A stretch of 64,000 nucleotides of DNA from Candidatus Buchananbacteria bacterium (lineage in GTDB: Bacteria > Patescibacteriota > Patescibacteriia > 2-01-FULL-39-33), in the NCBI GenBank assembly GCA_030650095.1, contig JAUSEE010000002.1, forward strand, positions 6,711 to 70,710, given 5' to 3'. Positions 1 to 64,000 of this stretch are shown here, piece after piece. Under the pieces are notes generated by a model that was given only the letters and a program-made list of their open reading frames with translations, was not told the DNA's origin and searched no databases. Numbering within the stretch: the stretch's first letter is position 1; each line of letters opens with the position of its first letter. The position numbers were made by a program, and so were the translations under genes.

Positions 1-39
1 AATAAAATTGATGCCGCTCGGGTAATAACTGGGCGGTTT

Positions 40-75
40 TTTTATAATGTTGCTGCCCAATAGGCAGGCAATGGA
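40..75 (-). repeat. Partial copy of R2 repeat family (window edge)
   Basis: 'ttataatgttgctgccc' matches the terminal segment of R2 copies at 43067, 45968 and 48234; preceded by a GC hairpin plus T-run. Confidence 0.3.
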
Positions 76-91
76 TCCCTCGACTGCGCTC

Positions 92-196
92 GGGATGACA
101 ATGAAGAAGAACGTCATTGCGAGGCACGAAGCAATCCCATAGTTGTAGAGTACGAGGTTGCTTCCCCCGCATCAAGTGCGGGGTCGCAATGACAGG
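92..196 (+). repeat. Family-1 nested-palindrome element, copy 1
   Basis: gtcattgcgag...gaagcaatcc...gtacgag gttgcttc...ccccgcatcaagtgcgggg tcgcaatgac: outer 10-bp inverted repeat enclosing two inner hairpins. Confidence 0.7.
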
Positions 197-218
197 AATA
201 AAGAGTTTAGTTGGGATG

Positions 219-1052
219 TTAAACGGCGGCGTCTTTGAGCGAGGCTTTTTTGAGATCTTCGTAAATGCCGCCTTTAATGTTGATTCGGCCAAAAGCCAAA
301 AAGAATAAGCTCAAGGAAGCGTAAAAGAAAAAGTGACTCAAATACATCACCTGGTGAAGCGGAAAATTAAGATTGGACTCTAGAAACTCGTAAAAAATAT
401 ATGGCACAGTCGAGAGCATGATCATAATAATGGAAGCATGCAATAATCTGGTGAAGCCAGTTGAGATGGACACATGTTTGCCAATTCGGTTTATTTTCAT
501 CATGGCTATCAAACCTAGTAAAAAGATTATGGCTGTGTAGACATAAGGTGTTGGATTATCCAATTCCAGCGACATCAATTCTCTTTTGGTTGTTAAGACG
601 AAAATTAAGACAATCAAAGCGGCAATTAAGCCGATCAGAACATTAATCTGAATCAACGATCGTCTATCGTGAACTCTAAGGAAGGCATCAGCGCCGATTA
701 TTATCAGCATCAGGCTTATTAGATAGAAATTGGCGGTATTGATAAGGACAGAATCAGAATAATAGACAAAAGCACCCATGCTCATACTGAAATATTCAAC
801 AATATGCGAAAGGGCAAAAACAAACAGAGCGGCCAAACTGGCCATGAAGAATTTTTCTAGGATGGGATCAAAAGAATAATAGCGGACAAAAATCCTTATT
901 ATAGACAAGGCGATAAACAAAATAGCGATCATATGTATAATTCCGTACATAAAAAACAATTGACCGGTAAGCTCGGCTATGAGGATAACCGCTAAATTGA
1001 TGGCTATGAGTACCAAGGGACTAAAAATTTTTTCAATTTTTTCTTTGTTCAT
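219..1052 (-). CDS. Polytopic integral membrane protein, function unknown
   Basis: 277-aa ORF with ~8 hydrophobic helices; no recognisable catalytic motif. Confidence 0.45.
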   Translation of the reverse strand: MNKEKIEKIFSPLVLIAINLAVILIAELTGQLFFMYGIIHMIAILFIALSIIRIFVRYYSFDPILEKFFMASLAALFVFALSHIVEYFSMSMGAFVYYSDSVLINTANFYLISLMLIIIGADAFLRVHDRRSLIQINVLIGLIAALIVLIFVLTTKRELMSLELDNPTPYVYTAIIFLLGLIAMMKINRIGKHVSISTGFTRLLHASIIMIMLSTVPYIFYEFLESNLNFPLHQVMYLSHFFFYASLSLFFLAFGRINIKGGIYEDLKKASLKDAAV

Positions 1053-1146
1053 ATGATTTATTATTTAATGATTTATTAATTATACCATATTGTTTGGGCA
1101 TTTAAATGGGCTATCAACCAGGGATATTCTGCTGGTTTTTATTTTC

Positions 1147-1229
1147 GTCATTGCGAACGTAGTGAAGCAATCCCATGGCTATAGAATACGAGATTGCTTC
1201 CCCCGCATCAAATGCGGGGTCGCAATGAC
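1147..1229 (+). repeat. Family-1 nested-palindrome element, copy 2
   Basis: gtcattgcga acgtagt gaagcaatc ccatggctatagaatacgag attgcttc ccccgcatcaaatgcgggg tcgcaatgac; same architecture as copy 1. Confidence 0.75.
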
Positions 1230-1300
1230 AAGAATATAACACTTGACAGACATGTTAGAATAATATAACATTAAGATAGTTAGAAATAATTAACAAAAAC

Positions 1301-1687
1301 ATGACCCAAAAACAATACAAAATCTGCAGCTTGGCTATCGTTATAGCTCTAAGCTTTTCCGTCAGCCTTTCTGTCACTTTAAACAATTATTATCTGCCGG
1401 CAATTTTTATTTTGAGCGCAGTGGCGGGCATGTATTACTGTCGCAAACAGCTTAAAACCAATAATGTTTTGGCTGATGAGCGTGATTATCAAATATCCGG
1501 CCAAGCTGCTCGCTATAGCATTTACATCTACAGCTGGCTGGGCGCTATTGGCACATTGGCTTTGATGGCCATATCCGAGAAAGATGGCGTGTTGTATGTT
1601 TTAAGCCAATATTTGGCTTTCAGCGTTTGTTTTCTACTTTTAGTGAATGCTTTTTTGTTTAATTATTTAAGCAAACGAGGCAAGTAA
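1301..1687 (+). CDS. Small membrane protein (DUF2178-like partner of XRE regulator)
   Basis: 128 aa, 3-4 TM helices; its stop abuts the start of the downstream HTH gene (TAATATG), a conserved membrane-protein/XRE pairing. Confidence 0.45.
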
Positions 1688-1688
1688 T

Positions 1689-1877
1689 ATGAGAAACAAT
1701 ATAAAAGAATTTAGGCAGAAACTGAATCTAACCCAAGAGGAACTGGCTCGGCTAGCGGGGGTGCGTCGGGAAACCATTGTTTTTTTGGAACAGGATAAAT
1801 ATAATCCGTCTTTAAAATTAGCCTACAATGTCGCCAAAGCTTTGAAAACCAGCATAGAAGAAGTTTTTATTTTTTAA
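1689..1877 (+). CDS. XRE-family helix-turn-helix transcriptional regulator
   Basis: 62 aa; [41 protein letters not shown] is a classic Cro/C1 HTH. Confidence 0.7.
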
Positions 1878-2001
1878 ATATTTCAAAAAACTGTTACAAC
1901 TTGACATTTTTCTTTAAAAAGTGTAAAACATAGGGGCAGTATGAATGCTTTTCGAGTTTGATCTTTATAATATTTTACAAAAAACCACAAGGAGAGATGG
2001 A

Positions 2002-2529
2002 ATGAAGCTTTATGTTAATATTCTATTGGTTTTGGTAATAGCCATAGTTATTGTTAAGTTAATGGTTACACCTCAAACACTTTTTGTCGAAGAAGAAATC
2101 ACCCCGGCATTTGTTCAACAAATGGAGGATGGCTTTAAAAGAACCTATCCGAAGGCCATGGAAGTCGCTTGGGGGACATTGGAAGCTGATGGGCAAAAAA
2201 TTAACTGGTACTCTTATTGGATATCGGGCTACGACCAATTGCAGTTTTTTCTTGATAGTAAGCTCAGTTCAGAAACATGTGCCAAGTTGGAAAAGACAAT
2301 CCAGCGTATCCAACCTCCCTATGAGGAAGATCCTCGCGTCATGCAGTATCGCAGGAAGTCGGTTAACGGCGAGCTGTGGGTGGAATTAGAATCTCCGGCC
2401 ACTTACTTTTATTTTCGTTTCAGCAATCTTGATTTGTTTGATGCTCAGGCAAAACTGGCTTGGGTATTTTTAGAACTATCCAGAGACGGGGTTGTGGATG
2501 ATTACAGCATAGAGAAGCGGTATCTGTAA
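2002..2529 (+). CDS. Hypothetical membrane-anchored protein
   Basis: Start chosen at ATG 2002 (MKLYVNILLV..., preceded by AGGAG); single N-terminal TM, no known motif. Confidence 0.4.
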   Translation: MKLYVNILLVLVIAIVIVKLMVTPQTLFVEEEITPAFVQQMEDGFKRTYPKAMEVAWGTLEADGQKINWYSYWISGYDQLQFFLDSKLSSETCAKLEKTIQRIQPPYEEDPRVMQYRRKSVNGELWVELESPATYFYFRFSNLDLFDAQAKLAWVFLELSRDGVVDDYSIEKRYL

Positions 2530-2574
2530 ATGCCAGAGGTAATCTAAAACAGCCCGAAAAGGAAAGCCAAGATC

Positions 2575-3630
2575 ATGAAACAAAAGCCAGGCTTTACGCT
2601 AGTGGAACTGCTTGTAGTGATTGCCATCATCGGCATTTTGGCGGCGGTTCTCTTGCCGGCTCTGGCGCGAGCGCGTGAGGCGGCCAGGCGTGCCAGTTGC
2701 GCCAGCAATCTTAAGGAGTGGGGACAGATTTTTAAAATGTTTGCCAGCGAAGCGCCAAAAGGAGAACTGCCCAGTATTGGCGGAATTCTTTTTACAGCCT
2801 CGCCCAATGCTTTCCAACTCTACCCTGATTATTGGACGGATGAGAAAATTTTGGCTTGTCCATCGGATAGTTTTTCCTCTCGATTTTTTCATACGCCCGA
2901 TCCTTTGGGCGACATTAACCAAGTGAGGCAATATTGTCCGCCGGGTCCGGCTTTGCCATCAATTATGAGCGTGCCCATTTCCTACTGGTATAGCGGTTTT
3001 GTCATACCAAGCGTTTGGGATTTTATGGGTTATGGTTTGATTATCAGGGATTATATCAGCCGTTTGTCGCCAAGTTTGTTTACAACTTCCAGCGGAACGA
3101 TTGATTTTGTTTATTGTGATCCGGCTATGAGAACTAATTTTGGCAGTATGTGGATCTGGGCCTCAATCGGCATGGATTATGATTTATCCAAATCATCGGT
3201 AGAAGAAAAGGCGAATGGCTATTCGCGCGTGGACTGGGAAGAAGTGGATTACTGGTTGAGCCAAGGGGGCAAGTCCATTAATTCGTGGACATTACCTCGT
3301 TTGCGTGAAGGCATCGAGCGCTTCCTCATTACCGATATCAATAATCCGGCTGCCAGCTCACTGGCACAAAGTTCTATTGATGTTATGTGGGACATTTGGG
3401 GCGATACAGCCGGTTACAAAGAATTGGCGCCCACCGGTCAAAACTTAGGCGGATCTTTCAATCACGTTCCCAGTGGCAGTAATGTTCTTTATTTGGATAG
3501 CCATGTCGAGTACAAGAAATTCAAATCCGGCTACCCTCTGAGCGCCGGGAATATAAACCAAAACGGCACGCTACTGGAGCAAGCCAATTATCTTATGGGA
3601 TTTTACATCGCTACCAGCGCAGCTTGGTGA
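2575..3630 (+). CDS. Prepilin-type N-terminal cleavage/methylation domain protein of DUF1559 (H-X9-DG) type
   Basis: N-term [30 protein letters not shown] (class III signal, G-F-T-L-x-E) followed by [21 protein letters not shown]; C-terminal [11 protein letters not shown] region; GC-rich 5' third. Confidence 0.6.
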
Positions 3631-3685
3631 TCATTTAACTTTAAGTAATGATTAATCGCAAAAATAAATAATTTTTATCCACACC

Positions 3686-3716
3686 AGACAGAGTATAACT
3701 CTGTCTTTTTCAATTT
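3686..3716 (+). terminator. Rho-independent terminator after the DUF1559 gene
   Basis: agacagag tataa ctctgtct followed by ttttcaattttt. Confidence 0.55.
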
Positions 3717-3759
3717 TTGCCCGTATTTTGGGGCGATATTTTTTTATTTCCTACTTATT

Positions 3760-3789
3760 TTGCTGACACTTTTATTTTATGATATTATG
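3760..3789 (+). promoter_or_regulatory. Candidate sigma70 promoter of nrdJ
   Basis: TTGCTG - 17 nt - TATTAT about 35 nt upstream of the nrdJ start. Confidence 0.3.
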
Positions 3790-3821
3790 ATAGAACTTTA
3801 ATAAATAACTTTATAAATATT

Positions 3822-6185
3822 ATGGGGGATAATTCAAATAACTGGCTCGGTTCCGAGGCCAGTGTTTTAGAATCTAATAAAGTTGCCAAAATAAGGAAAA
3901 GAGACGGCCGAATTGTTGATTTTAATAAGGATAAGATAAAACAGGCCATTATTAAGGCCTTTACCGCCTCCAATAATTATGATTATGAACTGGTAGACAG
4001 GCTGGTTGTGAGTGTGGTTAACATTTTAAACAACCGCTACGGGCTAGAAAACATACCTTCTATCGAAGATATCCAGAATATCGTAGAAATCATCCTGATT
4101 CATAACGATCTGCCGGCGGTAGCCAAAAATTACATTATTTACCGTGAAGAAAGATCCAAATCGCGTGAAAGGCAAAAGGCTATTTTAGACGGTTTAACCA
4201 CCAGCTTGCCTTATTCTGATAACGCCCTGAAGGTTATGGCCAAAAGGTATTTAAAAAGGGATCAGGATGACAAAGTTATTGAAACTCCCGAGCAAATGAT
4301 GGAACGGGTATCCCTGGCTTTGGCGGAAGTGGAGAAGAAATACGGCAAAAATGACGAGCAAGTGGCGCGAGTGAAAGACAGTTTTTATGAGGTTTTAAGC
4401 AAATTTGAGTTTACCCCGGCCGGACGAACCCTAAACAACGCCGGCACCGATTTACCGGTGGTGGCCAATTGCATTGTCTTAAATATCCAAGATTCCATGG
4501 ACAGTATTTTTGATACCCTCAAAGACGCCGCTCTTTTACAGCAGTCCGGCTCCGGCTTGGGCTTTCCTTTCCACACCCTAAGGCCGGCCGGTTCTCGGGC
4601 CAAAAAATCACGCGGGGTGGCTTCCGGGCCGGTTTCTTTTCTGAAAGTCTATGATCGGGCCTTTGGCGTGATAAAACAGCAGAATCGCCACGGCGCCAAT
4701 ATGGCAGTGATGAATGTGGAGCATCCGGATATTTTGGAGTTTATCCATTGCAAAGCCCGGGAAGGCGAGATTAAGAATTTTAATATTTCTGTGGGCTTAA
4801 CCGATAGGTTTATGGAAGCGGTGGAAAAAAACGATCCCAACACTTGGGTGCCGCGCTTCAACGGCCAGGATCATTCCTTGCACAGAGTGGTACGCGATGA
4901 GCAGGACACTATTTTGGACATCGTGGAAGAAAAAATGACCGCTCGCGAGATTTTTCAAGAAATCATTTCGGCCGCTTGGTCCAACGGCGAGCCGGGCTGT
5001 GTTTTCTTGGACACGGTGAACAAGGTTAACCCTTTGCCGGGCTTGGGCCGGATAGAAGCCTGCAACCCCTGCGGTGAGCAATTCTTGCACGATGGCGATG
5101 TCTGTAATTTGGGTTCTATTAATTTGGAAAAATTTGCTAGTAGCGGCGAAGTGTTGTGGGACAGATTGAAAGAAGTTACCAAAATAGCCGTGCGCATGCT
5201 GGACAATGTCACCGATATCACTAAGTACCAATCAGAAAAAGTAAATCAGGTTTCCAAAGACAATCGGCGTATCGGCTTGGGCATCATGGGCTTTGCCGAC
5301 ATGCTTTATAAACTGGGCATTGGCTACAACACGCCCGAAGGCTTTGCTATGGGCGAAAAAATAATGAAAACCATCCAGGATTCCTCTCACCAGATGTCTC
5401 AAGAATTAGCCGACGAAAAAGGACTCTTTAAAAATTATAATCATTCCGTTTACCCAGGCAGGAATGTCAGAATGAGAAATGCCGCCCTCACCAATATCGC
5501 CCCGACCGGCACGATTTCCATGACCATGGATGTCTCGGGCGGAGTGGAGCCTTATTTTGCCTTGGCCTATTATTACAAACATGTTTTGGGAGGCGATGTG
5601 GAGCTTATTTATTTCAACAAGCATTTGGAAAAAACCTTAAAGGAACAAGGCTGTTGGTCGGAAACAGTTAAACAGCAAATAATCCAAAACGGCACCCTGC
5701 AGAATGTGGCCGGCATTCCGGAAAATATCAAAAAAATATTCGTTACTTCCATGGATATTTCCGCCTCCGATCATATTAAAATGCAATCGGCGTTCCAAAA
5801 ATATTGCGACAACGCTATTTCTAAAACTGTTAACTTCCCTTATTCGGCCAGCAAAAATGACGTGATGGAAGGCTACCTGATGGCTTGGAGAATGGGTTGC
5901 AAGGGCTGTACTGTTTATCGCGACGGCTCCAGGGACAAGCAAATACTCAATATCGCCAAAGACAAAGAAACCAGCGAACCCTTAAACCCCAACGCCGGTT
6001 TAACCGATGAAATGCCCATGGTTAATACCGGCAATGTGGTTACTTCCGGCTTTAGTCCTCTTAAGCCTAATGATAAAAATGGAGTCATAGCCGGCGGAAT
6101 TTGTCCGGAATGCGGGGGATCGCTTATGATTTTAGAAGGTTGTTATACTTGCTCCAGTTGCGGAGTTAGCGCCTGCTCTATTTAA
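3822..6185 (+). CDS. nrdJ: Adenosylcobalamin-dependent (class II) ribonucleotide reductase with N-terminal ATP-cone and C-terminal Zn-ribbon
   Basis: ATP-cone VAKIRKRDGRIVDFNKDKIKQAI; RNR core with active-site Cys in CNLGSINL and a second conserved Cys in EACNPCGEQ; C-terminal CPECGG...CYTCSSCG. Confidence 0.9.
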   Translation: MGDNSNNWLGSEASVLESNKVAKIRKRDGRIVDFNKDKIKQAIIKAFTASNNYDYELVDRLVVSVVNILNNRYGLENIPSIEDIQNIVEIILIHNDLPAVAKNYIIYREERSKSRERQKAILDGLTTSLPYSDNALKVMAKRYLKRDQDDKVIETPEQMMERVSLALAEVEKKYGKNDEQVARVKDSFYEVLSKFEFTPAGRTLNNAGTDLPVVANCIVLNIQDSMDSIFDTLKDAALLQQSGSGLGFPFHTLRPAGSRAKKSRGVASGPVSFLKVYDRAFGVIKQQNRHGANMAVMNVEHPDILEFIHCKAREGEIKNFNISVGLTDRFMEAVEKNDPNTWVPRFNGQDHSLHRVVRDEQDTILDIVEEKMTAREIFQEIISAAWSNGEPGCVFLDTVNKVNPLPGLGRIEACNPCGEQFLHDGDVCNLGSINLEKFASSGEVLWDRLKEVTKIAVRMLDNVTDITKYQSEKVNQVSKDNRRIGLGIMGFADMLYKLGIGYNTPEGFAMGEKIMKTIQDSSHQMSQELADEKGLFKNYNHSVYPGRNVRMRNAALTNIAPTGTISMTMDVSGGVEPYFALAYYYKHVLGGDVELIYFNKHLEKTLKEQGCWSETVKQQIIQNGTLQNVAGIPENIKKIFVTSMDISASDHIKMQSAFQKYCDNAISKTVNFPYSASKNDVMEGYLMAWRMGCKGCTVYRDGSRDKQILNIAKDKETSEPLNPNAGLTDEMPMVNTGNVVTSGFSPLKPNDKNGVIAGGICPECGGSLMILEGCYTCSSCGVSACSI

Positions 6186-6196
6186 GTGTCACTTTG

Positions 6197-6268
6197 ATCC
6201 GCCCTGGGCGGAGAAGCAATCTCGTGTTTGATATTTGTCATTCCGACCGCAGTGGAGGAATCCCTTGG
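6197..6268 (+). repeat. Family-1 element, degenerate copy 3
   Basis: gatccgccctgggcgga gaagcaatc ... tgtcattccgaccgcagtggaggaatccc; shares 'tccgccctgggcggagaagcaatc' with the copy at 10220. Confidence 0.45.
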
Positions 6269-6299
6269 TAAAATAAAATAAATCCAGTCTATTAAAATA

Positions 6300-6480
6300 A
6301 AACACCCTTTTCTTTTTCTAGGAAAAAGAAAAGCGGTGCCAAAAGAAAAAGTCGCGAGCTGGTTAAAAATTAAGGCAAAATTTCAGCTCGCTCACTAAAG
6401 CCAATAATCCAAATAGCAACATAATATTGGCTTTTTAACGCTCGCTAAACTGAAATTTTGACACTAAATTTTTAAAGGCT
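6300..6480 (+). repeat. Conserved ~170-nt module A (structured-RNA candidate) downstream of family-1 copy 3
   Basis: Perfect 12-bp hairpin cttttctttttc-tag-gaaaaagaaaag (6307-6333) then a block homologous to 35596-35760 (agctcgct..aaagcYaataatcMaaatagcaacaKaatattRgctTtttaacRctcgct...). Confidence 0.55.
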
Positions 6481-6510
6481 CGCATTATTTTATATTAGAT
6501 TATTAATACT

Positions 6511-7026
6511 ATGATCCAAGTTTATTATGGCGATGGTAAAGGCAAAACCACGGCGGCCCTGGGATTATCCATAAGAGCTTTAGGTAGCGGCCAGAAAGTA
6601 GCCATTATCTTTTTTGACAAAGGGGGCCAGAATTATAACGAAAGGAAGATATTGGATAATCTGGGCATCGCTTATTTTTCCTATGGCCGAGACAGGCGTC
6701 TGTCTAATAACCGGTTTGATTTTTCACTTAAAGACGAAGATTTGGCGATGGCGCAAAAATCCATGGCCCAGCTTCTTAAAATACACCATGATTACGACTT
6801 GATTGTTTTAGACGAAGTTTTAAACGCCATCAGGCTGAAGATGATGCCGCTTCAAGAATTGTTGGATTATTTGGACAATAAATTGCCGCCCAATTTAGAA
6901 CTGGTTTTAACCGGCCGCGGCTTGTGGCCGGAAATAAGTGAAAGGGCCGATTTGATTTCTGAAATGAAAATGATCAAGCATTATTTTCAAAAAAAATTGC
7001 CGGCCCGAGAGGGGATAGAATACTAA
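6511..7026 (+). CDS. cobO: Cob(I)alamin adenosyltransferase, CobA/CobO/BtuR family
   Basis: P-loop VYYGDGKGKTTAALGLSIRALG diagnostic of CobA_CobO_BtuR; 171 aa. Confidence 0.8.
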   Translation: MIQVYYGDGKGKTTAALGLSIRALGSGQKVAIIFFDKGGQNYNERKILDNLGIAYFSYGRDRRLSNNRFDFSLKDEDLAMAQKSMAQLLKIHHDYDLIVLDEVLNAIRLKMMPLQELLDYLDNKLPPNLELVLTGRGLWPEISERADLISEMKMIKHYFQKKLPAREGIEY

Positions 7027-7123
7027 TCAGCTAAAAACAGTCTGCCAGAAGCGGATTGTTTTTTATTATTGTGTGTTTTCTGGACAGGAGTATAATAACA
7101 GTAATAGTTTTCCTTAGTGTTAT

Positions 7124-9043
7124 ATGGCTGGAAAAGTATCTAAAAACAGGCACTTATCAAACAATCCTAACAAGGCCGAAGTTTTTAAGTTGATTGAAAA
7201 AGAAAGGGATCATGTTTTTAATTTGATCAGTGACATTATTATTGTCGCCGATGCCAAAACTGGCATGTTAGTGGACGCTAATTTGGCCGCTCAAAAATTT
7301 TTGGGCAAAACTCTAAGCCAAATAAGGAAAATGCACCAGTCTCAGCTTCATAATAGAGCAGACCGGGCTAAATATCGTGAATCATTCAGGCAAATTGTTA
7401 AAACAGGAGGTGTCCAGGAAGATGTTTATATCTTAAATAAAAACCGAGAGCCAGTTCCTACTGATGTCAGCGCCGGTTTCATTAAAACTGGCGGGCGTGA
7501 TTATATCCAAGGAGTTTTTAGGGATGTCAGCCGCCGGAAGAAAATAGAAGAAGAATTAATCGGGCAAAAGATTAAATTTGAAACCATCTTTGATCTGTCG
7601 CCCAATTTTATTATTTATAAAAGCCAGGATGACAAATTTTTGGAAGTCAATAAAGCCTTTGTTGATTTTATCGGCCTGCCCAAAGAAAAGATTATCGGCC
7701 AATCAACCTTTGATATGATTCTAGACCAAGAGGTGGCCCAAAAAACCAGACAAGACGATTTGGAAGTTATGAAAACGGGCCGGCCAAAATTTGGCGTGAT
7801 TAGGAAATTTACCAGCCCGTTTAGCCAAAAGAGCATCTGGGGCATGTATTCTAAAGAAGCGTTTTTAGATGCCGATGGCAAGGTAATAGGCATTTTATCG
7901 GTTACCGCTGATATTACCAAGATGGTAGAATCAGAAAAAGAAATTGAACTGCAAAAAGATTTGGCTTTTGAAAGATCAGAAAAGTTGCAGGCCATTTTAG
8001 AGAATATCGGTGACTTCGTTTTTGTGATTGATCACAATTATAAAATTACCATGGTTAATAAATCAGCCTGCCAACTAGTTGGTTGTTCCTATAATCAAGC
8101 TATAGGCAAATACTATGGCGATTTTTTTAAATTTGTCTATGAGAAAAATCAGCAAGTTAATGACCAGTTTATAAAAAATGCTTTAGAAAAAGGGGTAGTG
8201 GCATCAGTGGCCAACCACACCGTTTTAATTACCAAAGACAATAAAGCCATGCCGGTTGATTTTGTGGCTTCGCCTATTAAAGATGAAAATGGCCAAATAA
8301 CCGGCGCCGTGGTTGTTTTTAGGGATATAACCAGGGAAAGAAACATAGATAGAATGAAAACAGAATTCGTTTCCATTGCTTCCCACCAGCTTAGAACGCC
8401 CTTAACCGGCATCAAATGGTTTTTGGAATTGCTATTGGATCAAAAAATAGGCGCTTTAAATGAAAAACAACTGGATTTTCTAAACCAAGTGGCGCAAAGC
8501 AACGAAAGAATGATATCGCTCGTGAGTGATCTTTTAAGCGTGTCCAGGATTGAAACAGGAGGAAAAAAGTTTGAAATCGTCAAAAGAAATATCAATATTA
8601 TCCCGGTGATCAAGAGCATTATTATGGATAATATTGTTTTAACCAAAGAGAAAAATATAAAAATAACTGGTTGTATTTATAAATTGTCCAAAATAATGAT
8701 TTTTGCCGATCCCGAACATATCAGGCAAGCCTTTCAAAACTTAATCACCAATGCCATAAAATATTCCAATAATAATGGCGTCATTGAAATTAATTGCCAA
8801 TATAAGAATAAAGAAATAATATTTTTTATCAAAGATAAAGGCGTGGGCATACCGCCAGATCAGCAAAAAAGGGTTTTTGAAAAATTTTTCCGGGCGGACA
8901 ATATTATTACTAAAGAAACCAGCGGCACCGGTTTGGGCCTTTATATCGCTAAAGCCATAATTGACGGCCATGGCGGCCGGATTTGGTTTAAGTCTAAAGA
9001 AGGCAAGGGCACGACCTTTTATTTCTCTATTCCCAAGAAATGA
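7124..9043 (+). CDS. Cytoplasmic multi-PAS sensor histidine kinase
   Basis: PAS-like repeats, H-box SHQLRTPLTGIKWFLELL, C-terminal HATPase_c (GTGLGLYIAKAII). Confidence 0.85.
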   Translation: MAGKVSKNRHLSNNPNKAEVFKLIEKERDHVFNLISDIIIVADAKTGMLVDANLAAQKFLGKTLSQIRKMHQSQLHNRADRAKYRESFRQIVKTGGVQEDVYILNKNREPVPTDVSAGFIKTGGRDYIQGVFRDVSRRKKIEEELIGQKIKFETIFDLSPNFIIYKSQDDKFLEVNKAFVDFIGLPKEKIIGQSTFDMILDQEVAQKTRQDDLEVMKTGRPKFGVIRKFTSPFSQKSIWGMYSKEAFLDADGKVIGILSVTADITKMVESEKEIELQKDLAFERSEKLQAILENIGDFVFVIDHNYKITMVNKSACQLVGCSYNQAIGKYYGDFFKFVYEKNQQVNDQFIKNALEKGVVASVANHTVLITKDNKAMPVDFVASPIKDENGQITGAVVVFRDITRERNIDRMKTEFVSIASHQLRTPLTGIKWFLELLLDQKIGALNEKQLDFLNQVAQSNERMISLVSDLLSVSRIETGGKKFEIVKRNINIIPVIKSIIMDNIVLTKEKNIKITGCIYKLSKIMIFADPEHIRQAFQNLITNAIKYSNNNGVIEINCQYKNKEIIFFIKDKGVGIPPDQQKRVFEKFFRADNIITKETSGTGLGLYIAKAIIDGHGGRIWFKSKEGKGTTFYFSIPKK

Positions 9044-9072
9044 TATTTAGAATAGTTGTAGATAATAAAAAT

Positions 9073-9216
9073 GTCATTGCGAGCCTGCCTGTCGGTAGAC
9101 AGGCTTGCGAAGCAATCCCACGGCTGTAGGATACGAGATTGCTTCTCCGCCTTCGCGAGGACTCGCTTGAGCTTCCTCGCAATGACAAGAATAAAGAGCT
9201 CATTCACAATGACATT
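9073..9216 (+). repeat. Family-1 nested-palindrome element, copy 4 (extended)
   Basis: gtcattgcgag + extra hairpin cctgcctgtcggtagacaggc + gaagcaatcc..gatacgag attgcttc ... ctcgcaatgac, then a second ...caatgaca. Confidence 0.75.
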
Positions 9217-9224
9217 TAGAAAAT

Positions 9225-9524
9225 ATGACTAAATATTATTATATTTATATTCTAACCAATAAACATAATAGAGTATTATATATAGGTGTAACCAATAATT
9301 TAATCAAAAGAGTTTGGGAGCATAAAAATAAAATAAATAACAATTCATCTTTTACTAGAAGATATAATATTGATAAATTAGTCTATTATGAATAGAGTGA
9401 ATCAGTCCATAATGCTATTGCTAGAGAAAAACAGTTAAAAGGAGGATCTAGAAAACAAAAGGTAGATTTGATAAATACTTTAAATCCGGAGTGGAAAGAT
9501 CTTTATATAGAAATGACAAAATAG
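9225..9524 (+). pseudogene. Small GIY-YIG nuclease family gene with an in-frame TAG (nonsense-disrupted)
   Basis: Frame translation MTKYYYIYILTNKHNRVLYIGVTNNLIKRVWEHKNKINNNSSFTRRYNIDKLVYYE*SESVHNAIAREKQLKGGSRKQKVDLINTLNPEWKDLYIEMTK; GIY...YIG...R...E...N layout of the short COG2827-type proteins; TAG at 9393-9395. Confidence 0.7.
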
Positions 9525-9544
9525 TGCCATTATTAGGCCTTACT

Positions 9545-9643
9545 GTCATTGCGAGCCTGCCTGTCGGCAGACAGGCTTGTGAAGCAATCCTATGGTTGTA
9601 GGATACGAGATTGCTTCGGTCGCTGTGGCTCCCTCGCAATGAC
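9545..9643 (+). repeat. Family-1 nested-palindrome element, copy 5
   Basis: gtcattgcgag cctgcctgtcggcagacaggcttgt gaagcaatcc tatggttgtaggatacgag attgcttc ggtcgctgtggctcc ctcgcaatgac. Confidence 0.75.
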
Positions 9644-9672
9644 AAGTAGAATCACTATAAATAGCAAAAGTC

Positions 9673-9718
9673 GTCATTGCGAGCCTGCCTGTCGGCAGAC
9701 AGGCTTGTGAAGCAATCC
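9673..9718 (+). repeat. Family-1 element, 5' half only (copy 6)
   Basis: Identical to the first 46 nt of copy 5, truncated 27 nt before the receiver gene start. Confidence 0.65.
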
Positions 9719-9744
9719 ATATTTATTAATTAAAATATAACATC

Positions 9745-10113
9745 ATGAAGAAAAAGATATTAATAGTGGAAGATGACAATTTTTTACAAAAAGCCCTGGG
9801 GCATGCCTTGTTAGAGAATGATTTCGATATTATTTCGGCTGTAAGCGGCGAGCAAGCAGTTCCCTTGGCTAAAAACGCTAAACCGGATTTGATTCTACTG
9901 GATATAATTTTGCCCAAAAAAGACGGTTTCGTGATAATGGAGGAATTAAAAAATGATTCGGCCATAGCTTCCATACCGGTAATATTTATCACTAATCTGG
10001 GGCAGAAGGAGGATGTTAAAAAAGGCTTGGATTTGGGAGCAAAAGGTTATATTATCAAAGCTCATTTTAAGATAGCTGATATTATTGATAAGATAAATGA
10101 AGTTTTAAAATAA
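9745..10113 (+). CDS. Single-domain response regulator (receiver only, CheY-like)
   Basis: ILIVEDD...LILLDIILPKKDGF...KGYIIK; no output domain. Confidence 0.85.
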   Translation: MKKKILIVEDDNFLQKALGHALLENDFDIISAVSGEQAVPLAKNAKPDLILLDIILPKKDGFVIMEELKNDSAIASIPVIFITNLGQKEDVKKGLDLGAKGYIIKAHFKIADIIDKINEVLK

Positions 10114-10130
10114 TAATCACATAATCATAA

Positions 10131-10250
10131 AATACGAGATTGCTTCGTTGCACTTTGTTTCGCTCGCAATGACAAGGATATAGAACTCCCTCGCAATGAC
10201 AGGAAAGAACGTCATTGCGATCCGCCCTGGGCGGAGAAGCAATCCCATGG
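10131..10250 (+). repeat. Family-1 element fragments (3' half + 5' half, rearranged; copy 7)
   Basis: aatacgag attgcttc ... ctcgcaatgac ... ctcgcaatgac ... gtcattgcga tccgccctgggcgga gaagcaatccc. Confidence 0.6.
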
Positions 10251-10286
10251 TTATAAAGCACTTACTATTAATGCAATTATAAGTAT

Positions 10287-10661
10287 ATGAAAAAAATTTT
10301 AGTCATAGAAGACGACAATATACTGCAAAGCGCTATCTCTACTGCTCTAAAAGATGCCGGTTTTAGCACGGTTCAATCTTTTGACGGCGTAGACGGATTA
10401 AAAAAAGCCAAGAAAAACAATATCAATTTAATTTTATTGGATTTACTTATGCCCAAAAAAGACGGCTGGGAAGTTTTAAAAATGCTTAAAAAAGATAATA
10501 AAACCAAGAATATTCCGGTTTTTGTCTTAACAGTTTATGAGGGCGAGAACAGCATTTCTAAGTGTTTGTCTTTGGGCGCCAAAGGTTATTTTATCAAATC
10601 AAAATATTCGCTGGATGAAATAATAAAAAATATAAAAAATGAAATTGGCAAGGCTAAATAA
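10287..10661 (+). CDS. Single-domain response regulator (receiver only)
   Basis: ILVIEDDN...LILLDLLMPKKDGW...KGYFIK. Confidence 0.85.
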   Translation: MKKILVIEDDNILQSAISTALKDAGFSTVQSFDGVDGLKKAKKNNINLILLDLLMPKKDGWEVLKMLKKDNKTKNIPVFVLTVYEGENSISKCLSLGAKGYFIKSKYSLDEIIKNIKNEIGKAK

Positions 10662-10671
10662 ATAATCAGAT

Positions 10672-10706
10672 AATAAGACGGCTTAGACTAGCCGTCTTAT
10701 TTAATA
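10672..10706 (+). terminator. Rho-independent terminator
   Basis: taagacggct taga ctagccgtctta followed by tttaatatt. Confidence 0.55.
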
Positions 10707-10808
10707 TTAGCTGTTTGGTTTATTTTTTAAATAAGTGTTATAATAATAAAAGAACATAACAAAAATTGCATAATAAAAATTAGAAATTAATTAAATATTT
10801 GTTTTAAT

Positions 10809-11465
10809 TTGATAATTTTTATGTTTAGAAAATATTTCATTATTTTAACCGTTTATTTAATCGGTTTGGCTTCTTTGGCGATCATAGTGGCTTGGATTTT
10901 TGATATTACTGTGGTTTTATCTATTTTGCCTGGCTTTATCACTATAAAATTCAGTACCGCCTTAGCTTTCTTTTTAAGCTCGCTTATCTTGTATTTTGCT
11001 TATTATTCCCCTCAAGGCAGGTTTGCCAATCTGAATTTAATTATTGTTTCATTTTCCATCTTAATTATTTGGATTATGATGATAACAATTTTAGTTTCTA
11101 TTATTTTTGGTTTCAAAAGCGGTATAGAAAATTTGTTTATTATTGATACAACCATAGCTACTAACCCCTATGTACCCGGGAGACCATCACTAGGCACTAT
11201 AGTCGCTTTTTTACTCATTACCATTTTAGGCCTTAATATTTTTTACGAAGGAAAGTGGAAAAATCAGCTATTTTTATTTCTTGGATCTTTAGTGTTTCTA
11301 ATCGGAGCAGTGTCTAAGATCGGCCTAATATTGGCCGTGCCTGTTTTGTATTATGACGTTCCTTCTATTAGCAATGCTATTTCCATACCGGCCAGCATTC
11401 TTTTTATGTTTATCGGGCTGGCCTTTTCTCTGCTTTATAAAATAAATCCCAAACGCCAAGCATGA
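10809..11465 (+). CDS. Polytopic membrane protein translationally coupled to the downstream histidine kinase
   Basis: 218 aa, ~6 TM helices; its stop overlaps the HK start (ATGA at 11462-11465). Confidence 0.5.
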   Translation: MIIFMFRKYFIILTVYLIGLASLAIIVAWIFDITVVLSILPGFITIKFSTALAFFLSSLILYFAYYSPQGRFANLNLIIVSFSILIIWIMMITILVSIIFGFKSGIENLFIIDTTIATNPYVPGRPSLGTIVAFLLITILGLNIFYEGKWKNQLFLFLGSLVFLIGAVSKIGLILAVPVLYYDVPSISNAISIPASILFMFIGLAFSLLYKINPKRQA

Positions 11466-13684
11466 AATTATTCACTCAATTAGTTACATTATTCATAGGC
11501 TTAACCCTTATTCCTTTAATATTTGTCGGCTTGCTTACTTATGCCAATACCAAAGGCGTTATTACTGATCAGATAATGGCTCAGTTGGTTTCTATTGCTG
11601 ATATTAAGAAAAATCAGATGAACCAGGTTATTGATGCTTATCTGGCAGATGTGGAAGAGTTAGCTTTACGAAATTATTTGCGCCTTAATTTAGAGGAGTA
11701 TAATCAAAATCCCACCATCGAACTGGCCTCGTCTATTGAAGCTAATATTTTCGATAGCTTGATATCTTCCCCTGAAATTGTTTCTATTGCCATTAAAGAT
11801 TCAAAAGGAAAAACAGTAGCTTCTGTGGGGGATGATTATGTGGAGCCGTTAGTAAACACAAAACAGTCGCCGGCTATAGAGAATATTTTTATGAATAGCC
11901 AAGGCATTCCTCGCGTTTTGCTTAGAAGTCCTATTATTGTAAATAATTCTACTATCGGATCCGTTGAGGTAGTAAGCAAAATTGATCCCTTTCGTATAAT
12001 AGCCGGTGATTATTCGGGCTTAGGCCAGTCGGGCGAGGTTTTAATAGCCAAGAAAAACGAAGCTGGTGATGCTCTTTTTTTAACGCCCATACGCTTTGAT
12101 CAAGGTGCCGCTCTAAAGCGGATTGTTAAAAAAGACAGAACCGATGTACCCTCTACCCATGCTGTTTCCGGCGAAGAAGCCTTTTTTCTGTCTGGCATGG
12201 TTGATTATCGCGGGGTTCCTGTTTTGGCGGTTACCAGGTTTATTGACAGACAAGGTTGGGGTATTGTGGTTAAAATAGATCGTGATGAAGTTTTTCAGCC
12301 ACTTACCAGCATATTGTTAACCTTTATTGTCATTATCACTACCACCCTTTTAGCGGTTGTTTTAGTAGCGGTTTTTGTGGCGCGCGCCATAACCAAGCCA
12401 ATCAGTCAATTATCCCAGGCGGCTGGAAAATTATCCCAAGGCAATTTTACCGCGGCTATAGAAATCATAAGTTATTATCCCAGCAATGAAATAGGCGTAA
12501 TGGCTAAGGCTTTTACTAAAATGGCATCCCAACTCAAAGAATTATACAGAAATTTAGAGGCCAAAGTGAAAGAGAGGACGCATGATTTAGAAAAATTCGA
12601 ATTGGCTGTGGATAGCGCCTATGATCAAATAGTTATTACTAATCCCGATGGCTTGATCTTGCATGCCAACAAATCCATAGAAAGGATTACCGGTTTTAAA
12701 TTAAAAGAGGTTTTAGGCCGGAAAGTCGGATCAAGGGAATTGTGGGGTGGACAAATGGGACCGGATTTTTATAAAAAATTATGGAAAACAATCAAAATAG
12801 ATAAAAAAACTTTTTCCGGAGAATTAATAAACCATCGCAAGAACGGTGATAATTATAATGTGCTGGTTAGGATTTCGCCGGTTTTGGATGATAAAAACCG
12901 GGTTGTTTATTTTGTGGGCATTGAAAGGGATATTACCAAGGAAAAAGAAGTGGATAAAATGAAAACCGAATTTGTCTCGGTGGCTTCGCATCAGCTTAGA
13001 ACGCCACTCACTGCCATTAGGTGGTATGTCGAGGAAGTTTACAACGGTGAACTGGGCAAGTTAAATAAAAATCAAAAAGATTATCTTAAACAGATACTGG
13101 AATCAAATGAGAGGATGATCAGGCTGGTTAATGATCTCTTGAATGTTTCCAGATTGGAAAGCGGTCGGGTAACTGTTGAACCTGTTTTAACTGATTTAGT
13201 TGAATTGATTGGCACCGTAGTTAACGAATGCGGTATATTAGCTAAGGCTAAAAATTGCCAATTGAATTTTATCAAACCAAAAAGCAAGATATCCAAAATA
13301 AAAATAGACCCAGTTTTAATCGCGCAAGTTATAAATAATTTGGTTTCCAATTCCCTTAAATATTCCAAGTCCAGCGGTGAAAAATGTTCAGTGGTAATTG
13401 ATTTGTCTAAAAAAGACCCAAATGTTATCATTAGCGTAAAAGATAACGGCATTGGCATACCTTCTGGTCTTCAGAATCGTGTTTTTGATAAGTTTTTTAG
13501 GGCCGACAATGCCATTAAATCAGAAACCGAGGGCACCGGCCTGGGTCTTTACATTTCCAAGATGGTGGTGGAAGCATCGGGTGGAAAAATCTGGTTTGAA
13601 TCCAGCGAAGATGGAACAACTTTCACTTTTACCTTGCCGCTCTCTGGCAGTCCGGCGCGCAAAGGTGAAAAAGGCTTATCTTAA
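11462..13684 (+). CDS. Membrane sensor histidine kinase (extracytoplasmic sensor domain, HAMP, PAS, HisKA, HATPase_c)
   Basis: N-terminal TM + ~280-aa periplasmic-like domain + second TM; SHQLRTPLTAIRWYVEEV H-box; GTGLGLYISKMVV G2 box. Confidence 0.85.
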   Translation: MKLFTQLVTLFIGLTLIPLIFVGLLTYANTKGVITDQIMAQLVSIADIKKNQMNQVIDAYLADVEELALRNYLRLNLEEYNQNPTIELASSIEANIFDSLISSPEIVSIAIKDSKGKTVASVGDDYVEPLVNTKQSPAIENIFMNSQGIPRVLLRSPIIVNNSTIGSVEVVSKIDPFRIIAGDYSGLGQSGEVLIAKKNEAGDALFLTPIRFDQGAALKRIVKKDRTDVPSTHAVSGEEAFFLSGMVDYRGVPVLAVTRFIDRQGWGIVVKIDRDEVFQPLTSILLTFIVIITTTLLAVVLVAVFVARAITKPISQLSQAAGKLSQGNFTAAIEIISYYPSNEIGVMAKAFTKMASQLKELYRNLEAKVKERTHDLEKFELAVDSAYDQIVITNPDGLILHANKSIERITGFKLKEVLGRKVGSRELWGGQMGPDFYKKLWKTIKIDKKTFSGELINHRKNGDNYNVLVRISPVLDDKNRVVYFVGIERDITKEKEVDKMKTEFVSVASHQLRTPLTAIRWYVEEVYNGELGKLNKNQKDYLKQILESNERMIRLVNDLLNVSRLESGRVTVEPVLTDLVELIGTVVNECGILAKAKNCQLNFIKPKSKISKIKIDPVLIAQVINNLVSNSLKYSKSSGEKCSVVIDLSKKDPNVIISVKDNGIGIPSGLQNRVFDKFFRADNAIKSETEGTGLGLYISKMVVEASGGKIWFESSEDGTTFTFTLPLSGSPARKGEKGLS

Positions 13685-13711
13685 AATAAAATACAAAATA
13701 ATAACAAGTTT

Positions 13712-14092
13712 ATGGCCAAGAAAAAATCATACAAAATCCTGGTAGTGGAAGATGAACCGGCTCTCCAGCAAACATTGGGGGATAAAATCAAACGCGAGGG
13801 TTGGGAGTATATCCCATCTTTAAACGGCGAAGAGGGCTTAAGGACGATTAAGAAATCACAGCCTGATTTGATTATTTTGGATTTGCTTATGCCCAAAATG
13901 AGCGGATTGGAGATGTTAAAAGAAGTGCGAAAAATTTATGATAAGCAGGATTTGCCGGTGATAATTTTGACTAATTACAGCGAAGGCCAGAATGTCAGCG
14001 AAGCCATAGCTTTGGGAGCTGATATTTTCCTAGTTAAAGCCAATTATTCCCTGGAAGAAATTATTGAAAAGATAAGAGAGGTTTTGGATTAA
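13712..14092 (+). CDS. Single-domain response regulator (receiver only)
   Basis: ILVVEDEPAL...LIILDLLMPKMSGLE. Confidence 0.85.
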   Translation: MAKKKSYKILVVEDEPALQQTLGDKIKREGWEYIPSLNGEEGLRTIKKSQPDLIILDLLMPKMSGLEMLKEVRKIYDKQDLPVIILTNYSEGQNVSEAIALGADIFLVKANYSLEEIIEKIREVLD

Positions 14093-14113
14093 ATAATAAT
14101 ATCTACATCAGAA

Positions 14114-14506
14114 GTGATGATAGCAGAGAACAAAATAAAACCGGATTGTAAGATTTTATTAGCCGAAGGCGACAGATTCTTATCGAAAGTTATCAGCAAT
14201 AAGCTGCTGCGGCGCGGTTTCTGCCTGTCTTTGGCTAATGACGGCTTGGAAGCTATGGCTAAAATAAAGACCGAACAGTTTGATTTGGTTTTACTGGATT
14301 TAACTTTAAGCAAGAAAAACGGCTTGGAAGTTTTGGCCGAATTAAAGAAAGATAAGAAATTAAAAATAAAAATCGTGGTTTTGTTAAGCTTAAGCAAAAC
14401 CAGCGACATAGAAAAAATAAAAAAATTAGGCATTACCGATTATATTATTAAAAGTGATTTGTCTATAAATACGCTGGCGGATAAAGTGGGAGAATTGATC
14501 AAATAA
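14114..14506 (+). CDS. Single-domain response regulator (receiver only, divergent)
   Basis: KILLAEGD...LVLLDLTLSKKNGLE...DYIIKS. Confidence 0.8.
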   Translation: MMIAENKIKPDCKILLAEGDRFLSKVISNKLLRRGFCLSLANDGLEAMAKIKTEQFDLVLLDLTLSKKNGLEVLAELKKDKKLKIKIVVLLSLSKTSDIEKIKKLGITDYIIKSDLSINTLADKVGELIK

Positions 14507-14603
14507 CAAAAAAGAAGGGGGGATAGCGCTGGTAGCTATTTTTATGTTATAATTAAAAAGCATATTTGTATGCTTAATTTTAGAAAGTAAATAAAAATAG
14601 ATT

Positions 14604-14999
14604 ATGCTGGGCCTAAAAAAACAAACAGCTAACAAGAAAGTCTTGCTGGTAGAGGATGATTCCCTTCTGGCTAACATATTAATGGATTCACTGGTTCGCG
14701 AAAAGTTTGACGCCGTTAACATAAAAGACGGCTTAGGGGTAATGGAGGCGGCTCAAAAGTTTAAGCCCGATATTGTTTTATTGGATTTGATTTTGCCGGG
14801 CCTGGACGGCTTTGAAGTCCTGAGGCAACTGAAAGCTGACAGCAAATTGAAAAGCGTGCCGGTTTTTATAATCTCTAATTTAGACAGCATTTCTGAGGTT
14901 AAATCGGCCAAAGCTTTGGGGGCGGAAGATTATTTTATCAAAGCCAATACCGATATAGAAAAAATCATAAAAGTAGTCAAAAAACGAATTAATAAGTAA
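14604..14999 (+). CDS. Single-domain response regulator (receiver only)
   Basis: VLLVEDDS...IVLLDLILPGLDGFE...DYFIKA. Confidence 0.85.
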   Translation: MLGLKKQTANKKVLLVEDDSLLANILMDSLVREKFDAVNIKDGLGVMEAAQKFKPDIVLLDLILPGLDGFEVLRQLKADSKLKSVPVFIISNLDSISEVKSAKALGAEDYFIKANTDIEKIIKVVKKRINK

Positions 15000-15058
15000 T
15001 ACCTATGCCACTAAGCGCGGATAAGGAGGAAAAAAAGCCCAGCGTAAAAGGAAACAAG

Positions 15059-15415
15059 ATGATTCTGATAGTGGAAGACGATCAGGTTCTTTTGAGGGTG
15101 ATGTATCTGTTTTTAAAGAGAAGATCCGGTTTTGCCATAGCTACCGCCAGCGATGGCGATACGGCCTTGAAAATGGCCCAAAGGCTTAAACCGAATGTTA
15201 TTTTATTAGATCTGATTCTGCCAAAAATGGATGGTTTTTCGGTCTTAAAATCACTTAAATCCGATCCGATGATGAAAGACATACCAGTGATAGTTTTATC
15301 CAATTTGGGGGATACCGGCGACATTGATAAAGCCAAAGATCTGGGCGCGGCTGATTATTTTGTCAAAGCCAATACCGATTTAGCCGTTATTTTGGAAAAA
15401 ATAAAAAATTATTAA
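15059..15415 (+). CDS. Single-domain response regulator (receiver only)
   Basis: Start moved to ATG 15059 (MILIVEDDQ, AAGGA 8 nt upstream); VILLDLILPKMDGFS...DYFVKA. Confidence 0.8.
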   Translation: MILIVEDDQVLLRVMYLFLKRRSGFAIATASDGDTALKMAQRLKPNVILLDLILPKMDGFSVLKSLKSDPMMKDIPVIVLSNLGDTGDIDKAKDLGAADYFVKANTDLAVILEKIKNY

Positions 15416-15424
15416 TTTAACCAT

Positions 15425-16249
15425 ATGCTCCAAACTCGTTGGTTGAATCTGGTGCTTCTGCTGACCAACAGGATTTATGAGCAAAAACAACAAGTTATCA
15501 GGAGGTCTGGCCTAAGTGCCATACTTAATGTTTTCAATTTGGTTTTACTAGAGCTTTTCTTGGGTCTAATTTCCTTCCCGCTTTATCTGGGCATGAGAGC
15601 CGGAAAAGTCTCTACTTTTTTGGAGGATAAAAGCGGTTATGAAAAAATAACTTTTGATTATAACTTACGCCGCGTCCTGACTTTAACCAGCGCGAGCGTT
15701 ATTTTTTTTATTTGGCTGGTTAAGCTTTCGGTGATTGTCTTGGCGCCCACTTTTTTCGGGCCGATACAGCTTTATTCGGTTTCTGATTTGAGGCCGGTGG
15801 ACCTCTTGGAAAAAGAAATAATCGTGGCCGAAACTCGTATTCAGACAGCCCGGGTTTTGGATCAAATGACTGTGCCCGAGCTTAAAAAAGTGGATAAATT
15901 AAGAGGCGGCAATTATCGTTTTTACGGCACCGGCCAGCCCCAAACCAAGGTAGTTTTACTGGTGGCTGATACTCAAACGCTTATTTTAATCGGCGATACT
16001 GACGATAAAGGCAATTGGCAGGTGGATTTAATTAGAAGTGAATTCAAATTAAGCGCAGGCAACCATTCCGTTTTGGTTTTTAATTTTGATGAAGCTAAAG
16101 AGGTTCGTAGCCAAGTATCATACAAGCAATATTTTAAATCAAAAGATACTCTAATTGATCAATTGGTAAAGAACACTGATATTTTTATCAATTCATCAAT
16201 AATAATCGTTATAATCTTGGGCATTCTCTTAACTGTCTTAACTCTTTAA
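15425..16249 (+). CDS. Membrane protein whose N-terminal ~60 aa are paralogous to the N-terminus of the downstream giant protein
   Basis: MLQTRWLNLVLLLTNRIYEQKQQV...LELFLGLISFPLYLGM versus MSERWLNLFLKLSGFIFNTKQKV...FELGFAIISLPMYLIV in the 16254 ORF; C-terminal TM. Confidence 0.5.
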   Translation: MLQTRWLNLVLLLTNRIYEQKQQVIRRSGLSAILNVFNLVLLELFLGLISFPLYLGMRAGKVSTFLEDKSGYEKITFDYNLRRVLTLTSASVIFFIWLVKLSVIVLAPTFFGPIQLYSVSDLRPVDLLEKEIIVAETRIQTARVLDQMTVPELKKVDKLRGGNYRFYGTGQPQTKVVLLVADTQTLILIGDTDDKGNWQVDLIRSEFKLSAGNHSVLVFNFDEAKEVRSQVSYKQYFKSKDTLIDQLVKNTDIFINSSIIIVIILGILLTVLTL

Positions 16250-16253
16250 ACAT

Positions 16254-19200
16254 ATGTCTGAAAGATGGCTCAATTTATTTTTAAAGCTCTCCGGTTTCAT
16301 CTTTAATACCAAACAGAAAGTGGTGAAGGCTGATAATTGGGTGATGGTTATTCCTCATGTTTTGGTTATTATAGTTTTTGAGCTGGGTTTTGCCATTATT
16401 TCTTTGCCCATGTATCTGATTGTTTCTCCTAAGGCAGTCCAGGAAAGAGGCTTTATTTTTCCCATGGGGGAAGGGGAAAAAAGCGACAAAAAAGATGTGA
16501 TTCGCGTTTATACTGCCAGAAGGAGAATCAGCCTAACTACCGGGGCTGGCGCCGGCACATTTTTTGTTTTAAAAATTTTGCTTATTGTTTTTACTTCGCT
16601 TTATCTTTTGGGCGCTCAAAAACTGTTGGCTGCTACCCAGGATTGGACTTTTGACACGGCCGGCGATTACACCTATGACAGCGCCAAAATAGAGGTGACT
16701 GGCGGCGTAGGACGGTTAAAAAATATCGGCAGCGCTACTTCCGGCTCTACCACCAATTCTGCTTTTACCAGTGACGCTACCGATTGGACTTATGCCGATT
16801 GGCTTAATAACGCTGGCGCTAGCGGGGCTTATTCTTCCACTGGCGGCAATACCGGAGGCAATGTGCAAATTACTTTAAGTTCGGCAAAAAATAAAACCAC
16901 TGCCGGTTTGTATAGGCAGTCATTTACGACAACTGTTGATTCTCCGGATACAGCCACTTTGAATTTGGATTGGTCATCAATCAGCTATTCGGTGCCGGCC
17001 CCCTTTGATACTTACCAGCTTTACGCTTTTATTGATACGGCCAGTGGCGATCCGACATTGGGACAGCAGGTCTGGAGCAGCGGTGAAATTACCGGCACGA
17101 CCGCTTGGGCGAGCAGCGCCACCATTGATATTACCAGTAAGGTTCCAACTGCTGACACTTATTACTTAAAAATCGTCGCTTATCATGATACGCCCGGCAC
17201 TACTGGCACATACACTACTGTAGCCGGTTTTGATAATGTGGTTGTTAATTGGTCTAAAACCACCGTGCTTTATGCTTCTGATAGGCCAACTATTAATCCA
17301 ACCACTTCCTTGAGTAATGAATTTGTAACTACTTGGGATTCCTTTACTGAAACAGCCACCAAAAACGGCGGTGAAATCTATTATCAATTATCCAATGATG
17401 ACGGCGCAACTTGGCAATATTGGAACGGCAGCGCCTGGGCGACAGCCGGAGCCAGCAATTACAACACCGGCTCGGTTATAAATACCAATATAAGCACTTT
17501 CGGCGTTACCAACCATAAAATAAGGTGGAAAGCATATTTAGAAAGCAACGGCAGCCAACAGGTCATACTTGATAATGTCAATATCGGTTATACCGAAAAC
17601 GATCCGACTCATGTCCAAAACTTATCCCCAGCGCAAAACACCACTTCCGGCTTAATGCATGTTAATTATGAATTAAAGGATGATCAAAGCGATCCGGCTT
17701 CGCTGGTGGTTTACGAATATTCTTTAACCGGCGCCTTTAGTGGTGAACAAACAACTATGACTGCTTCCACTACTGATGCCAGCCATAATGGCGTGTCCGG
17801 ACTCTCCAGTTCGCCGACCGGTGTGGCTCATACCTTTGTCTGGGACGCTCAAACTCAAATCGGCGCTATTTATGATGCATCTGTTTATGTTCGGTTGCGG
17901 GGTAGTGACGGCATCAATGTCGGTGATCATACCACTTCTACCGCTTTCGCCGTGGATTATGTGGTGCCGGTAGTTACAAATGTCAGCGCTTCTCAAGTGT
18001 CTGGTTCTACTAATGTCACTATAACTTATGATTTAGCCGATGATACTTCGGATAATTTGTTGGTGGAATTAGGTATTTCCAATGATGGCGGTAGCACCTG
18101 GGTAGTGCCGACAGTTACTGCTTCCGGACATGTCGGTTCCGGAGTGACAGCCGGCACCGGCAAATCCATTACTTGGAATGCCGGCACTGATTATGATGAG
18201 CACCAGCAGAGCACTATGCAAGTTAGAGTGAGAGCTAAAGATAAATATCAAAACCAAGGTTCTTATGCTTCTTCGGCTAATTTCACTTTAGACACTTTAA
18301 ACCCGGTTACCAATGCCACCTCTAATTTACAGGCCCAGCCTAATGCCGGAGATACCACGGTTTCCATTAGCGGTTCCTTTACCGAAGCTAATCCTAATAC
18401 TAATGATTTTTATGCGGCTCTAAATGGCGGAGCTTACTCTTCGGCTACAGCCGGCGCATCTGATACGGTAACGCCCGGCACTCAATCAACAGCGGTGGGC
18501 GTCACTTTGGACGGCAATGATTATATCTCCGGCGTCAAAATCACCCACACTGATGATTTCGGCCAAGCGACTGATAACGAAAACACTTCTCCTAATACGG
18601 CTTACAAATACGTTAAGCCTTACACTCCGCAAGCTCCGACCTTGGATAATCCGGTAACCACCAGATTGGACTTAACTATTAATCCGCATGCTTCAGAAAC
18701 TAGTGGTTTAGATTATTTAATTCAAGAAACCACCAGCGGCAATTATGTCCAGGCTGACGGCACTTTGGGCGCCAGCGAGGTTTGGCAGGTAATGGGCACC
18801 GGCAGCGGACAGTGGGGCAATAACACCAGCGTTAGCGGCAAAGTAAGAATTACTGGTTTAAGCTCACCGGTGGCTAATTATATTTTTAAAGTCAAATCAA
18901 GAAATAATAGTGATACTGCTCATGCCGCATCTTCTGAATCAGCTTTCTCCTCTACCGCTCAAATTACCAATACCGCGCCTTCCATCGCCTTGGGCAGCGT
19001 GGCGCAAACCACCGATGGCACGCGTTATGTGCCTGTAAATTATACCGGCACAGACGGCCAAGGTGATTTAAATGATATAACCGTTTATGAATATTCCACT
19101 GATAATTCCGCTTGGAACACGATGACGGAAAAGAGCGGTGTCGGTTCTGAGGGCTTGGCTGATTTGGTTTTCTTATCCGGCGGCAGCGCTCATAATTTTG

Positions 19201-22200
19201 TCTGGGATTCCGGCACGGATTTGCCCAGTGTGGAAGATGACACGGTTTATGTGAGGTTAAGATCAACCGATACTTTAACTAACAGCGCTCTGTCGGCTTC
19301 CTCGGCTTTTGTTATTGATAATGTCAATCCGGTAGTTTCCAGCGTAACAGCTTCGCAAGATGCCAGCGCCAGGACTGTGACCATCGGCTATACTTTAACC
19401 GATCATAATAATTCCACAGTGGAATTGGATATTTCCGAAGACGGCGGTAGTACTTGGACTGTTACCGACAGTAGTGTAACCGGCGATGTGGGAGCTGGCA
19501 TAACTCCGGGAGCCGGTAAGTCAATCACTTGGAATGCCGGCACTGATTTTGACGATCAGTATCAAACCGATTTACAAGTTAGGATTAGGGCTACCGATAC
19601 CAAAGGCAATGTTAGCGACTGGGCCCAATCGGCTAATTTTACTCTAGACACCAAAGATCCGGTAGTCTCCAGTGTAACGGCCTCACAAGATAGCGGAGCC
19701 AAAACATTTGTTTTCCATTATGATGTTTCCGAAGATTTGGGCAATGTGACTGTAGTTTTGGCCATTTCCAGTAACAGCGGCAGTACTTATGTTGTGCCAA
19801 TTACTTCGGCTAGCGGAGATACGGGAGCTGGCATAACTTCCGGCACGGGCAAAACTATAACTTGGGATGCCGGCGCTGATTACGACGGTTTTGAAGAAAC
19901 CGACATGAAGATTAAAATAACCGCTACTGATCAATTTACCAATAGCAGCAATAACACCTCGGCTGATTTTTCACTTGATAGTTTAGCCCCCAGAGTTACC
20001 AGCGTTAGCGCCACGCAAAACAGCGGCGCCACCACAGTGGCTATAACCTATACTTTAGCCGATCAAAATAATTCAAATATTGAAATAGATATTTCCGAAG
20101 ATGGCGGCAGCACCTGGGCGGTAACCGACACCAGCGTAACCGGCGATGTGGGAGCCGGTGTGGGAGCCGGCAGTAAGACCATCACTTGGAATGCCGGCGC
20201 TGATTTTGACGAACAACAACAAAGCGATATTAGGGTGCGGGTGAGGGGAACAGATATTTATGCCAATGCCAGCGCCAATATGAGCTCATCTAATTTTTCT
20301 TTGGATACTAAAAACCCGGCAGTTAACGTGGCGGTTGATCTTTTGGCCCAGCCTAATGCCGGCGACAGCACGGTTTTAATCGGCGGTTCGTTTACTGAGG
20401 CCAATCCTAATACCAATAATTTTTATGTGGCTATAAATGGCACATTTTACGGCTCAGCCACAGCCGGCACTTCTAATACTGCCAGCCCCTCAAATCAGGC
20501 TACAGACGTGGGGACAACTTTAGACGGCAGTGATTATATCTCTCAAGTAAAAATCACTCATACCGATGATTTTGGCCAAACAGTTGATAATGAAGACACT
20601 AGTCCTAATTCAGCCTATGTTTATGTCAAACCATATACTCCTCAAGTTCCGACAGTTAATAATCCCACTGTTGGCACAGTTGATGTTTTAATCAACCCCC
20701 ATGCTTCAGAAGTATCCGGTTTGCAATACGCTATTTATGAAACATCCCAAGGCAAATATGTCCAAGCTGATGGCACTTTGGGCGCCTCGGCTGTTTGGCA
20801 GATAATGGGTACGGCTAGTGGCCAGTGGGGCAATAACACCAGTGTCAGCGGCAAAGTCAGGGTAAACGGCTTAACCGTTGATTCTTATCTTTACGCTTTC
20901 CAGGTAAAATCCAGAAATTCTTCCGATGATCTTCATGCTACTGCCAGTGAAAGCGCTTTCTCGTCTTCCGCTTCCTCTGTCAATCAATCGCCGTCAATCA
21001 GCATTACCTCTGTTTCTCAAACAACCGACGGCACCAAATATGTCACTATCAATTACACCGGCACTGATTTAGAGGGTGAAGCCAGCAGTTTAATTTCCTA
21101 CCAATATTCAACCAATAATAGCACTTGGTTTACCATGACCGAAAAAGCCGGTGTTGGCTCTGATGGCACCAGCGCTTTAACTTTCTCTTCTTCCGGCACC
21201 ACTCATGATTTTATGTGGGACGTGGGAGCTGATTTGGATAACACCGAAGACACCACGGTCTATGTGAGGTTAAGGGCCAATGATGGCACTTCCAGCGGCA
21301 ATATTGAAACTTCCAGCGCTTTTACTGTTGATACCAAAAATCCGGTTATATCTTCGGCTACCGGCACGCAGGTTGCCAGCTCTAATAATGTCACCTTAGG
21401 CTACACTTTAACTGATTTGTCCAGCGCTAATATAGAAATTGATATTTCCGAAGATGGCGGATCAAATTGGACAGTTACCGATACCAGCGTGACCGGCGAT
21501 ATCGGCTCGGGTATAACACCGGGCTCGGGCAAAGCGATTACCTGGAATGCCGGCGCTGATTTTGACGGCCAGGAACAAAGCGATATTAGATTCCGAGCCA
21601 GAGGCACGGATACTTATGGCAATCAAGGTTCTTATGCTTCCTCGGCTAATTTTTCCTTAGATACCAAAGATCCGGCAGTTTCTAATGTGAGCGCGTCTCA
21701 AAACTCCGGCGCTTCTACTATTGCTATAACTTACGATTTATCAGATGCTAATAATTCAACTGTAGAAATTGATATATCTTCAGATGGCGGCAGCACTTGG
21801 ACGGTAGGCGACAGTAGCGTGACCGGTGATGTGGGAGCAGGCGTAACTCCGGGAGCCGGCCAAACAATCACCTGGGATGCCGGCACTGATTTCTCCAGTC
21901 AAGATCAGACCGATATCAGGGTGAGAGTAAGAGCCACTGATATTTACAGCAATGCCAGCTCCAATGTGGAATCAGCTAATTTTTCTCTGGATACTTTGGG
22001 ACCTAGTATTTCCAGCGTGACGGCCAGCCAAACCAGCGGAGGCGATAATGTGGTTATAAATTATAATTTAACTGATAACAGCGCCGTTAATGTGGCCATA
22101 GATATTTCCGAAGACGGCGGATCAACCTGGACAGTAACCGATACCAGCGTGACCGGCGATGTGGGAGCAGGCGTTTCCCAAGGTTCCGGCAAAGCTATCA

Positions 22201-25200
22201 CTTGGAATGCCGGCGCTGATTTTGACAACCAAGATCAATCTGATCTAAGAGTCAGGGTTAGGGGAACTGATGCTTATACTAATTCCAGCGGTAATATAGA
22301 ATCGGCTAATTTCTCTTTGGATACCAAAGATCCGGCTACTAACTCTACAGCTAATTTAATCTCTCAACCAAACGCCGGTGATACTACTGTTTCTGTCGGC
22401 GGTTCATTTACAGAAACTAGTCCTAATACCAATGATTTCTATATGGCTCTAAATGGCGGAGCTTATGGCGCCTCAACTGCCGGCACTTCCAATAGCGCCT
22501 CGCCAACCAATCAAGCTACGGCTGCTGGCGCTACCCTAGACGGCAATGATTATGTTTCCAAAGTTAAAATTACCCATACTGATGATTTCGGCCATATTTT
22601 TGACAATGAAAATACCAGCCCGAATACATCTTACAAATATGTTAAGCCTTACACCCCACCGACACCGACAGTTAATAATCCTCAAAATACTTCAGCTGAT
22701 GTGACAATTGATAAAAATGCCTCGGAAACCAGCGGTTTGGAATATGCTATTTATGAAAATTCCACCGGACAATATGTCCAGGCTAATGGCACTTTAGGCG
22801 CTTCCGCTGTCTGGAGGCAAATTGGTACTGGTGCGGGAGAGTGGGGCGTATCTTCCGGCGTGAGCGGCAAAATAACAGTTAGCGGACTAACTTCACCGGT
22901 GGCCCAATATAATTTCCAGGTCAAATCCAGAAATACTTCTGACACATTAAACGCTTCTTCCAGCGAAAGCAGTTTGTCGGCCAGCGCCAGCATCACCAAC
23001 ACCTCGCCGGTTGTAGCTATCTCCAGTGTTGCCCAACAAACGGGCGGAGTTAATTATGTGAGCATAGATTATACCGGCACCGATGCTCAAAACGATACCA
23101 ACGATTTAAATATTTTTGAATATTCAACCGATAATTCCACTTGGTCTTCTATGACAGAAAAAGCCGGCGTCGGCTCGGACGGCACCAGTGATTTAATCTT
23201 TACTTCAGCCGGAGCCAGCTTTAATTTTGCCTGGGATTCGGCCGCTGATTTGCCCAACACGGAAGATTCAACTGTTTATATTAGACTACGTTCCACCGAC
23301 AGTTTAGCCAACAGCAATTTGGCCGCGTCCTCGGCTTTTGATATTGATAATTTAGGGCCGATAATTTCCAATGTTTCCGTTAGTCAGACGCCCAGCACCG
23401 GCAATATAGTTATAAACTATGACTTAAATGATAATACTACGGCCAATAATGCCATCACCATAGACATTTCCGAAGATGGCGGCAGCACTTGGACGGTAAC
23501 CGATACCAGCGTAACCGGTAGTGTGGGAGCCAGTATTTCTGCCGGTAGTGGAAAATCTATCACTTGGAATGCCGGCGCTGATTTTGACAATGAAGAGCAA
23601 AGCGATATGAAGGTTAGAATAAGAGGCACTGATTCTTACGGCAATGTGGGCAGTTATCAGCCGTCGTCAGACTTTTCTTTAGATACTAACAATCCGGTTG
23701 TTTCGGCAGTTAGCGCTTCACAAGGCGTTGGCAGTTCTGATGTGACGATAAATTATACTTTAACTGATGGTACGAGCGCCGGTCATTTGGTAGAAATAGG
23801 CTTATCCAGTGATGGCGGAGTCAATTGGAATGTCGCCACTTCCAGCGTTAGCGGCCATGTCGGCTCGGGCCAAACAACCGGTTCTAAATCGTTCACTTGG
23901 GAGGCGGGCACCGATTTTAGCAGTGAAGAGCAATCAGATATGAGGGTTAGGATTAGATCAACGGATTATTATGGCAATGTCAGCAGTTATGCCAGTTCGG
24001 CTAATTTCTCTTTAGATACAGCTAGTCCGACTATTTCCAATTTAGCCGCCAGCCAAACGGCCGGTGGCAGTAATGTCGCTATTGATTATGATTTGGCTGA
24101 TACCAGCGCCTCTAATTTAACTCTGGAAATTGATATCTCCGATAATGGCGGCAGCACCTGGACAGTTACCGACACCAGCTCCACCGGTAATATCGGCGCC
24201 AGCCAAACAACCGGCTTAAATAAAGCTATCACTTGGGCAGCCGGCACTGATTTAACCAATCAGGAGCAAAACGATATCAGAGTGCGACTGCGAGCCACAG
24301 ATACCTATGGCAATATCAGCAGCTACTTTGAATCATCTGATTTTGCGGTTGATACGGCCGGCCCGATAGGTCTTAGCGCTTTGTCTAAATTCTCTTCTAC
24401 TGATACCACCATTACTTTAAACTGGTCGTCAGCTGTAACTGATGCCAACTTTGACCATTATGAAATCTGGCATGGCTCAAACGCCAGTGATGTTGATGGC
24501 AGATCGGGCACGGCTGCTAATTGGGATCAAACAGATGATGCCAATTTAACTAATATTAATACGATTTCTACGGTTGTTACCGGTCTTAATGTAACTGGTA
24601 ATTATTATATGAAGATTTGGGCTGTTGATGATTATGGCAATGAAGTAACTATAGCTGCCATTAATGTCTTTGAAGCTCCGGCAACTCCAGAAGCTACAGT
24701 CACGCCAACCGGCGGAGGAGCCCCGGCAGAAATATTAACTCCGGATTTAGTGCCTCCGGCTTCACCTATTTTAAGCTCGGTTAATAGTCCGACCAATTCT
24801 ACTAATATTAGTATATCCGGCTTGGCTGAACCTCGATCCGTTGTGGACTTATACGATAATAATCAATTAATCGGACGCTTAATTTCGTTAACCAGTGGCA
24901 ATGGGCAATTTGAACAGAATTTCGCCTTTACTGAGGGCTCGCACGTCTTGACCGCCCGAGCTACTGATGCCGCCGGCAATGCCAGCGCCTTATCGGATCA
25001 ATTGATTTTAATAATTGATCAAACTCCGCCGGCTGCTCCGATTGTCTTGGTGCCTGATAATAATTCGGAAGTGAGTGACGCCACGCCTCAAATTATCGGC
25101 GTCAGTGAACCGCTAGCTGCTATTACCGTTTTAATTGATAATACCACCTCGCTTACTACCTTGGCCGATAATAACGGCGCTTGGAATTTGATTTTGCCCT

Positions 25201-25826
25201 CTGCTTCCGCCTTAACTGATGGCAGCCATAGCTTTGCTATCACTGCTACCGATTCTGCTGGCAATCTGGGTCCATCAACCGCGCTAGCGGTTACTAAAAT
25301 ATTTTCTCCTGTGACTGTTGAGGAAATTACGCCTCCTGTTGCCCCCTCAATACCGCTACCTTCTGGAGCCGGCATTACCGAAATAATTGAATCAACAGAA
25401 CTTCCAGGTATTCAAGTGCCGGAAGTTGTCCAGACAGCTGCCGTGGCCACCGAAAATAATATCCTCGCTTTTAGCGGAAAATCATTGCCTAACAAAGATG
25501 TAGTTGTTTATATCCATAGCGCTCAAGCTTTGATTTATCAAACCAGAACAGACAAAAATGGCAATTGGACCATAAATCATTCCCAAGATATTATAGAATT
25601 AACTCCCGGCCAGCATTCAATTTTTGCGGTAACCGTTGATCCAGTGGCTAAGGTTAAAAGTTTCCCCAGTGAAGTTAAATTATTTGAAGTCAAAAGAAAC
25701 TTTTTTGCCCTGCTCTTCAATTTGCTTAATATCCAAACCACCGCTTTAGTTTTGGGCATCACCCTAGTGGTTATCTTCTGGCTCTACCGCATAAGAAAGA
25801 AAAACTTAGCCTTAGCTGAGGCTTAA
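16254..25826 (+). CDS. Giant (3190 aa) repeat-rich cell-surface protein with ~17 Asp-box (S-x-D-G-G-S-T-W) Ig/FN3-like domains, N- and C-terminal membrane anchors
   Basis: Recurring ~100-aa unit ...DISEDGGSTWTVTDTSVTGDVGAG.T.G.GK.ITWNAGADFD...D.RVRVRGTD.YGN....SANFSLDTK.P; C-terminal TM LVLGITLVVIFWLYRIRKKN; Thr/Ser/Gly-rich. Confidence 0.8.
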   Translation: MSERWLNLFLKLSGFIFNTKQKVVKADNWVMVIPHVLVIIVFELGFAIISLPMYLIVSPKAVQERGFIFPMGEGEKSDKKDVIRVYTARRRISLTTGAGAGTFFVLKILLIVFTSLYLLGAQKLLAATQDWTFDTAGDYTYDSAKIEVTGGVGRLKNIGSATSGSTTNSAFTSDATDWTYADWLNNAGASGAYSSTGGNTGGNVQITLSSAKNKTTAGLYRQSFTTTVDSPDTATLNLDWSSISYSVPAPFDTYQLYAFIDTASGDPTLGQQVWSSGEITGTTAWASSATIDITSKVPTADTYYLKIVAYHDTPGTTGTYTTVAGFDNVVVNWSKTTVLYASDRPTINPTTSLSNEFVTTWDSFTETATKNGGEIYYQLSNDDGATWQYWNGSAWATAGASNYNTGSVINTNISTFGVTNHKIRWKAYLESNGSQQVILDNVNIGYTENDPTHVQNLSPAQNTTSGLMHVNYELKDDQSDPASLVVYEYSLTGAFSGEQTTMTASTTDASHNGVSGLSSSPTGVAHTFVWDAQTQIGAIYDASVYVRLRGSDGINVGDHTTSTAFAVDYVVPVVTNVSASQVSGSTNVTITYDLADDTSDNLLVELGISNDGGSTWVVPTVTASGHVGSGVTAGTGKSITWNAGTDYDEHQQSTMQVRVRAKDKYQNQGSYASSANFTLDTLNPVTNATSNLQAQPNAGDTTVSISGSFTEANPNTNDFYAALNGGAYSSATAGASDTVTPGTQSTAVGVTLDGNDYISGVKITHTDDFGQATDNENTSPNTAYKYVKPYTPQAPTLDNPVTTRLDLTINPHASETSGLDYLIQETTSGNYVQADGTLGASEVWQVMGTGSGQWGNNTSVSGKVRITGLSSPVANYIFKVKSRNNSDTAHAASSESAFSSTAQITNTAPSIALGSVAQTTDGTRYVPVNYTGTDGQGDLNDITVYEYSTDNSAWNTMTEKSGVGSEGLADLVFLSGGSAHNFVWDSGTDLPSVEDDTVYVRLRSTDTLTNSALSASSAFVIDNVNPVVSSVTASQDASARTVTIGYTLTDHNNSTVELDISEDGGSTWTVTDSSVTGDVGAGITPGAGKSITWNAGTDFDDQYQTDLQVRIRATDTKGNVSDWAQSANFTLDTKDPVVSSVTASQDSGAKTFVFHYDVSEDLGNVTVVLAISSNSGSTYVVPITSASGDTGAGITSGTGKTITWDAGADYDGFEETDMKIKITATDQFTNSSNNTSADFSLDSLAPRVTSVSATQNSGATTVAITYTLADQNNSNIEIDISEDGGSTWAVTDTSVTGDVGAGVGAGSKTITWNAGADFDEQQQSDIRVRVRGTDIYANASANMSSSNFSLDTKNPAVNVAVDLLAQPNAGDSTVLIGGSFTEANPNTNNFYVAINGTFYGSATAGTSNTASPSNQATDVGTTLDGSDYISQVKITHTDDFGQTVDNEDTSPNSAYVYVKPYTPQVPTVNNPTVGTVDVLINPHASEVSGLQYAIYETSQGKYVQADGTLGASAVWQIMGTASGQWGNNTSVSGKVRVNGLTVDSYLYAFQVKSRNSSDDLHATASESAFSSSASSVNQSPSISITSVSQTTDGTKYVTINYTGTDLEGEASSLISYQYSTNNSTWFTMTEKAGVGSDGTSALTFSSSGTTHDFMWDVGADLDNTEDTTVYVRLRANDGTSSGNIETSSAFTVDTKNPVISSATGTQVASSNNVTLGYTLTDLSSANIEIDISEDGGSNWTVTDTSVTGDIGSGITPGSGKAITWNAGADFDGQEQSDIRFRARGTDTYGNQGSYASSANFSLDTKDPAVSNVSASQNSGASTIAITYDLSDANNSTVEIDISSDGGSTWTVGDSSVTGDVGAGVTPGAGQTITWDAGTDFSSQDQTDIRVRVRATDIYSNASSNVESANFSLDTLGPSISSVTASQTSGGDNVVINYNLTDNSAVNVAIDISEDGGSTWTVTDTSVTGDVGAGVSQGSGKAITWNAGADFDNQDQSDLRVRVRGTDAYTNSSGNIESANFSLDTKDPATNSTANLISQPNAGDTTVSVGGSFTETSPNTNDFYMALNGGAYGASTAGTSNSASPTNQATAAGATLDGNDYVSKVKITHTDDFGHIFDNENTSPNTSYKYVKPYTPPTPTVNNPQNTSADVTIDKNASETSGLEYAIYENSTGQYVQANGTLGASAVWRQIGTGAGEWGVSSGVSGKITVSGLTSPVAQYNFQVKSRNTSDTLNASSSESSLSASASITNTSPVVAISSVAQQTGGVNYVSIDYTGTDAQNDTNDLNIFEYSTDNSTWSSMTEKAGVGSDGTSDLIFTSAGASFNFAWDSAADLPNTEDSTVYIRLRSTDSLANSNLAASSAFDIDNLGPIISNVSVSQTPSTGNIVINYDLNDNTTANNAITIDISEDGGSTWTVTDTSVTGSVGASISAGSGKSITWNAGADFDNEEQSDMKVRIRGTDSYGNVGSYQPSSDFSLDTNNPVVSAVSASQGVGSSDVTINYTLTDGTSAGHLVEIGLSSDGGVNWNVATSSVSGHVGSGQTTGSKSFTWEAGTDFSSEEQSDMRVRIRSTDYYGNVSSYASSANFSLDTASPTISNLAASQTAGGSNVAIDYDLADTSASNLTLEIDISDNGGSTWTVTDTSSTGNIGASQTTGLNKAITWAAGTDLTNQEQNDIRVRLRATDTYGNISSYFESSDFAVDTAGPIGLSALSKFSSTDTTITLNWSSAVTDANFDHYEIWHGSNASDVDGRSGTAANWDQTDDANLTNINTISTVVTGLNVTGNYYMKIWAVDDYGNEVTIAAINVFEAPATPEATVTPTGGGAPAEILTPDLVPPASPILSSVNSPTNSTNISISGLAEPRSVVDLYDNNQLIGRLISLTSGNGQFEQNFAFTEGSHVLTARATDAAGNASALSDQLILIIDQTPPAAPIVLVPDNNSEVSDATPQIIGVSEPLAAITVLIDNTTSLTTLADNNGAWNLILPSASALTDGSHSFAITATDSAGNLGPSTALAVTKIFSPVTVEEITPPVAPSIPLPSGAGITEIIESTELPGIQVPEVVQTAAVATENNILAFSGKSLPNKDVVVYIHSAQALIYQTRTDKNGNWTINHSQDIIELTPGQHSIFAVTVDPVAKVKSFPSEVKLFEVKRNFFALLFNLLNIQTTALVLGITLVVIFWLYRIRKKNLALAEA
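18293..24350 (+). repeat. Three tandem ~2.0-kb (~670-aa) super-repeats inside the giant gene
   Basis: Units begin near 18293, 20305 and 22321, each starting LDT(L/K)(N/D)P..N.....L.(A/S)QPNAGD(T/S)TV...SFTE(A/T)(N/S)PNTN(D/N)FY. Confidence 0.7.
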
Positions 25827-25942
25827 AATTTAATTCGAAATTAAACTAAACCCATCTTGGCATAAAAAGATGGGTTGAGTTGTAAAATTGCGCCTTTTTT
25901 GTTAAAATATGTCATATATTCATAATCACAATTTAATAAAAT

Positions 25943-26692
25943 ATGAGTTTACTTTTATGGATTTTGGCTAGCACTGTAGCAGTTAGTTTAATATCACTAC
26001 TGGGAGTTTTAGTCCTGGTTTTCAAAGACGACATTTTAAAAAAAATAGTTTTGTGGCTGGTGGCTTTTTCGGCCGGCTCTCTTATTGGTGGAGCTTTTTT
26101 ACACATGATTCCGGAAGCCATAGATAAGTTTAAGGGCAACTCCATTATTTTCGTTTGGGTCATAATCGGCTTTTCCATTTTTTTCTTTTTAGAACAATTT
26201 ATTCATTGGCATCATTGCCATAATTTGCAGTGCCAACATCAAGAATACACCAAGCCCACGGCTTACTTGATACTTGTAGCTGATGGTTTGCATAATTTTA
26301 TAGACGGTTTGGCTATTGCCGGCGCTTTTATCGTTGATGTAAGATTGGGCCTTATAACGTCTATAGTTGTCGCCACGCATGAAATTCCCCAGGAATTGGG
26401 CGATTTTGGCGTTCTCATACACAGCGGTTGGAAAAAAAGCCGAGCTTTGTTGTTTAATCTTATTTCCGGATTGACCGCCGTACTAGGCGGTTTGGTCGCC
26501 TTTTTTCTGGCTCAGACTATTAATGTTGATTTTTTATTGCCCCTGGCTGCTGGCGGCTTTATTTACATCGCTTCCTCTGACCTGATACCGGAAGTAAAGC
26601 ATAATGAAAAAATCAGCACCAGTATAATCCATCTGGCTGCCTTTGTTTTAGGTATACTGTTAATTGCCGTTGTCGGTTTACTAGAAAAATAA
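25943..26692 (+). CDS. zupT: ZIP-family divalent metal (Zn/Fe) transporter
   Basis: HNFIDGLAIAGAF and HEIPQELGDFGVL motifs, 8 TM. Confidence 0.75.
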   Translation: MSLLLWILASTVAVSLISLLGVLVLVFKDDILKKIVLWLVAFSAGSLIGGAFLHMIPEAIDKFKGNSIIFVWVIIGFSIFFFLEQFIHWHHCHNLQCQHQEYTKPTAYLILVADGLHNFIDGLAIAGAFIVDVRLGLITSIVVATHEIPQELGDFGVLIHSGWKKSRALLFNLISGLTAVLGGLVAFFLAQTINVDFLLPLAAGGFIYIASSDLIPEVKHNEKISTSIIHLAAFVLGILLIAVVGLLEK

Positions 26693-26697
26693 ACAAC

Positions 26698-26964
26698 ATG
26701 AAAATATTAAAAATCGGCGCCGATTGGTGTCCCGAATGCATTATCATGAGGCTGCGTTTCACTGAAATTGAAAAAGATATGCCGGATTTACAAACTGAAT
26801 TCATTGATATAGACAAAAATCCAGAAATAAAAAAAGCCAGGAACATAGAAGATATTCCCACTTTTATTTTTTTGGATAAAAACGGACAGGAAATCTTAAG
26901 ATTACAAAAATTAATTGAAAAAGAAGATCTGATTAAAATAATAAAAGAAAATTATGATAAATAA
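26698..26964 (+). CDS. Small thioredoxin-fold protein (WCPEC active site)
   Basis: 88 aa, ADWCPECIIM CxxC motif, IPTFIF cis-Pro region. Confidence 0.6.
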   Translation: MKILKIGADWCPECIIMRLRFTEIEKDMPDLQTEFIDIDKNPEIKKARNIEDIPTFIFLDKNGQEILRLQKLIEKEDLIKIIKENYDK

Positions 26965-28183
26965 AATATTGGCTAAGATAGTTATTTTAAGCTTTTTAGG
27001 CTTGTCTTTTTTGGCAGCGTCTTTTCCGGCGAAGGCGGCGGAAAAAATAGAAATTAATTTTTTTCATAGCAAAACCTGCCCCGTTTGCATCCAAGAGGGC
27101 CAGTTTTTGAACCAGTTGTCAGTAGATTTTCCTGATGTGATTATTAACCGTTACGACGTGGCCGAAACAGCCACCATCTCTAAAATAGAAGATTTTTATA
27201 AAAATTATAATGTGCCCCAAGAGAATTGGGGATTAGTACCAGCCACCTTTATCGGCCAGCAGGCTTATTTGGGGTTTAGCGAAAAAACCGGCATTATCAT
27301 GAGGGAGCAGATAAGCAAATTAGCCAAAGGTGAAAATGGCGGTTCGGGCACCGAACTTTCCAATACTACCTTTGAACAACAAATAACTGATCAATTAGAT
27401 GTCCTAAAGCAAAGAAAGATTAAGATTCCGTTTTTAGGCGAATTGCAAATAGCCGGATTGTCTCCTTTTAATCTTAGTTTAATGGTTGGGGTATTAGACG
27501 GATTCAACGCTTGCGCCATGGTGGCGCTGGGAATACTTATGGCCATTTTAATTTCTACCGGCAATAGGAAAAGAGTGATACTGATAGGTGGCACGTTTAT
27601 TTTGGTGTCCGGTTTGGTTTATTATATTTTTATTGCGGCCTGGCTTAATGTTTTCCTTTTCTTGGGTTATATCAAAATAATAACTTACATTATTTCCGCT
27701 TTTATAATTTTATTCTCTTTTTTCCTGTTAAAAGATTATTTCAATAATATTATCTGCAAGATATGCAATGTAAAAAACGATCGGCCGGATGGATTTTTAA
27801 CCAAATTTCAGAAATATTTATTTGCTAAGGCTAACAAGACGGTTTCATCGGATATGCCCCTCGTCCTTATGCTACTGGGGGTAGCGGTCGTGGCTGCGGG
27901 CATAAATATTATTGAATTGTTCTGTTCTTTAGGCTTTCCTTTGGCTTACACCAAAATATTAGCTTCCCATAATTTGCCAACCTATCAATACTATCTGTCC
28001 CTCTTAGTATACATATTCTTTTACATGCTGGATGATCTGCTTATTTTCCTGATCGCCGTTGTTACTTTAAGGGTAACAAAAGTTTCCGAGAAGTATTTAA
28101 AATTCATTAAATTAATCAGCGGAGTTGTTTTATTAATCTTAGGTTTTATCATGTTGTTTAAGCCGGAAATCCTGACTTTTTAA
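26954..28183 (+). CDS. Secreted thioredoxin/DsbA-like domain (CPVC) fused to a polytopic membrane domain; thiol-disulfide relay candidate
   Basis: Signal peptide, FFHSKTCPVCIQEG, VPATFIG cis-Pro; C-terminal ~6 TM with Cys-containing segments (NACAMV, CKICN). Confidence 0.45.
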   Translation: MINKILAKIVILSFLGLSFLAASFPAKAAEKIEINFFHSKTCPVCIQEGQFLNQLSVDFPDVIINRYDVAETATISKIEDFYKNYNVPQENWGLVPATFIGQQAYLGFSEKTGIIMREQISKLAKGENGGSGTELSNTTFEQQITDQLDVLKQRKIKIPFLGELQIAGLSPFNLSLMVGVLDGFNACAMVALGILMAILISTGNRKRVILIGGTFILVSGLVYYIFIAAWLNVFLFLGYIKIITYIISAFIILFSFFLLKDYFNNIICKICNVKNDRPDGFLTKFQKYLFAKANKTVSSDMPLVLMLLGVAVVAAGINIIELFCSLGFPLAYTKILASHNLPTYQYYLSLLVYIFFYMLDDLLIFLIAVVTLRVTKVSEKYLKFIKLISGVVLLILGFIMLFKPEILTF

Positions 28184-28254
28184 TATGATTGCGTTTTTTC
28201 CGTCTTAGGAGTAAAATTATATATATTTAAAAACTGATAAATAACTAATAATTT

Positions 28255-29148
28255 ATGTTTAAATTATTCAAAAGAAACGAGAACGAGGAGGAGAATCAGA
28301 AGTCTAATCTTATTCGCGGATTGGTCTATGGCTTGGGCGGCGCTTTGATTATTGCCATCATTATTTTACTTATTATTTTCGGAGGAAAAATAACCGATAA
28401 GATAGGCGGTAAAAATAATAATACCAATACTAATAACGCAGCTGGTGTTGATGCGCCTAAATTAAGAATCACAGTGGTGACCTCTAAAAATTGCGAAGGA
28501 AAATGCTTTGATATCAATCTTTTCCTGGATGCTCTTAGGCAAAACGGTATTCAAGAAGTGGGATTGGAAACAGTTAATATAGAAGACAGCCAAGGCAAAG
28601 ATTTGGTTGATAAATATAAAATCGAAAAAGTTCCGACAGTCTTGATCTCCGGCGAATTGGATAAAAATGCTCAATTAGCCCAGGCTTGGACAGCTTTAGG
28701 CGAGATAATTGATAATGTCTTCGTTTTCAGAAAATTAATACCTCCTTATATGGAAGTCGCCACCGGCAATGTAAGGGGTAATTTCTCCTTGGTTTATCTA
28801 ACTGATCAATCTTGCACCGGTTGCTATGATGTCAAACTTCATGACACGGCTTTGGGTAATTTGGGCCTAGCCACTAAAGATGGCAAATTAGTTGACGTCA
28901 GTTCAGATGAGGGCAAAGAATTAGTTAAGAAATACTCTATTTTATCTGTGCCGACAATATTAATTAGCGGTGATTTAGCCGAATATGCCGGTTTGCAGCA
29001 AATTTGGCCTCAAGTGGGTGAAATAACCGATGATGGGACTTATATTTTTACCAAAATGGATGAAATGGGCAGTTACATGGATTTGAAAACAGGCAAATTA
29101 GTAGAAGTTGCTCCGCCAGCAGCCCCAGCCACAACGCCAACTCCATAA
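28255..29148 (+). CDS. Membrane-anchored protein with two tandem thioredoxin-fold repeats (CEGKC / CTGC)
   Basis: Internal duplication ...NCEGKCFD...KVPTVLISGEL... and ...SCTGCYD...SVPTILISGDL...; N-terminal TM; Pro/Ala/Thr C-tail. Confidence 0.45.
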   Translation: MFKLFKRNENEEENQKSNLIRGLVYGLGGALIIAIIILLIIFGGKITDKIGGKNNNTNTNNAAGVDAPKLRITVVTSKNCEGKCFDINLFLDALRQNGIQEVGLETVNIEDSQGKDLVDKYKIEKVPTVLISGELDKNAQLAQAWTALGEIIDNVFVFRKLIPPYMEVATGNVRGNFSLVYLTDQSCTGCYDVKLHDTALGNLGLATKDGKLVDVSSDEGKELVKKYSILSVPTILISGDLAEYAGLQQIWPQVGEITDDGTYIFTKMDEMGSYMDLKTGKLVEVAPPAAPATTPTP

Positions 29149-29250
29149 ATCATTCGAATATTTTATTTATCTCTAGTTATAATAAAAGGCGGTTAAACCC
29201 GTCTTTTATGTTTTTTAAACATTGATTTGCCTGGCCAATAATGATATTAT

Positions 29251-29937
29251 ATGGATATTATGAGTAAATTATACATAGTGGCTACGCCCATAGGGAATTT
29301 GGCTGATATCACCTTAAGAGCGATTGAAATCTTGAAAGGTGTTGATTTAATTCTCTGCGAGGATACCAGGGTTTCCAGGACATTGCTTGATCATTACGGC
29401 ATTACTACCAAAGTAATTTCTTATCATCAGCATAGCGGGCCAAGTAAAATTAATTTATTGCTGGAGAAAATAAAATCCGGCATTGACGTGGCTTTAATCA
29501 CCGATGCCGGCACGCCCGGCATTTCCGATCCGGGCAATAAATTAATAGCGGACATAATAAAAAATACCGGCCAGAGTTGCCAGATGATTCCCATACCCGG
29601 GCCATCAGCGGTTATTTCTGCTTTGTCTATTTCCGGAGTTCCTACTGATAGATTTTTGTTTTTAGGCTTTATACCCCACAAAAAGGGACGGGAAACTTTG
29701 TTTAAGAGAATAGAAGCCAGCTTGGAAACCGTGGTTTTTTATGAATCAACCCATAGAATAATTAAAACCCTGGAGAGCCTAAACGGACTACTGGGCCTAG
29801 ACAGGGAAGTGGTGGTTTGCCGGGAGTTAACCAAAAAATTCGAAACTGTTTATCGAGGCAATATAAAAGAAGTTTTAGATACAATAAAACCCGGCGTTAC
29901 CAAAGGCGAGTTTGTAGTGGTGGTAGCCGGAAAATAA
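29251..29937 (+). CDS. rsmI: 16S rRNA (cytidine1402-2'-O)-methyltransferase
   Basis: LYIVATPIGNLADITLRAIEILKGVDLILCEDTRVSRTLLDHYGI (tetrapyrrole-methylase fold, RsmI signature). Confidence 0.8.
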   Translation: MDIMSKLYIVATPIGNLADITLRAIEILKGVDLILCEDTRVSRTLLDHYGITTKVISYHQHSGPSKINLLLEKIKSGIDVALITDAGTPGISDPGNKLIADIIKNTGQSCQMIPIPGPSAVISALSISGVPTDRFLFLGFIPHKKGRETLFKRIEASLETVVFYESTHRIIKTLESLNGLLGLDREVVVCRELTKKFETVYRGNIKEVLDTIKPGVTKGEFVVVVAGK

Positions 29938-29956
29938 ATTAAAATAACCATAAATT

Positions 29957-31459
29957 ATGAAAAAATTTTATATCACTACCCCGATTTATTATGTCAACGA
30001 TAAGCCCCATATCGGCCATGCTTACACCACCATTGCCGCTGATGTTCTGGCCAGGTACCACCGCTTAAAAGGCGATGAAGTATTTTTTTTAACCGGCACC
30101 GATGAACATGGTTCCAAAGTGGCGGAGAGCGCTCAAGCAGCCAACAAATCTCCTCAAGAATTCTGTGATGAAAACAGCGCTAAATTCCAGATGGTTTGGG
30201 ACAGGCTGAATATATCCCATAATAATTTTCTTCGCACCACTTCTTTGCAGCACAAGCAGGGGGTAGAAAAATTTTTGAATAAATTAAAAGAATCAGGCTC
30301 TATTTACGAGAGCGATTATCAGGGTCTTTATTGCACCGGTTGCGAGAGATTTATTACCGAGAAAGAGCTACTTGACGGTTTATGTCCCGATCATAAGAAA
30401 GCGCCGGAAGTTTTGAAAGAAAAAAATTATTTTTTTAAGCTTAAAGATTATTTGCCCCAGATAGCCAAACTGATAAATAGCGGCGAATTGATGATTTTGC
30501 CGGAAAATAAGAAAAATGAAGTTTTGGGTTTGATCAAACAGGGTTTGGATGATTTTTCCATTTCCAGAGAAAGTGTCAAATGGGGCATTAAAATACCTTT
30601 TAATGACAGCCAAATAACTTATGTTTGGGTGGAAGCCCTGCAGAATTATATCACCGGCATCGGCTATGGCGCCGATGAGGAAAATTTTAATAAATTCTGG
30701 CCGGCCGATATCCATTTGATGGCCAAGGATATTATCAAATTCCATGCTCTTTATTGGCCGGCCATGCTCCTGGCGGCCGGTTTGCCTCTGCCCAAGGTTA
30801 TTTTTGCCCATGGATTTTTTACCATTGATGGCGAGAAAATGAGCAAGACTTTGGGCAATGTGATTGATCCGGAAGCTTTAGTGGATGAATTCGGCTCTGA
30901 TGCTGTTAGGTATCTTCTTTTATCCCAATTTCCTTTTGGCGCCGACGGCGATGTTAAGGCGGGTAATTTTGTCATCCAATATAATTCTGATCTGGCCAAT
31001 GGCTTGGGCAACTTAACTTCCAGAGTCTTGTCTATGGCCGAAAAATATTTCGACGGCGTTGTGCCGGAAAAAGATTTTGAATTTTCTGATGAGACAGCCG
31101 GCATTTGGCATCAGTATGAAGATGCTATGAAAATCTTTAAAATAGATGAGGTGATTGAAATAATCAGAAAATTCAATTCTTTCGCCGATGGTTATGTTGA
31201 AAGGCAAAAGCCTTGGCAGTTAGCTAAAGAGGACAAGGAGCAATTAGCCAAAGTTATTTATAATCTGCTGGAATCAATCAGGCATTTGGCTTTAATGGTT
31301 TATCCGATTATGCCCGATGTAGCCGAACAGATTTTTAAATATCTTAACCAGGCTGATTGGAAAAGCCATAATTTTAAGGAACTGATTGATTGGGGCGTAC
31401 TTGAGCCGGCAGCAAAAGTTGAAAAAGCCAAAGCCTTGTTTCCTAGGTTAGAAAAATAA
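29957..31459 (+). CDS. metG: Methionyl-tRNA synthetase (minimal form)
   Basis: HIGH motif PHIGHAYT, KMSKS motif KMSKTLGN, Zn knuckle CTGCERF...CPDH. Confidence 0.9.
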   Translation: MKKFYITTPIYYVNDKPHIGHAYTTIAADVLARYHRLKGDEVFFLTGTDEHGSKVAESAQAANKSPQEFCDENSAKFQMVWDRLNISHNNFLRTTSLQHKQGVEKFLNKLKESGSIYESDYQGLYCTGCERFITEKELLDGLCPDHKKAPEVLKEKNYFFKLKDYLPQIAKLINSGELMILPENKKNEVLGLIKQGLDDFSISRESVKWGIKIPFNDSQITYVWVEALQNYITGIGYGADEENFNKFWPADIHLMAKDIIKFHALYWPAMLLAAGLPLPKVIFAHGFFTIDGEKMSKTLGNVIDPEALVDEFGSDAVRYLLLSQFPFGADGDVKAGNFVIQYNSDLANGLGNLTSRVLSMAEKYFDGVVPEKDFEFSDETAGIWHQYEDAMKIFKIDEVIEIIRKFNSFADGYVERQKPWQLAKEDKEQLAKVIYNLLESIRHLALMVYPIMPDVAEQIFKYLNQADWKSHNFKELIDWGVLEPAAKVEKAKALFPRLEK

Positions 31460-31574
31460 TACTATTTTTTCTTGTTATTTCTCTTTCCCAACGATGCTTG
31501 TTAAAGGCCCAAGTTCACTGCTAATTTTATTATCAACTTTTTAGAGTTACATGATTATTTTATAAAATAAAAAT

Positions 31575-32066
31575 ATGTTTTTTACTTTAGTGGATGTAAT
31601 TTTAATTGTGGCTGTCGCTGGTTTTGTGATGCTGGGGTTTTTTATGGGATTGATATCGGTTATCGGATCGCTCTTTGGGATAGTTTTTGGAACTTGGGCG
31701 GCCAGCAGTTATTTTATGCCGGTGGCCGATTTTATTTCACCTTATATATTGGGGCATGACGGCTTAGCTAAAACCTTGGCTTTTTTAGCCATATTTTTTA
31801 TCGTTAACAGAGCAGTGTCTTTAATCTTTTGGCTGATTAATAAATCTTTCAATCTTGTTTCCATAATTCCATTTTTAAAATCCATAAATCGCTTAGCCGG
31901 AGCAATCCTGGGCTTATTTGAAGGCGTGGTTATAATCGGCCTGGCTGTTTTTATCATGTCCAAGTTCATTACCAATGTTTCTTGGATTTCTCAGTCGCTC
32001 AATAATTCAAAGATAGCGCACTTGTTGGTTTTAATAACTCAATTTTTAAGCAATTTTATTCCTTAG
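31575..32066 (+). CDS. CvpA-family membrane protein
   Basis: 163 aa, 4 TM, N-terminal pattern VDVILIVAVAGFVMLGFFMGLISVIGSLFG. Confidence 0.45.
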   Translation: MFFTLVDVILIVAVAGFVMLGFFMGLISVIGSLFGIVFGTWAASSYFMPVADFISPYILGHDGLAKTLAFLAIFFIVNRAVSLIFWLINKSFNLVSIIPFLKSINRLAGAILGLFEGVVIIGLAVFIMSKFITNVSWISQSLNNSKIAHLLVLITQFLSNFIP

Positions 32067-32067
32067 T

Positions 32068-32931
32068 ATGCTGATTGATTCACATTGCCATGTAAATTTT
32101 AATGCCTATAACAAAGATGACCGCGAGATTATTGATCGGTCTTTGGCTGAAGATATTTGGCTGATTAATATCGGCTCAGAATATGAGACATCAAGAAGAA
32201 GCATTGGGATAGCGGAAAATTATCAGCAAGGGGTTTATGCGGTCGTTGGCCTCCATCCTATTCATGTGACTGGCGATGTCACAGAAAGTGTCATAACTAA
32301 TGGCCAGACGCAAGAAGTGACAACGCGGCGGGAAGAATTTGATTATAATAAGTACAAGGAACTGGCTAAATCATCAAAAAAGGTGGTCGGTTTGGGGGAG
32401 GTGGGGTTGGATTATTTTTATTTTGATAGAAATGAGGCTGATGCCAAGGCTAAAAAGAATTTACAAAAAGAATATTTTAATCAATTTATAAATTTAGCTA
32501 GTGAACTTAATTTGCCGCTGGTAGTGCATTGTCGGGGGCATAAAGACAACCCCTACGAAGTTTATGATGATATTTTAGAAATAATACAAGGCAGTGATAA
32601 AAAAATAAGAGGGGTTATACATTGTTTTGGCGGTAATTCCTCTCAAGCCCAAAAGTTTATTAATCTGGGGTTTTATATTGGCTTTACCGGCATAATAACT
32701 TTTAAGAAAAAAGCCGAAGAACTCCAGCAGATAGCCAAGGAAATTCCTTTGGAAAAAATATTAATTGAAACTGATGCGCCATATCTAGCTCCGGAACCGC
32801 ACCGAGGACAGAGGAATGAGCCGTCCTACGTTAAGTTTGTGGCGCAAAAAATAGCTCAATTAAAAGGTTTAAATTTAGAAGAAGTGGCTAATACTACCAC
32901 AGCCAATGCCAGGAATTTGTTTAATATTTAA
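32068..32931 (+). CDS. tatD: TatD-family metal-dependent DNase/hydrolase
   Basis: MLIDSHCHVNF start and ETDAPYL region typical of TatD. Confidence 0.85.
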   Translation: MLIDSHCHVNFNAYNKDDREIIDRSLAEDIWLINIGSEYETSRRSIGIAENYQQGVYAVVGLHPIHVTGDVTESVITNGQTQEVTTRREEFDYNKYKELAKSSKKVVGLGEVGLDYFYFDRNEADAKAKKNLQKEYFNQFINLASELNLPLVVHCRGHKDNPYEVYDDILEIIQGSDKKIRGVIHCFGGNSSQAQKFINLGFYIGFTGIITFKKKAEELQQIAKEIPLEKILIETDAPYLAPEPHRGQRNEPSYVKFVAQKIAQLKGLNLEEVANTTTANARNLFNI

Positions 32932-32933
32932 AT

Positions 32934-35021
32934 ATGGTAAACCTAGTTATTTTAATCATTAATTTAATCTCCACCGCCTTTGTTTATTTTGGCCTGCAGC
33001 TTGGTTGGTTGATTAGTTTTAATATTATTTTTTTCTTAGCCTGGCTTTTTTCTTTGAATATTTTTTCGGCTTTGATTTTATCAAAAATTTTTTCTTTACC
33101 AAAAATTTATTTAAAAATATTAAGCCTTTTTTTAGATATCGTACTTCTTGGTTTCATAGCCAATATCTCTACCAGTTGGCTGGTCTTTAATAATCTGTCA
33201 TTTCTAATTTCACTGATGGCAACCAGCCTGATTTTATTCCTCTGGTCTTACGGCTTAAGGAATATAAAACCACTGCCTCAAACTTATTTAGGCAAAAACG
33301 AAGGCTTATGGGATTTTAAGAGCTGGCTTCTTATTGTATTTTCAGTTTTGACTAGTGCTGGTTTTATCGTAATATTTTTAGTTCAAACTAGTGCCTATCT
33401 TTCGAGTCCTTGGCAGGTTTTGCCTTTTTGGTATGCCCTTATAATTTTAATTTTGTTACTTTTTGTTTTTTCTTTGGTTTTTTCCAAAAAAAAGGTTTGG
33501 TTGATCTTGACTTCAATTATTATCATCTCCTTCCTAATGCATTCGTATTTATTGGTTTATAGCCAAGGCTTTGGTGGTGATAAATGGAGGCACTTGGGCT
33601 CGGAAAACAGGATACTTTCGGAACTTGCTTATCAACCCACTCTCTTGGCCAATGATATTTGGTACAAGAATATCGGCGGTCTAAATTTGCCCCAAGCTTT
33701 GATAGCCGGTCCCAAAATTTCTTATGGCTTTGAGTGGTCTTTGGCCGTTACTATAGCCAAAATATTTCAAATTGATATTTTCATTTTAGACAAGTATCTT
33801 ATATTAATATTATGGTCTTTATTTTTGCCGCTGATGGCTTTTATTCTAGCTCTTCAGTTAAAAGTTAAAAATAGATACGCCCTTTTGGCTTCGGCTTTGA
33901 CTTTGATTTTTTATATCTTGCAATATTATGGCAGTCAAACACTCCCTATAAGCTTTTCCGCTTTGTATTTTTTATTTTTAATCAGTTGTTTTTTGTCTTA
34001 TGTGAATAATAAGCAAAGCGGTATTTTGTTATTTTTAATATTTTTGACCGCCCTGTCTTATTTTGGCTATTCCTTGGCTTTTATTATTTTGATTTTGTCT
34101 TTGATTTGGTCTCTAGCTGTCAGCTTAAAGCCGCTTAAAAAATACCTTATTTTTTTTGCCTCCAGCCTGTCTATTTTTATAATTGAGCTAGTGTCTGACT
34201 TCTCTAGCTTAAAGAGCCAATTTTCTCTAAGAGAAATTATCGGTGCCGCCTTGGTAAGGGGCAACTTTTTATTTTTTGAAAAAGGGCAATTTTTACCCCT
34301 GGCTTTAAAATATTGGCCGATTTTATCTCTGATTATCAGTTTACTTTTGGGCGGTGTTTTAATAGCTTCAATTTTAAAAATGTTAAAAGAAAAAAAACCG
34401 ACCCACTTGTTTTTGGTGGGTTTGGGTTTTATTTTGATTATAAATTATTTGTGTTCTTGGATTTTTTTAGACGGCCTTCATACTTTAGCCAGGAGAATGA
34501 ACGTCTTTATAGTCTTGGTTTTTATTTTTGTATTAGCTTATGGCTTATCTTGTTTTGTAAGTCATAAGAATAAAGCTGTCTTGGCGGTTTTAATATTAAG
34601 TCTGGTTGGTTTTTTGACTTATTCCTCCGGCCCGATTTTGGAAGCGGCTGTAAGCGGTGACGACACTTTGTCCATGAAATATGTTTGGAGCCAAGTTTAT
34701 GGTGAGCCGAAGAAATATTGCGTTTTAGCCAATAGCTGGCCGCTTCTGGCCTTGGAATCTTATTCTGCCAAAGAAATAATAGCCGGAAATTTTCCGAGTG
34801 ATTTTAATTATAGCCAGCCGGAGCGGGTTAATTTGCTAGCCGATTTCATTAAAAAACCGTCGCTGAGCCTACTGGACGAAGCCATGATTGTTACTGGCAC
34901 AAGTTCATGCTTTATAGTTATTAACTATAATTCGTTAAATGATGTGATGATTTATCAAATTAATAATCTACTGGGACAACCAAAAATATTCGGTCAAAAT
35001 TTAGTTTGGCGATATAAATAA
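32934..35021 (+). CDS. Large polytopic membrane protein (possible glycosyl/oligosaccharyl-transferase-like), function unknown
   Basis: 695 aa with >12 hydrophobic helices; no catalytic motif recognised. Confidence 0.4.
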   Translation: MVNLVILIINLISTAFVYFGLQLGWLISFNIIFFLAWLFSLNIFSALILSKIFSLPKIYLKILSLFLDIVLLGFIANISTSWLVFNNLSFLISLMATSLILFLWSYGLRNIKPLPQTYLGKNEGLWDFKSWLLIVFSVLTSAGFIVIFLVQTSAYLSSPWQVLPFWYALIILILLLFVFSLVFSKKKVWLILTSIIIISFLMHSYLLVYSQGFGGDKWRHLGSENRILSELAYQPTLLANDIWYKNIGGLNLPQALIAGPKISYGFEWSLAVTIAKIFQIDIFILDKYLILILWSLFLPLMAFILALQLKVKNRYALLASALTLIFYILQYYGSQTLPISFSALYFLFLISCFLSYVNNKQSGILLFLIFLTALSYFGYSLAFIILILSLIWSLAVSLKPLKKYLIFFASSLSIFIIELVSDFSSLKSQFSLREIIGAALVRGNFLFFEKGQFLPLALKYWPILSLIISLLLGGVLIASILKMLKEKKPTHLFLVGLGFILIINYLCSWIFLDGLHTLARRMNVFIVLVFIFVLAYGLSCFVSHKNKAVLAVLILSLVGFLTYSSGPILEAAVSGDDTLSMKYVWSQVYGEPKKYCVLANSWPLLALESYSAKEIIAGNFPSDFNYSQPERVNLLADFIKKPSLSLLDEAMIVTGTSSCFIVINYNSLNDVMIYQINNLLGQPKIFGQNLVWRYK

Positions 35022-35034
35022 TAAATATAATAAT

Positions 35035-35442
35035 ATGGATGATTGTATTTTTTGCAAGATTATAAAAGGGGAGATACCAAGTTATAAAGTTTACGAAAAC
35101 GGAGATGTCTTGGCTTTTTTGGATATTACGCCGGTTAATTCCGGCCACACTTTGGTTATTTCTAAAAACCATTATGATAACCTTATTGATTTGCCGGAAG
35201 AGGAGGCTGGTAAGTTGATCAATGTTATCAAAAAAATAACTCCGGCGATAGTAAAGGCTACCGAAGCTGATGGCTTTAATTTGAATCTTAATAATGGTTC
35301 GGCGGCCGGACAGGTTATAAATCATGTGCATTTCCATATCGTGCCCAGGAAAAATAATGATGGTTACAAGCTTTGGCCCGGCCATGTTTACCCAGCCGGT
35401 GAAGCCGAGATTGTTTTAGAAAAAATCAAGAGTAATTTGTAG
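35035..35442 (+). CDS. HIT-family (histidine triad) nucleotide hydrolase
   Basis: HVHFHIVPR histidine triad; ends with a TAG stop. Confidence 0.8.
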   Translation: MDDCIFCKIIKGEIPSYKVYENGDVLAFLDITPVNSGHTLVISKNHYDNLIDLPEEEAGKLINVIKKITPAIVKATEADGFNLNLNNGSAAGQVINHVHFHIVPRKNNDGYKLWPGHVYPAGEAEIVLEKIKSNL

Positions 35443-35468
35443 TTTGTTTTTAAATTATTTTTATTTTT

Positions 35469-35535
35469 GTCATTGCGAGGGACGAAGCAATCCCAGGCGA
35501 TATAAACATAAGATTGCTTCGTACCTCGCAATGAC
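35469..35535 (+). repeat. Family-1 nested-palindrome element, minimal copy 8
   Basis: gtcattgcgag ggac gaagcaatcc caggcgatataaacataag attgcttc gta cctcgcaatgac. Confidence 0.7.
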
Positions 35536-35559
35536 ATTTTAAAATCTTTTGACCACAAA

Positions 35560-35760
35560 ACATTCCTCTTGTTACTTTTGGTCCGCCAAAAGTAACCAAA
35601 AACTCGCGAACGTAAAAAATCATGGCCAATTATTACATAAGCTCGCTAAAGCTAATAATCAAAATAGCAACAGAATATTAGCTTCTTAACACTCGCTTTA
35701 TGTAAAATTGGCACAATATTTTTTAATGTTCGCCTTATTTTATTAAAAATCTATAAATAA
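35560..35760 (+). repeat. Conserved ~170-nt module B (structured-RNA candidate) downstream of family-1 copy 8
   Basis: 10-bp hairpin ttacttttgg-tccg-ccaaaagtaa (35572-35595) then a block homologous to 6340-6480, including hairpin agctaata..tattagct versus agccaata..tattggct in module A. Confidence 0.55.
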
Positions 35761-35793
35761 AATAGCGCGGCAATTTGCCGCGCTTTATTTTTA
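35761..35793. terminator. Bidirectional rho-independent terminator
   Basis: agcgcggcaatttgccgcgct flanked by A-run and T-run; sits between module B (+) and the dCMP deaminase gene (-). Confidence 0.5.
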
Positions 35794-36297
35794 ACCAATT
35801 ATTTCTCCTCGATTGAATTTAACTATAGGTACTAATTCCCCCTCCCAGAATTTAAGATCAACACCAGCCTCGGTAAATAGCTGCTTAGTCCTTCGAGCAT
35901 GATCTTGCCACTCGGGGGGATTTTGGTCGTCCCAGAATTTATCTATAGTCACGGTTTTTATGCCGCTTTGAATGATGGCCAGAGCGCAATTCATGCAAGG
36001 TATGCCACTGGTGTACATAATACAATCATTCAAAGACACTCCTATAAGCGCAGCATTGCAAACAGCATTGAATTCCGCATGGGCAAACCAAAAATATTTT
36101 TCCGGCCTAGCTTGCCGCTCTGCTAAATTATCATTTATCCCGCGAGGGAAACTGTTGTAGCCGGTGGAACGTATTTCTTTCTTTTGACGTCCAACGACTA
36201 CTGCGCCGATGTGAGTGCTTTGATCCTTGCTCTTGGAGGCTATTAAATAGGCCATAGTCATAAACCAACTGTCCCAATCCGGTAATAAAGGTGTCAT
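35791..36297 (-). CDS. dCMP deaminase / ComEB-type cytidine-deoxycytidylate deaminase
   Basis: HAEFNAV...PCMNCA zinc-binding deaminase motifs. Confidence 0.8.
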   Translation of the reverse strand: MTPLLPDWDSWFMTMAYLIASKSKDQSTHIGAVVVGRQKKEIRSTGYNSFPRGINDNLAERQARPEKYFWFAHAEFNAVCNAALIGVSLNDCIMYTSGIPCMNCALAIIQSGIKTVTIDKFWDDQNPPEWQDHARRTKQLFTEAGVDLKFWEGELVPIVKFNRGEIIG

Positions 36298-36366
36298 AAC
36301 TATTAATTCTCCTTTGGTTGGTGTTTAAAAGGTGCTGGATCTCTTGGCTCTTAAATTAACATAATC

Positions 36367-37722
36367 CTATTCAATATTCAATTCCATAACATTTTCTTTA
36401 TCGGATATGATAAAACTGAAATAAATATTATCGCCCCTGTCGTTAATGGACAAGTTATTTATCTGCCGGCCGGAAAACAATTCAATCATATTTCTTAACT
36501 CTCTGTTGTCCAATTCAATTATTTTTATTTTATCATCGCTAGTGAAGATTATATGCCGGCCCTCGGGGTGCCACAGGGCTTCGCCAATTCCGGCTCCGAT
36601 GCGGGTGATTAATTCCGGCTCTTTTTTAGCTGATTCATAAATCCATATCTCCCAGTTGTTGTAAAAAAGCAAAGTGTCCTGATTCAGCCAAGAAATATCC
36701 TCAGCTTCTTTTTTGACGGTTTTATTTTTTAATTCCGGATCAATAATGAATAATTCTTGCGATTCTTGGTTCATTAAAATCAATTTAGAAAAAATATAAT
36801 TGGAAAAAACACAGCCTTGGCACTTTACTCCGTCGATAATTTCTGGATTTTTGCTTTCAACCAATTTTTGCCTGTAGATGATATCCTTATAAAAATAATA
36901 TATGGTGTCATTATTAAGGATAAAATCATCTACAGCCTTATCAAAAACCAATTTCTTGGCCCTGGTAAATAAGTCAATTTTCCAAATGCCCGAATTATTT
37001 AAGCCGTAAAGCAAATTGTCGTTATTCTGGTCCCATTTTATCAACTTATAATCATTGTCGCTTATGATGGTGGGCTTTATATAGTATCTTTCAGCTTCAA
37101 TTATCAGGTATTCGTTGTTTGATTTTATTAATATCTTTTTGCCGTTATTGGACCAGCTTAATATTTTTGGATTGGCATATTGCCCAGCTTGATAGATATC
37201 ATTGAATTCTTTGGTATCAATGTCTAAGGAAATAACTTTTCTGTCTTCGGTTATAAAAACAATTTTTTTATTGTCAGGCGCCGGCAGCCAATCAATTATC
37301 TGGCGGGCGGCTAATTGAATAGGCAAATTATTTTTCCAAAGTATCACATCCTCGGCAAAAGTGGTGGAGTTTTCTGATATTTGCAATTTTTTGGTCCAAT
37401 CATGGTAGCCTTCTTTTGATAACTTTATTTCATAATCAGCTGGTAAGAGTTTTTCTATTCTGGTTGGTGTCTGATCATTTTCAATTATTTTTCCGTTCAA
37501 ATAAATGTCAGCTTTCTTTGGTATGGAACTGACAATCAAGATGCCGGTTTTTTGGACCTTGCCTCTTTTAAAATTGTAACGGTAGCCCTGGGTGTACAAG
37601 ATTATTAGGGGAGTAACAATTAAAAATATTGTAATAAAAAACAAATAAATCAGCCTTCTAAAGCCCAAATTTTTAGTAGTGATTAATTTTATATTTTTGT
37701 ATTGGCTTTCTTTTTCTTTCAT
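36367..37722 (-). CDS. Membrane-anchored PEGA-domain protein with C-terminal beta-propeller-like region
   Basis: N-terminal TM; GILIVSSIPKKADIYLNGKIIENDQTPTRIEKLLPADYEIKLSKEGYHDW matches the PEGA domain; ends with a TAG stop. Confidence 0.5.
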   Translation of the reverse strand: MKEKESQYKNIKLITTKNLGFRRLIYLFFITIFLIVTPLIILYTQGYRYNFKRGKVQKTGILIVSSIPKKADIYLNGKIIENDQTPTRIEKLLPADYEIKLSKEGYHDWTKKLQISENSTTFAEDVILWKNNLPIQLAARQIIDWLPAPDNKKIVFITEDRKVISLDIDTKEFNDIYQAGQYANPKILSWSNNGKKILIKSNNEYLIIEAERYYIKPTIISDNDYKLIKWDQNNDNLLYGLNNSGIWKIDLFTRAKKLVFDKAVDDFILNNDTIYYFYKDIIYRQKLVESKNPEIIDGVKCQGCVFSNYIFSKLILMNQESQELFIIDPELKNKTVKKEAEDISWLNQDTLLFYNNWEIWIYESAKKEPELITRIGAGIGEALWHPEGRHIIFTSDDKIKIIELDNRELRNMIELFSGRQINNLSINDRGDNIYFSFIISDKENVMELNIE

Positions 37723-37723
37723 T

Positions 37724-38977
37724 TTAATCTTTTATTTTTTCAATTTTAGCGCCTATGGCCCTAAGTCGCGGGACTATATTTTCATAGCCGCGTTCTATTT
37801 GATAAATATTGTCTATGGTGGTTTCCCCTTCAGCGCAGAGGCCGGCAATAATTAGAGCCATGCCGGCTCTAAGATCGGGACTTTCTAATTTTTTACCGTT
37901 AAGCTTGGTTTTGCCGCTTACAATTACTCGATGCGGGTCGCACATGATTATATCGGCGCCCATAGCGTTTAATTTATCGGTATAAAAAAGACGGCCGTCA
38001 AAGATGGTTTCATGAATTAAGCTGCGGCCATTGGCTTGAGTCATTAAAACAGTAAAAGGAGCTTGCAAGTCGGTGGGAAATCCAGGGTATTCATGGGTTT
38101 GTATTTCTGTGCCGCGCAGGTAACTGGTTTTAGTAGTTATATAATCCGGTCCAATCTCCAAATCAGCGCCGGCATTTTTTAAGATAGCCAAAACTGTTTC
38201 CAAATGTTCCGGGCGGCAATCGGTCACTTTTATTTTACTGCCAGTTGCCAGACCCATCATTACAAAAGAACAGGCCTCTATCCTATCAGGCATAAGTTCG
38301 TATATTCCAGCTGATAATCCATCAACTCCTTCAATTATAATTTGCGGTGTTCCGGCTCCGGTTATTTTGGCTCCGCATTTATTTAGATACTGGGCTAAAG
38401 CCGGTATTTCCGGTTCCATGGCGGAGTTGATTATGGTAGTAGTGCCTTGCGCCAAACAAGCGGTCATCATCAAGCTCTCGGTGACAGTTACAGAAACTTT
38501 AGGCAAGACTATCTTAGCGCCGGTTAATTTTTTAGCTTTCAGAGTGAAAGATTCTCCATGATCAAATATTTCCGCTCCCAATGCTTTAAATCCGGACAGG
38601 AATAAATCAATAGGCCTTTTGCCGATTATACAGCCGCCAGGGTGGCTCATAGTGACTTCACCAAATCTGGCTAACAGGGGACCGGCTAACACGATGGAAG
38701 ATCTTAGTTTTTTAATCAGTTGCTGGTCGGGAATTGATTTGGTGATGCCACTCGGATCAATTGTCAAAGTTGAATCATGCCACAATAACTTGGCTCCCAA
38801 ACTCTCTAGTATTTCTGTCATTCTTTTAATATCTTCTATTTGCGGAATATTATTGATTTGGCAGGTGTCCTTAGATAAAACAGAGGCCGCCAGTATTTTA
38901 AGAGCGGCATTTTTAGCGCCAGAAACTTTTATTTCTCCGGACAGGGGATGACTGCCGATTATTTTGTATTTTTCCAT
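37724..38977 (-). CDS. murA: UDP-N-acetylglucosamine 1-carboxyvinyltransferase
   Basis: GAKNAALKILAAS N-terminal signature, 417 aa, EPSP-synthase fold. Confidence 0.9.
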   Translation of the reverse strand: MEKYKIIGSHPLSGEIKVSGAKNAALKILAASVLSKDTCQINNIPQIEDIKRMTEILESLGAKLLWHDSTLTIDPSGITKSIPDQQLIKKLRSSIVLAGPLLARFGEVTMSHPGGCIIGKRPIDLFLSGFKALGAEIFDHGESFTLKAKKLTGAKIVLPKVSVTVTESLMMTACLAQGTTTIINSAMEPEIPALAQYLNKCGAKITGAGTPQIIIEGVDGLSAGIYELMPDRIEACSFVMMGLATGSKIKVTDCRPEHLETVLAILKNAGADLEIGPDYITTKTSYLRGTEIQTHEYPGFPTDLQAPFTVLMTQANGRSLIHETIFDGRLFYTDKLNAMGADIIMCDPHRVIVSGKTKLNGKKLESPDLRAGMALIIAGLCAEGETTIDNIYQIERGYENIVPRLRAIGAKIEKIKD

Positions 38978-39152
38978 TACTACTTAGTAATTTTAAGATT
39001 TATTTTAATATATTATTACATATTTATTAATATTTTAATAGTTGACAGGAATATCAAAATATGACGACTTTATGTTTATTACTTAATATCGCCTTTGTTT
39101 TATCAGCTCTTTTTTGATACAATTATTTGATATGAAATAACATTAATATTAC

Positions 39153-40439
39153 ATGATAAATTTTAAAATTCCTCTGGGTAAGATCAATTCAAAAAACGTG
39201 CCATTTTGGCTTTCTTTTATTTTTGTGCTTGTGTCTTTTACCTTAGGCCTCTTGTTGGGCGGCAATATTTCTCTTCAGAAAGGCAAAGAGATAATAAAAG
39301 GACTGGGTCCTAACGCTACCAGCACTTCATCCGGCATTGTTAAAGATAAGGATGGGGATATACCCGATTATCTTAAAAAAGACGTTGACTTTAATTTGTT
39401 TTGGGATGTCTGGAATATTGTTAAACAAGAAGCTTATGATAAAGATTTGCCGGATACCCAGCTCTTTTATGGAGCCCTGTCGGGCATCGTAGCTTCTCTG
39501 GATGATCCGCATTCTGTTTTTTTTACTCCGGATAACACCAACGACTTTAACGAAGAATTGGATGGAAAATTTGAAGGCATTGGCACGGAGATAGGCATGA
39601 GGAATAATATTTTAACGGTTATAGCTCCACTGGATAATTCACCGGCCTTGCGAGCCGGCTTGCGCCCCAAGGATTTGATTTTGGAAATTGATGGCAATAA
39701 AACAGACAATATGAGCCTTAACAAGGCTGTCAGCCTAATACGCGGCCAGAGCGGCAGCGAAGTGGTTTTGACTGTTTATCGCGACGGCTTTAAAGAGCCC
39801 AAAAAAATCTCGGTTATACGGGAAGCGATAAAAGTAAAAAGCCTGGAGTTTGAATTTAAAAATGACAATATCGCTTACATCAAAATCAGGCAATTCAATT
39901 CCGAAACTGTGCCACTCTTTAATGATGCGGTCATGGAAATACTCAAAAGGCCAAATATTGCCGGCATAATTTTAGATATGCGCTATAATCCAGGCGGTTA
40001 TTTGCAATCAGCCATAGATGTCGCCGGCGAATGGGTTGATGGCGACATAGTTGTCAGGGAAAAAGTGAGAGATGGCGAGGAAATAATACACCGATCTAAC
40101 AAATCAGCTAAGTTGGGCAAATTCAAGACAGTAGTTTTGGTTAATGCCGGCAGCGCTTCCGGTTCGGAAATTGTGGCCGGAGCTCTTCAGGATTTGGATA
40201 AGGCGATTATTTTAGGCACCCAGACATTCGGCAAAGGATCTGTCCAAAAGCTAATCAACTTAAAAGACGGTTCGTCCATTAAACTGACTATCGCCAAATG
40301 GTTTACACCCAGCGGCAATTCCATAGAAGGAGATGGCATTACGCCCGATATTAAGGTAGAAATAACCGACGATGATTACAACACCTACAAAGACCCGCAA
40401 CTTGACAAAGCTATCAGTATAATAACCGGCCAAGAGTAA
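39153..40439 (+). CDS. ctpA: Carboxyl-terminal processing protease (S41) with PDZ domain
   Basis: N-terminal TM, PDZ region, catalytic region VLVNAGSASGSEIVAGALQD...GKGSVQ. Confidence 0.85.
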   Translation: MINFKIPLGKINSKNVPFWLSFIFVLVSFTLGLLLGGNISLQKGKEIIKGLGPNATSTSSGIVKDKDGDIPDYLKKDVDFNLFWDVWNIVKQEAYDKDLPDTQLFYGALSGIVASLDDPHSVFFTPDNTNDFNEELDGKFEGIGTEIGMRNNILTVIAPLDNSPALRAGLRPKDLILEIDGNKTDNMSLNKAVSLIRGQSGSEVVLTVYRDGFKEPKKISVIREAIKVKSLEFEFKNDNIAYIKIRQFNSETVPLFNDAVMEILKRPNIAGIILDMRYNPGGYLQSAIDVAGEWVDGDIVVREKVRDGEEIIHRSNKSAKLGKFKTVVLVNAGSASGSEIVAGALQDLDKAIILGTQTFGKGSVQKLINLKDGSSIKLTIAKWFTPSGNSIEGDGITPDIKVEITDDDYNTYKDPQLDKAISIITGQE

Positions 40440-40504
40440 TTGTATTAATTACTTGGCAAGTGTTATAATGGGAGCAAATTTAATTAAATTGCCTTAGTAA
40501 TTTT

Positions 40505-40945
40505 GTGAAAGTCATATTGCTTAAGAGAATTAAGAGAATCGGCGACATTGGAGATATTAAGGAAGTGGCCGACGGCCATGCCCTTAATTTTCTCATTCCT
40601 CAAAAAATGGCCGAACCGGCAACAGCGGAAAATATCAGCAAGCTTAAAAATCATAAAGAAGAAGCCACCAAAAAAGCGGAAGAGGATTTGATTTTAGCCC
40701 AAAAAAATGCCAAAAAACTCCAGGGGACAGTTATGGAAATAAAAGGCAAGCCCAACAGTGAGGGCCGTCTCTACTCCTCGATTTCCGCTTCGACCATAGT
40801 TGACAAGTTAAAAGAGATGGGAATAAGCATTACCAAAAAACAAGTCAATCTACTAGAGCCCATCAAGGAACTGGGCGAGCATTCGGTATTTATAGTTTTG
40901 GATCATGGCCTGGAAGCCGAAATAAATATTATTGTTAGCGAATGA
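40505..40945 (+). CDS. rplI: 50S ribosomal protein L9
   Basis: GTG start; VKVILLKRIKRIGDIGDIKEVADGHALNFLIPQKMA matches the L9 N-domain. Confidence 0.8.
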   Translation: MKVILLKRIKRIGDIGDIKEVADGHALNFLIPQKMAEPATAENISKLKNHKEEATKKAEEDLILAQKNAKKLQGTVMEIKGKPNSEGRLYSSISASTIVDKLKEMGISITKKQVNLLEPIKELGEHSVFIVLDHGLEAEINIIVSE

Positions 40946-41036
40946 TGATTTAGCACTCTAAAATCCGGTTTTTCAAAATAGGGGCTTCGCCCTCTATTTT
41001 TTTGTTTTTAATGGTTAATAATAAATTAAAATAATT

Positions 41037-42677
41037 ATGGCGGATAGAAAATATATTTTTGTCATTGGCGGGGTAATGTCCGGCGTGGGTAAGGGCATTG
41101 CCAGCGCTTCCATCGGGCTGATACTTCAGGCCAGGGGATTGAAAGTGACGGCGGTAAAAATTGATCCTTATATCAATGTCGATGCCGGAACGATGAATCC
41201 AACCGAACACGGCGAAGTTTATGTTACCAGCGATGGCGATGAAACCGATCAGGATATCGGCAATTATGAAAGATTTTTAAATATCGATATTTACCGCGAT
41301 AATTATATGACTACCGGACGGGTTTATCGTTCTGTCATTGAAAGAGAAAGGAACTTAGAATATGGTGGCAAATGCGTGGAAGTGGTGCCTCACATACCGT
41401 TGGAAGTAATAGGGCGGATAAAGGGCGCCGCCGAAAAAGCCGACGCCGATGTAACTATTGTGGAGGTGGGCGGAACAGTGGGCGAGTACCAAAATATTTT
41501 GTTTTTAGAAGCGGCTAGAATGATGAAATTGAATAACACCGACGATGTCATATCTATCCTGGTTTCCTATTTGCCGGTGCCTTCTAAAATCGGTGAAATG
41601 AAAACCAAACCGACTCAAACGGCGGCTAAGATGCTTAATTCAGCCGGCATTCAGCCTGATTTTATTTTATGCCGGGCCGATCAGCCCATTGATGATCCTA
41701 GAAAAGAAAAAATAGCCATGTTTTGCAATGTCCATAAAGAGGAGATAATCTCTGCTCCTGATGCCGATATTGTTTATGATATACCGCTTAATTTTGAAAA
41801 AGAAAACTTATCCGAAAAGATATTAAAAAAACTTCATTTAGAAATTACTCCGCTAGATTTAAGCCCTTGGCAGAGTTTGATAGAAAAAATAAAAAATACT
41901 AGCGGGAGCATTAAAATAGGTATTATCGGCAAATATTTTGAGACCGGTGATTTCATTTTGTCCGATGCTTATATTTCGGTTATTGAAAGCTTAAAGTACG
42001 CCGCTTGGCATAACGGCTTAAAGCCGGAAATACATTGGCTAAATTCCGATATTTATGATGGCCATGGAGAAAAATTAGAAGAATTAAAAAACTATAATTG
42101 TCTGGTGGTGCCGGGGGGCTTCGGCTCGCGCGGAGTTGAAGGGAAAATCGCGGCTATCAAATATGCCCGAGAAAATAAAATACCGTTTTTAGGCTTATGC
42201 TATGGCATGCAACTCGCTTCCCTAGAATTTGCCCGGCATGTTTGCGGACTAAACGAAGCTCATACCACCGAAATAAATCAGGAAACAACCAACCCGATTA
42301 TCCATATCATGCCAGAGCAAGCCGAAAAATTAGCTAAAAAGCAATACGGCAATACGATGAGATTGGGAAACTACCCTTGTGTTTTAAAGCCTGGATCATT
42401 GGCCGCTAAATTGTATGACAAACTGGAAGTCAACGAAAGGCATCGCCATCGTTATGAATTTAATAATGATTATCGGGATATGATGGAAGAAGCCGGGTTT
42501 ATTGTTTCCGGTACTTCGCCGGACAATCAACTGGTGGAGATTATCGAACTCTCTGAGAATATCCATCCGTTTTTTGTCGCCACACAATTCCATCCCGAAT
42601 TCAAATCCAGGCCGCTTGATCCCCATCCTTTATTTTTAGGCTTGATTAAAGCTGGTTTGAATAGGTTAAGAGCTTAA
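41037..42677 (+). CDS. pyrG: CTP synthase
   Basis: KYIFVIGGVMSGVGKGI N-terminus; glutamine amidotransferase triad region GLCYGMQ. Confidence 0.9.
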   Translation: MADRKYIFVIGGVMSGVGKGIASASIGLILQARGLKVTAVKIDPYINVDAGTMNPTEHGEVYVTSDGDETDQDIGNYERFLNIDIYRDNYMTTGRVYRSVIERERNLEYGGKCVEVVPHIPLEVIGRIKGAAEKADADVTIVEVGGTVGEYQNILFLEAARMMKLNNTDDVISILVSYLPVPSKIGEMKTKPTQTAAKMLNSAGIQPDFILCRADQPIDDPRKEKIAMFCNVHKEEIISAPDADIVYDIPLNFEKENLSEKILKKLHLEITPLDLSPWQSLIEKIKNTSGSIKIGIIGKYFETGDFILSDAYISVIESLKYAAWHNGLKPEIHWLNSDIYDGHGEKLEELKNYNCLVVPGGFGSRGVEGKIAAIKYARENKIPFLGLCYGMQLASLEFARHVCGLNEAHTTEINQETTNPIIHIMPEQAEKLAKKQYGNTMRLGNYPCVLKPGSLAAKLYDKLEVNERHRHRYEFNNDYRDMMEEAGFIVSGTSPDNQLVEIIELSENIHPFFVATQFHPEFKSRPLDPHPLFLGLIKAGLNRLRA

Positions 42678-42678
42678 T

Positions 42679-42722
42679 TTTTCTAAAATAAAAAGACTCC
42701 CTATTGGGAGCCTTTTTATTTT
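42679..42722. terminator. Imperfect bidirectional terminator between pyrG and rpmA
   Basis: aaaagactccctattgggagcctttttatttt. Confidence 0.4.
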
Positions 42723-42725
42723 AGA

Positions 42726-42998
42726 TTATTCAACGCTCACCATTTGAACATTTTCCAACTTGCCGTTGAATTTTTTTACTTTTTTTCTGGTGTATTTTAC
42801 TAAACCATGGCCGGTGGCGAAAATAGAATCATCTTTAGCGATCCTGGTGTTTTTGCCAGGCCTATATCTACTGCCTCTTTGTCTTACGACGATAGCTCCT
42901 GTTTTGGCGCTTTCACCGCCGTATAATTTTATTCCCAGTCTTTGGGAGTTGGAATCTCGGCCCAGCCTAGTACTGCCGCCAGCTTTCTTAGTTGACAT
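42726..42998 (-). CDS. rpmA: 50S ribosomal protein L27
   Basis: MSTKKAGGSTRLGRDSNSQRLGIKLYGGE... typical L27. Confidence 0.8.
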   Translation of the reverse strand: MSTKKAGGSTRLGRDSNSQRLGIKLYGGESAKTGAIVVRQRGSRYRPGKNTRIAKDDSIFATGHGLVKYTRKKVKKFNGKLENVQMVSVE

Positions 42999-43035
42999 AT
43001 TTAACCCTTTTATTTGTTATAAAATTAACAATCAT

Positions 43036-43064
43036 CATTTTAACTTATTTTTAAACAAAAGTCA
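43036..43064 (-). promoter_or_regulatory. Candidate sigma70 promoter of rpmA (TTGACT-17-TAAAAT), -35 overlapping the end of the R2 repeat
   Basis: minus strand reads cTTGACTtttgtttaaaaataagtTAAAATgatg about 30 nt upstream of the rpmA start. Confidence 0.45.
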
Positions 43065-43066
43065 AG

Positions 43067-43206
43067 TTTTATAATGTTGCTGCCCGAATACCACTGGCTT
43101 TTAAGCCAGGGGATGAAGGGCAGTGTGAGTAAAAATACGTCGGCGGAGCCGACACCATCCATTTGAAACCGCCCAGATACCCCGCTCTTTAGAGCGGGGT
43201 CGGGTT
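43067..43206 (-). repeat. R2 structured repeat, minus-orientation copy
   Basis: Reverse complement of copies at 45829 and 47995; contains hairpins ccccgctctttagagcgggg and gtcggcggagccgac. Confidence 0.7.
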
Positions 43207-43251
43207 CATCAGTTATATATAAAAATAAGGCCAACTTGTTAAGTTGACCTT

Positions 43252-43929
43252 TTAATTTGGCCATTCTTGCAGGATGCCATCGGCAAACCCCCAATCAATA
43301 GCTTGCTCAGGAGTAAGAAAGACATCACTTTTCTTTTCCATTTCCCTATTAATCAGAGCGCGTATTTTTTCTTGGCTCCAGCCTTTGAATTTTGGACCAC
43401 CTCTGGCTTTTTCGACGTAAATATCAACCATTGTTTTGGCGCCAAGTTTGATGAAATCGATATTACTTTGAACTGTTCTCAGTTCGCCGCCAAGTTCCAA
43501 TGTTCCCAAATGGAACATAAAATAAGAATTGGGCATCATCAGCCTAATATCTCCGGCTTGGAAAATAATGGAAGACATGCTGCGGGCGTGGGTGTAGGAG
43601 ATTATAGTGACTTGATAAGGCATGGATTTTATGGTATCATAGATAGCCATGCCTTCCTCGTAGATTCCACCGCAAGTATGCAGATGGATTGTTACCGGCT
43701 CGGCAGCTGATTGCCTTCTTAAAATGTGAAGATTTTTAATGACTTTATTAGCCATCATAAATTCTACGCCCGGCTCTATGCCCTGGTAGCTATCGGTATT
43801 CATATCAACACCATGTATCCAAATATCACGATTAACTACATCAATCCAGTGGTTATGAACCTTCTCGACGAAATAAGCGGTTGAAATCGGCACACCAATG
43901 CGATTCCTGCCTTGCCCCATTTCTTTCAC
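43252..43929 (-). CDS. ClpP-family (S14) serine peptidase-like protein
   Basis: GGIYEEGMAIYDTIKSMPYQVTIISYTHARSMSSIIFQAGD resembles the ClpP core around the catalytic Ser. Confidence 0.5.
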   Translation of the reverse strand: MKEMGQGRNRIGVPISTAYFVEKVHNHWIDVVNRDIWIHGVDMNTDSYQGIEPGVEFMMANKVIKNLHILRRQSAAEPVTIHLHTCGGIYEEGMAIYDTIKSMPYQVTIISYTHARSMSSIIFQAGDIRLMMPNSYFMFHLGTLELGGELRTVQSNIDFIKLGAKTMVDIYVEKARGGPKFKGWSQEKIRALINREMEKKSDVFLTPEQAIDWGFADGILQEWPN

Positions 43930-44062
43930 CTCCTCGTTGGTTTTTTAATGTGCGTTAGCCTTAGTAGATTAATTTTATTATATTTTAAGGCATTAATCAA
44001 TATCTACCAATATCTCGCCAATTTGTTATAATTTATCTATTAAATAGTAAGATACAAAAACT

Positions 44063-44869
44063 ATGCTTGGAAAAGTAGTCATGATTTTAACTTTAGCGGT
44101 TTTTTTAACCGGCTGCGGCAGACAGTCGACTTTTGTCAATGTTAATTTACCACTGGAAGACATCAAGCCGTCTGTAAATGGCGTAACGTCAACCGGTGCC
44201 GGTGGAAATAATGTTACCAACACTAATACTAATATTAACAAGAATACCAATGTATCCGCTCCTGTGCCAACTAAGGTAGAAATTCCGGCTAAACTAGAAT
44301 TGAAAGTGGCTTTCGCGCCTCAAGCGCCTTTCGGCAATTGGAACGAATTACATGAAGAGGCCTGCGAGGAAGCTTCCATGATAACAGCGGCTAAATATTT
44401 TTTAAGCCAGCCCTTAACTGAAGCAATAATGGAAGAAGAAATAGCTAAATTGGATGCTTGGGAAAAAAGTAACGGCTATAAGATTGATTTGAGCGCTTCT
44501 CAAACGGCTGCTGTGTTGGAAGCCTATTTTAAGGTGCAGGCCGAAGTGAGTGATGATGTCAGCGTGGACCGGATTAAGTATGAATTAAGCCGCGGCAATT
44601 TAATAATAGTGCCGGCTGCCGGCCGGGAATTGGACAATCCTTATTTTAGAAGTCCAGGACCGATTTATCATATGTTGGTTATCAGAGGATACAATAGCAG
44701 TGAATTTATTGTTAATGAAGTCGGCACAAAAAGAGGCGATGGCTTTAAATATAAGTATCAAACTTTGATCAGCGCTGTTCATGATTGGGATCCTGCTTGG
44801 TCTCATTATGAAGTTATAGGTAGCCAAATGAGCGCCCAACCCAAAAGAATGGTCATAGTTAGTAAGTAG
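44063..44869 (+). CDS. Lipoprotein with C39-like (YvpB-type) cysteine peptidase domain
   Basis: Lipobox LTGC; QAPFGNWNELHEEACEEASMITAAKYF resembles the C39_2 catalytic Cys region. Confidence 0.4.
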   Translation: MLGKVVMILTLAVFLTGCGRQSTFVNVNLPLEDIKPSVNGVTSTGAGGNNVTNTNTNINKNTNVSAPVPTKVEIPAKLELKVAFAPQAPFGNWNELHEEACEEASMITAAKYFLSQPLTEAIMEEEIAKLDAWEKSNGYKIDLSASQTAAVLEAYFKVQAEVSDDVSVDRIKYELSRGNLIIVPAAGRELDNPYFRSPGPIYHMLVIRGYNSSEFIVNEVGTKRGDGFKYKYQTLISAVHDWDPAWSHYEVIGSQMSAQPKRMVIVSK

Positions 44870-45003
44870 CAATATTGGACTTTTAACTTTGACAGCTCAA
44901 GCTTATTTTGCTATGGTATAAATACCAACTAATTTAGTAGGAATTAAATGGAATGTCTTTCTGACTATTTCCAAGTTGCCGGTTTTATCAATAATTTAAT
45001 TTT

Positions 45004-45846
45004 ATGATACCAAGCTTAATCATTGCCCTAAGAGAAACTCTGGAAGCCGCCCTTATTATTGGCATCATCATAGGCTATTTAAATAAAACCGGACAACAAA
45101 AATACAAAAAAATTGTTGCTTTGGCTGTTATTTTAGCGGTTATAGCCAGTGTTATTGGAGCTTTTTTGTTTAATACACTAGCGGGCGGGTTTGAAGGCAG
45201 GGCCGAACAGATATTTGAGGGTATCACTATGGCGATTGGAGCTATCATGCTTACCACTATGATCTTATGGATGATCGGCCATAAAAAAACGGGCCAGGGC
45301 TTAAAAGATCATTTGGCCAGTGGAGCAGTGAATCAGCGCGCAGTAGGATTATTTTTTTTAGTTTTTATTTCAATTTTAAGAGAGGGCATAGAATTAGTTC
45401 TTTTTTTGGGTGTAGCCAGTTTCGTCTCTGGTGGCAATAATCTGCTTGGCGCATTGGCCGGCATAATTTTAGCTGTTATTTTCGGCTACACCATATTTGC
45501 CGGCTTGATGCAAATTGACATTAAAAAGTTTTTTAACATAACCAGCATCTTGCTTGTATTATTCGCCGCCGGTCTGGTAGCTCACGGTATCCATGAGTTT
45601 GAAGAAGCTGGAATTATACCGATTGTTATTGAGCATATTTGGGATATAAATCCGGCTGTAAATGCCGATGGCAGTTATCCGGCTCTTCATGAAGACGGCT
45701 GGCTAGGTGGTATTATGAAAGGGTTATTCGGCTATAATGGCAATCCATCACTTTTGGAATTAATCGGTTATGTCTTATACTTATTAATTATTACCCTAGT
45801 CGGTAAAAAAAATAATCCGGTTTCAATAAACCCGACCCCGCTCTAA
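45004..45846 (+). CDS. FTR1/EfeU-family high-affinity iron permease; C-terminus supplied by R2 repeat
   Basis: Two RExxE motifs (RETLEAAL, REGIELVL), 7 TM; last residues NPTPL-stop lie inside the repeat. Confidence 0.65.
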   Translation: MIPSLIIALRETLEAALIIGIIIGYLNKTGQQKYKKIVALAVILAVIASVIGAFLFNTLAGGFEGRAEQIFEGITMAIGAIMLTTMILWMIGHKKTGQGLKDHLASGAVNQRAVGLFFLVFISILREGIELVLFLGVASFVSGGNNLLGALAGIILAVIFGYTIFAGLMQIDIKKFFNITSILLVLFAAGLVAHGIHEFEEAGIIPIVIEHIWDINPAVNADGSYPALHEDGWLGGIMKGLFGYNGNPSLLELIGYVLYLLIITLVGKKNNPVSINPTPL

Positions 45847-45968
45847 AGAGCGGGGTATCCGGGCGGTTTCAAATGGAGGGTGTCGGCTCCGCCGACGTAT
45901 TTTTCCTCACACTGCCCCCCGTCCCCTGGCTTAAAAGCCAGTGGTATTCGGGCAGCAACATTATAAAA
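45829..45968 (+). repeat. R2 structured repeat, plus-orientation copy
   Basis: aacccgaccccgctctaaagagcggggtatccgggcggtttcaaatggagggtgtcggctccgccgac...ggcttaaaagccag...cagcaacattataaaa. Confidence 0.7.
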
Positions 45969-46039
45969 ACACCTTTATGATTTATGGGCTGAAAAATTGC
46001 CGGCTTAATACGGTGAATAAAAAATTATATTAATAATAT

Positions 46040-46573
46040 ATGATCGAACTAACGCAAGTATTATCAGATGAACACCAAAATATTTTGAAAGTTATCGGAG
46101 CGCTTAAAAAAGAGTGCCAAGCCATAGAAAACGGCCGGCCGGTGGACCAGGAATTTTTTGCCACCGCCATTGATTTTATCAGGAACTACGCTGACAAGTT
46201 TCATCATGCCAAAGAAGAGGACATTTTATTTAAGGCCATGTGCCAAGATGATGTGGCTATGCATTGCAACCCGGTAGATCAAATGTTGCATGAGCATGAT
46301 TTGGGGCGCAATTATGTTAAAAATTTAGAAGAAGGCTTGAATCAAAACAATATTAATGATATTTTAATGAACGCCAGAGGCTACGCCTATTTACTGGAGG
46401 ATCATATTTCCAAAGAGGACAATATTTTATATCCCATGGCCGACCAGGTTTTATCATTGGAAAAACAGCAAGCCATAAAGCGTGATTTTGAAACAGCTGA
46501 AAGTGTTAAATTCGGCCCGGAAGTGAAAGAAAAATATTTGAGCCTAGTTAAGATTTTTGAAGAGAGAATATAA
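46040..46573 (+). CDS. Hemerythrin-like (HHE cation-binding) di-iron protein
   Basis: H-x3-E / HHAKEED / HEHD / HISKED spacing typical of hemerythrin-like domains. Confidence 0.6.
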   Translation: MIELTQVLSDEHQNILKVIGALKKECQAIENGRPVDQEFFATAIDFIRNYADKFHHAKEEDILFKAMCQDDVAMHCNPVDQMLHEHDLGRNYVKNLEEGLNQNNINDILMNARGYAYLLEDHISKEDNILYPMADQVLSLEKQQAIKRDFETAESVKFGPEVKEKYLSLVKIFEERI

Positions 46574-46585
46574 AATCAATGAACC

Positions 46586-46810
46586 ATGATACGTAAAATA
46601 AAAAAACAATTAAACAAGATACGTCCCTACATCCAAATGGATGGCGGCGATGTTGAATTTATTTCTTTTGATGATAAATCCGGCGCTTTGACTATCAGAT
46701 TGCAAGGAGCTTGCGTAGGCTGTCCTATGTCGCAAATCACTTTGCAAGAAGGGATAGGCAAGACTATCAAACAAGAAATACCGGAAGTCAGGGAAGTCAT
46801 AGCTATTTAA
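46586..46810 (+). CDS. NifU-like (Nfu C-terminal domain) Fe-S cluster scaffold protein
   Basis: 74 aa, IRPYIQMDGGDVEF...CVGCPMS. Confidence 0.65.
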   Translation: MIRKIKKQLNKIRPYIQMDGGDVEFISFDDKSGALTIRLQGACVGCPMSQITLQEGIGKTIKQEIPEVREVIAI

Positions 46811-46812
46811 AT

Positions 46813-48012
46813 ATGAAACATAATATTTATTTTGACAATGCCGCCACCACTAAAGTCGATCCAGCAGTTTTAAGTGCCATGCTGCCTTATTTTAGCGATG
46901 AGTATGGCAATGCTTCCTCCCTTCATTATGCCGGCTTGAACAACCGGGTAGTTGTGGATCGTTCACAGGCTAAAATAGCCGATTTTTTGGGTTGCGATAA
47001 ATCGGAGGTATATTTCACGTCCGGAGCTACGGAAAGCGATAATATGGCCATTTTAGGCGTTACAGAGGCCATAAACAATGGCTCAAATAAGGCTAAAAGG
47101 CATGTTATTACCACTAAGATAGAACATGATGCTATTTTAGAGCCTTGCCGTGAATTGGAAAAAATGGGCGTTAAAGTAACTTATCTTACTCCCAATCAAG
47201 ACGGCCTTGTTACTGCCGAAAAAGTGAAGGCAGCCATTGAGCCGGAAACTGTTCTGGTTTCCATAATGTATGTTAATAATGAAATAGGGACAATTTTGCC
47301 GATTGGGGAAATCGGCCGGATGATTACCCAGTTAAACAGCCAAAGAGAGAATAAGATATATTTTCATACTGATGCCACTCAAGCCTTGAATTTTTTGGAT
47401 TGCAATGTGGAGGCTCTAAAAGTAGATTTATTATCTCTTTCCGGCCATAAAATTTACGGCCCCAAGGGCATCGGCGCAATTTATATCAGACGAGGCACGC
47501 CCTTCAAGCCTATTACCTTCGGCGGGCATCAGCAGGCTGGCGTTAGGCCGGGAACTTATAACGTGCCAGCCGTAGCGGGTTTAGCCGAGGCGGTAAATTC
47601 TTTAAGCGATAAAAAAACAATTGACCAGCAAAATGATAAAATTAAAGAATTAAGAGATTATATTATTAAGCAAGTGCTCCTAAGAATAACCGGATCAATT
47701 GTTACCGGTACCAAAGAGGAGAGATCTCCCAATAATGCCAGCTTTGTTTTTGAAGGCGTTAAAGGCGAGGATATCGTTTTGAGCTTGTCCGAAAAAGGCC
47801 TAGCTGTTTCTACCGGTTCGGCTTGTTCCTCCGGTTCGCTAGATCCGTCTCATGTGCTCTTGGCTTTGGGCTTAAAACCGGAATTGGCTCATGGCAGCTT
47901 AAGAGTCAGCTTGAGCAAGTATAATACCGAAAATGAAGCCAAGGTATTTGTAGAAGAGCTTGAGGAAACCGTTTCCCAGCTTAGAAAAATAATGAACCCG
48001 ACCCCGCTCTAA
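46813..48012 (+). CDS. iscS: Cysteine desulfurase (IscS/NifS class); C-terminus supplied by R2 repeat
   Basis: Start set at ATG 46813 (MKHNIYFDNAATTKVDPAV); PLP lysine region SLSGHKIYGPKGIGA; SSGSACSS active Cys; ends NPTPL-stop inside the repeat. Confidence 0.85.
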   Translation: MKHNIYFDNAATTKVDPAVLSAMLPYFSDEYGNASSLHYAGLNNRVVVDRSQAKIADFLGCDKSEVYFTSGATESDNMAILGVTEAINNGSNKAKRHVITTKIEHDAILEPCRELEKMGVKVTYLTPNQDGLVTAEKVKAAIEPETVLVSIMYVNNEIGTILPIGEIGRMITQLNSQRENKIYFHTDATQALNFLDCNVEALKVDLLSLSGHKIYGPKGIGAIYIRRGTPFKPITFGGHQQAGVRPGTYNVPAVAGLAEAVNSLSDKKTIDQQNDKIKELRDYIIKQVLLRITGSIVTGTKEERSPNNASFVFEGVKGEDIVLSLSEKGLAVSTGSACSSGSLDPSHVLLALGLKPELAHGSLRVSLSKYNTENEAKVFVEELEETVSQLRKIMNPTPL

Positions 48013-48234
48013 AGAGCGGGGTACCCGTCTGCCTACGCCTACCTTAATTTATTGATTAAGGCATTGGGTTTGCGTAAAAATAATTTGTTTTTAAGAAAAA
48101 ATAAGGACGGCAATGGCGGGCAGGTCAGGGCGGTTGAAAATGGAAGGTGTCGGCTCCGCCGACGTATTTTTCCTCACACTGCCCTTCATCCCCTGGCTTA
48201 AAAGCCAGGGGTATTCGGGCAGCAACATTATAAA
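47995..48234 (+). repeat. R2 structured repeat, plus-orientation copy with ~100-nt internal insertion
   Basis: Same ends as 45829-45968; insertion carries hairpin ccttaat-ttattg-attaagg. Confidence 0.7.
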
Positions 48235-48242
48235 ATACTCAA

Positions 48243-48272
48243 GAAAAAACCGCCGTGAGGGCGGTTTTTTTA
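48243..48272. terminator. Strong bidirectional rho-independent terminator between iscS (+) and the pilus operon (-)
   Basis: aaaaaaccgccgtgagggcggttttttt: 7-bp GC stem flanked by A-run and T-run. Confidence 0.65.
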
Positions 48273-48590
48273 AGGCTTGGGCTGCTCGGGAGGTGGGAGG
48301 GTTAAGTTTTGGAAAGGATCCTTTATTTGCTCGGTATTGATCTGTTCTGTTTGGATTTTAGATTCAACATTGCTTATAATCTGGTTAAACTTATCCCTTT
48401 CCAAGCTTTGGTCGGATATTTCTTTTCTGAGATCGGTAATAAGCTCGGCTTGAATTATAGTTTGATAAACATTGTTGTATAAAAATCTGGTTAAGATAAT
48501 CAGGGTAATAACAATCACAATTATAGTGGCCGGGTAAAGATAGCGGACTATCAGAAAAAAATTGATTTTTTTAATATTTGGGCGTTTCAT
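48270..48590 (-). CDS. Small membrane protein at the end of the pilus operon
   Basis: 106 aa, one TM, overlaps pilO stop; no motif. Confidence 0.3.
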   Translation of the reverse strand: MKRPNIKKINFFLIVRYLYPATIIVIVITLIILTRFLYNNVYQTIIQAELITDLRKEISDQSLERDKFNQIISNVESKIQTEQINTEQIKDPFQNLTLPPPEQPKP

Positions 48591-49132
48591 TTTTTAAAAT
48601 AAGTATTAACAATTAATTGGGCCACTATAGTATTGGAATTATCAGCTTTTTTATTCTTAGTGAAGGAAATTAATTTTAGATTGAAATATTTTTCCTGTTT
48701 TTCTAATTCACTCATAAAGCCCAATATTTGCTTGTAGTCGCCGGTGATGATAGCTTGTATTTCCACTTGATCAATATTAGAGCCTATGTCTTGGCCGGTA
48801 AAATCGGAATTAATGGTTATGACCAGGCCGTATTTATTAGCGATGGTTTCTAGGCTGCTGATTAAATTCAGTTCGTTGCCTTTCGCAAAAAAGACGTTAT
48901 CCAGGGTTTTAGCCGGCTCCTCTATTTCTTCCAGATCTCTTACTATTTTTTTCATATTAAGTCCCATAGCCAGCTTTTTTTCTAATTTTATCCTCTCATT
49001 GGTTATTTCCTGATTAACCCTGGATATTTCTTTTAAGGCCGGATAAATGATGAAAATTGTTATGGCGGCAAAGAATAGGAGTACTATTCCTATATTAATA
49101 TAAAATTTATTCTTGTAATAATTTAGAAACAT
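48587..49132 (-). CDS. pilO: Type IV pilus assembly protein PilO-like
   Basis: N-terminal TM + coiled coil + alpha/beta domain, position after pilN. Confidence 0.5.
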   Translation of the reverse strand: MFLNYYKNKFYINIGIVLLFFAAITIFIIYPALKEISRVNQEITNERIKLEKKLAMGLNMKKIVRDLEEIEEPAKTLDNVFFAKGNELNLISSLETIANKYGLVITINSDFTGQDIGSNIDQVEIQAIITGDYKQILGFMSELEKQEKYFNLKLISFTKNKKADNSNTIVAQLIVNTYFKK

Positions 49133-49134
49133 AG

Positions 49135-49671
49135 TTATTTTATTTTGGCCGGAATCATTTTAGCCGTAATGGTAAAATTATTATTCTCTTTAGACAGTAA
49201 ATCTTTGAGCGGCAGATTAACTGTCTCAAAAATATTTGAATCGGTTAAGCTGTTCTTTAGTTTGGTTAGGTCGTTTCTGGTTTTGGCCACTCCCGTCAAC
49301 TCCAAGGAGGTGTCATCATATTTTATCTTGATGGAGTTATAGGAAATATTATCCGGAGTAAGATTGGTTAGGGTTACTAAAAAATCGGACCATCTTTTAA
49401 AGTCAGTTTGTATTTTACTTACCGTGCTTATTTTGTCATTAAGCATATTTATCCTATTGACAATATCTCTGTTTTCTGAAATAACATAAGCATTTCTTTC
49501 AATTAATTTGGCCAAGCTGTTGTCTAGGATATACTTGGAAATTAAAAGCATGATGGCGATAATCAAAGTAAAAAGCAGAATTAAAATAACCAGCTCTTTG
49601 ATGGCTACGTAAACTCTTTTAATTTTCAACTCCCTTTTTTGATTGGGAGAAAGCAGGTTTATGATTATCAT
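49135..49671 (-). CDS. pilN: Type IV pilus assembly protein PilN-like
   Basis: MIIINLLSPNQKRE start (INLLP motif), TM, follows pilM. Confidence 0.6.
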   Translation of the reverse strand: MIIINLLSPNQKRELKIKRVYVAIKELVILILLFTLIIAIMLLISKYILDNSLAKLIERNAYVISENRDIVNRINMLNDKISTVSKIQTDFKRWSDFLVTLTNLTPDNISYNSIKIKYDDTSLELTGVAKTRNDLTKLKNSLTDSNIFETVNLPLKDLLSKENNNFTITAKMIPAKIK

Positions 49672-50726
49672 AGGAATGTCTCTGGTTTTAATCCCCTTAA
49701 AGCCAACCCCAAAGCCGTGACAAAGGATTGCGATCTTTGGCTGTTAAAAAATGATTTATCAGGATTGGCTATTACTTGCCAGGGGTTGCTTATGATTACT
49801 GGTATTTTTAATTTTTCTTGTAAAACAGAAGCAATGTCGATAAAATTCGAGCCGCCGCCACAGAGCAGTATCCTTTCAATATTCTTGGCCTCGGGAAAAT
49901 TATAATAATAAAAATTTATCGCCTTGGTTATGCGGTCGCTTAATTCATTTATGACATCAGAAAATATTTCCAGCAGGGCTCCGTGGCATTTGGTTTTATC
50001 CAGGCCGCAAACTATCTTGGCTTTTTCCGCCTCATCCCATTTCATTTCCAGAGTGTCAACTATGTGCCGAGTTATGTTATTGCCTGATATCGGCAGGCTG
50101 ACGGTGAATTTTATGGTTTTATCATAAAGAAACAGGCCTGTTCTTTGGGCGCCGATATCTATTATGATCTGCGGTTTTTGATCATTGGCCTCTTCTAAAA
50201 GAAGCCGGGAAATGGGCGCTGATTCTATTTCTAGGACAGTCGGTATCAGATTGGCTTTAGCTAATATATCCACATAAGATTCTATGATATTTTTAGGCGA
50301 AACGCCCACCAGTATCATCAGCCCCTGATCATTCTTTTCTATGATTTGATGATCCATATAAATATCATCAAAGTTAACCGGTATGTCTTGAGGCAGTATC
50401 TCTTTTATTTTTGCCACGATTTCCTCGTCGGGGATGAGCGGCATGTTTAATATTTTAAAGAAAGTTTTTTCCTCGGGCAGGACGCTTATAACTTCATCGC
50501 TTAATTTGCCATGGCCGATTTTGGTTTTTATCATTTTACTGAGCGCATCTAAAAAGACCTTCGGTTGTTTTATTTCCCCGCTGGAAATGCAATCCGGTGG
50601 TAATTTTATTTCATTATATATTTGAACCTTGGCTTTTTTCGAGCTTCTTTCCAGTTGTACCATGCGCAGGTTGCGGTCTGATATGTCCAGGCCGAAAGCT
50701 ACCTCGGTTGTATTAAAAAAAGACAT
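49668..50726 (-). CDS. pilM: Type IV pilus assembly ATPase-fold protein PilM
   Basis: FGLDISDRNLRMVQL actin-like N-terminus; CGGGS region. Confidence 0.8.
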   Translation of the reverse strand: MSFFNTTEVAFGLDISDRNLRMVQLERSSKKAKVQIYNEIKLPPDCISSGEIKQPKVFLDALSKMIKTKIGHGKLSDEVISVLPEEKTFFKILNMPLIPDEEIVAKIKEILPQDIPVNFDDIYMDHQIIEKNDQGLMILVGVSPKNIIESYVDILAKANLIPTVLEIESAPISRLLLEEANDQKPQIIIDIGAQRTGLFLYDKTIKFTVSLPISGNNITRHIVDTLEMKWDEAEKAKIVCGLDKTKCHGALLEIFSDVINELSDRITKAINFYYYNFPEAKNIERILLCGGGSNFIDIASVLQEKLKIPVIISNPWQVIANPDKSFFNSQRSQSFVTALGLALRGLKPETFL

Positions 50727-50797
50727 TTTTTATTTTGTCTGTTTAATTATAACAGATATTACTACAAAATATAATTTATTTTACAAATTTTATAAAC

Positions 50798-52024
50798 TTA
50801 ATATTGTTCCTCCCAGTGATCAATTTGGATAACTGGAGGGTTGGCGTTGTTGGCCGGGTCTATGACTTTTTCAAAGTTTTCCGGAGTATGATTAAGGGTT
50901 ATGGCTCCGCCGCTAGCCGTTACTTTGGCGTCAAAACCGGTCATACCGCCATTGATTACAAAAGTCGTTCCAGAACTTATGATTTCCAAATCATCGCCAG
51001 CATAAATCAAACCGTTAACCGTTACCGATCCGCCGGAAGTAGTGATGTCAATATCTCCTTCCGCCAGCAAACCCCCGCCGTAAGTGGCATCAGCGTTAAC
51101 CGTGAAGGTTTGGCCGGAATTGGTGATTTCAATTTCTTCCTCTGCTACCAAAACGCCGTTGATAGTCATATTTTTGCCTATTACCTCGGCATCGCCGGTA
51201 ACGTAAATAATGCCGTTTAAAACAGTGTTATTGGCCAAATTTTTAAATTGAGTTTTAGTGTAAATAGTGGTAGCTCTGTTTTTCCAAGAATTTGGATCAG
51301 CCGAATTAAAATCAATCGGCAGGGCATCTATGGTGGTAGTGGGCGAACTTTGGTAACTATTGTTTAAAGTTAGTTGTCCGCCGCCAACTGTCAGGATGTT
51401 GTTACTGGCCGAAACAACACCGTCGTTAATTCTTACTTCAGCACCTTGAACCTTAAGAGTTTGATTAGCATGAACCCGTCCGCCATTAGAAATTAAAACC
51501 AAGCCGGAACCGGTAAAAGTGAAATTGCCATTTTGCTGTGAACCGCGTCCGCCGGCAAAAATAGTATATTCCCAGCTTTCTCCGCTGCCTGTGGCTTGGC
51601 TAATATAATATTTAACCACTCTTCGGGAAGTTTTTCCGGCAATTTGATAGGTGGAGGTGGCAATAATCCAGGCTTCGGCTGGCACGGTATTTATGGCCGA
51701 AGCATGATAGGCAGCATTGGTGTCGCCAAAAACATCACTTCTTATAATATCATTGGAGGAGTTAAGAGTGCCGTTTAAAAAAGCTTGGCCGGTAGCTGAA
51801 TCATTTTGAATTTTCCAAATAAGCTCGTTAACACCGGCTTCAGCTAAATAATAAGTTTTGGCTGCTACTGCTTGGCTGGTTGATATTTTTATTTCAGTGA
51901 GAGTGAAATTGACCACATAAATAGATGTTAAAAGCATCAAAGACATCACTAGTATTGATGTGACTAAAATAAAACCTTTCTTATTTTTAAAATCAAGATT
52001 TATTTTTTTAGAGATTTCGTCCAT
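50798..52024 (-). CDS. Large pilin-like protein with parallel beta-helix repeats (pilus-associated adhesin candidate)
   Basis: Hydrophobic pilin-like N-terminus KKGFILVTSILVMSLML; repeated ...TNSGQTFTVNADATYGGG.../...TTSGGSVTVNGLIYAGDD... strands. Confidence 0.4.
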   Translation of the reverse strand: MDEISKKINLDFKNKKGFILVTSILVMSLMLLTSIYVVNFTLTEIKISTSQAVAAKTYYLAEAGVNELIWKIQNDSATGQAFLNGTLNSSNDIIRSDVFGDTNAAYHASAINTVPAEAWIIATSTYQIAGKTSRRVVKYYISQATGSGESWEYTIFAGGRGSQQNGNFTFTGSGLVLISNGGRVHANQTLKVQGAEVRINDGVVSASNNILTVGGGQLTLNNSYQSSPTTTIDALPIDFNSADPNSWKNRATTIYTKTQFKNLANNTVLNGIIYVTGDAEVIGKNMTINGVLVAEEEIEITNSGQTFTVNADATYGGGLLAEGDIDITTSGGSVTVNGLIYAGDDLEIISSGTTFVINGGMTGFDAKVTASGGAITLNHTPENFEKVIDPANNANPPVIQIDHWEEQY

Positions 52025-52646
52025 AAATTGATGTGCTTATATTTATATTTTCCGAACCCTTGATTAAATAAAGATTAATAGTTATCAAGTTATTGCCCCA
52101 AAATTCCAAGTCGCTGGCATATTCGCCAATTATTTTATCTTCGATTATTTCGGCAACGGGCGGGTTGCCGAATTGATCGGTGTCATAGATATAAACATCG
52201 GTTGATTGATCACCGGCAAAATAATATCTGGAATATTCTCTTTTAATGTCTTGGCCGTCTAAGTAATACCTAATGTAGGCGATATTAGAAGTATTATGCC
52301 CGTCTAAAAATTTTATTTCTGCCGGCAGCGAATCAGGATCAGAATTATCGGCCGGTAAAATCGTAATCACGCTTTGGGCTTGACGCAGTTCCCTGATCAT
52401 TCTGTCTAAAATAACTCGGCCATTTTGGGTTATTTCGGCTCGAGTGTCGGTTTTATTATAAGTGGTTTGACTGATGTAGTAGACCATGGACATTATCAGG
52501 AAAAGTATGAGAGATATACTTATAACTATGATTATTTCTACCAAAGAAAAACCGCTGTTTTTTTGTTCTGTCTGTTTAATCATTTTTGGCTTATTAAAGA
52601 TATTATCTGGGTGCTTTTTTCTATATTCAGGGCTGGGCTGTTCCAA
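52008..52646 (-). CDS. Minor pilin / pseudopilin with prepilin N-terminal methylation domain
   Basis: KNSGFSLVEIIIVISISLILF. Confidence 0.55.
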   Translation of the reverse strand: MEQPSPEYRKKHPDNIFNKPKMIKQTEQKNSGFSLVEIIIVISISLILFLIMSMVYYISQTTYNKTDTRAEITQNGRVILDRMIRELRQAQSVITILPADNSDPDSLPAEIKFLDGHNTSNIAYIRYYLDGQDIKREYSRYYFAGDQSTDVYIYDTDQFGNPPVAEIIEDKIIGEYASDLEFWGNNLITINLYLIKGSENINISTSIYGRNL

Positions 52647-53002
52647 TAAATGTTAACTGTTATTTTTTTTAATCCAGTTTCAGTGACTGATGTTTGTAAA
52701 TTGCTGTCAACATATTCCACTAAAACCTCCCTTTGGTAATTGTATAATCGGTTGTTAGGGTCTTCAGACAGGCGATGCTTGGCTTCTAAAGTGCCGACTA
52801 AAACATTGTCATAATTTAAGTAAAACAAATTTTCCACTTCTGCTTGGGCCAGGTTGGCGGCAACTGTGGCTTGTTCCGCGGATTTGTCTATTTTAAAAGC
52901 AATAGGGAATATTTTAGCTACAGAAAAAATACCTATTAAGATAACCAAAATAGTTATCATAGCCTCTATGAGAGTTATGCCTTTATTGTTCAATTTTAAC
53001 AT
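52580..53002 (-). CDS. Minor pilin with prepilin N-terminal methylation domain
   Basis: NNKGITLIEAMITILVILIGIFS. Confidence 0.6.
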   Translation of the reverse strand: MLKLNNKGITLIEAMITILVILIGIFSVAKIFPIAFKIDKSAEQATVAANLAQAEVENLFYLNYDNVLVGTLEAKHRLSEDPNNRLYNYQREVLVEYVDSNLQTSVTETGLKKITVNIYWNSPALNIEKSTQIISLISQK

Positions 53003-53441
53003 AGCCTGATGGTTTTATTGATATTATACTGGTTAAATTCTCGGCATTAACTAGGGTAATTGAGCCGCTTTCCAAAGCCGCGCCGGTTACGTTAAAGGTA
53101 ACGGTATCTGATGTTAAGTCGGCGATTGATTGGATGGAAATTGCCTGATTGATATCTTTATTTTTAACTGTTTGGCCAGTGGCAGTATTAACAATAGCAT
53201 AATTATTCTGGGCTTGATTAAAAACAACTGAATAATTAACTTGTTCGGTAACTGATGATTGCTGGGCATACCTTAGATCAGAGGCTATATCCCTAGTTTC
53301 GGCGTTTAAGCTTAATCTGGGCTTTATACTGTTGTAAACCGGCAAACTAACCAAGGCGATAATGCCCGCAATAACAATCACAGCCAATAGTTCTATCAAA
53401 GTAAAGCCTGATTTTTTTGATCTTGGTTTTATAGCTGTCAT
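52983..53441 (-). CDS. Type IV pilin / pseudopilin
   Basis: SKKSGFTLIELLAVIVIAGIIALVSLP class III signal with Glu+5. Confidence 0.65.
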   Translation of the reverse strand: MTAIKPRSKKSGFTLIELLAVIVIAGIIALVSLPVYNSIKPRLSLNAETRDIASDLRYAQQSSVTEQVNYSVVFNQAQNNYAIVNTATGQTVKNKDINQAISIQSIADLTSDTVTFNVTGAALESGSITLVNAENLTSIISIKPSGYVKIEQ

Positions 53442-54496
53442 CAGATAGTCTGGGTTAGGGTTTGCATAGGCAGCATGATAGCTAAGGCGATGCCAGCCAC
53501 GCCGGCGCCTATTAGTAACATCAAAACCGGCTCGATTATTACCGGCAGATTCTCCATGGTATTATAAACTTCTTCTTCGTAAAAAACGGCTAAATTTTCT
53601 AAAACCTCATCCAATGAGCCAGTTTCTTCGCCTACGGAAACCATTTGTATGATGTTAGGCGGAAAAATATGAGGGTAGTTTTTAAAGACGTCAGCCATTT
53701 TATTGCCCTTTTTAACCTGTTCGGCCGATTCCATTAAAGCTTTTTTGTAGAATGAATTGCCTAAAATTCTGGAAGTGATTTGCAATGTCTCAATTATAGT
53801 GATATCGGTTTTAATGAGCGAACTCAAACTGCGCGAAGCCCGCGCCAGATTTATTTTTTTTATTATGCCTGATACTATCGGTATTTTAAGAAGAACAGCG
53901 TCTAAAGCGTATTTGCCTTTGTTGGTTTTTACGCCTCTCGTGAATATAAATACCAGCAAAATAACAGCCACCACAATCCAGAGGCCATAAGCTTGGGTAA
54001 AATTACTAACACCAATAAGTATGCGGGTTGGCAGTGGCAACTCTACCTCCAATTCGGTGAAGAGATTGGTAATATTGGGCAGGACAAAAATCATCATAAA
54101 GGTGCCTATGCCCAGCATGGCTATGATTATTATGACCGGGTAGGTTAGGGCGTTTCTCACCTTCATCATTAATTGGTGGTCTTTGTTTGTTTGCTGGTGC
54201 AGTTCTTTTATAACACTGTCCAATTGTCCTGATGTTTCACCGGCTCTGATCATGTTGACGAATAATTCGCCGAAATTTTCCTGATAAGGCTCCAGACTTT
54301 CGCTGAAATTCTTGCCTTCTTTTATTTTATTTTGTATATCAAGAAGTATGTTTTTTAGTTTTTTGTTTTTGGTCTGCTGGGCCAAAGTGTTTAAGGCGTC
54401 AGCCAGGGGCACGCCGGCTTTTATCATAACCGAAAGATTCTGCAACAAAAATATCTTGTTGGTTGGTGATATTTTTTTGAATAATTTTATTTTCAT
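53441..54496 (-). CDS. pilC: Type IV pilus platform protein PilC (GspF family)
   Basis: Two GspF repeats, 3 TM, 351 aa. Confidence 0.85.
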   Translation of the reverse strand: MKIKLFKKISPTNKIFLLQNLSVMIKAGVPLADALNTLAQQTKNKKLKNILLDIQNKIKEGKNFSESLEPYQENFGELFVNMIRAGETSGQLDSVIKELHQQTNKDHQLMMKVRNALTYPVIIIIAMLGIGTFMMIFVLPNITNLFTELEVELPLPTRILIGVSNFTQAYGLWIVVAVILLVFIFTRGVKTNKGKYALDAVLLKIPIVSGIIKKINLARASRSLSSLIKTDITIIETLQITSRILGNSFYKKALMESAEQVKKGNKMADVFKNYPHIFPPNIIQMVSVGEETGSLDEVLENLAVFYEEEVYNTMENLPVIIEPVLMLLIGAGVAGIALAIMLPMQTLTQTI

Positions 54497-54639
54497 AAAA
54501 ATTTATTAAGATGGATTTGTCTGCCAGGTCTGTGGTAGACAATATCGATAGGCAGATATAAATCCGCCAGATCCCTCGGTTTCGGCTTCGCCTTCACTCA
54601 GGATGACATTTTTATTGATGCGGATATAAATCCGCTTTG

Positions 54640-56367
54640 TTATTCTTGAGTAACTCTTAAAACTTCTTCCAGACTGGTTAAGCCGTTTTTAGATTTTACA
54701 AAGCCGTCTTGAAGCAGGGTCATCATGCCTTGTTCGACAGCCAATTTTTGCAGCTCATCGCGCGAAGCTTTTTTAAGTATCAGTTCCGACATGGCTTCGC
54801 TGACTTCTAACACTTCGTAAATACCCAAGCGTCCCTTGTAGCCGCTATTATCGCACTGATTGCAGCCTTTGCCGCGGTAAAAAAGCATGGAGCTGATATT
54901 TTGTTTTTTGGTCATGTGGCCATGTTCCATCAAATATTTTTCTAATTTTTCCAAATCAAACTGTTGCTTTAATTGTTCTAAGAGCGCTTTATCCAGAGTG
55001 TAACTTTCAATGCAATTTTTACATATTTTTCTCACCAGTCTCTGGGCGATTATAATGTTAATGGTTGAGGCGATTAGAAAAGTTGGTATTTTCATATCCA
55101 TGAAACGTGGGATGGCTGTAACCGCATCATTGGTATGGAGGGTGGATAAAACCAAATGGCCGGTCATAGCGGCGTTGATGGCTATGTCAGCTGTTTCGGT
55201 ATCACGGATTTCTCCTACCATAATAATATCAGGATCTTGGCGCAAAAAAGCGCGCAGTCCTGTGGCAAAAGTAAAGCCGATTTTGGGTTGGATTTGACTT
55301 TGGTTGATGCCTTTCATTTTATACTCAATCGGATCTTCAATGGTAGAAATATTAACTTCGGGCTTGTTGAGCTCGCCTAAAATAGTGTAAAGCGTAGTGG
55401 TTTTACCACTGCCGGTCGGGCCGGTTACCAGGATCATACCATGGGGTTTTTCTACGTTTTTTCTGACTAATTTAAGCGCTTCCGGATTAAAGCCCAGTTG
55501 TTCCATGGTTAATTGCTGAGACTCATCGGGTAAAAGACGCATAACGACTTTTTCGCCGTCGAAAGTTGGTATGATGGAAACACGAAATGAGACTTTATAT
55601 TCTTTGGTTTTGATTTTAAACCGGCCATCTTGGGGCAGTCTGTGCTCGTCTAATTTTAAATTAGATAATATTTTAAGCCTGGCGACTACGCCGGCGTGAG
55701 TGGATTTTGGCAGAGTCATCACTTTGCGCAGAATACCGTCAACACGATAGCGAACGCCGACTTCTTTTTCAGATGGTTCGATATGGATATCAGAAGCTTT
55801 TTCCAAAATAGCGTATTCTAAAAGAGTGTCTACCACTCTGACAATAGGCAAGTCCTGGGCTAAATGTTTGAGTTCATCCGGTTTGCCTTCTTTGCCTTTT
55901 TCTTCTTCTTCACCTAATTCTTTTATTTCTGCGCTTAGTCCTTTGTGGTATATTTTTAGGATTTCTTTAATGTCATCGGGAGTAGTGAGGTTGAGTTTTA
56001 TATTCAGCTGGGTTTTTTTAGACAAAAAATCAAAAAGCTCTATGTTGGATATGTCTAGAGTGGCGACGTTTAAATCGGTATTGGTTTTGTCAAAAGCCAC
56101 TGTTTGGTGCGATCGGGCGGTGATTTCCGGAATTAAAAACAAGATATCCTTGCGGATAGTCTTGTCTTTCAGATGAATGAATGGCAACTTATAAAATTTA
56201 GCGGCCAATTCATACAATAAAGCCGGCGATATTATTTTTTCTTCAACTATCAAGTCTTCCAAAGTATCGGATGATTTTCTAACCTTGTCGCTGTATTTTT
56301 TTAGTTGTTTTTCATCCAGAATTTTGTTCTGAAGAAGAATTTCTTCCAAATCTTTTTGGTTGATCAT
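54640..56367 (-). CDS. pilB: Type IV pilus assembly ATPase PilB (GspE family)
   Basis: Walker A GPTGSGKTTTLY, Asp box, His box, tetracysteine CKNC...CNQC. Confidence 0.9.
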   Translation of the reverse strand: MINQKDLEEILLQNKILDEKQLKKYSDKVRKSSDTLEDLIVEEKIISPALLYELAAKFYKLPFIHLKDKTIRKDILFLIPEITARSHQTVAFDKTNTDLNVATLDISNIELFDFLSKKTQLNIKLNLTTPDDIKEILKIYHKGLSAEIKELGEEEEKGKEGKPDELKHLAQDLPIVRVVDTLLEYAILEKASDIHIEPSEKEVGVRYRVDGILRKVMTLPKSTHAGVVARLKILSNLKLDEHRLPQDGRFKIKTKEYKVSFRVSIIPTFDGEKVVMRLLPDESQQLTMEQLGFNPEALKLVRKNVEKPHGMILVTGPTGSGKTTTLYTILGELNKPEVNISTIEDPIEYKMKGINQSQIQPKIGFTFATGLRAFLRQDPDIIMVGEIRDTETADIAINAAMTGHLVLSTLHTNDAVTAIPRFMDMKIPTFLIASTINIIIAQRLVRKICKNCIESYTLDKALLEQLKQQFDLEKLEKYLMEHGHMTKKQNISSMLFYRGKGCNQCDNSGYKGRLGIYEVLEVSEAMSELILKKASRDELQKLAVEQGMMTLLQDGFVKSKNGLTSLEEVLRVTQE

Positions 56368-56495
56368 CTTAGCATGGGAATTATTTGCCCAAAGGCAGGC
56401 AATTGATAATTAATTATAACACAAATAAGCTTTTAGCCACAAGAGTTAAGGGCAAAATAAAAACCGCCACAATAAATTGTAGCGGTCCCATTAAA

Positions 56496-57341
56496 TTAAA
56501 AGATGTAGCGAACTCCTTGCTCTGCCCAACCGGCAAAACCAGTTATATCTTGTTCTGGCCAGGTATCAGCATAATGCATTAAATACATTTTGGCTTTAAT
56601 TTTGTCTGGCAAGGTTTTTAAATCATTCAAGGGAGCGTGGACGGCGCCTGGAAAAAATTGCACATCATGGAACATCACTTCTGATCTGTCGCCATAGAGA
56701 TCAATCAGTTCCGGATCAAATTGCGTATCGCCGGAAATAAATACATTATCGTCGATAAATAAGCCAAAGCTGACAAAGGCAGTTTGCCAGTCATGGGATT
56801 GGGCCGGGTAGTGATTGGTGCGGAAAATCTCTAAATGTATGCCCTTAAAATCCAGTTCAAATATTTCCCGTGGCTGGAAGGTTTTCCAGACAGGCCTGGT
56901 GACATCGAAATAATCGCCGAAAACCAGATTTTTACCGCCTTCTTCCTCGTTGTATTCCATGCCTCCTCTAAGAGTGTAGTCCCACAAAATACGCTGGTAT
57001 TCTTCGCCGATAATCATCTTGATTATCGGCTTTTTAAGAAAAGGGATGCCAAGGTAGCGATTTTTTAGGCCCAAACATTCTATGCCGCCGACATGGTCGG
57101 CATGGGAATGGGTGGGCAGAACCACTTCGACGTCTTCGGGCAAATGCTGGGCTGTCTGAAGTAGCGCCGCCGGGCCGGTCATGCCGAAATCAACCATAAT
57201 ATGAGTGTCGCCTTTGATGATTAGAAAATTAGTCTGATGTAAGGTGGTGGCAAAGGCTGCGCCTACGCCGATAAAAAATACTTCCAATTGTCCGTCATTT
57301 CTAAGGCTTAGTGGTTTATCTCCTAAAGTCTTGATTTGCAT
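56496..57341 (-). CDS. MBL-fold metallo-hydrolase
   Basis: HSHADHVGG metal-binding motif. Confidence 0.7.
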   Translation of the reverse strand: MQIKTLGDKPLSLRNDGQLEVFFIGVGAAFATTLHQTNFLIIKGDTHIMVDFGMTGPAALLQTAQHLPEDVEVVLPTHSHADHVGGIECLGLKNRYLGIPFLKKPIIKMIIGEEYQRILWDYTLRGGMEYNEEEGGKNLVFGDYFDVTRPVWKTFQPREIFELDFKGIHLEIFRTNHYPAQSHDWQTAFVSFGLFIDDNVFISGDTQFDPELIDLYGDRSEVMFHDVQFFPGAVHAPLNDLKTLPDKIKAKMYLMHYADTWPEQDITGFAGWAEQGVRYIF

Positions 57342-57427
57342 TTTTCTTCTCCTTGTTGTTAATGTTCAAACTAGGAATTCATACTATTTCCCATTATCAA
57401 ATAAAGCAGCCATGTTTAGTGGTTGCT

Positions 57428-58576
57428 TTATTCAATGTCAGCTTTTGCTAATTTCTGATGAAATATCGATCTAAACGGCTGCTTGTACAAGCCGACTGTT
57501 TGATTGATAATATTATTCCAATCATATTCCTTGTCTATAATTTTCTTAGCCAGTAAAGCGTTGTTTTTTATCTCGCTACCATTGCTTAGGGCGAATTCTA
57601 ACTTCTTGGCTAAATCCGACACGCTTTTATTCTTGAAATTTATAGTTAAATCGCTGGCTACTTCCATATTTTCTTCAATATTGCTGATAATCGTGGGCAG
57701 GCCGTAAGATATGGATTCCAAGAGAGCAATAGATAACCCCTCCGCTTCTGACGGCTGAACAAATAAATAAGCATTTTCAAACAAAGCTTTTAAACTGCCG
57801 CCAGTTTGTTCGCCTACAAAAATTATATTTTTGTTACCGGCTGCCAGTTGGCGCAATTCTTTGACATAATCATAAGTGTTAGAGCCTTCTCCGGCGATAA
57901 CTAATTTCTGGCTGGTTTTTATTTTATTGTAGGCCTTGATTAGAGTATGTATGCCTTTGTGCTTAACCAGCCGGCTAGCGGTAAAAATATAATTATCTTT
58001 GGATAAATTATATTCCTTAAGAATATCAGTATTAGACTTATTTTCACCTAAACTCACACCATTGGGAATATAAGAGGTTGATTTATCAAACCTGTATTCG
58101 CAGTATTTTTTCAGTGTTTTGGAAACGGTGATTGTTTGGTGCGGAAATTTACAGGCAGCTCTTTCACCTAAAGCTAACATTAGCTTGGCAAACCAATTCC
58201 ATTTTTGGTGTTTTCTGTCCAAGCAGTGGAAGGTGGCAACTACTTTTGTTTTTGGCTTTAAGATCCGAGGTATCCAAGATAAAAGAGTTGGGCCGACTCC
58301 ATGGTAATGGATGATATCGTAATTTTGGAATAAAGCATGGATAGTGGAGAGAAAAGTATGGCTGATAGCATCAAGATTTTTGGTATTCAGAGACGGCAAA
58401 TTTATCAGCTTAACGCCTTTATATTTTTTGATATTTTGGTTCAAATAATGAGGTCGGCTGTAAACTGACACGTCAAAACCGGCTTCAGCTAATCTAATGC
58501 TAAGTTCTTCAACGTGTCTTTCGATACCGCCCTGCTTGGCTGGTATGCCTTTTTGTCCAATTAAAGCTATTTTCAT
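57428..58576 (-). CDS. Glycosyltransferase family 4 (GT-B)
   Basis: MKIALIGQKGIPAKQGGIERHVEELS N-terminus; EGLSIALLESISYGLP E-x7-E region. Confidence 0.8.
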   Translation of the reverse strand: MKIALIGQKGIPAKQGGIERHVEELSIRLAEAGFDVSVYSRPHYLNQNIKKYKGVKLINLPSLNTKNLDAISHTFLSTIHALFQNYDIIHYHGVGPTLLSWIPRILKPKTKVVATFHCLDRKHQKWNWFAKLMLALGERAACKFPHQTITVSKTLKKYCEYRFDKSTSYIPNGVSLGENKSNTDILKEYNLSKDNYIFTASRLVKHKGIHTLIKAYNKIKTSQKLVIAGEGSNTYDYVKELRQLAAGNKNIIFVGEQTGGSLKALFENAYLFVQPSEAEGLSIALLESISYGLPTIISNIEENMEVASDLTINFKNKSVSDLAKKLEFALSNGSEIKNNALLAKKIIDKEYDWNNIINQTVGLYKQPFRSIFHQKLAKADIE

Positions 58577-58720
58577 ATTTTCATTTAACAGCTCATCTTA
58601 CCAAAAAATAGGTAATTTGTCAATAGGTCTGGTTTGTGTTTTTTTCTGCCTATTTTAAACAAAAAAAGAGCGGAAGCTTATGCCAGCTGCCGCTCGTGAA
58701 TTTACTAAATAACAATGATA

Positions 58721-60388
58721 TTAAAGGGTGGTGGAGACGTCTACTTGGAAAGCGCCATCTACCAGGGTAACTGTTTGGCCGTTAATCTTAACGGTCATGA
58801 GTTCCAGTGGAATATAACCTCCGCTGGTCGCGTCAGAAACCACTCCAAAACGCAGAATATTGGGACGGAATTTACTCACTGTTCCGGAAGCATTACCACT
58901 GGTAACAGCAAAAGTTTGCCGTTCGATCCAGGGGTTGCCGCCGGTCTGGTGGTACAACTCCAAGCCAATGACACCAGGGTTGCCGCCGGTAGCCGAGAAG
59001 TTCAGCACGCTACCGTTCCAAGTTAGATTGATGTTAATCAATCCACCCGGGTTGCTTTCGCTGGCAAACACAGCCGTCACGGAGACATCGCTGTCCATCG
59101 TGACCATACCCGGGTTGTTAAAAGCATCGGTGCCATTAACGATCCACTTACTGAATGTCCATCCTGTTGCCGCCGTGGCCGAGATAGTCACTTGCGTGCC
59201 AGCAGCATAGCTACCAGCTCCAGTGACAGTACCCTGGCCCTGAACGGTAATAGAGAGAACGTGGTTGGTGGGTTGCTGTATTATATTGGACACATCAACC
59301 TGGTAGGCTGTATTTCCGTCTACATTAACCAGTGGAACATTTATGCCGTTAATTCTAACAGACGCCGATTCAAATGGCACATATCCGCCACTTACCGCGC
59401 TTGAAACAACTCCGAAGCGTAGAATGTTGGGACGGAATTTATTCACCGTTCCGGAAGCGTTACCACTGGTAACAGCAAAAGTCTGCCGTTCGATCCAGGG
59501 GTTGCCGCCGGTCTGGTGGTACAACTCCAAGCCAATAACACCAGGGTTGGCGCCAGTAGCCGAGAAGTTCAGCACACTGCCATCCCAAGTGAGATCAACA
59601 CTAATAGGACCGCCGGGATTTCCATTACTGGTAAACACAGCCGTCACGGAGACATCGCTGTCCATCGTGATCGTGCCGGGATTGTTGTAGGCCAAAGTGC
59701 CGTTGACAATCCAGTGGTCAAAACTCCAACCATTTTCTGGTGTAGCTGTGATAATCACATCCGTACCGGCTGGGTAAGTCCCCGCGCCGGTCGTCGTGCC
59801 CTGTCCTTGGGTGGTAATATTTAGATCGAAAAATTCTCCGCCCTCTCTGGTAAAAGAGGTGGCGAAACCGGTTCCGTTATTGGCTGTGGCGGTAACAATC
59901 AACGATTTTACGCTTCCACTCATGTAGAAGTCAAAGGTATTGAAAGCCACGCCATTTTCTACGCCGCCGCTCAAATGCAAATCATCAATAGAGGCGATAA
60001 TTCCCAAAGCAATCAAATAGCCCCAGAGGTCTTCAGGCTCATAAGTTTTATAAAGCCCATCCTCATCATTCGCCAGGGAAATATTTTTATGACCGTCGGC
60101 GTTGTTATAAACGCTGACGCTGATGGCCTCGCTTAGGCCATCAATGGAAAAAGTAGCCTGGACTTTTGACATAGGTACGCCGTCATAGCGTACGCTGCCG
60201 AAAACCGGGCCTGTGTTAGAGGGAATAATAATGTTGTCATAATTTTCTAATGTGTCAGAAAATAATTCCTGTCCATTCTGATTTTCCAATTGAGCAGTCA
60301 CCACCAGCGTCGCCGGTGGCGGGCAACCCAAAAAGATAATGGAAATAAAACAAAAAACCGCAATTACCGAGATCAACTTTGTCATCAT
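58721..60388 (-). CDS. Secreted protein with two near-identical InlB-B-repeat-like modules
   Basis: Signal peptide; twice ...GQGT(V/T)TGAG(S/T)Y.AGT.V.I.AT...GW(T/S)F..WIVNGT.A(F/Y)NNPG..TMDSDVSVTAVF... Confidence 0.5.
   Translation of the reverse strand: MMTKLISVIAVFCFISIIFLGCPPPATLVVTAQLENQNGQELFSDTLENYDNIIIPSNTGPVFGSVRYDGVPMSKVQATFSIDGLSEAISVSVYNNADGHKNISLANDEDGLYKTYEPEDLWGYLIALGIIASIDDLHLSGGVENGVAFNTFDFYMSGSVKSLIVTATANNGTGFATSFTREGGEFFDLNITTQGQGTTTGAGTYPAGTDVIITATPENGWSFDHWIVNGTLAYNNPGTITMDSDVSVTAVFTSNGNPGGPISVDLTWDGSVLNFSATGANPGVIGLELYHQTGGNPWIERQTFAVTSGNASGTVNKFRPNILRFGVVSSAVSGGYVPFESASVRINGINVPLVNVDGNTAYQVDVSNIIQQPTNHVLSITVQGQGTVTGAGSYAAGTQVTISATAATGWTFSKWIVNGTDAFNNPGMVTMDSDVSVTAVFASESNPGGLININLTWNGSVLNFSATGGNPGVIGLELYHQTGGNPWIERQTFAVTSGNASGTVSKFRPNILRFGVVSDATSGGYIPLELMTVKINGQTVTLVDGAFQVDVSTTL
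58740..59860. repeat. Tandem ~560-bp duplication (about 95% identical) within a GC-rich gene
   Basis: Segment gggacggaatttaYtcacYgttccggaagcRttaccactggtaacagcaaaagtYtgccgttcgatccaggggttgccgccggtctggtggtacaactccaagccaat occurs at ~58861 and ~59421. Confidence 0.7.
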
Positions 60389-60497
60389 TCGTCCTCCATT
60401 GGTGTTCTGATGATCTTAAATTGTAGCGGTAATTTATCTAAATCACCGGCTACTTCTTTGTCAAGGAACAAGCAGGAACAGTCCTACTCAACAAATC

Positions 60498-60526
60498 ATA
60501 TTATCACATATCACAGTAAATGTCAA
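60498..60526 (-). promoter_or_regulatory. Candidate sigma70 promoter (TTGACA-17-TAATAT) for the 58721-60388 gene
   Basis: minus strand reads cTTGACAtttactgtgatatgtgaTAATATg; GGAGG RBS 5 nt before the start at 60388. Confidence 0.45.
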
Positions 60527-60530
60527 GAAC

Positions 60531-60560
60531 AAAAAATACCCCAATTGAGGTATTTTTTTA
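60531..60560. terminator. Rho-independent terminator after the 60577-61332 gene
   Basis: aaaaatacc ccaattga ggtattttttt. Confidence 0.45.
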
Positions 60561-60576
60561 GCTTATTTTAGACAAT

Positions 60577-61332
60577 TTATTTAATAACTACGATCCCGTC
60601 AGAATTGGCTATTTTATCATTTATTAAATTAGTGGTTATACCGGTATTGGTTTTAATTATAATTTTTTGGCTGATTGAGTCTAAAGCGGTAACTTTTATG
60701 CCATTTAATAATTCGGCAACCGATCCGGCTTGATTAGCGCTAGGCGTTAGGGCGACTTCAAAAGCCAGACCAATAGGCTGGTTGGCATCAGTTAAAAGTA
60801 ATCTATCTAAAGCCCAATTAATTTGTCTGGAATTGTTATTAAAATACATATTTTCTCCATGAGTAACGATTGATTTGCCGGTTAAAGAAACATTTTCCGG
60901 CAACTGGGCTGACACTAAAACATTTTTCAAATCATGAGTAAACTCGTCTAAACTGATGAATATCCAGTATTTGGTAATGGCACCGATTTTTGGCGGCAGC
61001 GGCCCCAGGCCTAATTGCTCGCCTTCGGCCGTGTAATATCTGGCCAGTGATTGCAGTTTTATGTCAGTTGATTTTATAATCACCGGCTCGTTTTCTTCAA
61101 CTTGGTTGTCAGTGTTGGTATCAGTATTTATATTTTGGTTGCTGTTTTGATTGTTAGCATTACTGTCAATTCCCAGCACCGCGCCGTAATTGCCGGTTGA
61201 CAAATAAGCGTTAATAATTATTAAAGCCAAGATAAAAACAGACAAAAGGCCATCTATGGTTAAATGCCAATATCTATTTTTATTGTCTTTATGATAATGC
61301 TTGTTCCAGCGTTTTTTAAAAAAGTTTTCCAT
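60577..61332 (-). CDS. Hypothetical secreted/membrane-anchored protein
   Basis: 251 aa, N-terminal TM, Asn/Gln-rich linker; no motif. Confidence 0.35.
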   Translation of the reverse strand: MENFFKKRWNKHYHKDNKNRYWHLTIDGLLSVFILALIIINAYLSTGNYGAVLGIDSNANNQNSNQNINTDTNTDNQVEENEPVIIKSTDIKLQSLARYYTAEGEQLGLGPLPPKIGAITKYWIFISLDEFTHDLKNVLVSAQLPENVSLTGKSIVTHGENMYFNNNSRQINWALDRLLLTDANQPIGLAFEVALTPSANQAGSVAELLNGIKVTALDSISQKIIIKTNTGITTNLINDKIANSDGIVVIK

Positions 61333-61348
61333 ATATTTTAATAATTAT

Positions 61349-63475
61349 TTAATTACTTATTTCATCTAGAGTGGAGCTTAAAGTAAAAACATCGGTTGTG
61401 AGGGTTATTATTTCTTTATTGCCATCACTGTCTATATCGGTTACAGCCACTCTGGTGCCGTCTTTCTTTTTACTGTCATAAGGCAACCAAGCCTTAACTA
61501 GAACGCCGCTAGAATTAAAAATTTTAACTTCCGGTTCTCCGCCCTGGCCTATGCCAGTGATGATTTCTGCCACGCCGTCACCGTTTATGTCTCCGCTTGC
61601 CACATAAGTTCCGCCTCTAAAATTTTTGTTGTAAGCAAAAAATTCACTGATTAATGTCCGGCCTGTTTTGTCAAATACTTTAACATGCGGACCGCCTTTG
61701 TAACCGGCTCCGGCAATTATTTCTATCTCGCCATCGCCATTGATATCGCCGGCGGCTAAGTTAACGCCCAAATCAGACGCTGTTTTTTTATAAGCATACC
61801 AGCTGTTTATCAAAACCCCAGCGCTGTTAAAAACTTTTATTTCGTTGGCGCCGCCATTTTCCGGGCCGGTGATTATTTCCATTTTACCGTCTTTATCCAA
61901 ATCGGCAAAAGCCAAAGACAAACCGCCGTTGTATTTATAGCCGTAAGGCGTAATTTGGGTTTTTGTAAAACCGCTATCGCTTAATATGGTAATAGTTGAT
62001 TTGTCGCTAATTATAGTTTCTTCATGATCATCTCCGTCAATATTCAATTTAGCTATTTTAAGGCCGCCGCGGAATTTTTGGTTATAAGCAAAAAAGCCGG
62101 ATCTGATGCTTTCTCCGTTTTGATTGAATATTCTGGCAAAAGATCCGTTGGTAAAAACAGCCTCTTTCATTTCCTCTATTGGCCTTAAAAGTATAGTGCC
62201 ATCTTCCGGACTTAAAGTTAAGCTGTCGATTTTACCGCCGTTACTAATGTCGTAATTTTGAGTGCTTTTTATTTTTTCATATTCACGGTCAAAATTAATG
62301 GTCTGGTTTTTGTCGGTGGAATTAACTATAGCCAAGCCGTTTTCAAAATCCCTTTTCCAAACGCCTTCTTTTATCCGTCCATTTTTTTGATCCAGCAAGT
62401 TTATCGGTTTTGATTTGGGCTGGCCTAAATTAATATCAAACTCGTCATACCACCAAAAGTCTTCGCGTTTTTCTGTGCCCCAATCAAAGCTATAATAGCC
62501 GTCATAAAGCAAAGTGCTGGTTAAGCCATAACGCATCCGGCTGGAATTGGTGTATTGGCCAGTATTATCAGAATCAGCATTAATTATATTTATCCTGGGC
62601 TGATAACCTTTGGCATTAACGATAAAATATCTTTCCATTGATCCCACCCAGCCGCCTTCCCAGAATTCCGGAAAGCCTTCAAACATGCGTCCATTGGTGT
62701 ATTCGCTGTAGGATCCTTCGCCGTTGCCTAAGATTAGGTATTTATCACCTAGTCTATCCCTGAGGTTTTTGAAAAAAATTCTGTTGCCCACTTGCCACAA
62801 TTGGTTTATTTTATTTTCACTGTCTTTTTGGCCGTCGCCGTCCATGTCCATATCCGGATTTACCCAGGCGGCCGTGTTCCAAATATTATCAAATAAAAGC
62901 CCGTCCCATAAATTGGTAGACAAGACTTTGTTGGTATAAAAATTAATCAAGTAATCATTATAAAAATTTCCCGATCTGTCGCTGACATATTGGTTCATGG
63001 ATAAATTGCCCGGCCAATAGCTTATGTTTTCTCCCTGGTAAGTTTTTAGATACCACTCCGGGCTGATGCCTGAAATTAAATCATGCCATAAGCCGGTTCC
63101 GCCGGGTTCCATTATTTGTAATCTTTCGCGCGGCACTTCATTGGCGGTGGTGTAAGCCAAAATAATAATATCCGGGTTTAATTCCCTGATTTTTAAAATG
63201 GCTTCAGCGCTGTCTACTTGGGCTTTCATATCCAAGGCCAACATGTCCCACTTAGCTAAAAGAGGAACCTCTTCCATGGTAATGGGCGTTTTCCAATATA
63301 AATTTACAGCTTTGGGGTATTGGTTATCGGGCAAATTATAAGCTAGCCCGACAGAGGGGACTAGCAAGATGATTGAGGCGATAGTTAAAATTATTCTTTT
63401 TACCCCGTTAAATTTTATTGGAACGCTAAAACCCGTTTTAATTTGTAGAGATTTATTTTTATTAATTTTATTCAT
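61349..63475 (-). CDS. Secreted protein with N-terminal putative glycoside-hydrolase-like TIM-barrel domain and C-terminal FG-GAP/VCBS-like repeats
   Basis: Repeats DLDKDGKMEIITG, GDINGDGEIEIIAGAG, GDINGDGVAEIITGIG, TDIDSDGNKEIITL (FG-GAP-like Ca-binding loops); N-terminal signal anchor. Confidence 0.5.
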   Translation of the reverse strand: MNKINKNKSLQIKTGFSVPIKFNGVKRIILTIASIILLVPSVGLAYNLPDNQYPKAVNLYWKTPITMEEVPLLAKWDMLALDMKAQVDSAEAILKIRELNPDIIILAYTTANEVPRERLQIMEPGGTGLWHDLISGISPEWYLKTYQGENISYWPGNLSMNQYVSDRSGNFYNDYLINFYTNKVLSTNLWDGLLFDNIWNTAAWVNPDMDMDGDGQKDSENKINQLWQVGNRIFFKNLRDRLGDKYLILGNGEGSYSEYTNGRMFEGFPEFWEGGWVGSMERYFIVNAKGYQPRINIINADSDNTGQYTNSSRMRYGLTSTLLYDGYYSFDWGTEKREDFWWYDEFDINLGQPKSKPINLLDQKNGRIKEGVWKRDFENGLAIVNSTDKNQTINFDREYEKIKSTQNYDISNGGKIDSLTLSPEDGTILLRPIEEMKEAVFTNGSFARIFNQNGESIRSGFFAYNQKFRGGLKIAKLNIDGDDHEETIISDKSTITILSDSGFTKTQITPYGYKYNGGLSLAFADLDKDGKMEIITGPENGGANEIKVFNSAGVLINSWYAYKKTASDLGVNLAAGDINGDGEIEIIAGAGYKGGPHVKVFDKTGRTLISEFFAYNKNFRGGTYVASGDINGDGVAEIITGIGQGGEPEVKIFNSSGVLVKAWLPYDSKKKDGTRVAVTDIDSDGNKEIITLTTDVFTLSSTLDEISN

Positions 63476-63503
63476 AATAATTAATTATTTAACCGGGTGA
63501 ATA

Positions 63504-63992
63504 TTATTTCTGGGCTATGATAATAGTGGGAAACATGACTGCGATTAAAGCCTTGGTTAATTTTCTATTTAGTTTTAGCACACTTTTGAATATTTTAAAA
63601 TCAAACATTTTTTCCAGCAGTAATGATCTTTTCAGCCATAACATTCTGGGCTGGGCGGCTATTTTAAACTTTTCCATTATCCGGGGATTAAACAAATAAC
63701 CCGATACCTTGCTGTAACCGCTTTCTTTCATTTGTCTAACCAGTTCTCTTAAATTAAATTCCTTCAAATGCAGGCCTTGCGCCCGGCTGCCCAGTTTTAA
63801 GAAATGTCCGCTGATATCGTGAGGCCCGGAAAAGCGGTGCGGGGTGATAACCAGCAACCGGCCCTTGTCTGTTAAAATATTTTTCAATTTAAGCAAGGTG
63901 GCTTTCATTTCATCCGGAGCAATATGCTCTATGACATTATCCATAACAATCAAATCATATTTATCTTGGATTTGGTTTAAATCGCCGCTCAT
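63504..63992 (-). CDS. Class I SAM-dependent methyltransferase (C-terminal part; ORF may be truncated at the window edge)
   Basis: YDLIVMDNVIEHIAPDEM post-motif-II region of methyltransferase type 11/12; SAM-binding motif I would lie beyond position 64000. Confidence 0.5.
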   Translation of the reverse strand: MSGDLNQIQDKYDLIVMDNVIEHIAPDEMKATLLKLKNILTDKGRLLVITPHRFSGPHDISGHFLKLGSRAQGLHLKEFNLRELVRQMKESGYSKVSGYLFNPRIMEKFKIAAQPRMLWLKRSLLLEKMFDFKIFKSVLKLNRKLTKALIAVMFPTIIIAQK

Positions 63993-64000
63993 AAATCTAG

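Follow-up and report, generated by a model that had tools for sequence, protein, structure and literature searches.

The NPTPL tail shared by an FTR1 iron permease and a cysteine desulfurase (IscS/NifS-like) of a Candidatus Buchananbacteria bacterium originates from a repeat, R2, and is not ancestral to the two proteins. The evidence supports R2 as a dispersed repeat whose insertion at the 3' ends of these genes supplied the last residues together with the stop codon. Our best overall reading, which we hold to be probable though far from secure, is that R2 is a non-autonomous IS200/IS605-type element, similar to the palindrome-associated transposable elements (PATEs), that inserts beside TTTA/TAAA. 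The features concerned are listed below, by position in the window, the whole 64-kb stretch of DNA that was analyzed.

41-58, minus strand: solo fragment matching the final 18 nt of R2 exactly (GGGCAGCAACATTATAAA)
43068-43209, minus strand: R2 copy A, 142 nt (covariance model, 166 bits), with H1 at 43180-43199, H2 at 43139-43153, and H3 at 43091-43112
45004-45846, plus strand: FTR1 iron permease gene (Pfam FTR1 recorded)
45826-45967, plus strand: R2 copy B, 142 nt (covariance model, 157 bits)
45836-45855, plus strand: H1 of copy B, 8-bp stem, loop TAAA with the stop codon (UUUA on the other strand)
45882-45896, plus strand: H2 of copy B, GTCGGC-TCC-GCCGAC, then GTATTTTT
45911-45955, plus strand: two-tier H3 of copy B, outer stem CTGCCC/GGGCAG, inner hairpin 45923-45944
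46813-48012, plus strand: cysteine desulfurase (IscS/NifS-like) gene
47992-48234, plus strand: R2 copy C, long form, 243 nt (covariance model, 110 bits over 48101-48234)
48024-48124, plus strand: extra 101-nt module within copy C, between H1 and the remainder, closed by a CTGCC...GGCAG stem

The initial annotation had described three near-identical copies of about 140 nt. These held up, with coordinates agreeing to within 3 nt and identities of 94 to 95% among the three. Copies A and B differ at 7 of 142 positions, while copy C is identical to A over its first 32 nt and carries 6 differences over its last 110 nt. End probes (25 nt and 24 nt, up to 3 mismatches) matched solely at the three copies in the window and gave 0 matches on shuffled sequence. 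The same annotation had reported an edge fragment at 40-75; the fragment exists, but only 18 nt of it (41-58) are common to the R2 3' end. This solo fragment adjoins a terminator T-run and an R1-type repeat. Two open reading frames that had been set aside as translations of the repeat (43040..43294 and 48113..48340) are just that, at 84 and 75 aa.

The R2 junctions are not an assembly artifact, because an independent Logan contig (run SRR13727527) equals window positions 43180-45854 with 0 mismatches, reproducing the left junctions of copies A and B, and breaks off inside H1 of both copies, as expected for a repeat. For copy B, the independent contig that confirms the left junction is L037.

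The common C-terminus of FTR1 and IscS

FTR1 ends in ...PVSINPTPL and IscS in ...LRKIMNPTPL, and the TAA stop codon of both genes lies inside the loop of H1, as the initial annotation had observed. The last six codons of FTR1 are the first 18 nt of copy B, and those of IscS are the first 18 nt of copy C; in each case this TAA follows as the stop. Residues 275-280 of FTR1 (INPTPL) and its stop codon therefore come from copy B, and residues 394-399 of IscS (MNPTPL) and its stop codon come from copy C.

Insertion in frame at gene 3' ends, also proposed at the outset, is borne out by the nearest orthologues, which are free of the tail and have shorter spacers. The tail is missing from all eight nearest IscS orthologues, and seven of them terminate exactly at the R2 junction; their ends read KLRKT, KLRQM, RLRKL, and the like, versus LRKI and then, across the junction, MNPTPL in the window. 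The tails of FTR1 orthologues are unrelated to that of the window protein. After IscS, the spacer measures about 35 to 40 nt in orthologous loci versus 258 nt in the window; after FTR1, it measures 1 to 72 nt versus 193 nt. Removing R2 in silico while keeping its terminal TAAA restored an IscS that ends in LRKI and brought the distance to the native terminator to a length similar to that in orthologues. Judging from the IscS orthologues, the TAA of this R2-terminal TAAA is the ancestral stop codon. An R2-type tail was likewise absent from the best 120 homologues listed for each gene.

Spread, termini, and fold of R2

R2 was found at 10 unrelated insertion sites in several Buchananbacteria-like populations, with 3 in the window; the sites outside it are L001, L002 (also L015 and L021), L014, L019, L023, L024, and L031-L034. 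Copies at different sites are near-identical (100% between L023 and L024). Their termini are conserved and their interior is modular, as seen in copy C and in the L031 variant, which has a short form of the CCTGCCTAC..GGCAGG hairpin at the place of the copy C module. Across the nine full-length copies (141 to 143 nt), the conserved block starts with ATRAA and ends exactly after TAAA, and the flanks diverge beyond it. We consider it very probable that R2 is a mobile, non-autonomous element. It has no terminal inverted repeats, the 5' end (ATGAACCCGACC...) being without similarity to the reverse complement of the 3' end (TTTATAATGTTGC...). Target-site duplication had been raised by the initial annotation, and no consistent duplication was present in the flanks of nine R2 sites.

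The stable hairpins that had been pointed out in R2 are supported by folding z-scores (-4.6 to -7.0 with RNA parameters and -4.9 to -9.0 with DNA parameters). There are three: H1 (CCCCGCTC-TAAA-GAGCGGGG), H2 (as listed above), and H3 (CCCCTGGC-TTAAAA-GCCAG(T/G)GG). With DNA parameters, the same fold is predicted for the opposite strand (z of -4.9 to -9.0). In an alignment of the R2 family, 96.9% of cells were paired, and compensatory changes were found in 12 of 44 base pairs, compared with 1 to 3 pairs in slid controls. Compensatory changes occur in the H1 stem and in both tiers of H3, and the H2 core stem is invariant. All four covarying helices consist of Watson-Crick pairs only, with no G-U, which fits a structure that is needed on DNA or on both strands. 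Part of the compensatory signal could reflect the swapping of whole hairpin modules, but this does not explain the H3 stems, where single pairs are swapped and the sequence between the arms is identical. The H1 and H3 modules are structurally similar, two-tier, and in direct orientation, and on the opposite strand each is preceded by a CCC(G/A)(A/G)ATA-like motif.

A possible IS200/IS605-type origin and its alternatives

We propose that R2, at about 142 nt with two similar two-tier end hairpin modules and a small invariant central hairpin, could be a fusion of the left and right ends of an IS200/IS605 "peel-and-paste" element. A Y1 (HUH) transposase encoded elsewhere would recognize the end hairpins on single-stranded DNA, and R2 would be placed directly 3' of a fixed TTTA tetranucleotide, whose reverse complement is TAAA. 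Because TAAA is also a frequent stop-codon context in this AT-rich genome, R2 could enter directly after the final sense codon, ahead of the stop. The gene would then read into the right end of R2 in a fixed frame and meet TAA in a hairpin loop six codons on, which would account for the tail common to FTR1 and IscS. The TTTA target, the single-strand mechanism, and the identity of the transposase are what we infer here.

Several likenesses point in this direction. IS200/IS605 elements insert 3' of a fixed tetra- or pentanucleotide, which remains on the left flank (PMC5027513, PMC5934647). TTTA is constant in the nine aligned copies and conservation ends exactly there, although filled sites cannot separate a target from an element end. 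On the opposite strand, one end of R2 reads TTTA followed directly by TAATGTTGCTGCCCGAATA, a 19-nt linker, and then a hairpin; the other has an 8-bp hairpin with a UUUA loop and then TCGGGTTCAT (10 nt). Cleavage of IS608 takes place 19 nt 5' of the hairpin on the left and 10 nt 3' of the hairpin on the right (PMC3597680), a match to the R2 linkers that presumes TTTA to be flank and the 8-bp stem to be the foot of the hairpin. Right ends of IS200/IS605 elements and PATEs carry an "RE-like tetraloop," in which UUCA or UUUA forms the loop of an 8-bp stem (PMC4615843). In all R2 family members, H1 on the opposite strand forms an 8- to 9-bp stem with a UUUA loop, a likeness of shape only, and we propose H3 on that strand as the candidate left-end hairpin.

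Motif scans and Pfam searches of 20 candidate ORFs detected neither tnpA nor tnpB, whether in the 64-kb window or in any of the R2-bearing loci, and these sequences yielded no autonomous element with R2-like ends. IS200/IS605 elements prefer one orientation relative to replication, with the active strand on the lagging-strand template, and this bias is not absolute. Copy A is opposite to copies B and C within 5.2 kb, and GC skew is positive with no switch at 43 to 46 kb; with n = 3, the mixed orientation leans against an IS200/IS605 assignment. Membership of the IS200/IS605 type itself, assigned with no transposase found, strikes us as close to evenly balanced.

R2 could instead be mainly a functional RNA, either a portable 3'-UTR module that offers a stop, an intrinsic terminator, and a stabilizing hairpin or a small RNA gene, with selection acting on the transcript and spread being secondary. 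Strong covariation favors such a role. H2 with its T-run is predicted by pattern scan to be terminator-like in all three window copies (45880-45898, 48147-48165, and 43155-43137), in the sense orientation only, and the extension of H2 alternates among G-U, A-U, and G-C in a way that works for the sense strand only. The three window copies, as well as those at L001 and L019, are also co-oriented with the upstream gene. However, R2 is antisense to both flanking genes at L002 (also L015 and L021) and L014. The sequence is most constant at both termini and modular in between, its covarying helices are free of G-U pairs, the functions of neighboring genes are unrelated, no Rfam family reached threshold, and the same operons in relatives run without R2. 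We consider the RNA explanation unlikely.

Copy A lies between an rpmA promoter-like site and a ClpP-like gene that has a terminator of its own (43251-43227). The initial annotation had the -35 of the rpmA promoter overlapping this copy; the promoter-like hexamer (43065-43060) abuts the copy and does not overlap it. A TATAAA hexamer said to face outward does occur at the R2 3' end, but the other strand reads TATAAT and faces inward. Promoter activity around R2 is suggested at the level of patterns only, by weak consensus matches.

Another reading treats R2 as a classical MITE (Correia or ERIC type) that a DDE transposase would cut and paste via terminal inverted repeats, with target-site duplication. 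In its size, in its copy number, and in lying between genes or at gene ends, R2 resembles typical bacterial MITEs. That MITEs have donated coding sequence in other bacteria also counts for this reading, and a study of Coxiella MITEs reportedly deals with the evolution of proteins and small RNAs. Nevertheless, the R2 termini share no inverted similarity, the flanks of the nine sites are without a consistent duplication, and the two end hairpin modules are direct rather than inverted, making a classical MITE very improbable.

Still less credible is a composite mobile island. The initial annotation had seen an iron/Fe-S island bracketed by inverted R2 copies, and copies A and C are indeed mutually inverted and flank the 4.8-kb block from ClpP to IscS. 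However, relatives keep the order rpmA, ClpP-like (or small ORFs instead), C39-like, FTR1, hemerythrin, NifU, IscS, a 105-aa ORF, and PilO/N/M. The same order and the same outside neighbors (pyrG and rpmA to one side, pil genes to the other) were found in seven syntenic loci of relatives (IscS 72 to 76% identical), all of which lack R2, and a third R2 copy lies within the block. Finally, that the tail is ancestral or coincidental, or that the copies are an assembly artifact, can be dismissed almost entirely: more distant IscS homologues end in ...LRKMSPLK, which faintly resembles ...LRKIMNPTPL, but, apart from FTR1 and IscS of the window itself, none of the 240 listed homologues has an N[PL]T[PA][LV] ending, the tail codons lie inside a repeat with 94 to 95% DNA identity between copies, and both left junctions recur in the independent assembly.

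R2 among known repeat families

In PATEs, the left end of an IS200/IS605 element such as IS608 is fused to the right end, and the Halobacterium RNA VNG_R0052 is a PATE-derived example. Like PATEs, R2 lacks both inverted terminal repeats and target duplication, its subterminal hairpins are direct at both ends, and a constant tetranucleotide flanks one end; the 19-nt and 10-nt linkers and the 8-bp UUUA-loop stem near the other end are likewise shared with PATEs and IS608. Unlike PATEs, R2 comes with no cognate TnpA or TnpB in the window or R2-bearing loci. It resides in a CPR bacterium, has an extra invariant central hairpin followed by a T-run, occurs in both orientations within 5 kb, and matches neither sotRNA nor HgcC significantly, whether by sequence or by covariance model. 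Both of its linkers are partly paired in outer stems, a feature not described for IS608.

In Rfam searches with copy A, sot0042 (RF02656) scored 17.2 bits against a gathering score of 88 (E = 0.01) and HgcC (RF00062) scored 17.5 bits against 50 (E = 0.034). We regard both as noise, because they fall far below the gathering scores, disappeared with the L001 and L019 variants, and are equaled by unrelated sRNA models, which gave similar E-values in the same searches.

The initial annotation had compared R2 with Rickettsia palindromic elements (RPEs) and Correia elements. The likeness to RPEs stands as far as the coding contribution goes: both are structured repeats of 100 to 150 nt that provide in-frame residues for unrelated proteins. 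RPEs mostly lie within ORFs and are translated through, whereas R2 gives six residues and then a stop, and the two have no sequence relation. Neisseria Correia and enterobacterial ERIC elements resemble R2 as small intergenic repeats with possible promoter- or terminator-like signals and altered transcript ends. R2 lacks both the 26-bp terminal inverted repeats and the TA duplication of Correia elements, and that part of the comparison fails.

REP/BIME/REPIN sequences, which RAYT (TnpA-REP) transposases mobilize, are similar to R2 in being hairpin based, in their probable single-stranded mobilization by a trans-acting HUH Y1 enzyme, and in their location in 3' UTRs and operon spacers. REPs are single palindromes of 20 to 40 nt with a conserved tetranucleotide head, often in inverted pairs, whereas R2 is a 142-nt unit with three different hairpins and distinct left and right ends. 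An integron attC site, whose RYYYAAC and GTTRRRY end cores pair within a single long imperfect hairpin, was rejected as well: the R2 ends do not pair mutually, the hairpins are three separate ones, and the two cores were not seen.

As a small non-coding transposon, R2 represents a new family within a known kind and not a new kind of system. The NPTPL tail that it has left on FTR1 and IscS is best read as a by-product rather than a function.

R2 copies in the window and in other loci

R2, a hairpin repeat of about 142 nt, was confirmed at the places claimed by the initial annotation, and comparison with relatives set the conserved unit of each of its three copies.

Copies of R2 in the window
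43068-43209, minus strand, copy A
45826-45967, plus strand, copy B
47992-48234, plus strand, copy C

The window belongs to a 115-kb contig of a Candidatus Buchananbacteria MAG. A repeat search of the window paired 43067-43209 with 45826-45968 (143 nt, 95% complementary), 43067-43177 with 48125-48235, and 43178-43219 with 47982-48023. Copy B departs from copy A at 7 of 142 positions. Copy C is built from the first 32 nt of R2, an extra module of 101 nt (48024-48124), and the last 110 nt, which show 6 differences from copy A. R2 end probes with up to 3 mismatches matched the window only at these three copies and had no match in shuffled sequence. A solo end fragment at the window edge (41-58) has only the last 18 nt in common with R2. 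The copies are not an assembly artifact: an independent Logan contig (run SRR13727527) corresponds to window positions 43180-45854 with 0 mismatches. That contig ends inside H1, the first of the three R2 hairpins (H1, H2, and H3), on both sides, as an unresolved repeat would, and it is here that R2 is seen to disrupt assemblies.

One genome scan and one metagenome scan yielded further R2 sites (L001, the same as L028; L002, the same as L015 and L021; L014; L019; L023; and L024), while the remaining pattern matches were due to chance. A single MAG (RIFCSPLOWO2_01_FULL_39_33) contributes both contigs L001 and L002, and L023 and L024 carry identical copies at different sites. A protein search with translated R2 gave one weak match, P0241, which led to a tenth site, a modular variant in L031-L034. 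There, a short hairpin (CCTGCC-TACT-GGCAGG; L031 4101-4120) occupies the same position as the extra module of copy C, which is closed by a CTGCC...GGCAG stem. A similar hairpin (CTGCC-CAATA-GGCAG; window 54-66) adjoins the solo R2 end fragment. The likeness of these hairpins in copy C, L031, and the window edge thus indicates that the R2 family is modular. Phage and plasmid BLAST and three pattern scans of viral contigs, checked with a covariance model, returned nothing real that was similar to R2.

All three window copies fall in 5.2 kb out of the 64 kb (P ~0.02 under random placement). About 5 kb of sequence past the left end of the window (L035) held no further copy, and L036, which falls within the window, extended the sequence no further. 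In another lineage, a copy (L019 2735-2876) lies a short way downstream of rpmA; the site that corresponds to copy A is about 300 nt away. The clustering and this independent insertion beside rpmA hint at local hopping or a regional hot spot.

The window also contains other repeats. Copies of a second hairpin-repeat family (GTCATTGCGAG ... GAAGCAATC...GATTGCTTC ... CGCAATGAC) are numerous and lie in both orientations; one of them directly abuts the R2 end fragment (41-58).

Second hairpin-repeat family in the window (repeat search; both strands)
110-200
1145-1236
9053-9745
10115-10216
35453-35538

Elsewhere, nested repeats inside a giant 3190-aa ORF (16254-25826) recur with periods of about 2013 nt and about 330 nt (60-77% identity). 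A run of small genes of 122-136 aa (9745-15415) accounts for several short direct-repeat families, and the three genes scanned from it are single-domain response-regulator receivers. A 300-nt direct repeat (58756-59622; 80% identity, spacing of 567 nt) lies inside a 555-aa ORF (58721-60388).

Insertion before stop codons in a conserved gene order

The iron permease gene FTR1 (45004-45846) and the cysteine desulfurase gene IscS (46813-48012) each enter a plus-strand copy at the first base of R2, and both end with N-P-T-P-L followed by a TAA in the loop of H1. The initial annotation had proposed that the repeat supplies these C-termini. This was borne out, since the tail codons lie in R2 and the orthologs listed for both proteins lack the tail. 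The eight nearest IscS orthologs (67-76% identity; 391-395 aa versus 399 in the window protein) end in KLRKT, KLRQM, KLRQMS, KLRNL, RLRKL, KLRQI, KLRSL, and SLRQM, and the window protein ends in QLRKI plus MNPTPL. FTR1 orthologs have lysine-rich C-termini unrelated to the tail. Among the 240 homologs listed, an NPTPL-type tail was found in the window's own two proteins only. Judged from these comparisons, the tail is not ancestral. A role for MNPTPL/MNLTAV as a mini-ORF leader peptide was ruled out, as the peptide varies with stem covariation and two copies have ATA in place of the ATG.

Seven loci from relatives (L003-L009) keep the order seen in the window: pyrG, rpmA, ClpP-like or small ORFs, C39-like, FTR1, hemerythrin, NifU, and IscS, followed by a convergent 105-aa ORF and then PilO, PilN, and PilM. 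Pfam confirmed the ClpP-like, C39-like, and hemerythrin gene names, and precomputed domains confirmed FTR1, NifU, and Aminotran_5. R2 is absent from all seven loci. In these loci, the distance from the IscS stop to the next gene is about 35-40 nt, including a shared terminator, versus 258 nt in the window, and the FTR1-to-hemerythrin spacing is 1-72 nt versus 193 nt. Because these relatives are free of R2 and have shorter spacers, copies B and C are insertions into an old, stable gene order. The same synteny rules out the suggestion that R2 brackets an iron/Fe-S island or bounds a composite transposon, and the inverted arrangement of copies A and C has no evident meaning. Between rpmA and the C39-like gene, the window, L005, and L006 carry the ClpP-like gene; in its place, L004 and L007-L009 have two small ORFs without Pfam domains, one of 103 aa and the other of 86 or 126 aa, which may reflect gene decay or replacement.

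Conservation of R2 starts at ATGAA (ATAAA in copy B and L019) and stops exactly after TAAA in nine full-length copies of 141-143 nt, and the next base on either side varies. The termini are not inverted repeats and the flanks show no consistent duplication of a target site, which argues against the proposed resemblance to Correia-type insertions. Models with duplication of TA or ATAAA were ruled out, as conservation does not extend into the left flanks and IscS would lack a nearby stop if the target were ATAAA. R2 would insert immediately 5' of TAAA, that is, 3' of TTTA on the other strand.

Ends of R2 and predicted junctions
Ends with bounding sequence: TTTA followed by TAATGTTGC... and ...GGGTTCAT
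Predicted RE-LE circle junction: GGGTTCAT joined to TAATGTTGC
Predicted R2-empty junctions: AGAAAAATA joined to TAAAATACTC, and GGTTTCA joined to TAAAAACACC

With R2 removed and the terminal TAAA kept, IscS is predicted to read ...AGA AAA ATA TAA and to end in LRKI at ortholog length, and its spacer to the native terminator would also match the orthologs. FTR1 treated in this way is predicted to end in NPVS, within the ortholog length range. At L002, the old frame would end in a TGA overlapping the ATG of the next gene. R2 is oriented with the upstream gene in the window copies, L001, and L019; it is antisense to both neighboring genes in L002 and L014. In L002, the other end of R2 is entered by a 139-aa gene, 22 of whose residues come from R2. 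Under the insertion rule given above, a gene entering at the end used by FTR1 and IscS would always meet the first base of R2, hence the fixed frame and the identical six-residue tail. Selection alone would also favor frames 0 and 1, because frame 1 hits a stop immediately (A-TGA) and frame 2 stays open over 47 codons.

Hairpin structure and covariation

R2 folds into three hairpins on either strand: H1, which is closed by an outer stem; H2, which is followed by a T-run; and a two-tiered H3. Folding z-scores ranged from -4.6 to -7.0 as RNA and from -4.9 to -9.0 as DNA. In a nine-copy alignment, 44 base pairs were predicted, with 96.9% of cells paired. Changes on both sides occurred in 12 of these pairs versus 1-3 with slid partners, and the observed covariation score was reached in 0 of 500 shuffles.

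Paired changes in the nine-copy R2 alignment
H1: CCCCGCTC/GAGCGGGG, CTGCGGTC/GACCGCAG, CCCCAGTC/GACTGGGG
H3 outer stem: CTGCCC/GGGCAG, CTGGCC/GGCCAG, TGCCA/TGGCA
H3 inner stem: T:A, A:T or G:C at one position

Some of these changes swap one pair only and leave the sequence between the two arms identical, so whole-module swapping cannot explain them. The loops TAAA, TCC, and TTAAAA are invariant across the aligned copies. G-U pairs are absent from the four covarying helices and occur only in a purine-rich extension of H2 against the T-run, a pattern in keeping with a structure that is required in DNA, or on both strands, and less so with ordinary RNA. At gathering thresholds, Rfam recovered no family in the whole 64-kb window (1-64000), and thus no tRNA, rRNA, or riboswitch there. 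E-value searches of the R2 region and single copies gave weak hairpin matches only; the sot0042 and HgcC matches of copy A were noise, since other R2 variants do not reproduce them and unrelated sRNA families match equally.

Proposed affinity with IS200/IS605 elements and effects on host genes

Read on the opposite strand, R2 comprises TTTA, a 19-nt linker, a hairpin, a central part, an 8-bp hairpin with a UUUA loop, and a final 10 nt (TCGGGTTCAT). IS608 has the same spacings: it is cleaved 19 nt 5' of the left hairpin on one side and 10 nt 3' of the right hairpin on the other (PMC3597680). IS608 inserts 3' of a fixed tetranucleotide that is kept on the left flank and, like R2, has neither inverted repeats nor duplication (PMC5934647, PMC5027513). 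The term "RE-like tetraloop" describes a stem of 8 bp whose loop reads UUCA or UUUA; it is found in IS200/IS605 right ends, sotRNAs, and palindrome-associated transposable elements (PATEs), each a fusion of a left end with a right end (PMC4615843). The UUUA-loop stem near one end of R2 matches this description. Furthermore, the two end modules of R2 are alike in direct orientation, and each runs from an outer stem through CCC(G/A)(A/G)ATA to an inner hairpin. Given the IS608-like spacings, the RE-like tetraloop, and the like-built end modules, the anatomy would place R2 nearest to PATEs. R2 represents a new family within a kind of element that is already known. We infer the IS200/IS605 link from anatomy only, and the assignment is limited by copy A lying opposite to copies B and C with no switch in GC skew. 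Motif scans and Pfam on 20 ORFs found no tnpA or tnpB in the window and the R2-bearing loci.

On a transcript in the sense orientation, the stop codon in H1 comes first, the terminator-like H2 second, and H3 last. The insertions fall at transcription-unit ends or close to them: downstream of FTR1, a position at which a long hairpin also occurs in at least one relative; ahead of the native IscS terminator; and beyond the ClpP-like terminator. At such places R2 is probably tolerated rather than useful. It is very improbable that the copies are stand-alone guide-RNA genes of the omega-RNA type. Insertion by TTTA would then create a perfect TATAAT at the left junction (TTTA joined to TAATGT), and an RNA would start inside R2, pass the hairpins, and read from the right end into flanking DNA. 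With this RNA as its guide, a TnpB from another place in the genome would act against the empty site, and R2 would thereby be kept at gene ends in an ultra-compact genome. In a weaker form of the idea, R2 would be specialized to colonize stop codons, carrying its own replacement stop.

As a small mobile element, R2 offers a clean sequence-level case of the rewriting of protein C-termini in very compact CPR genomes. When it inserts immediately ahead of a TAA stop, unrelated proteins gain an identical run of six residues, a change that exact excision would undo. Neither the shared tail nor the 75-84-aa ORFs in R2 should be taken as biology by gene callers or comparative studies. If the IS200/IS605 link is true, single-strand transposition, and possibly TnpB-type guide RNAs, would be active in Buchananbacteria.
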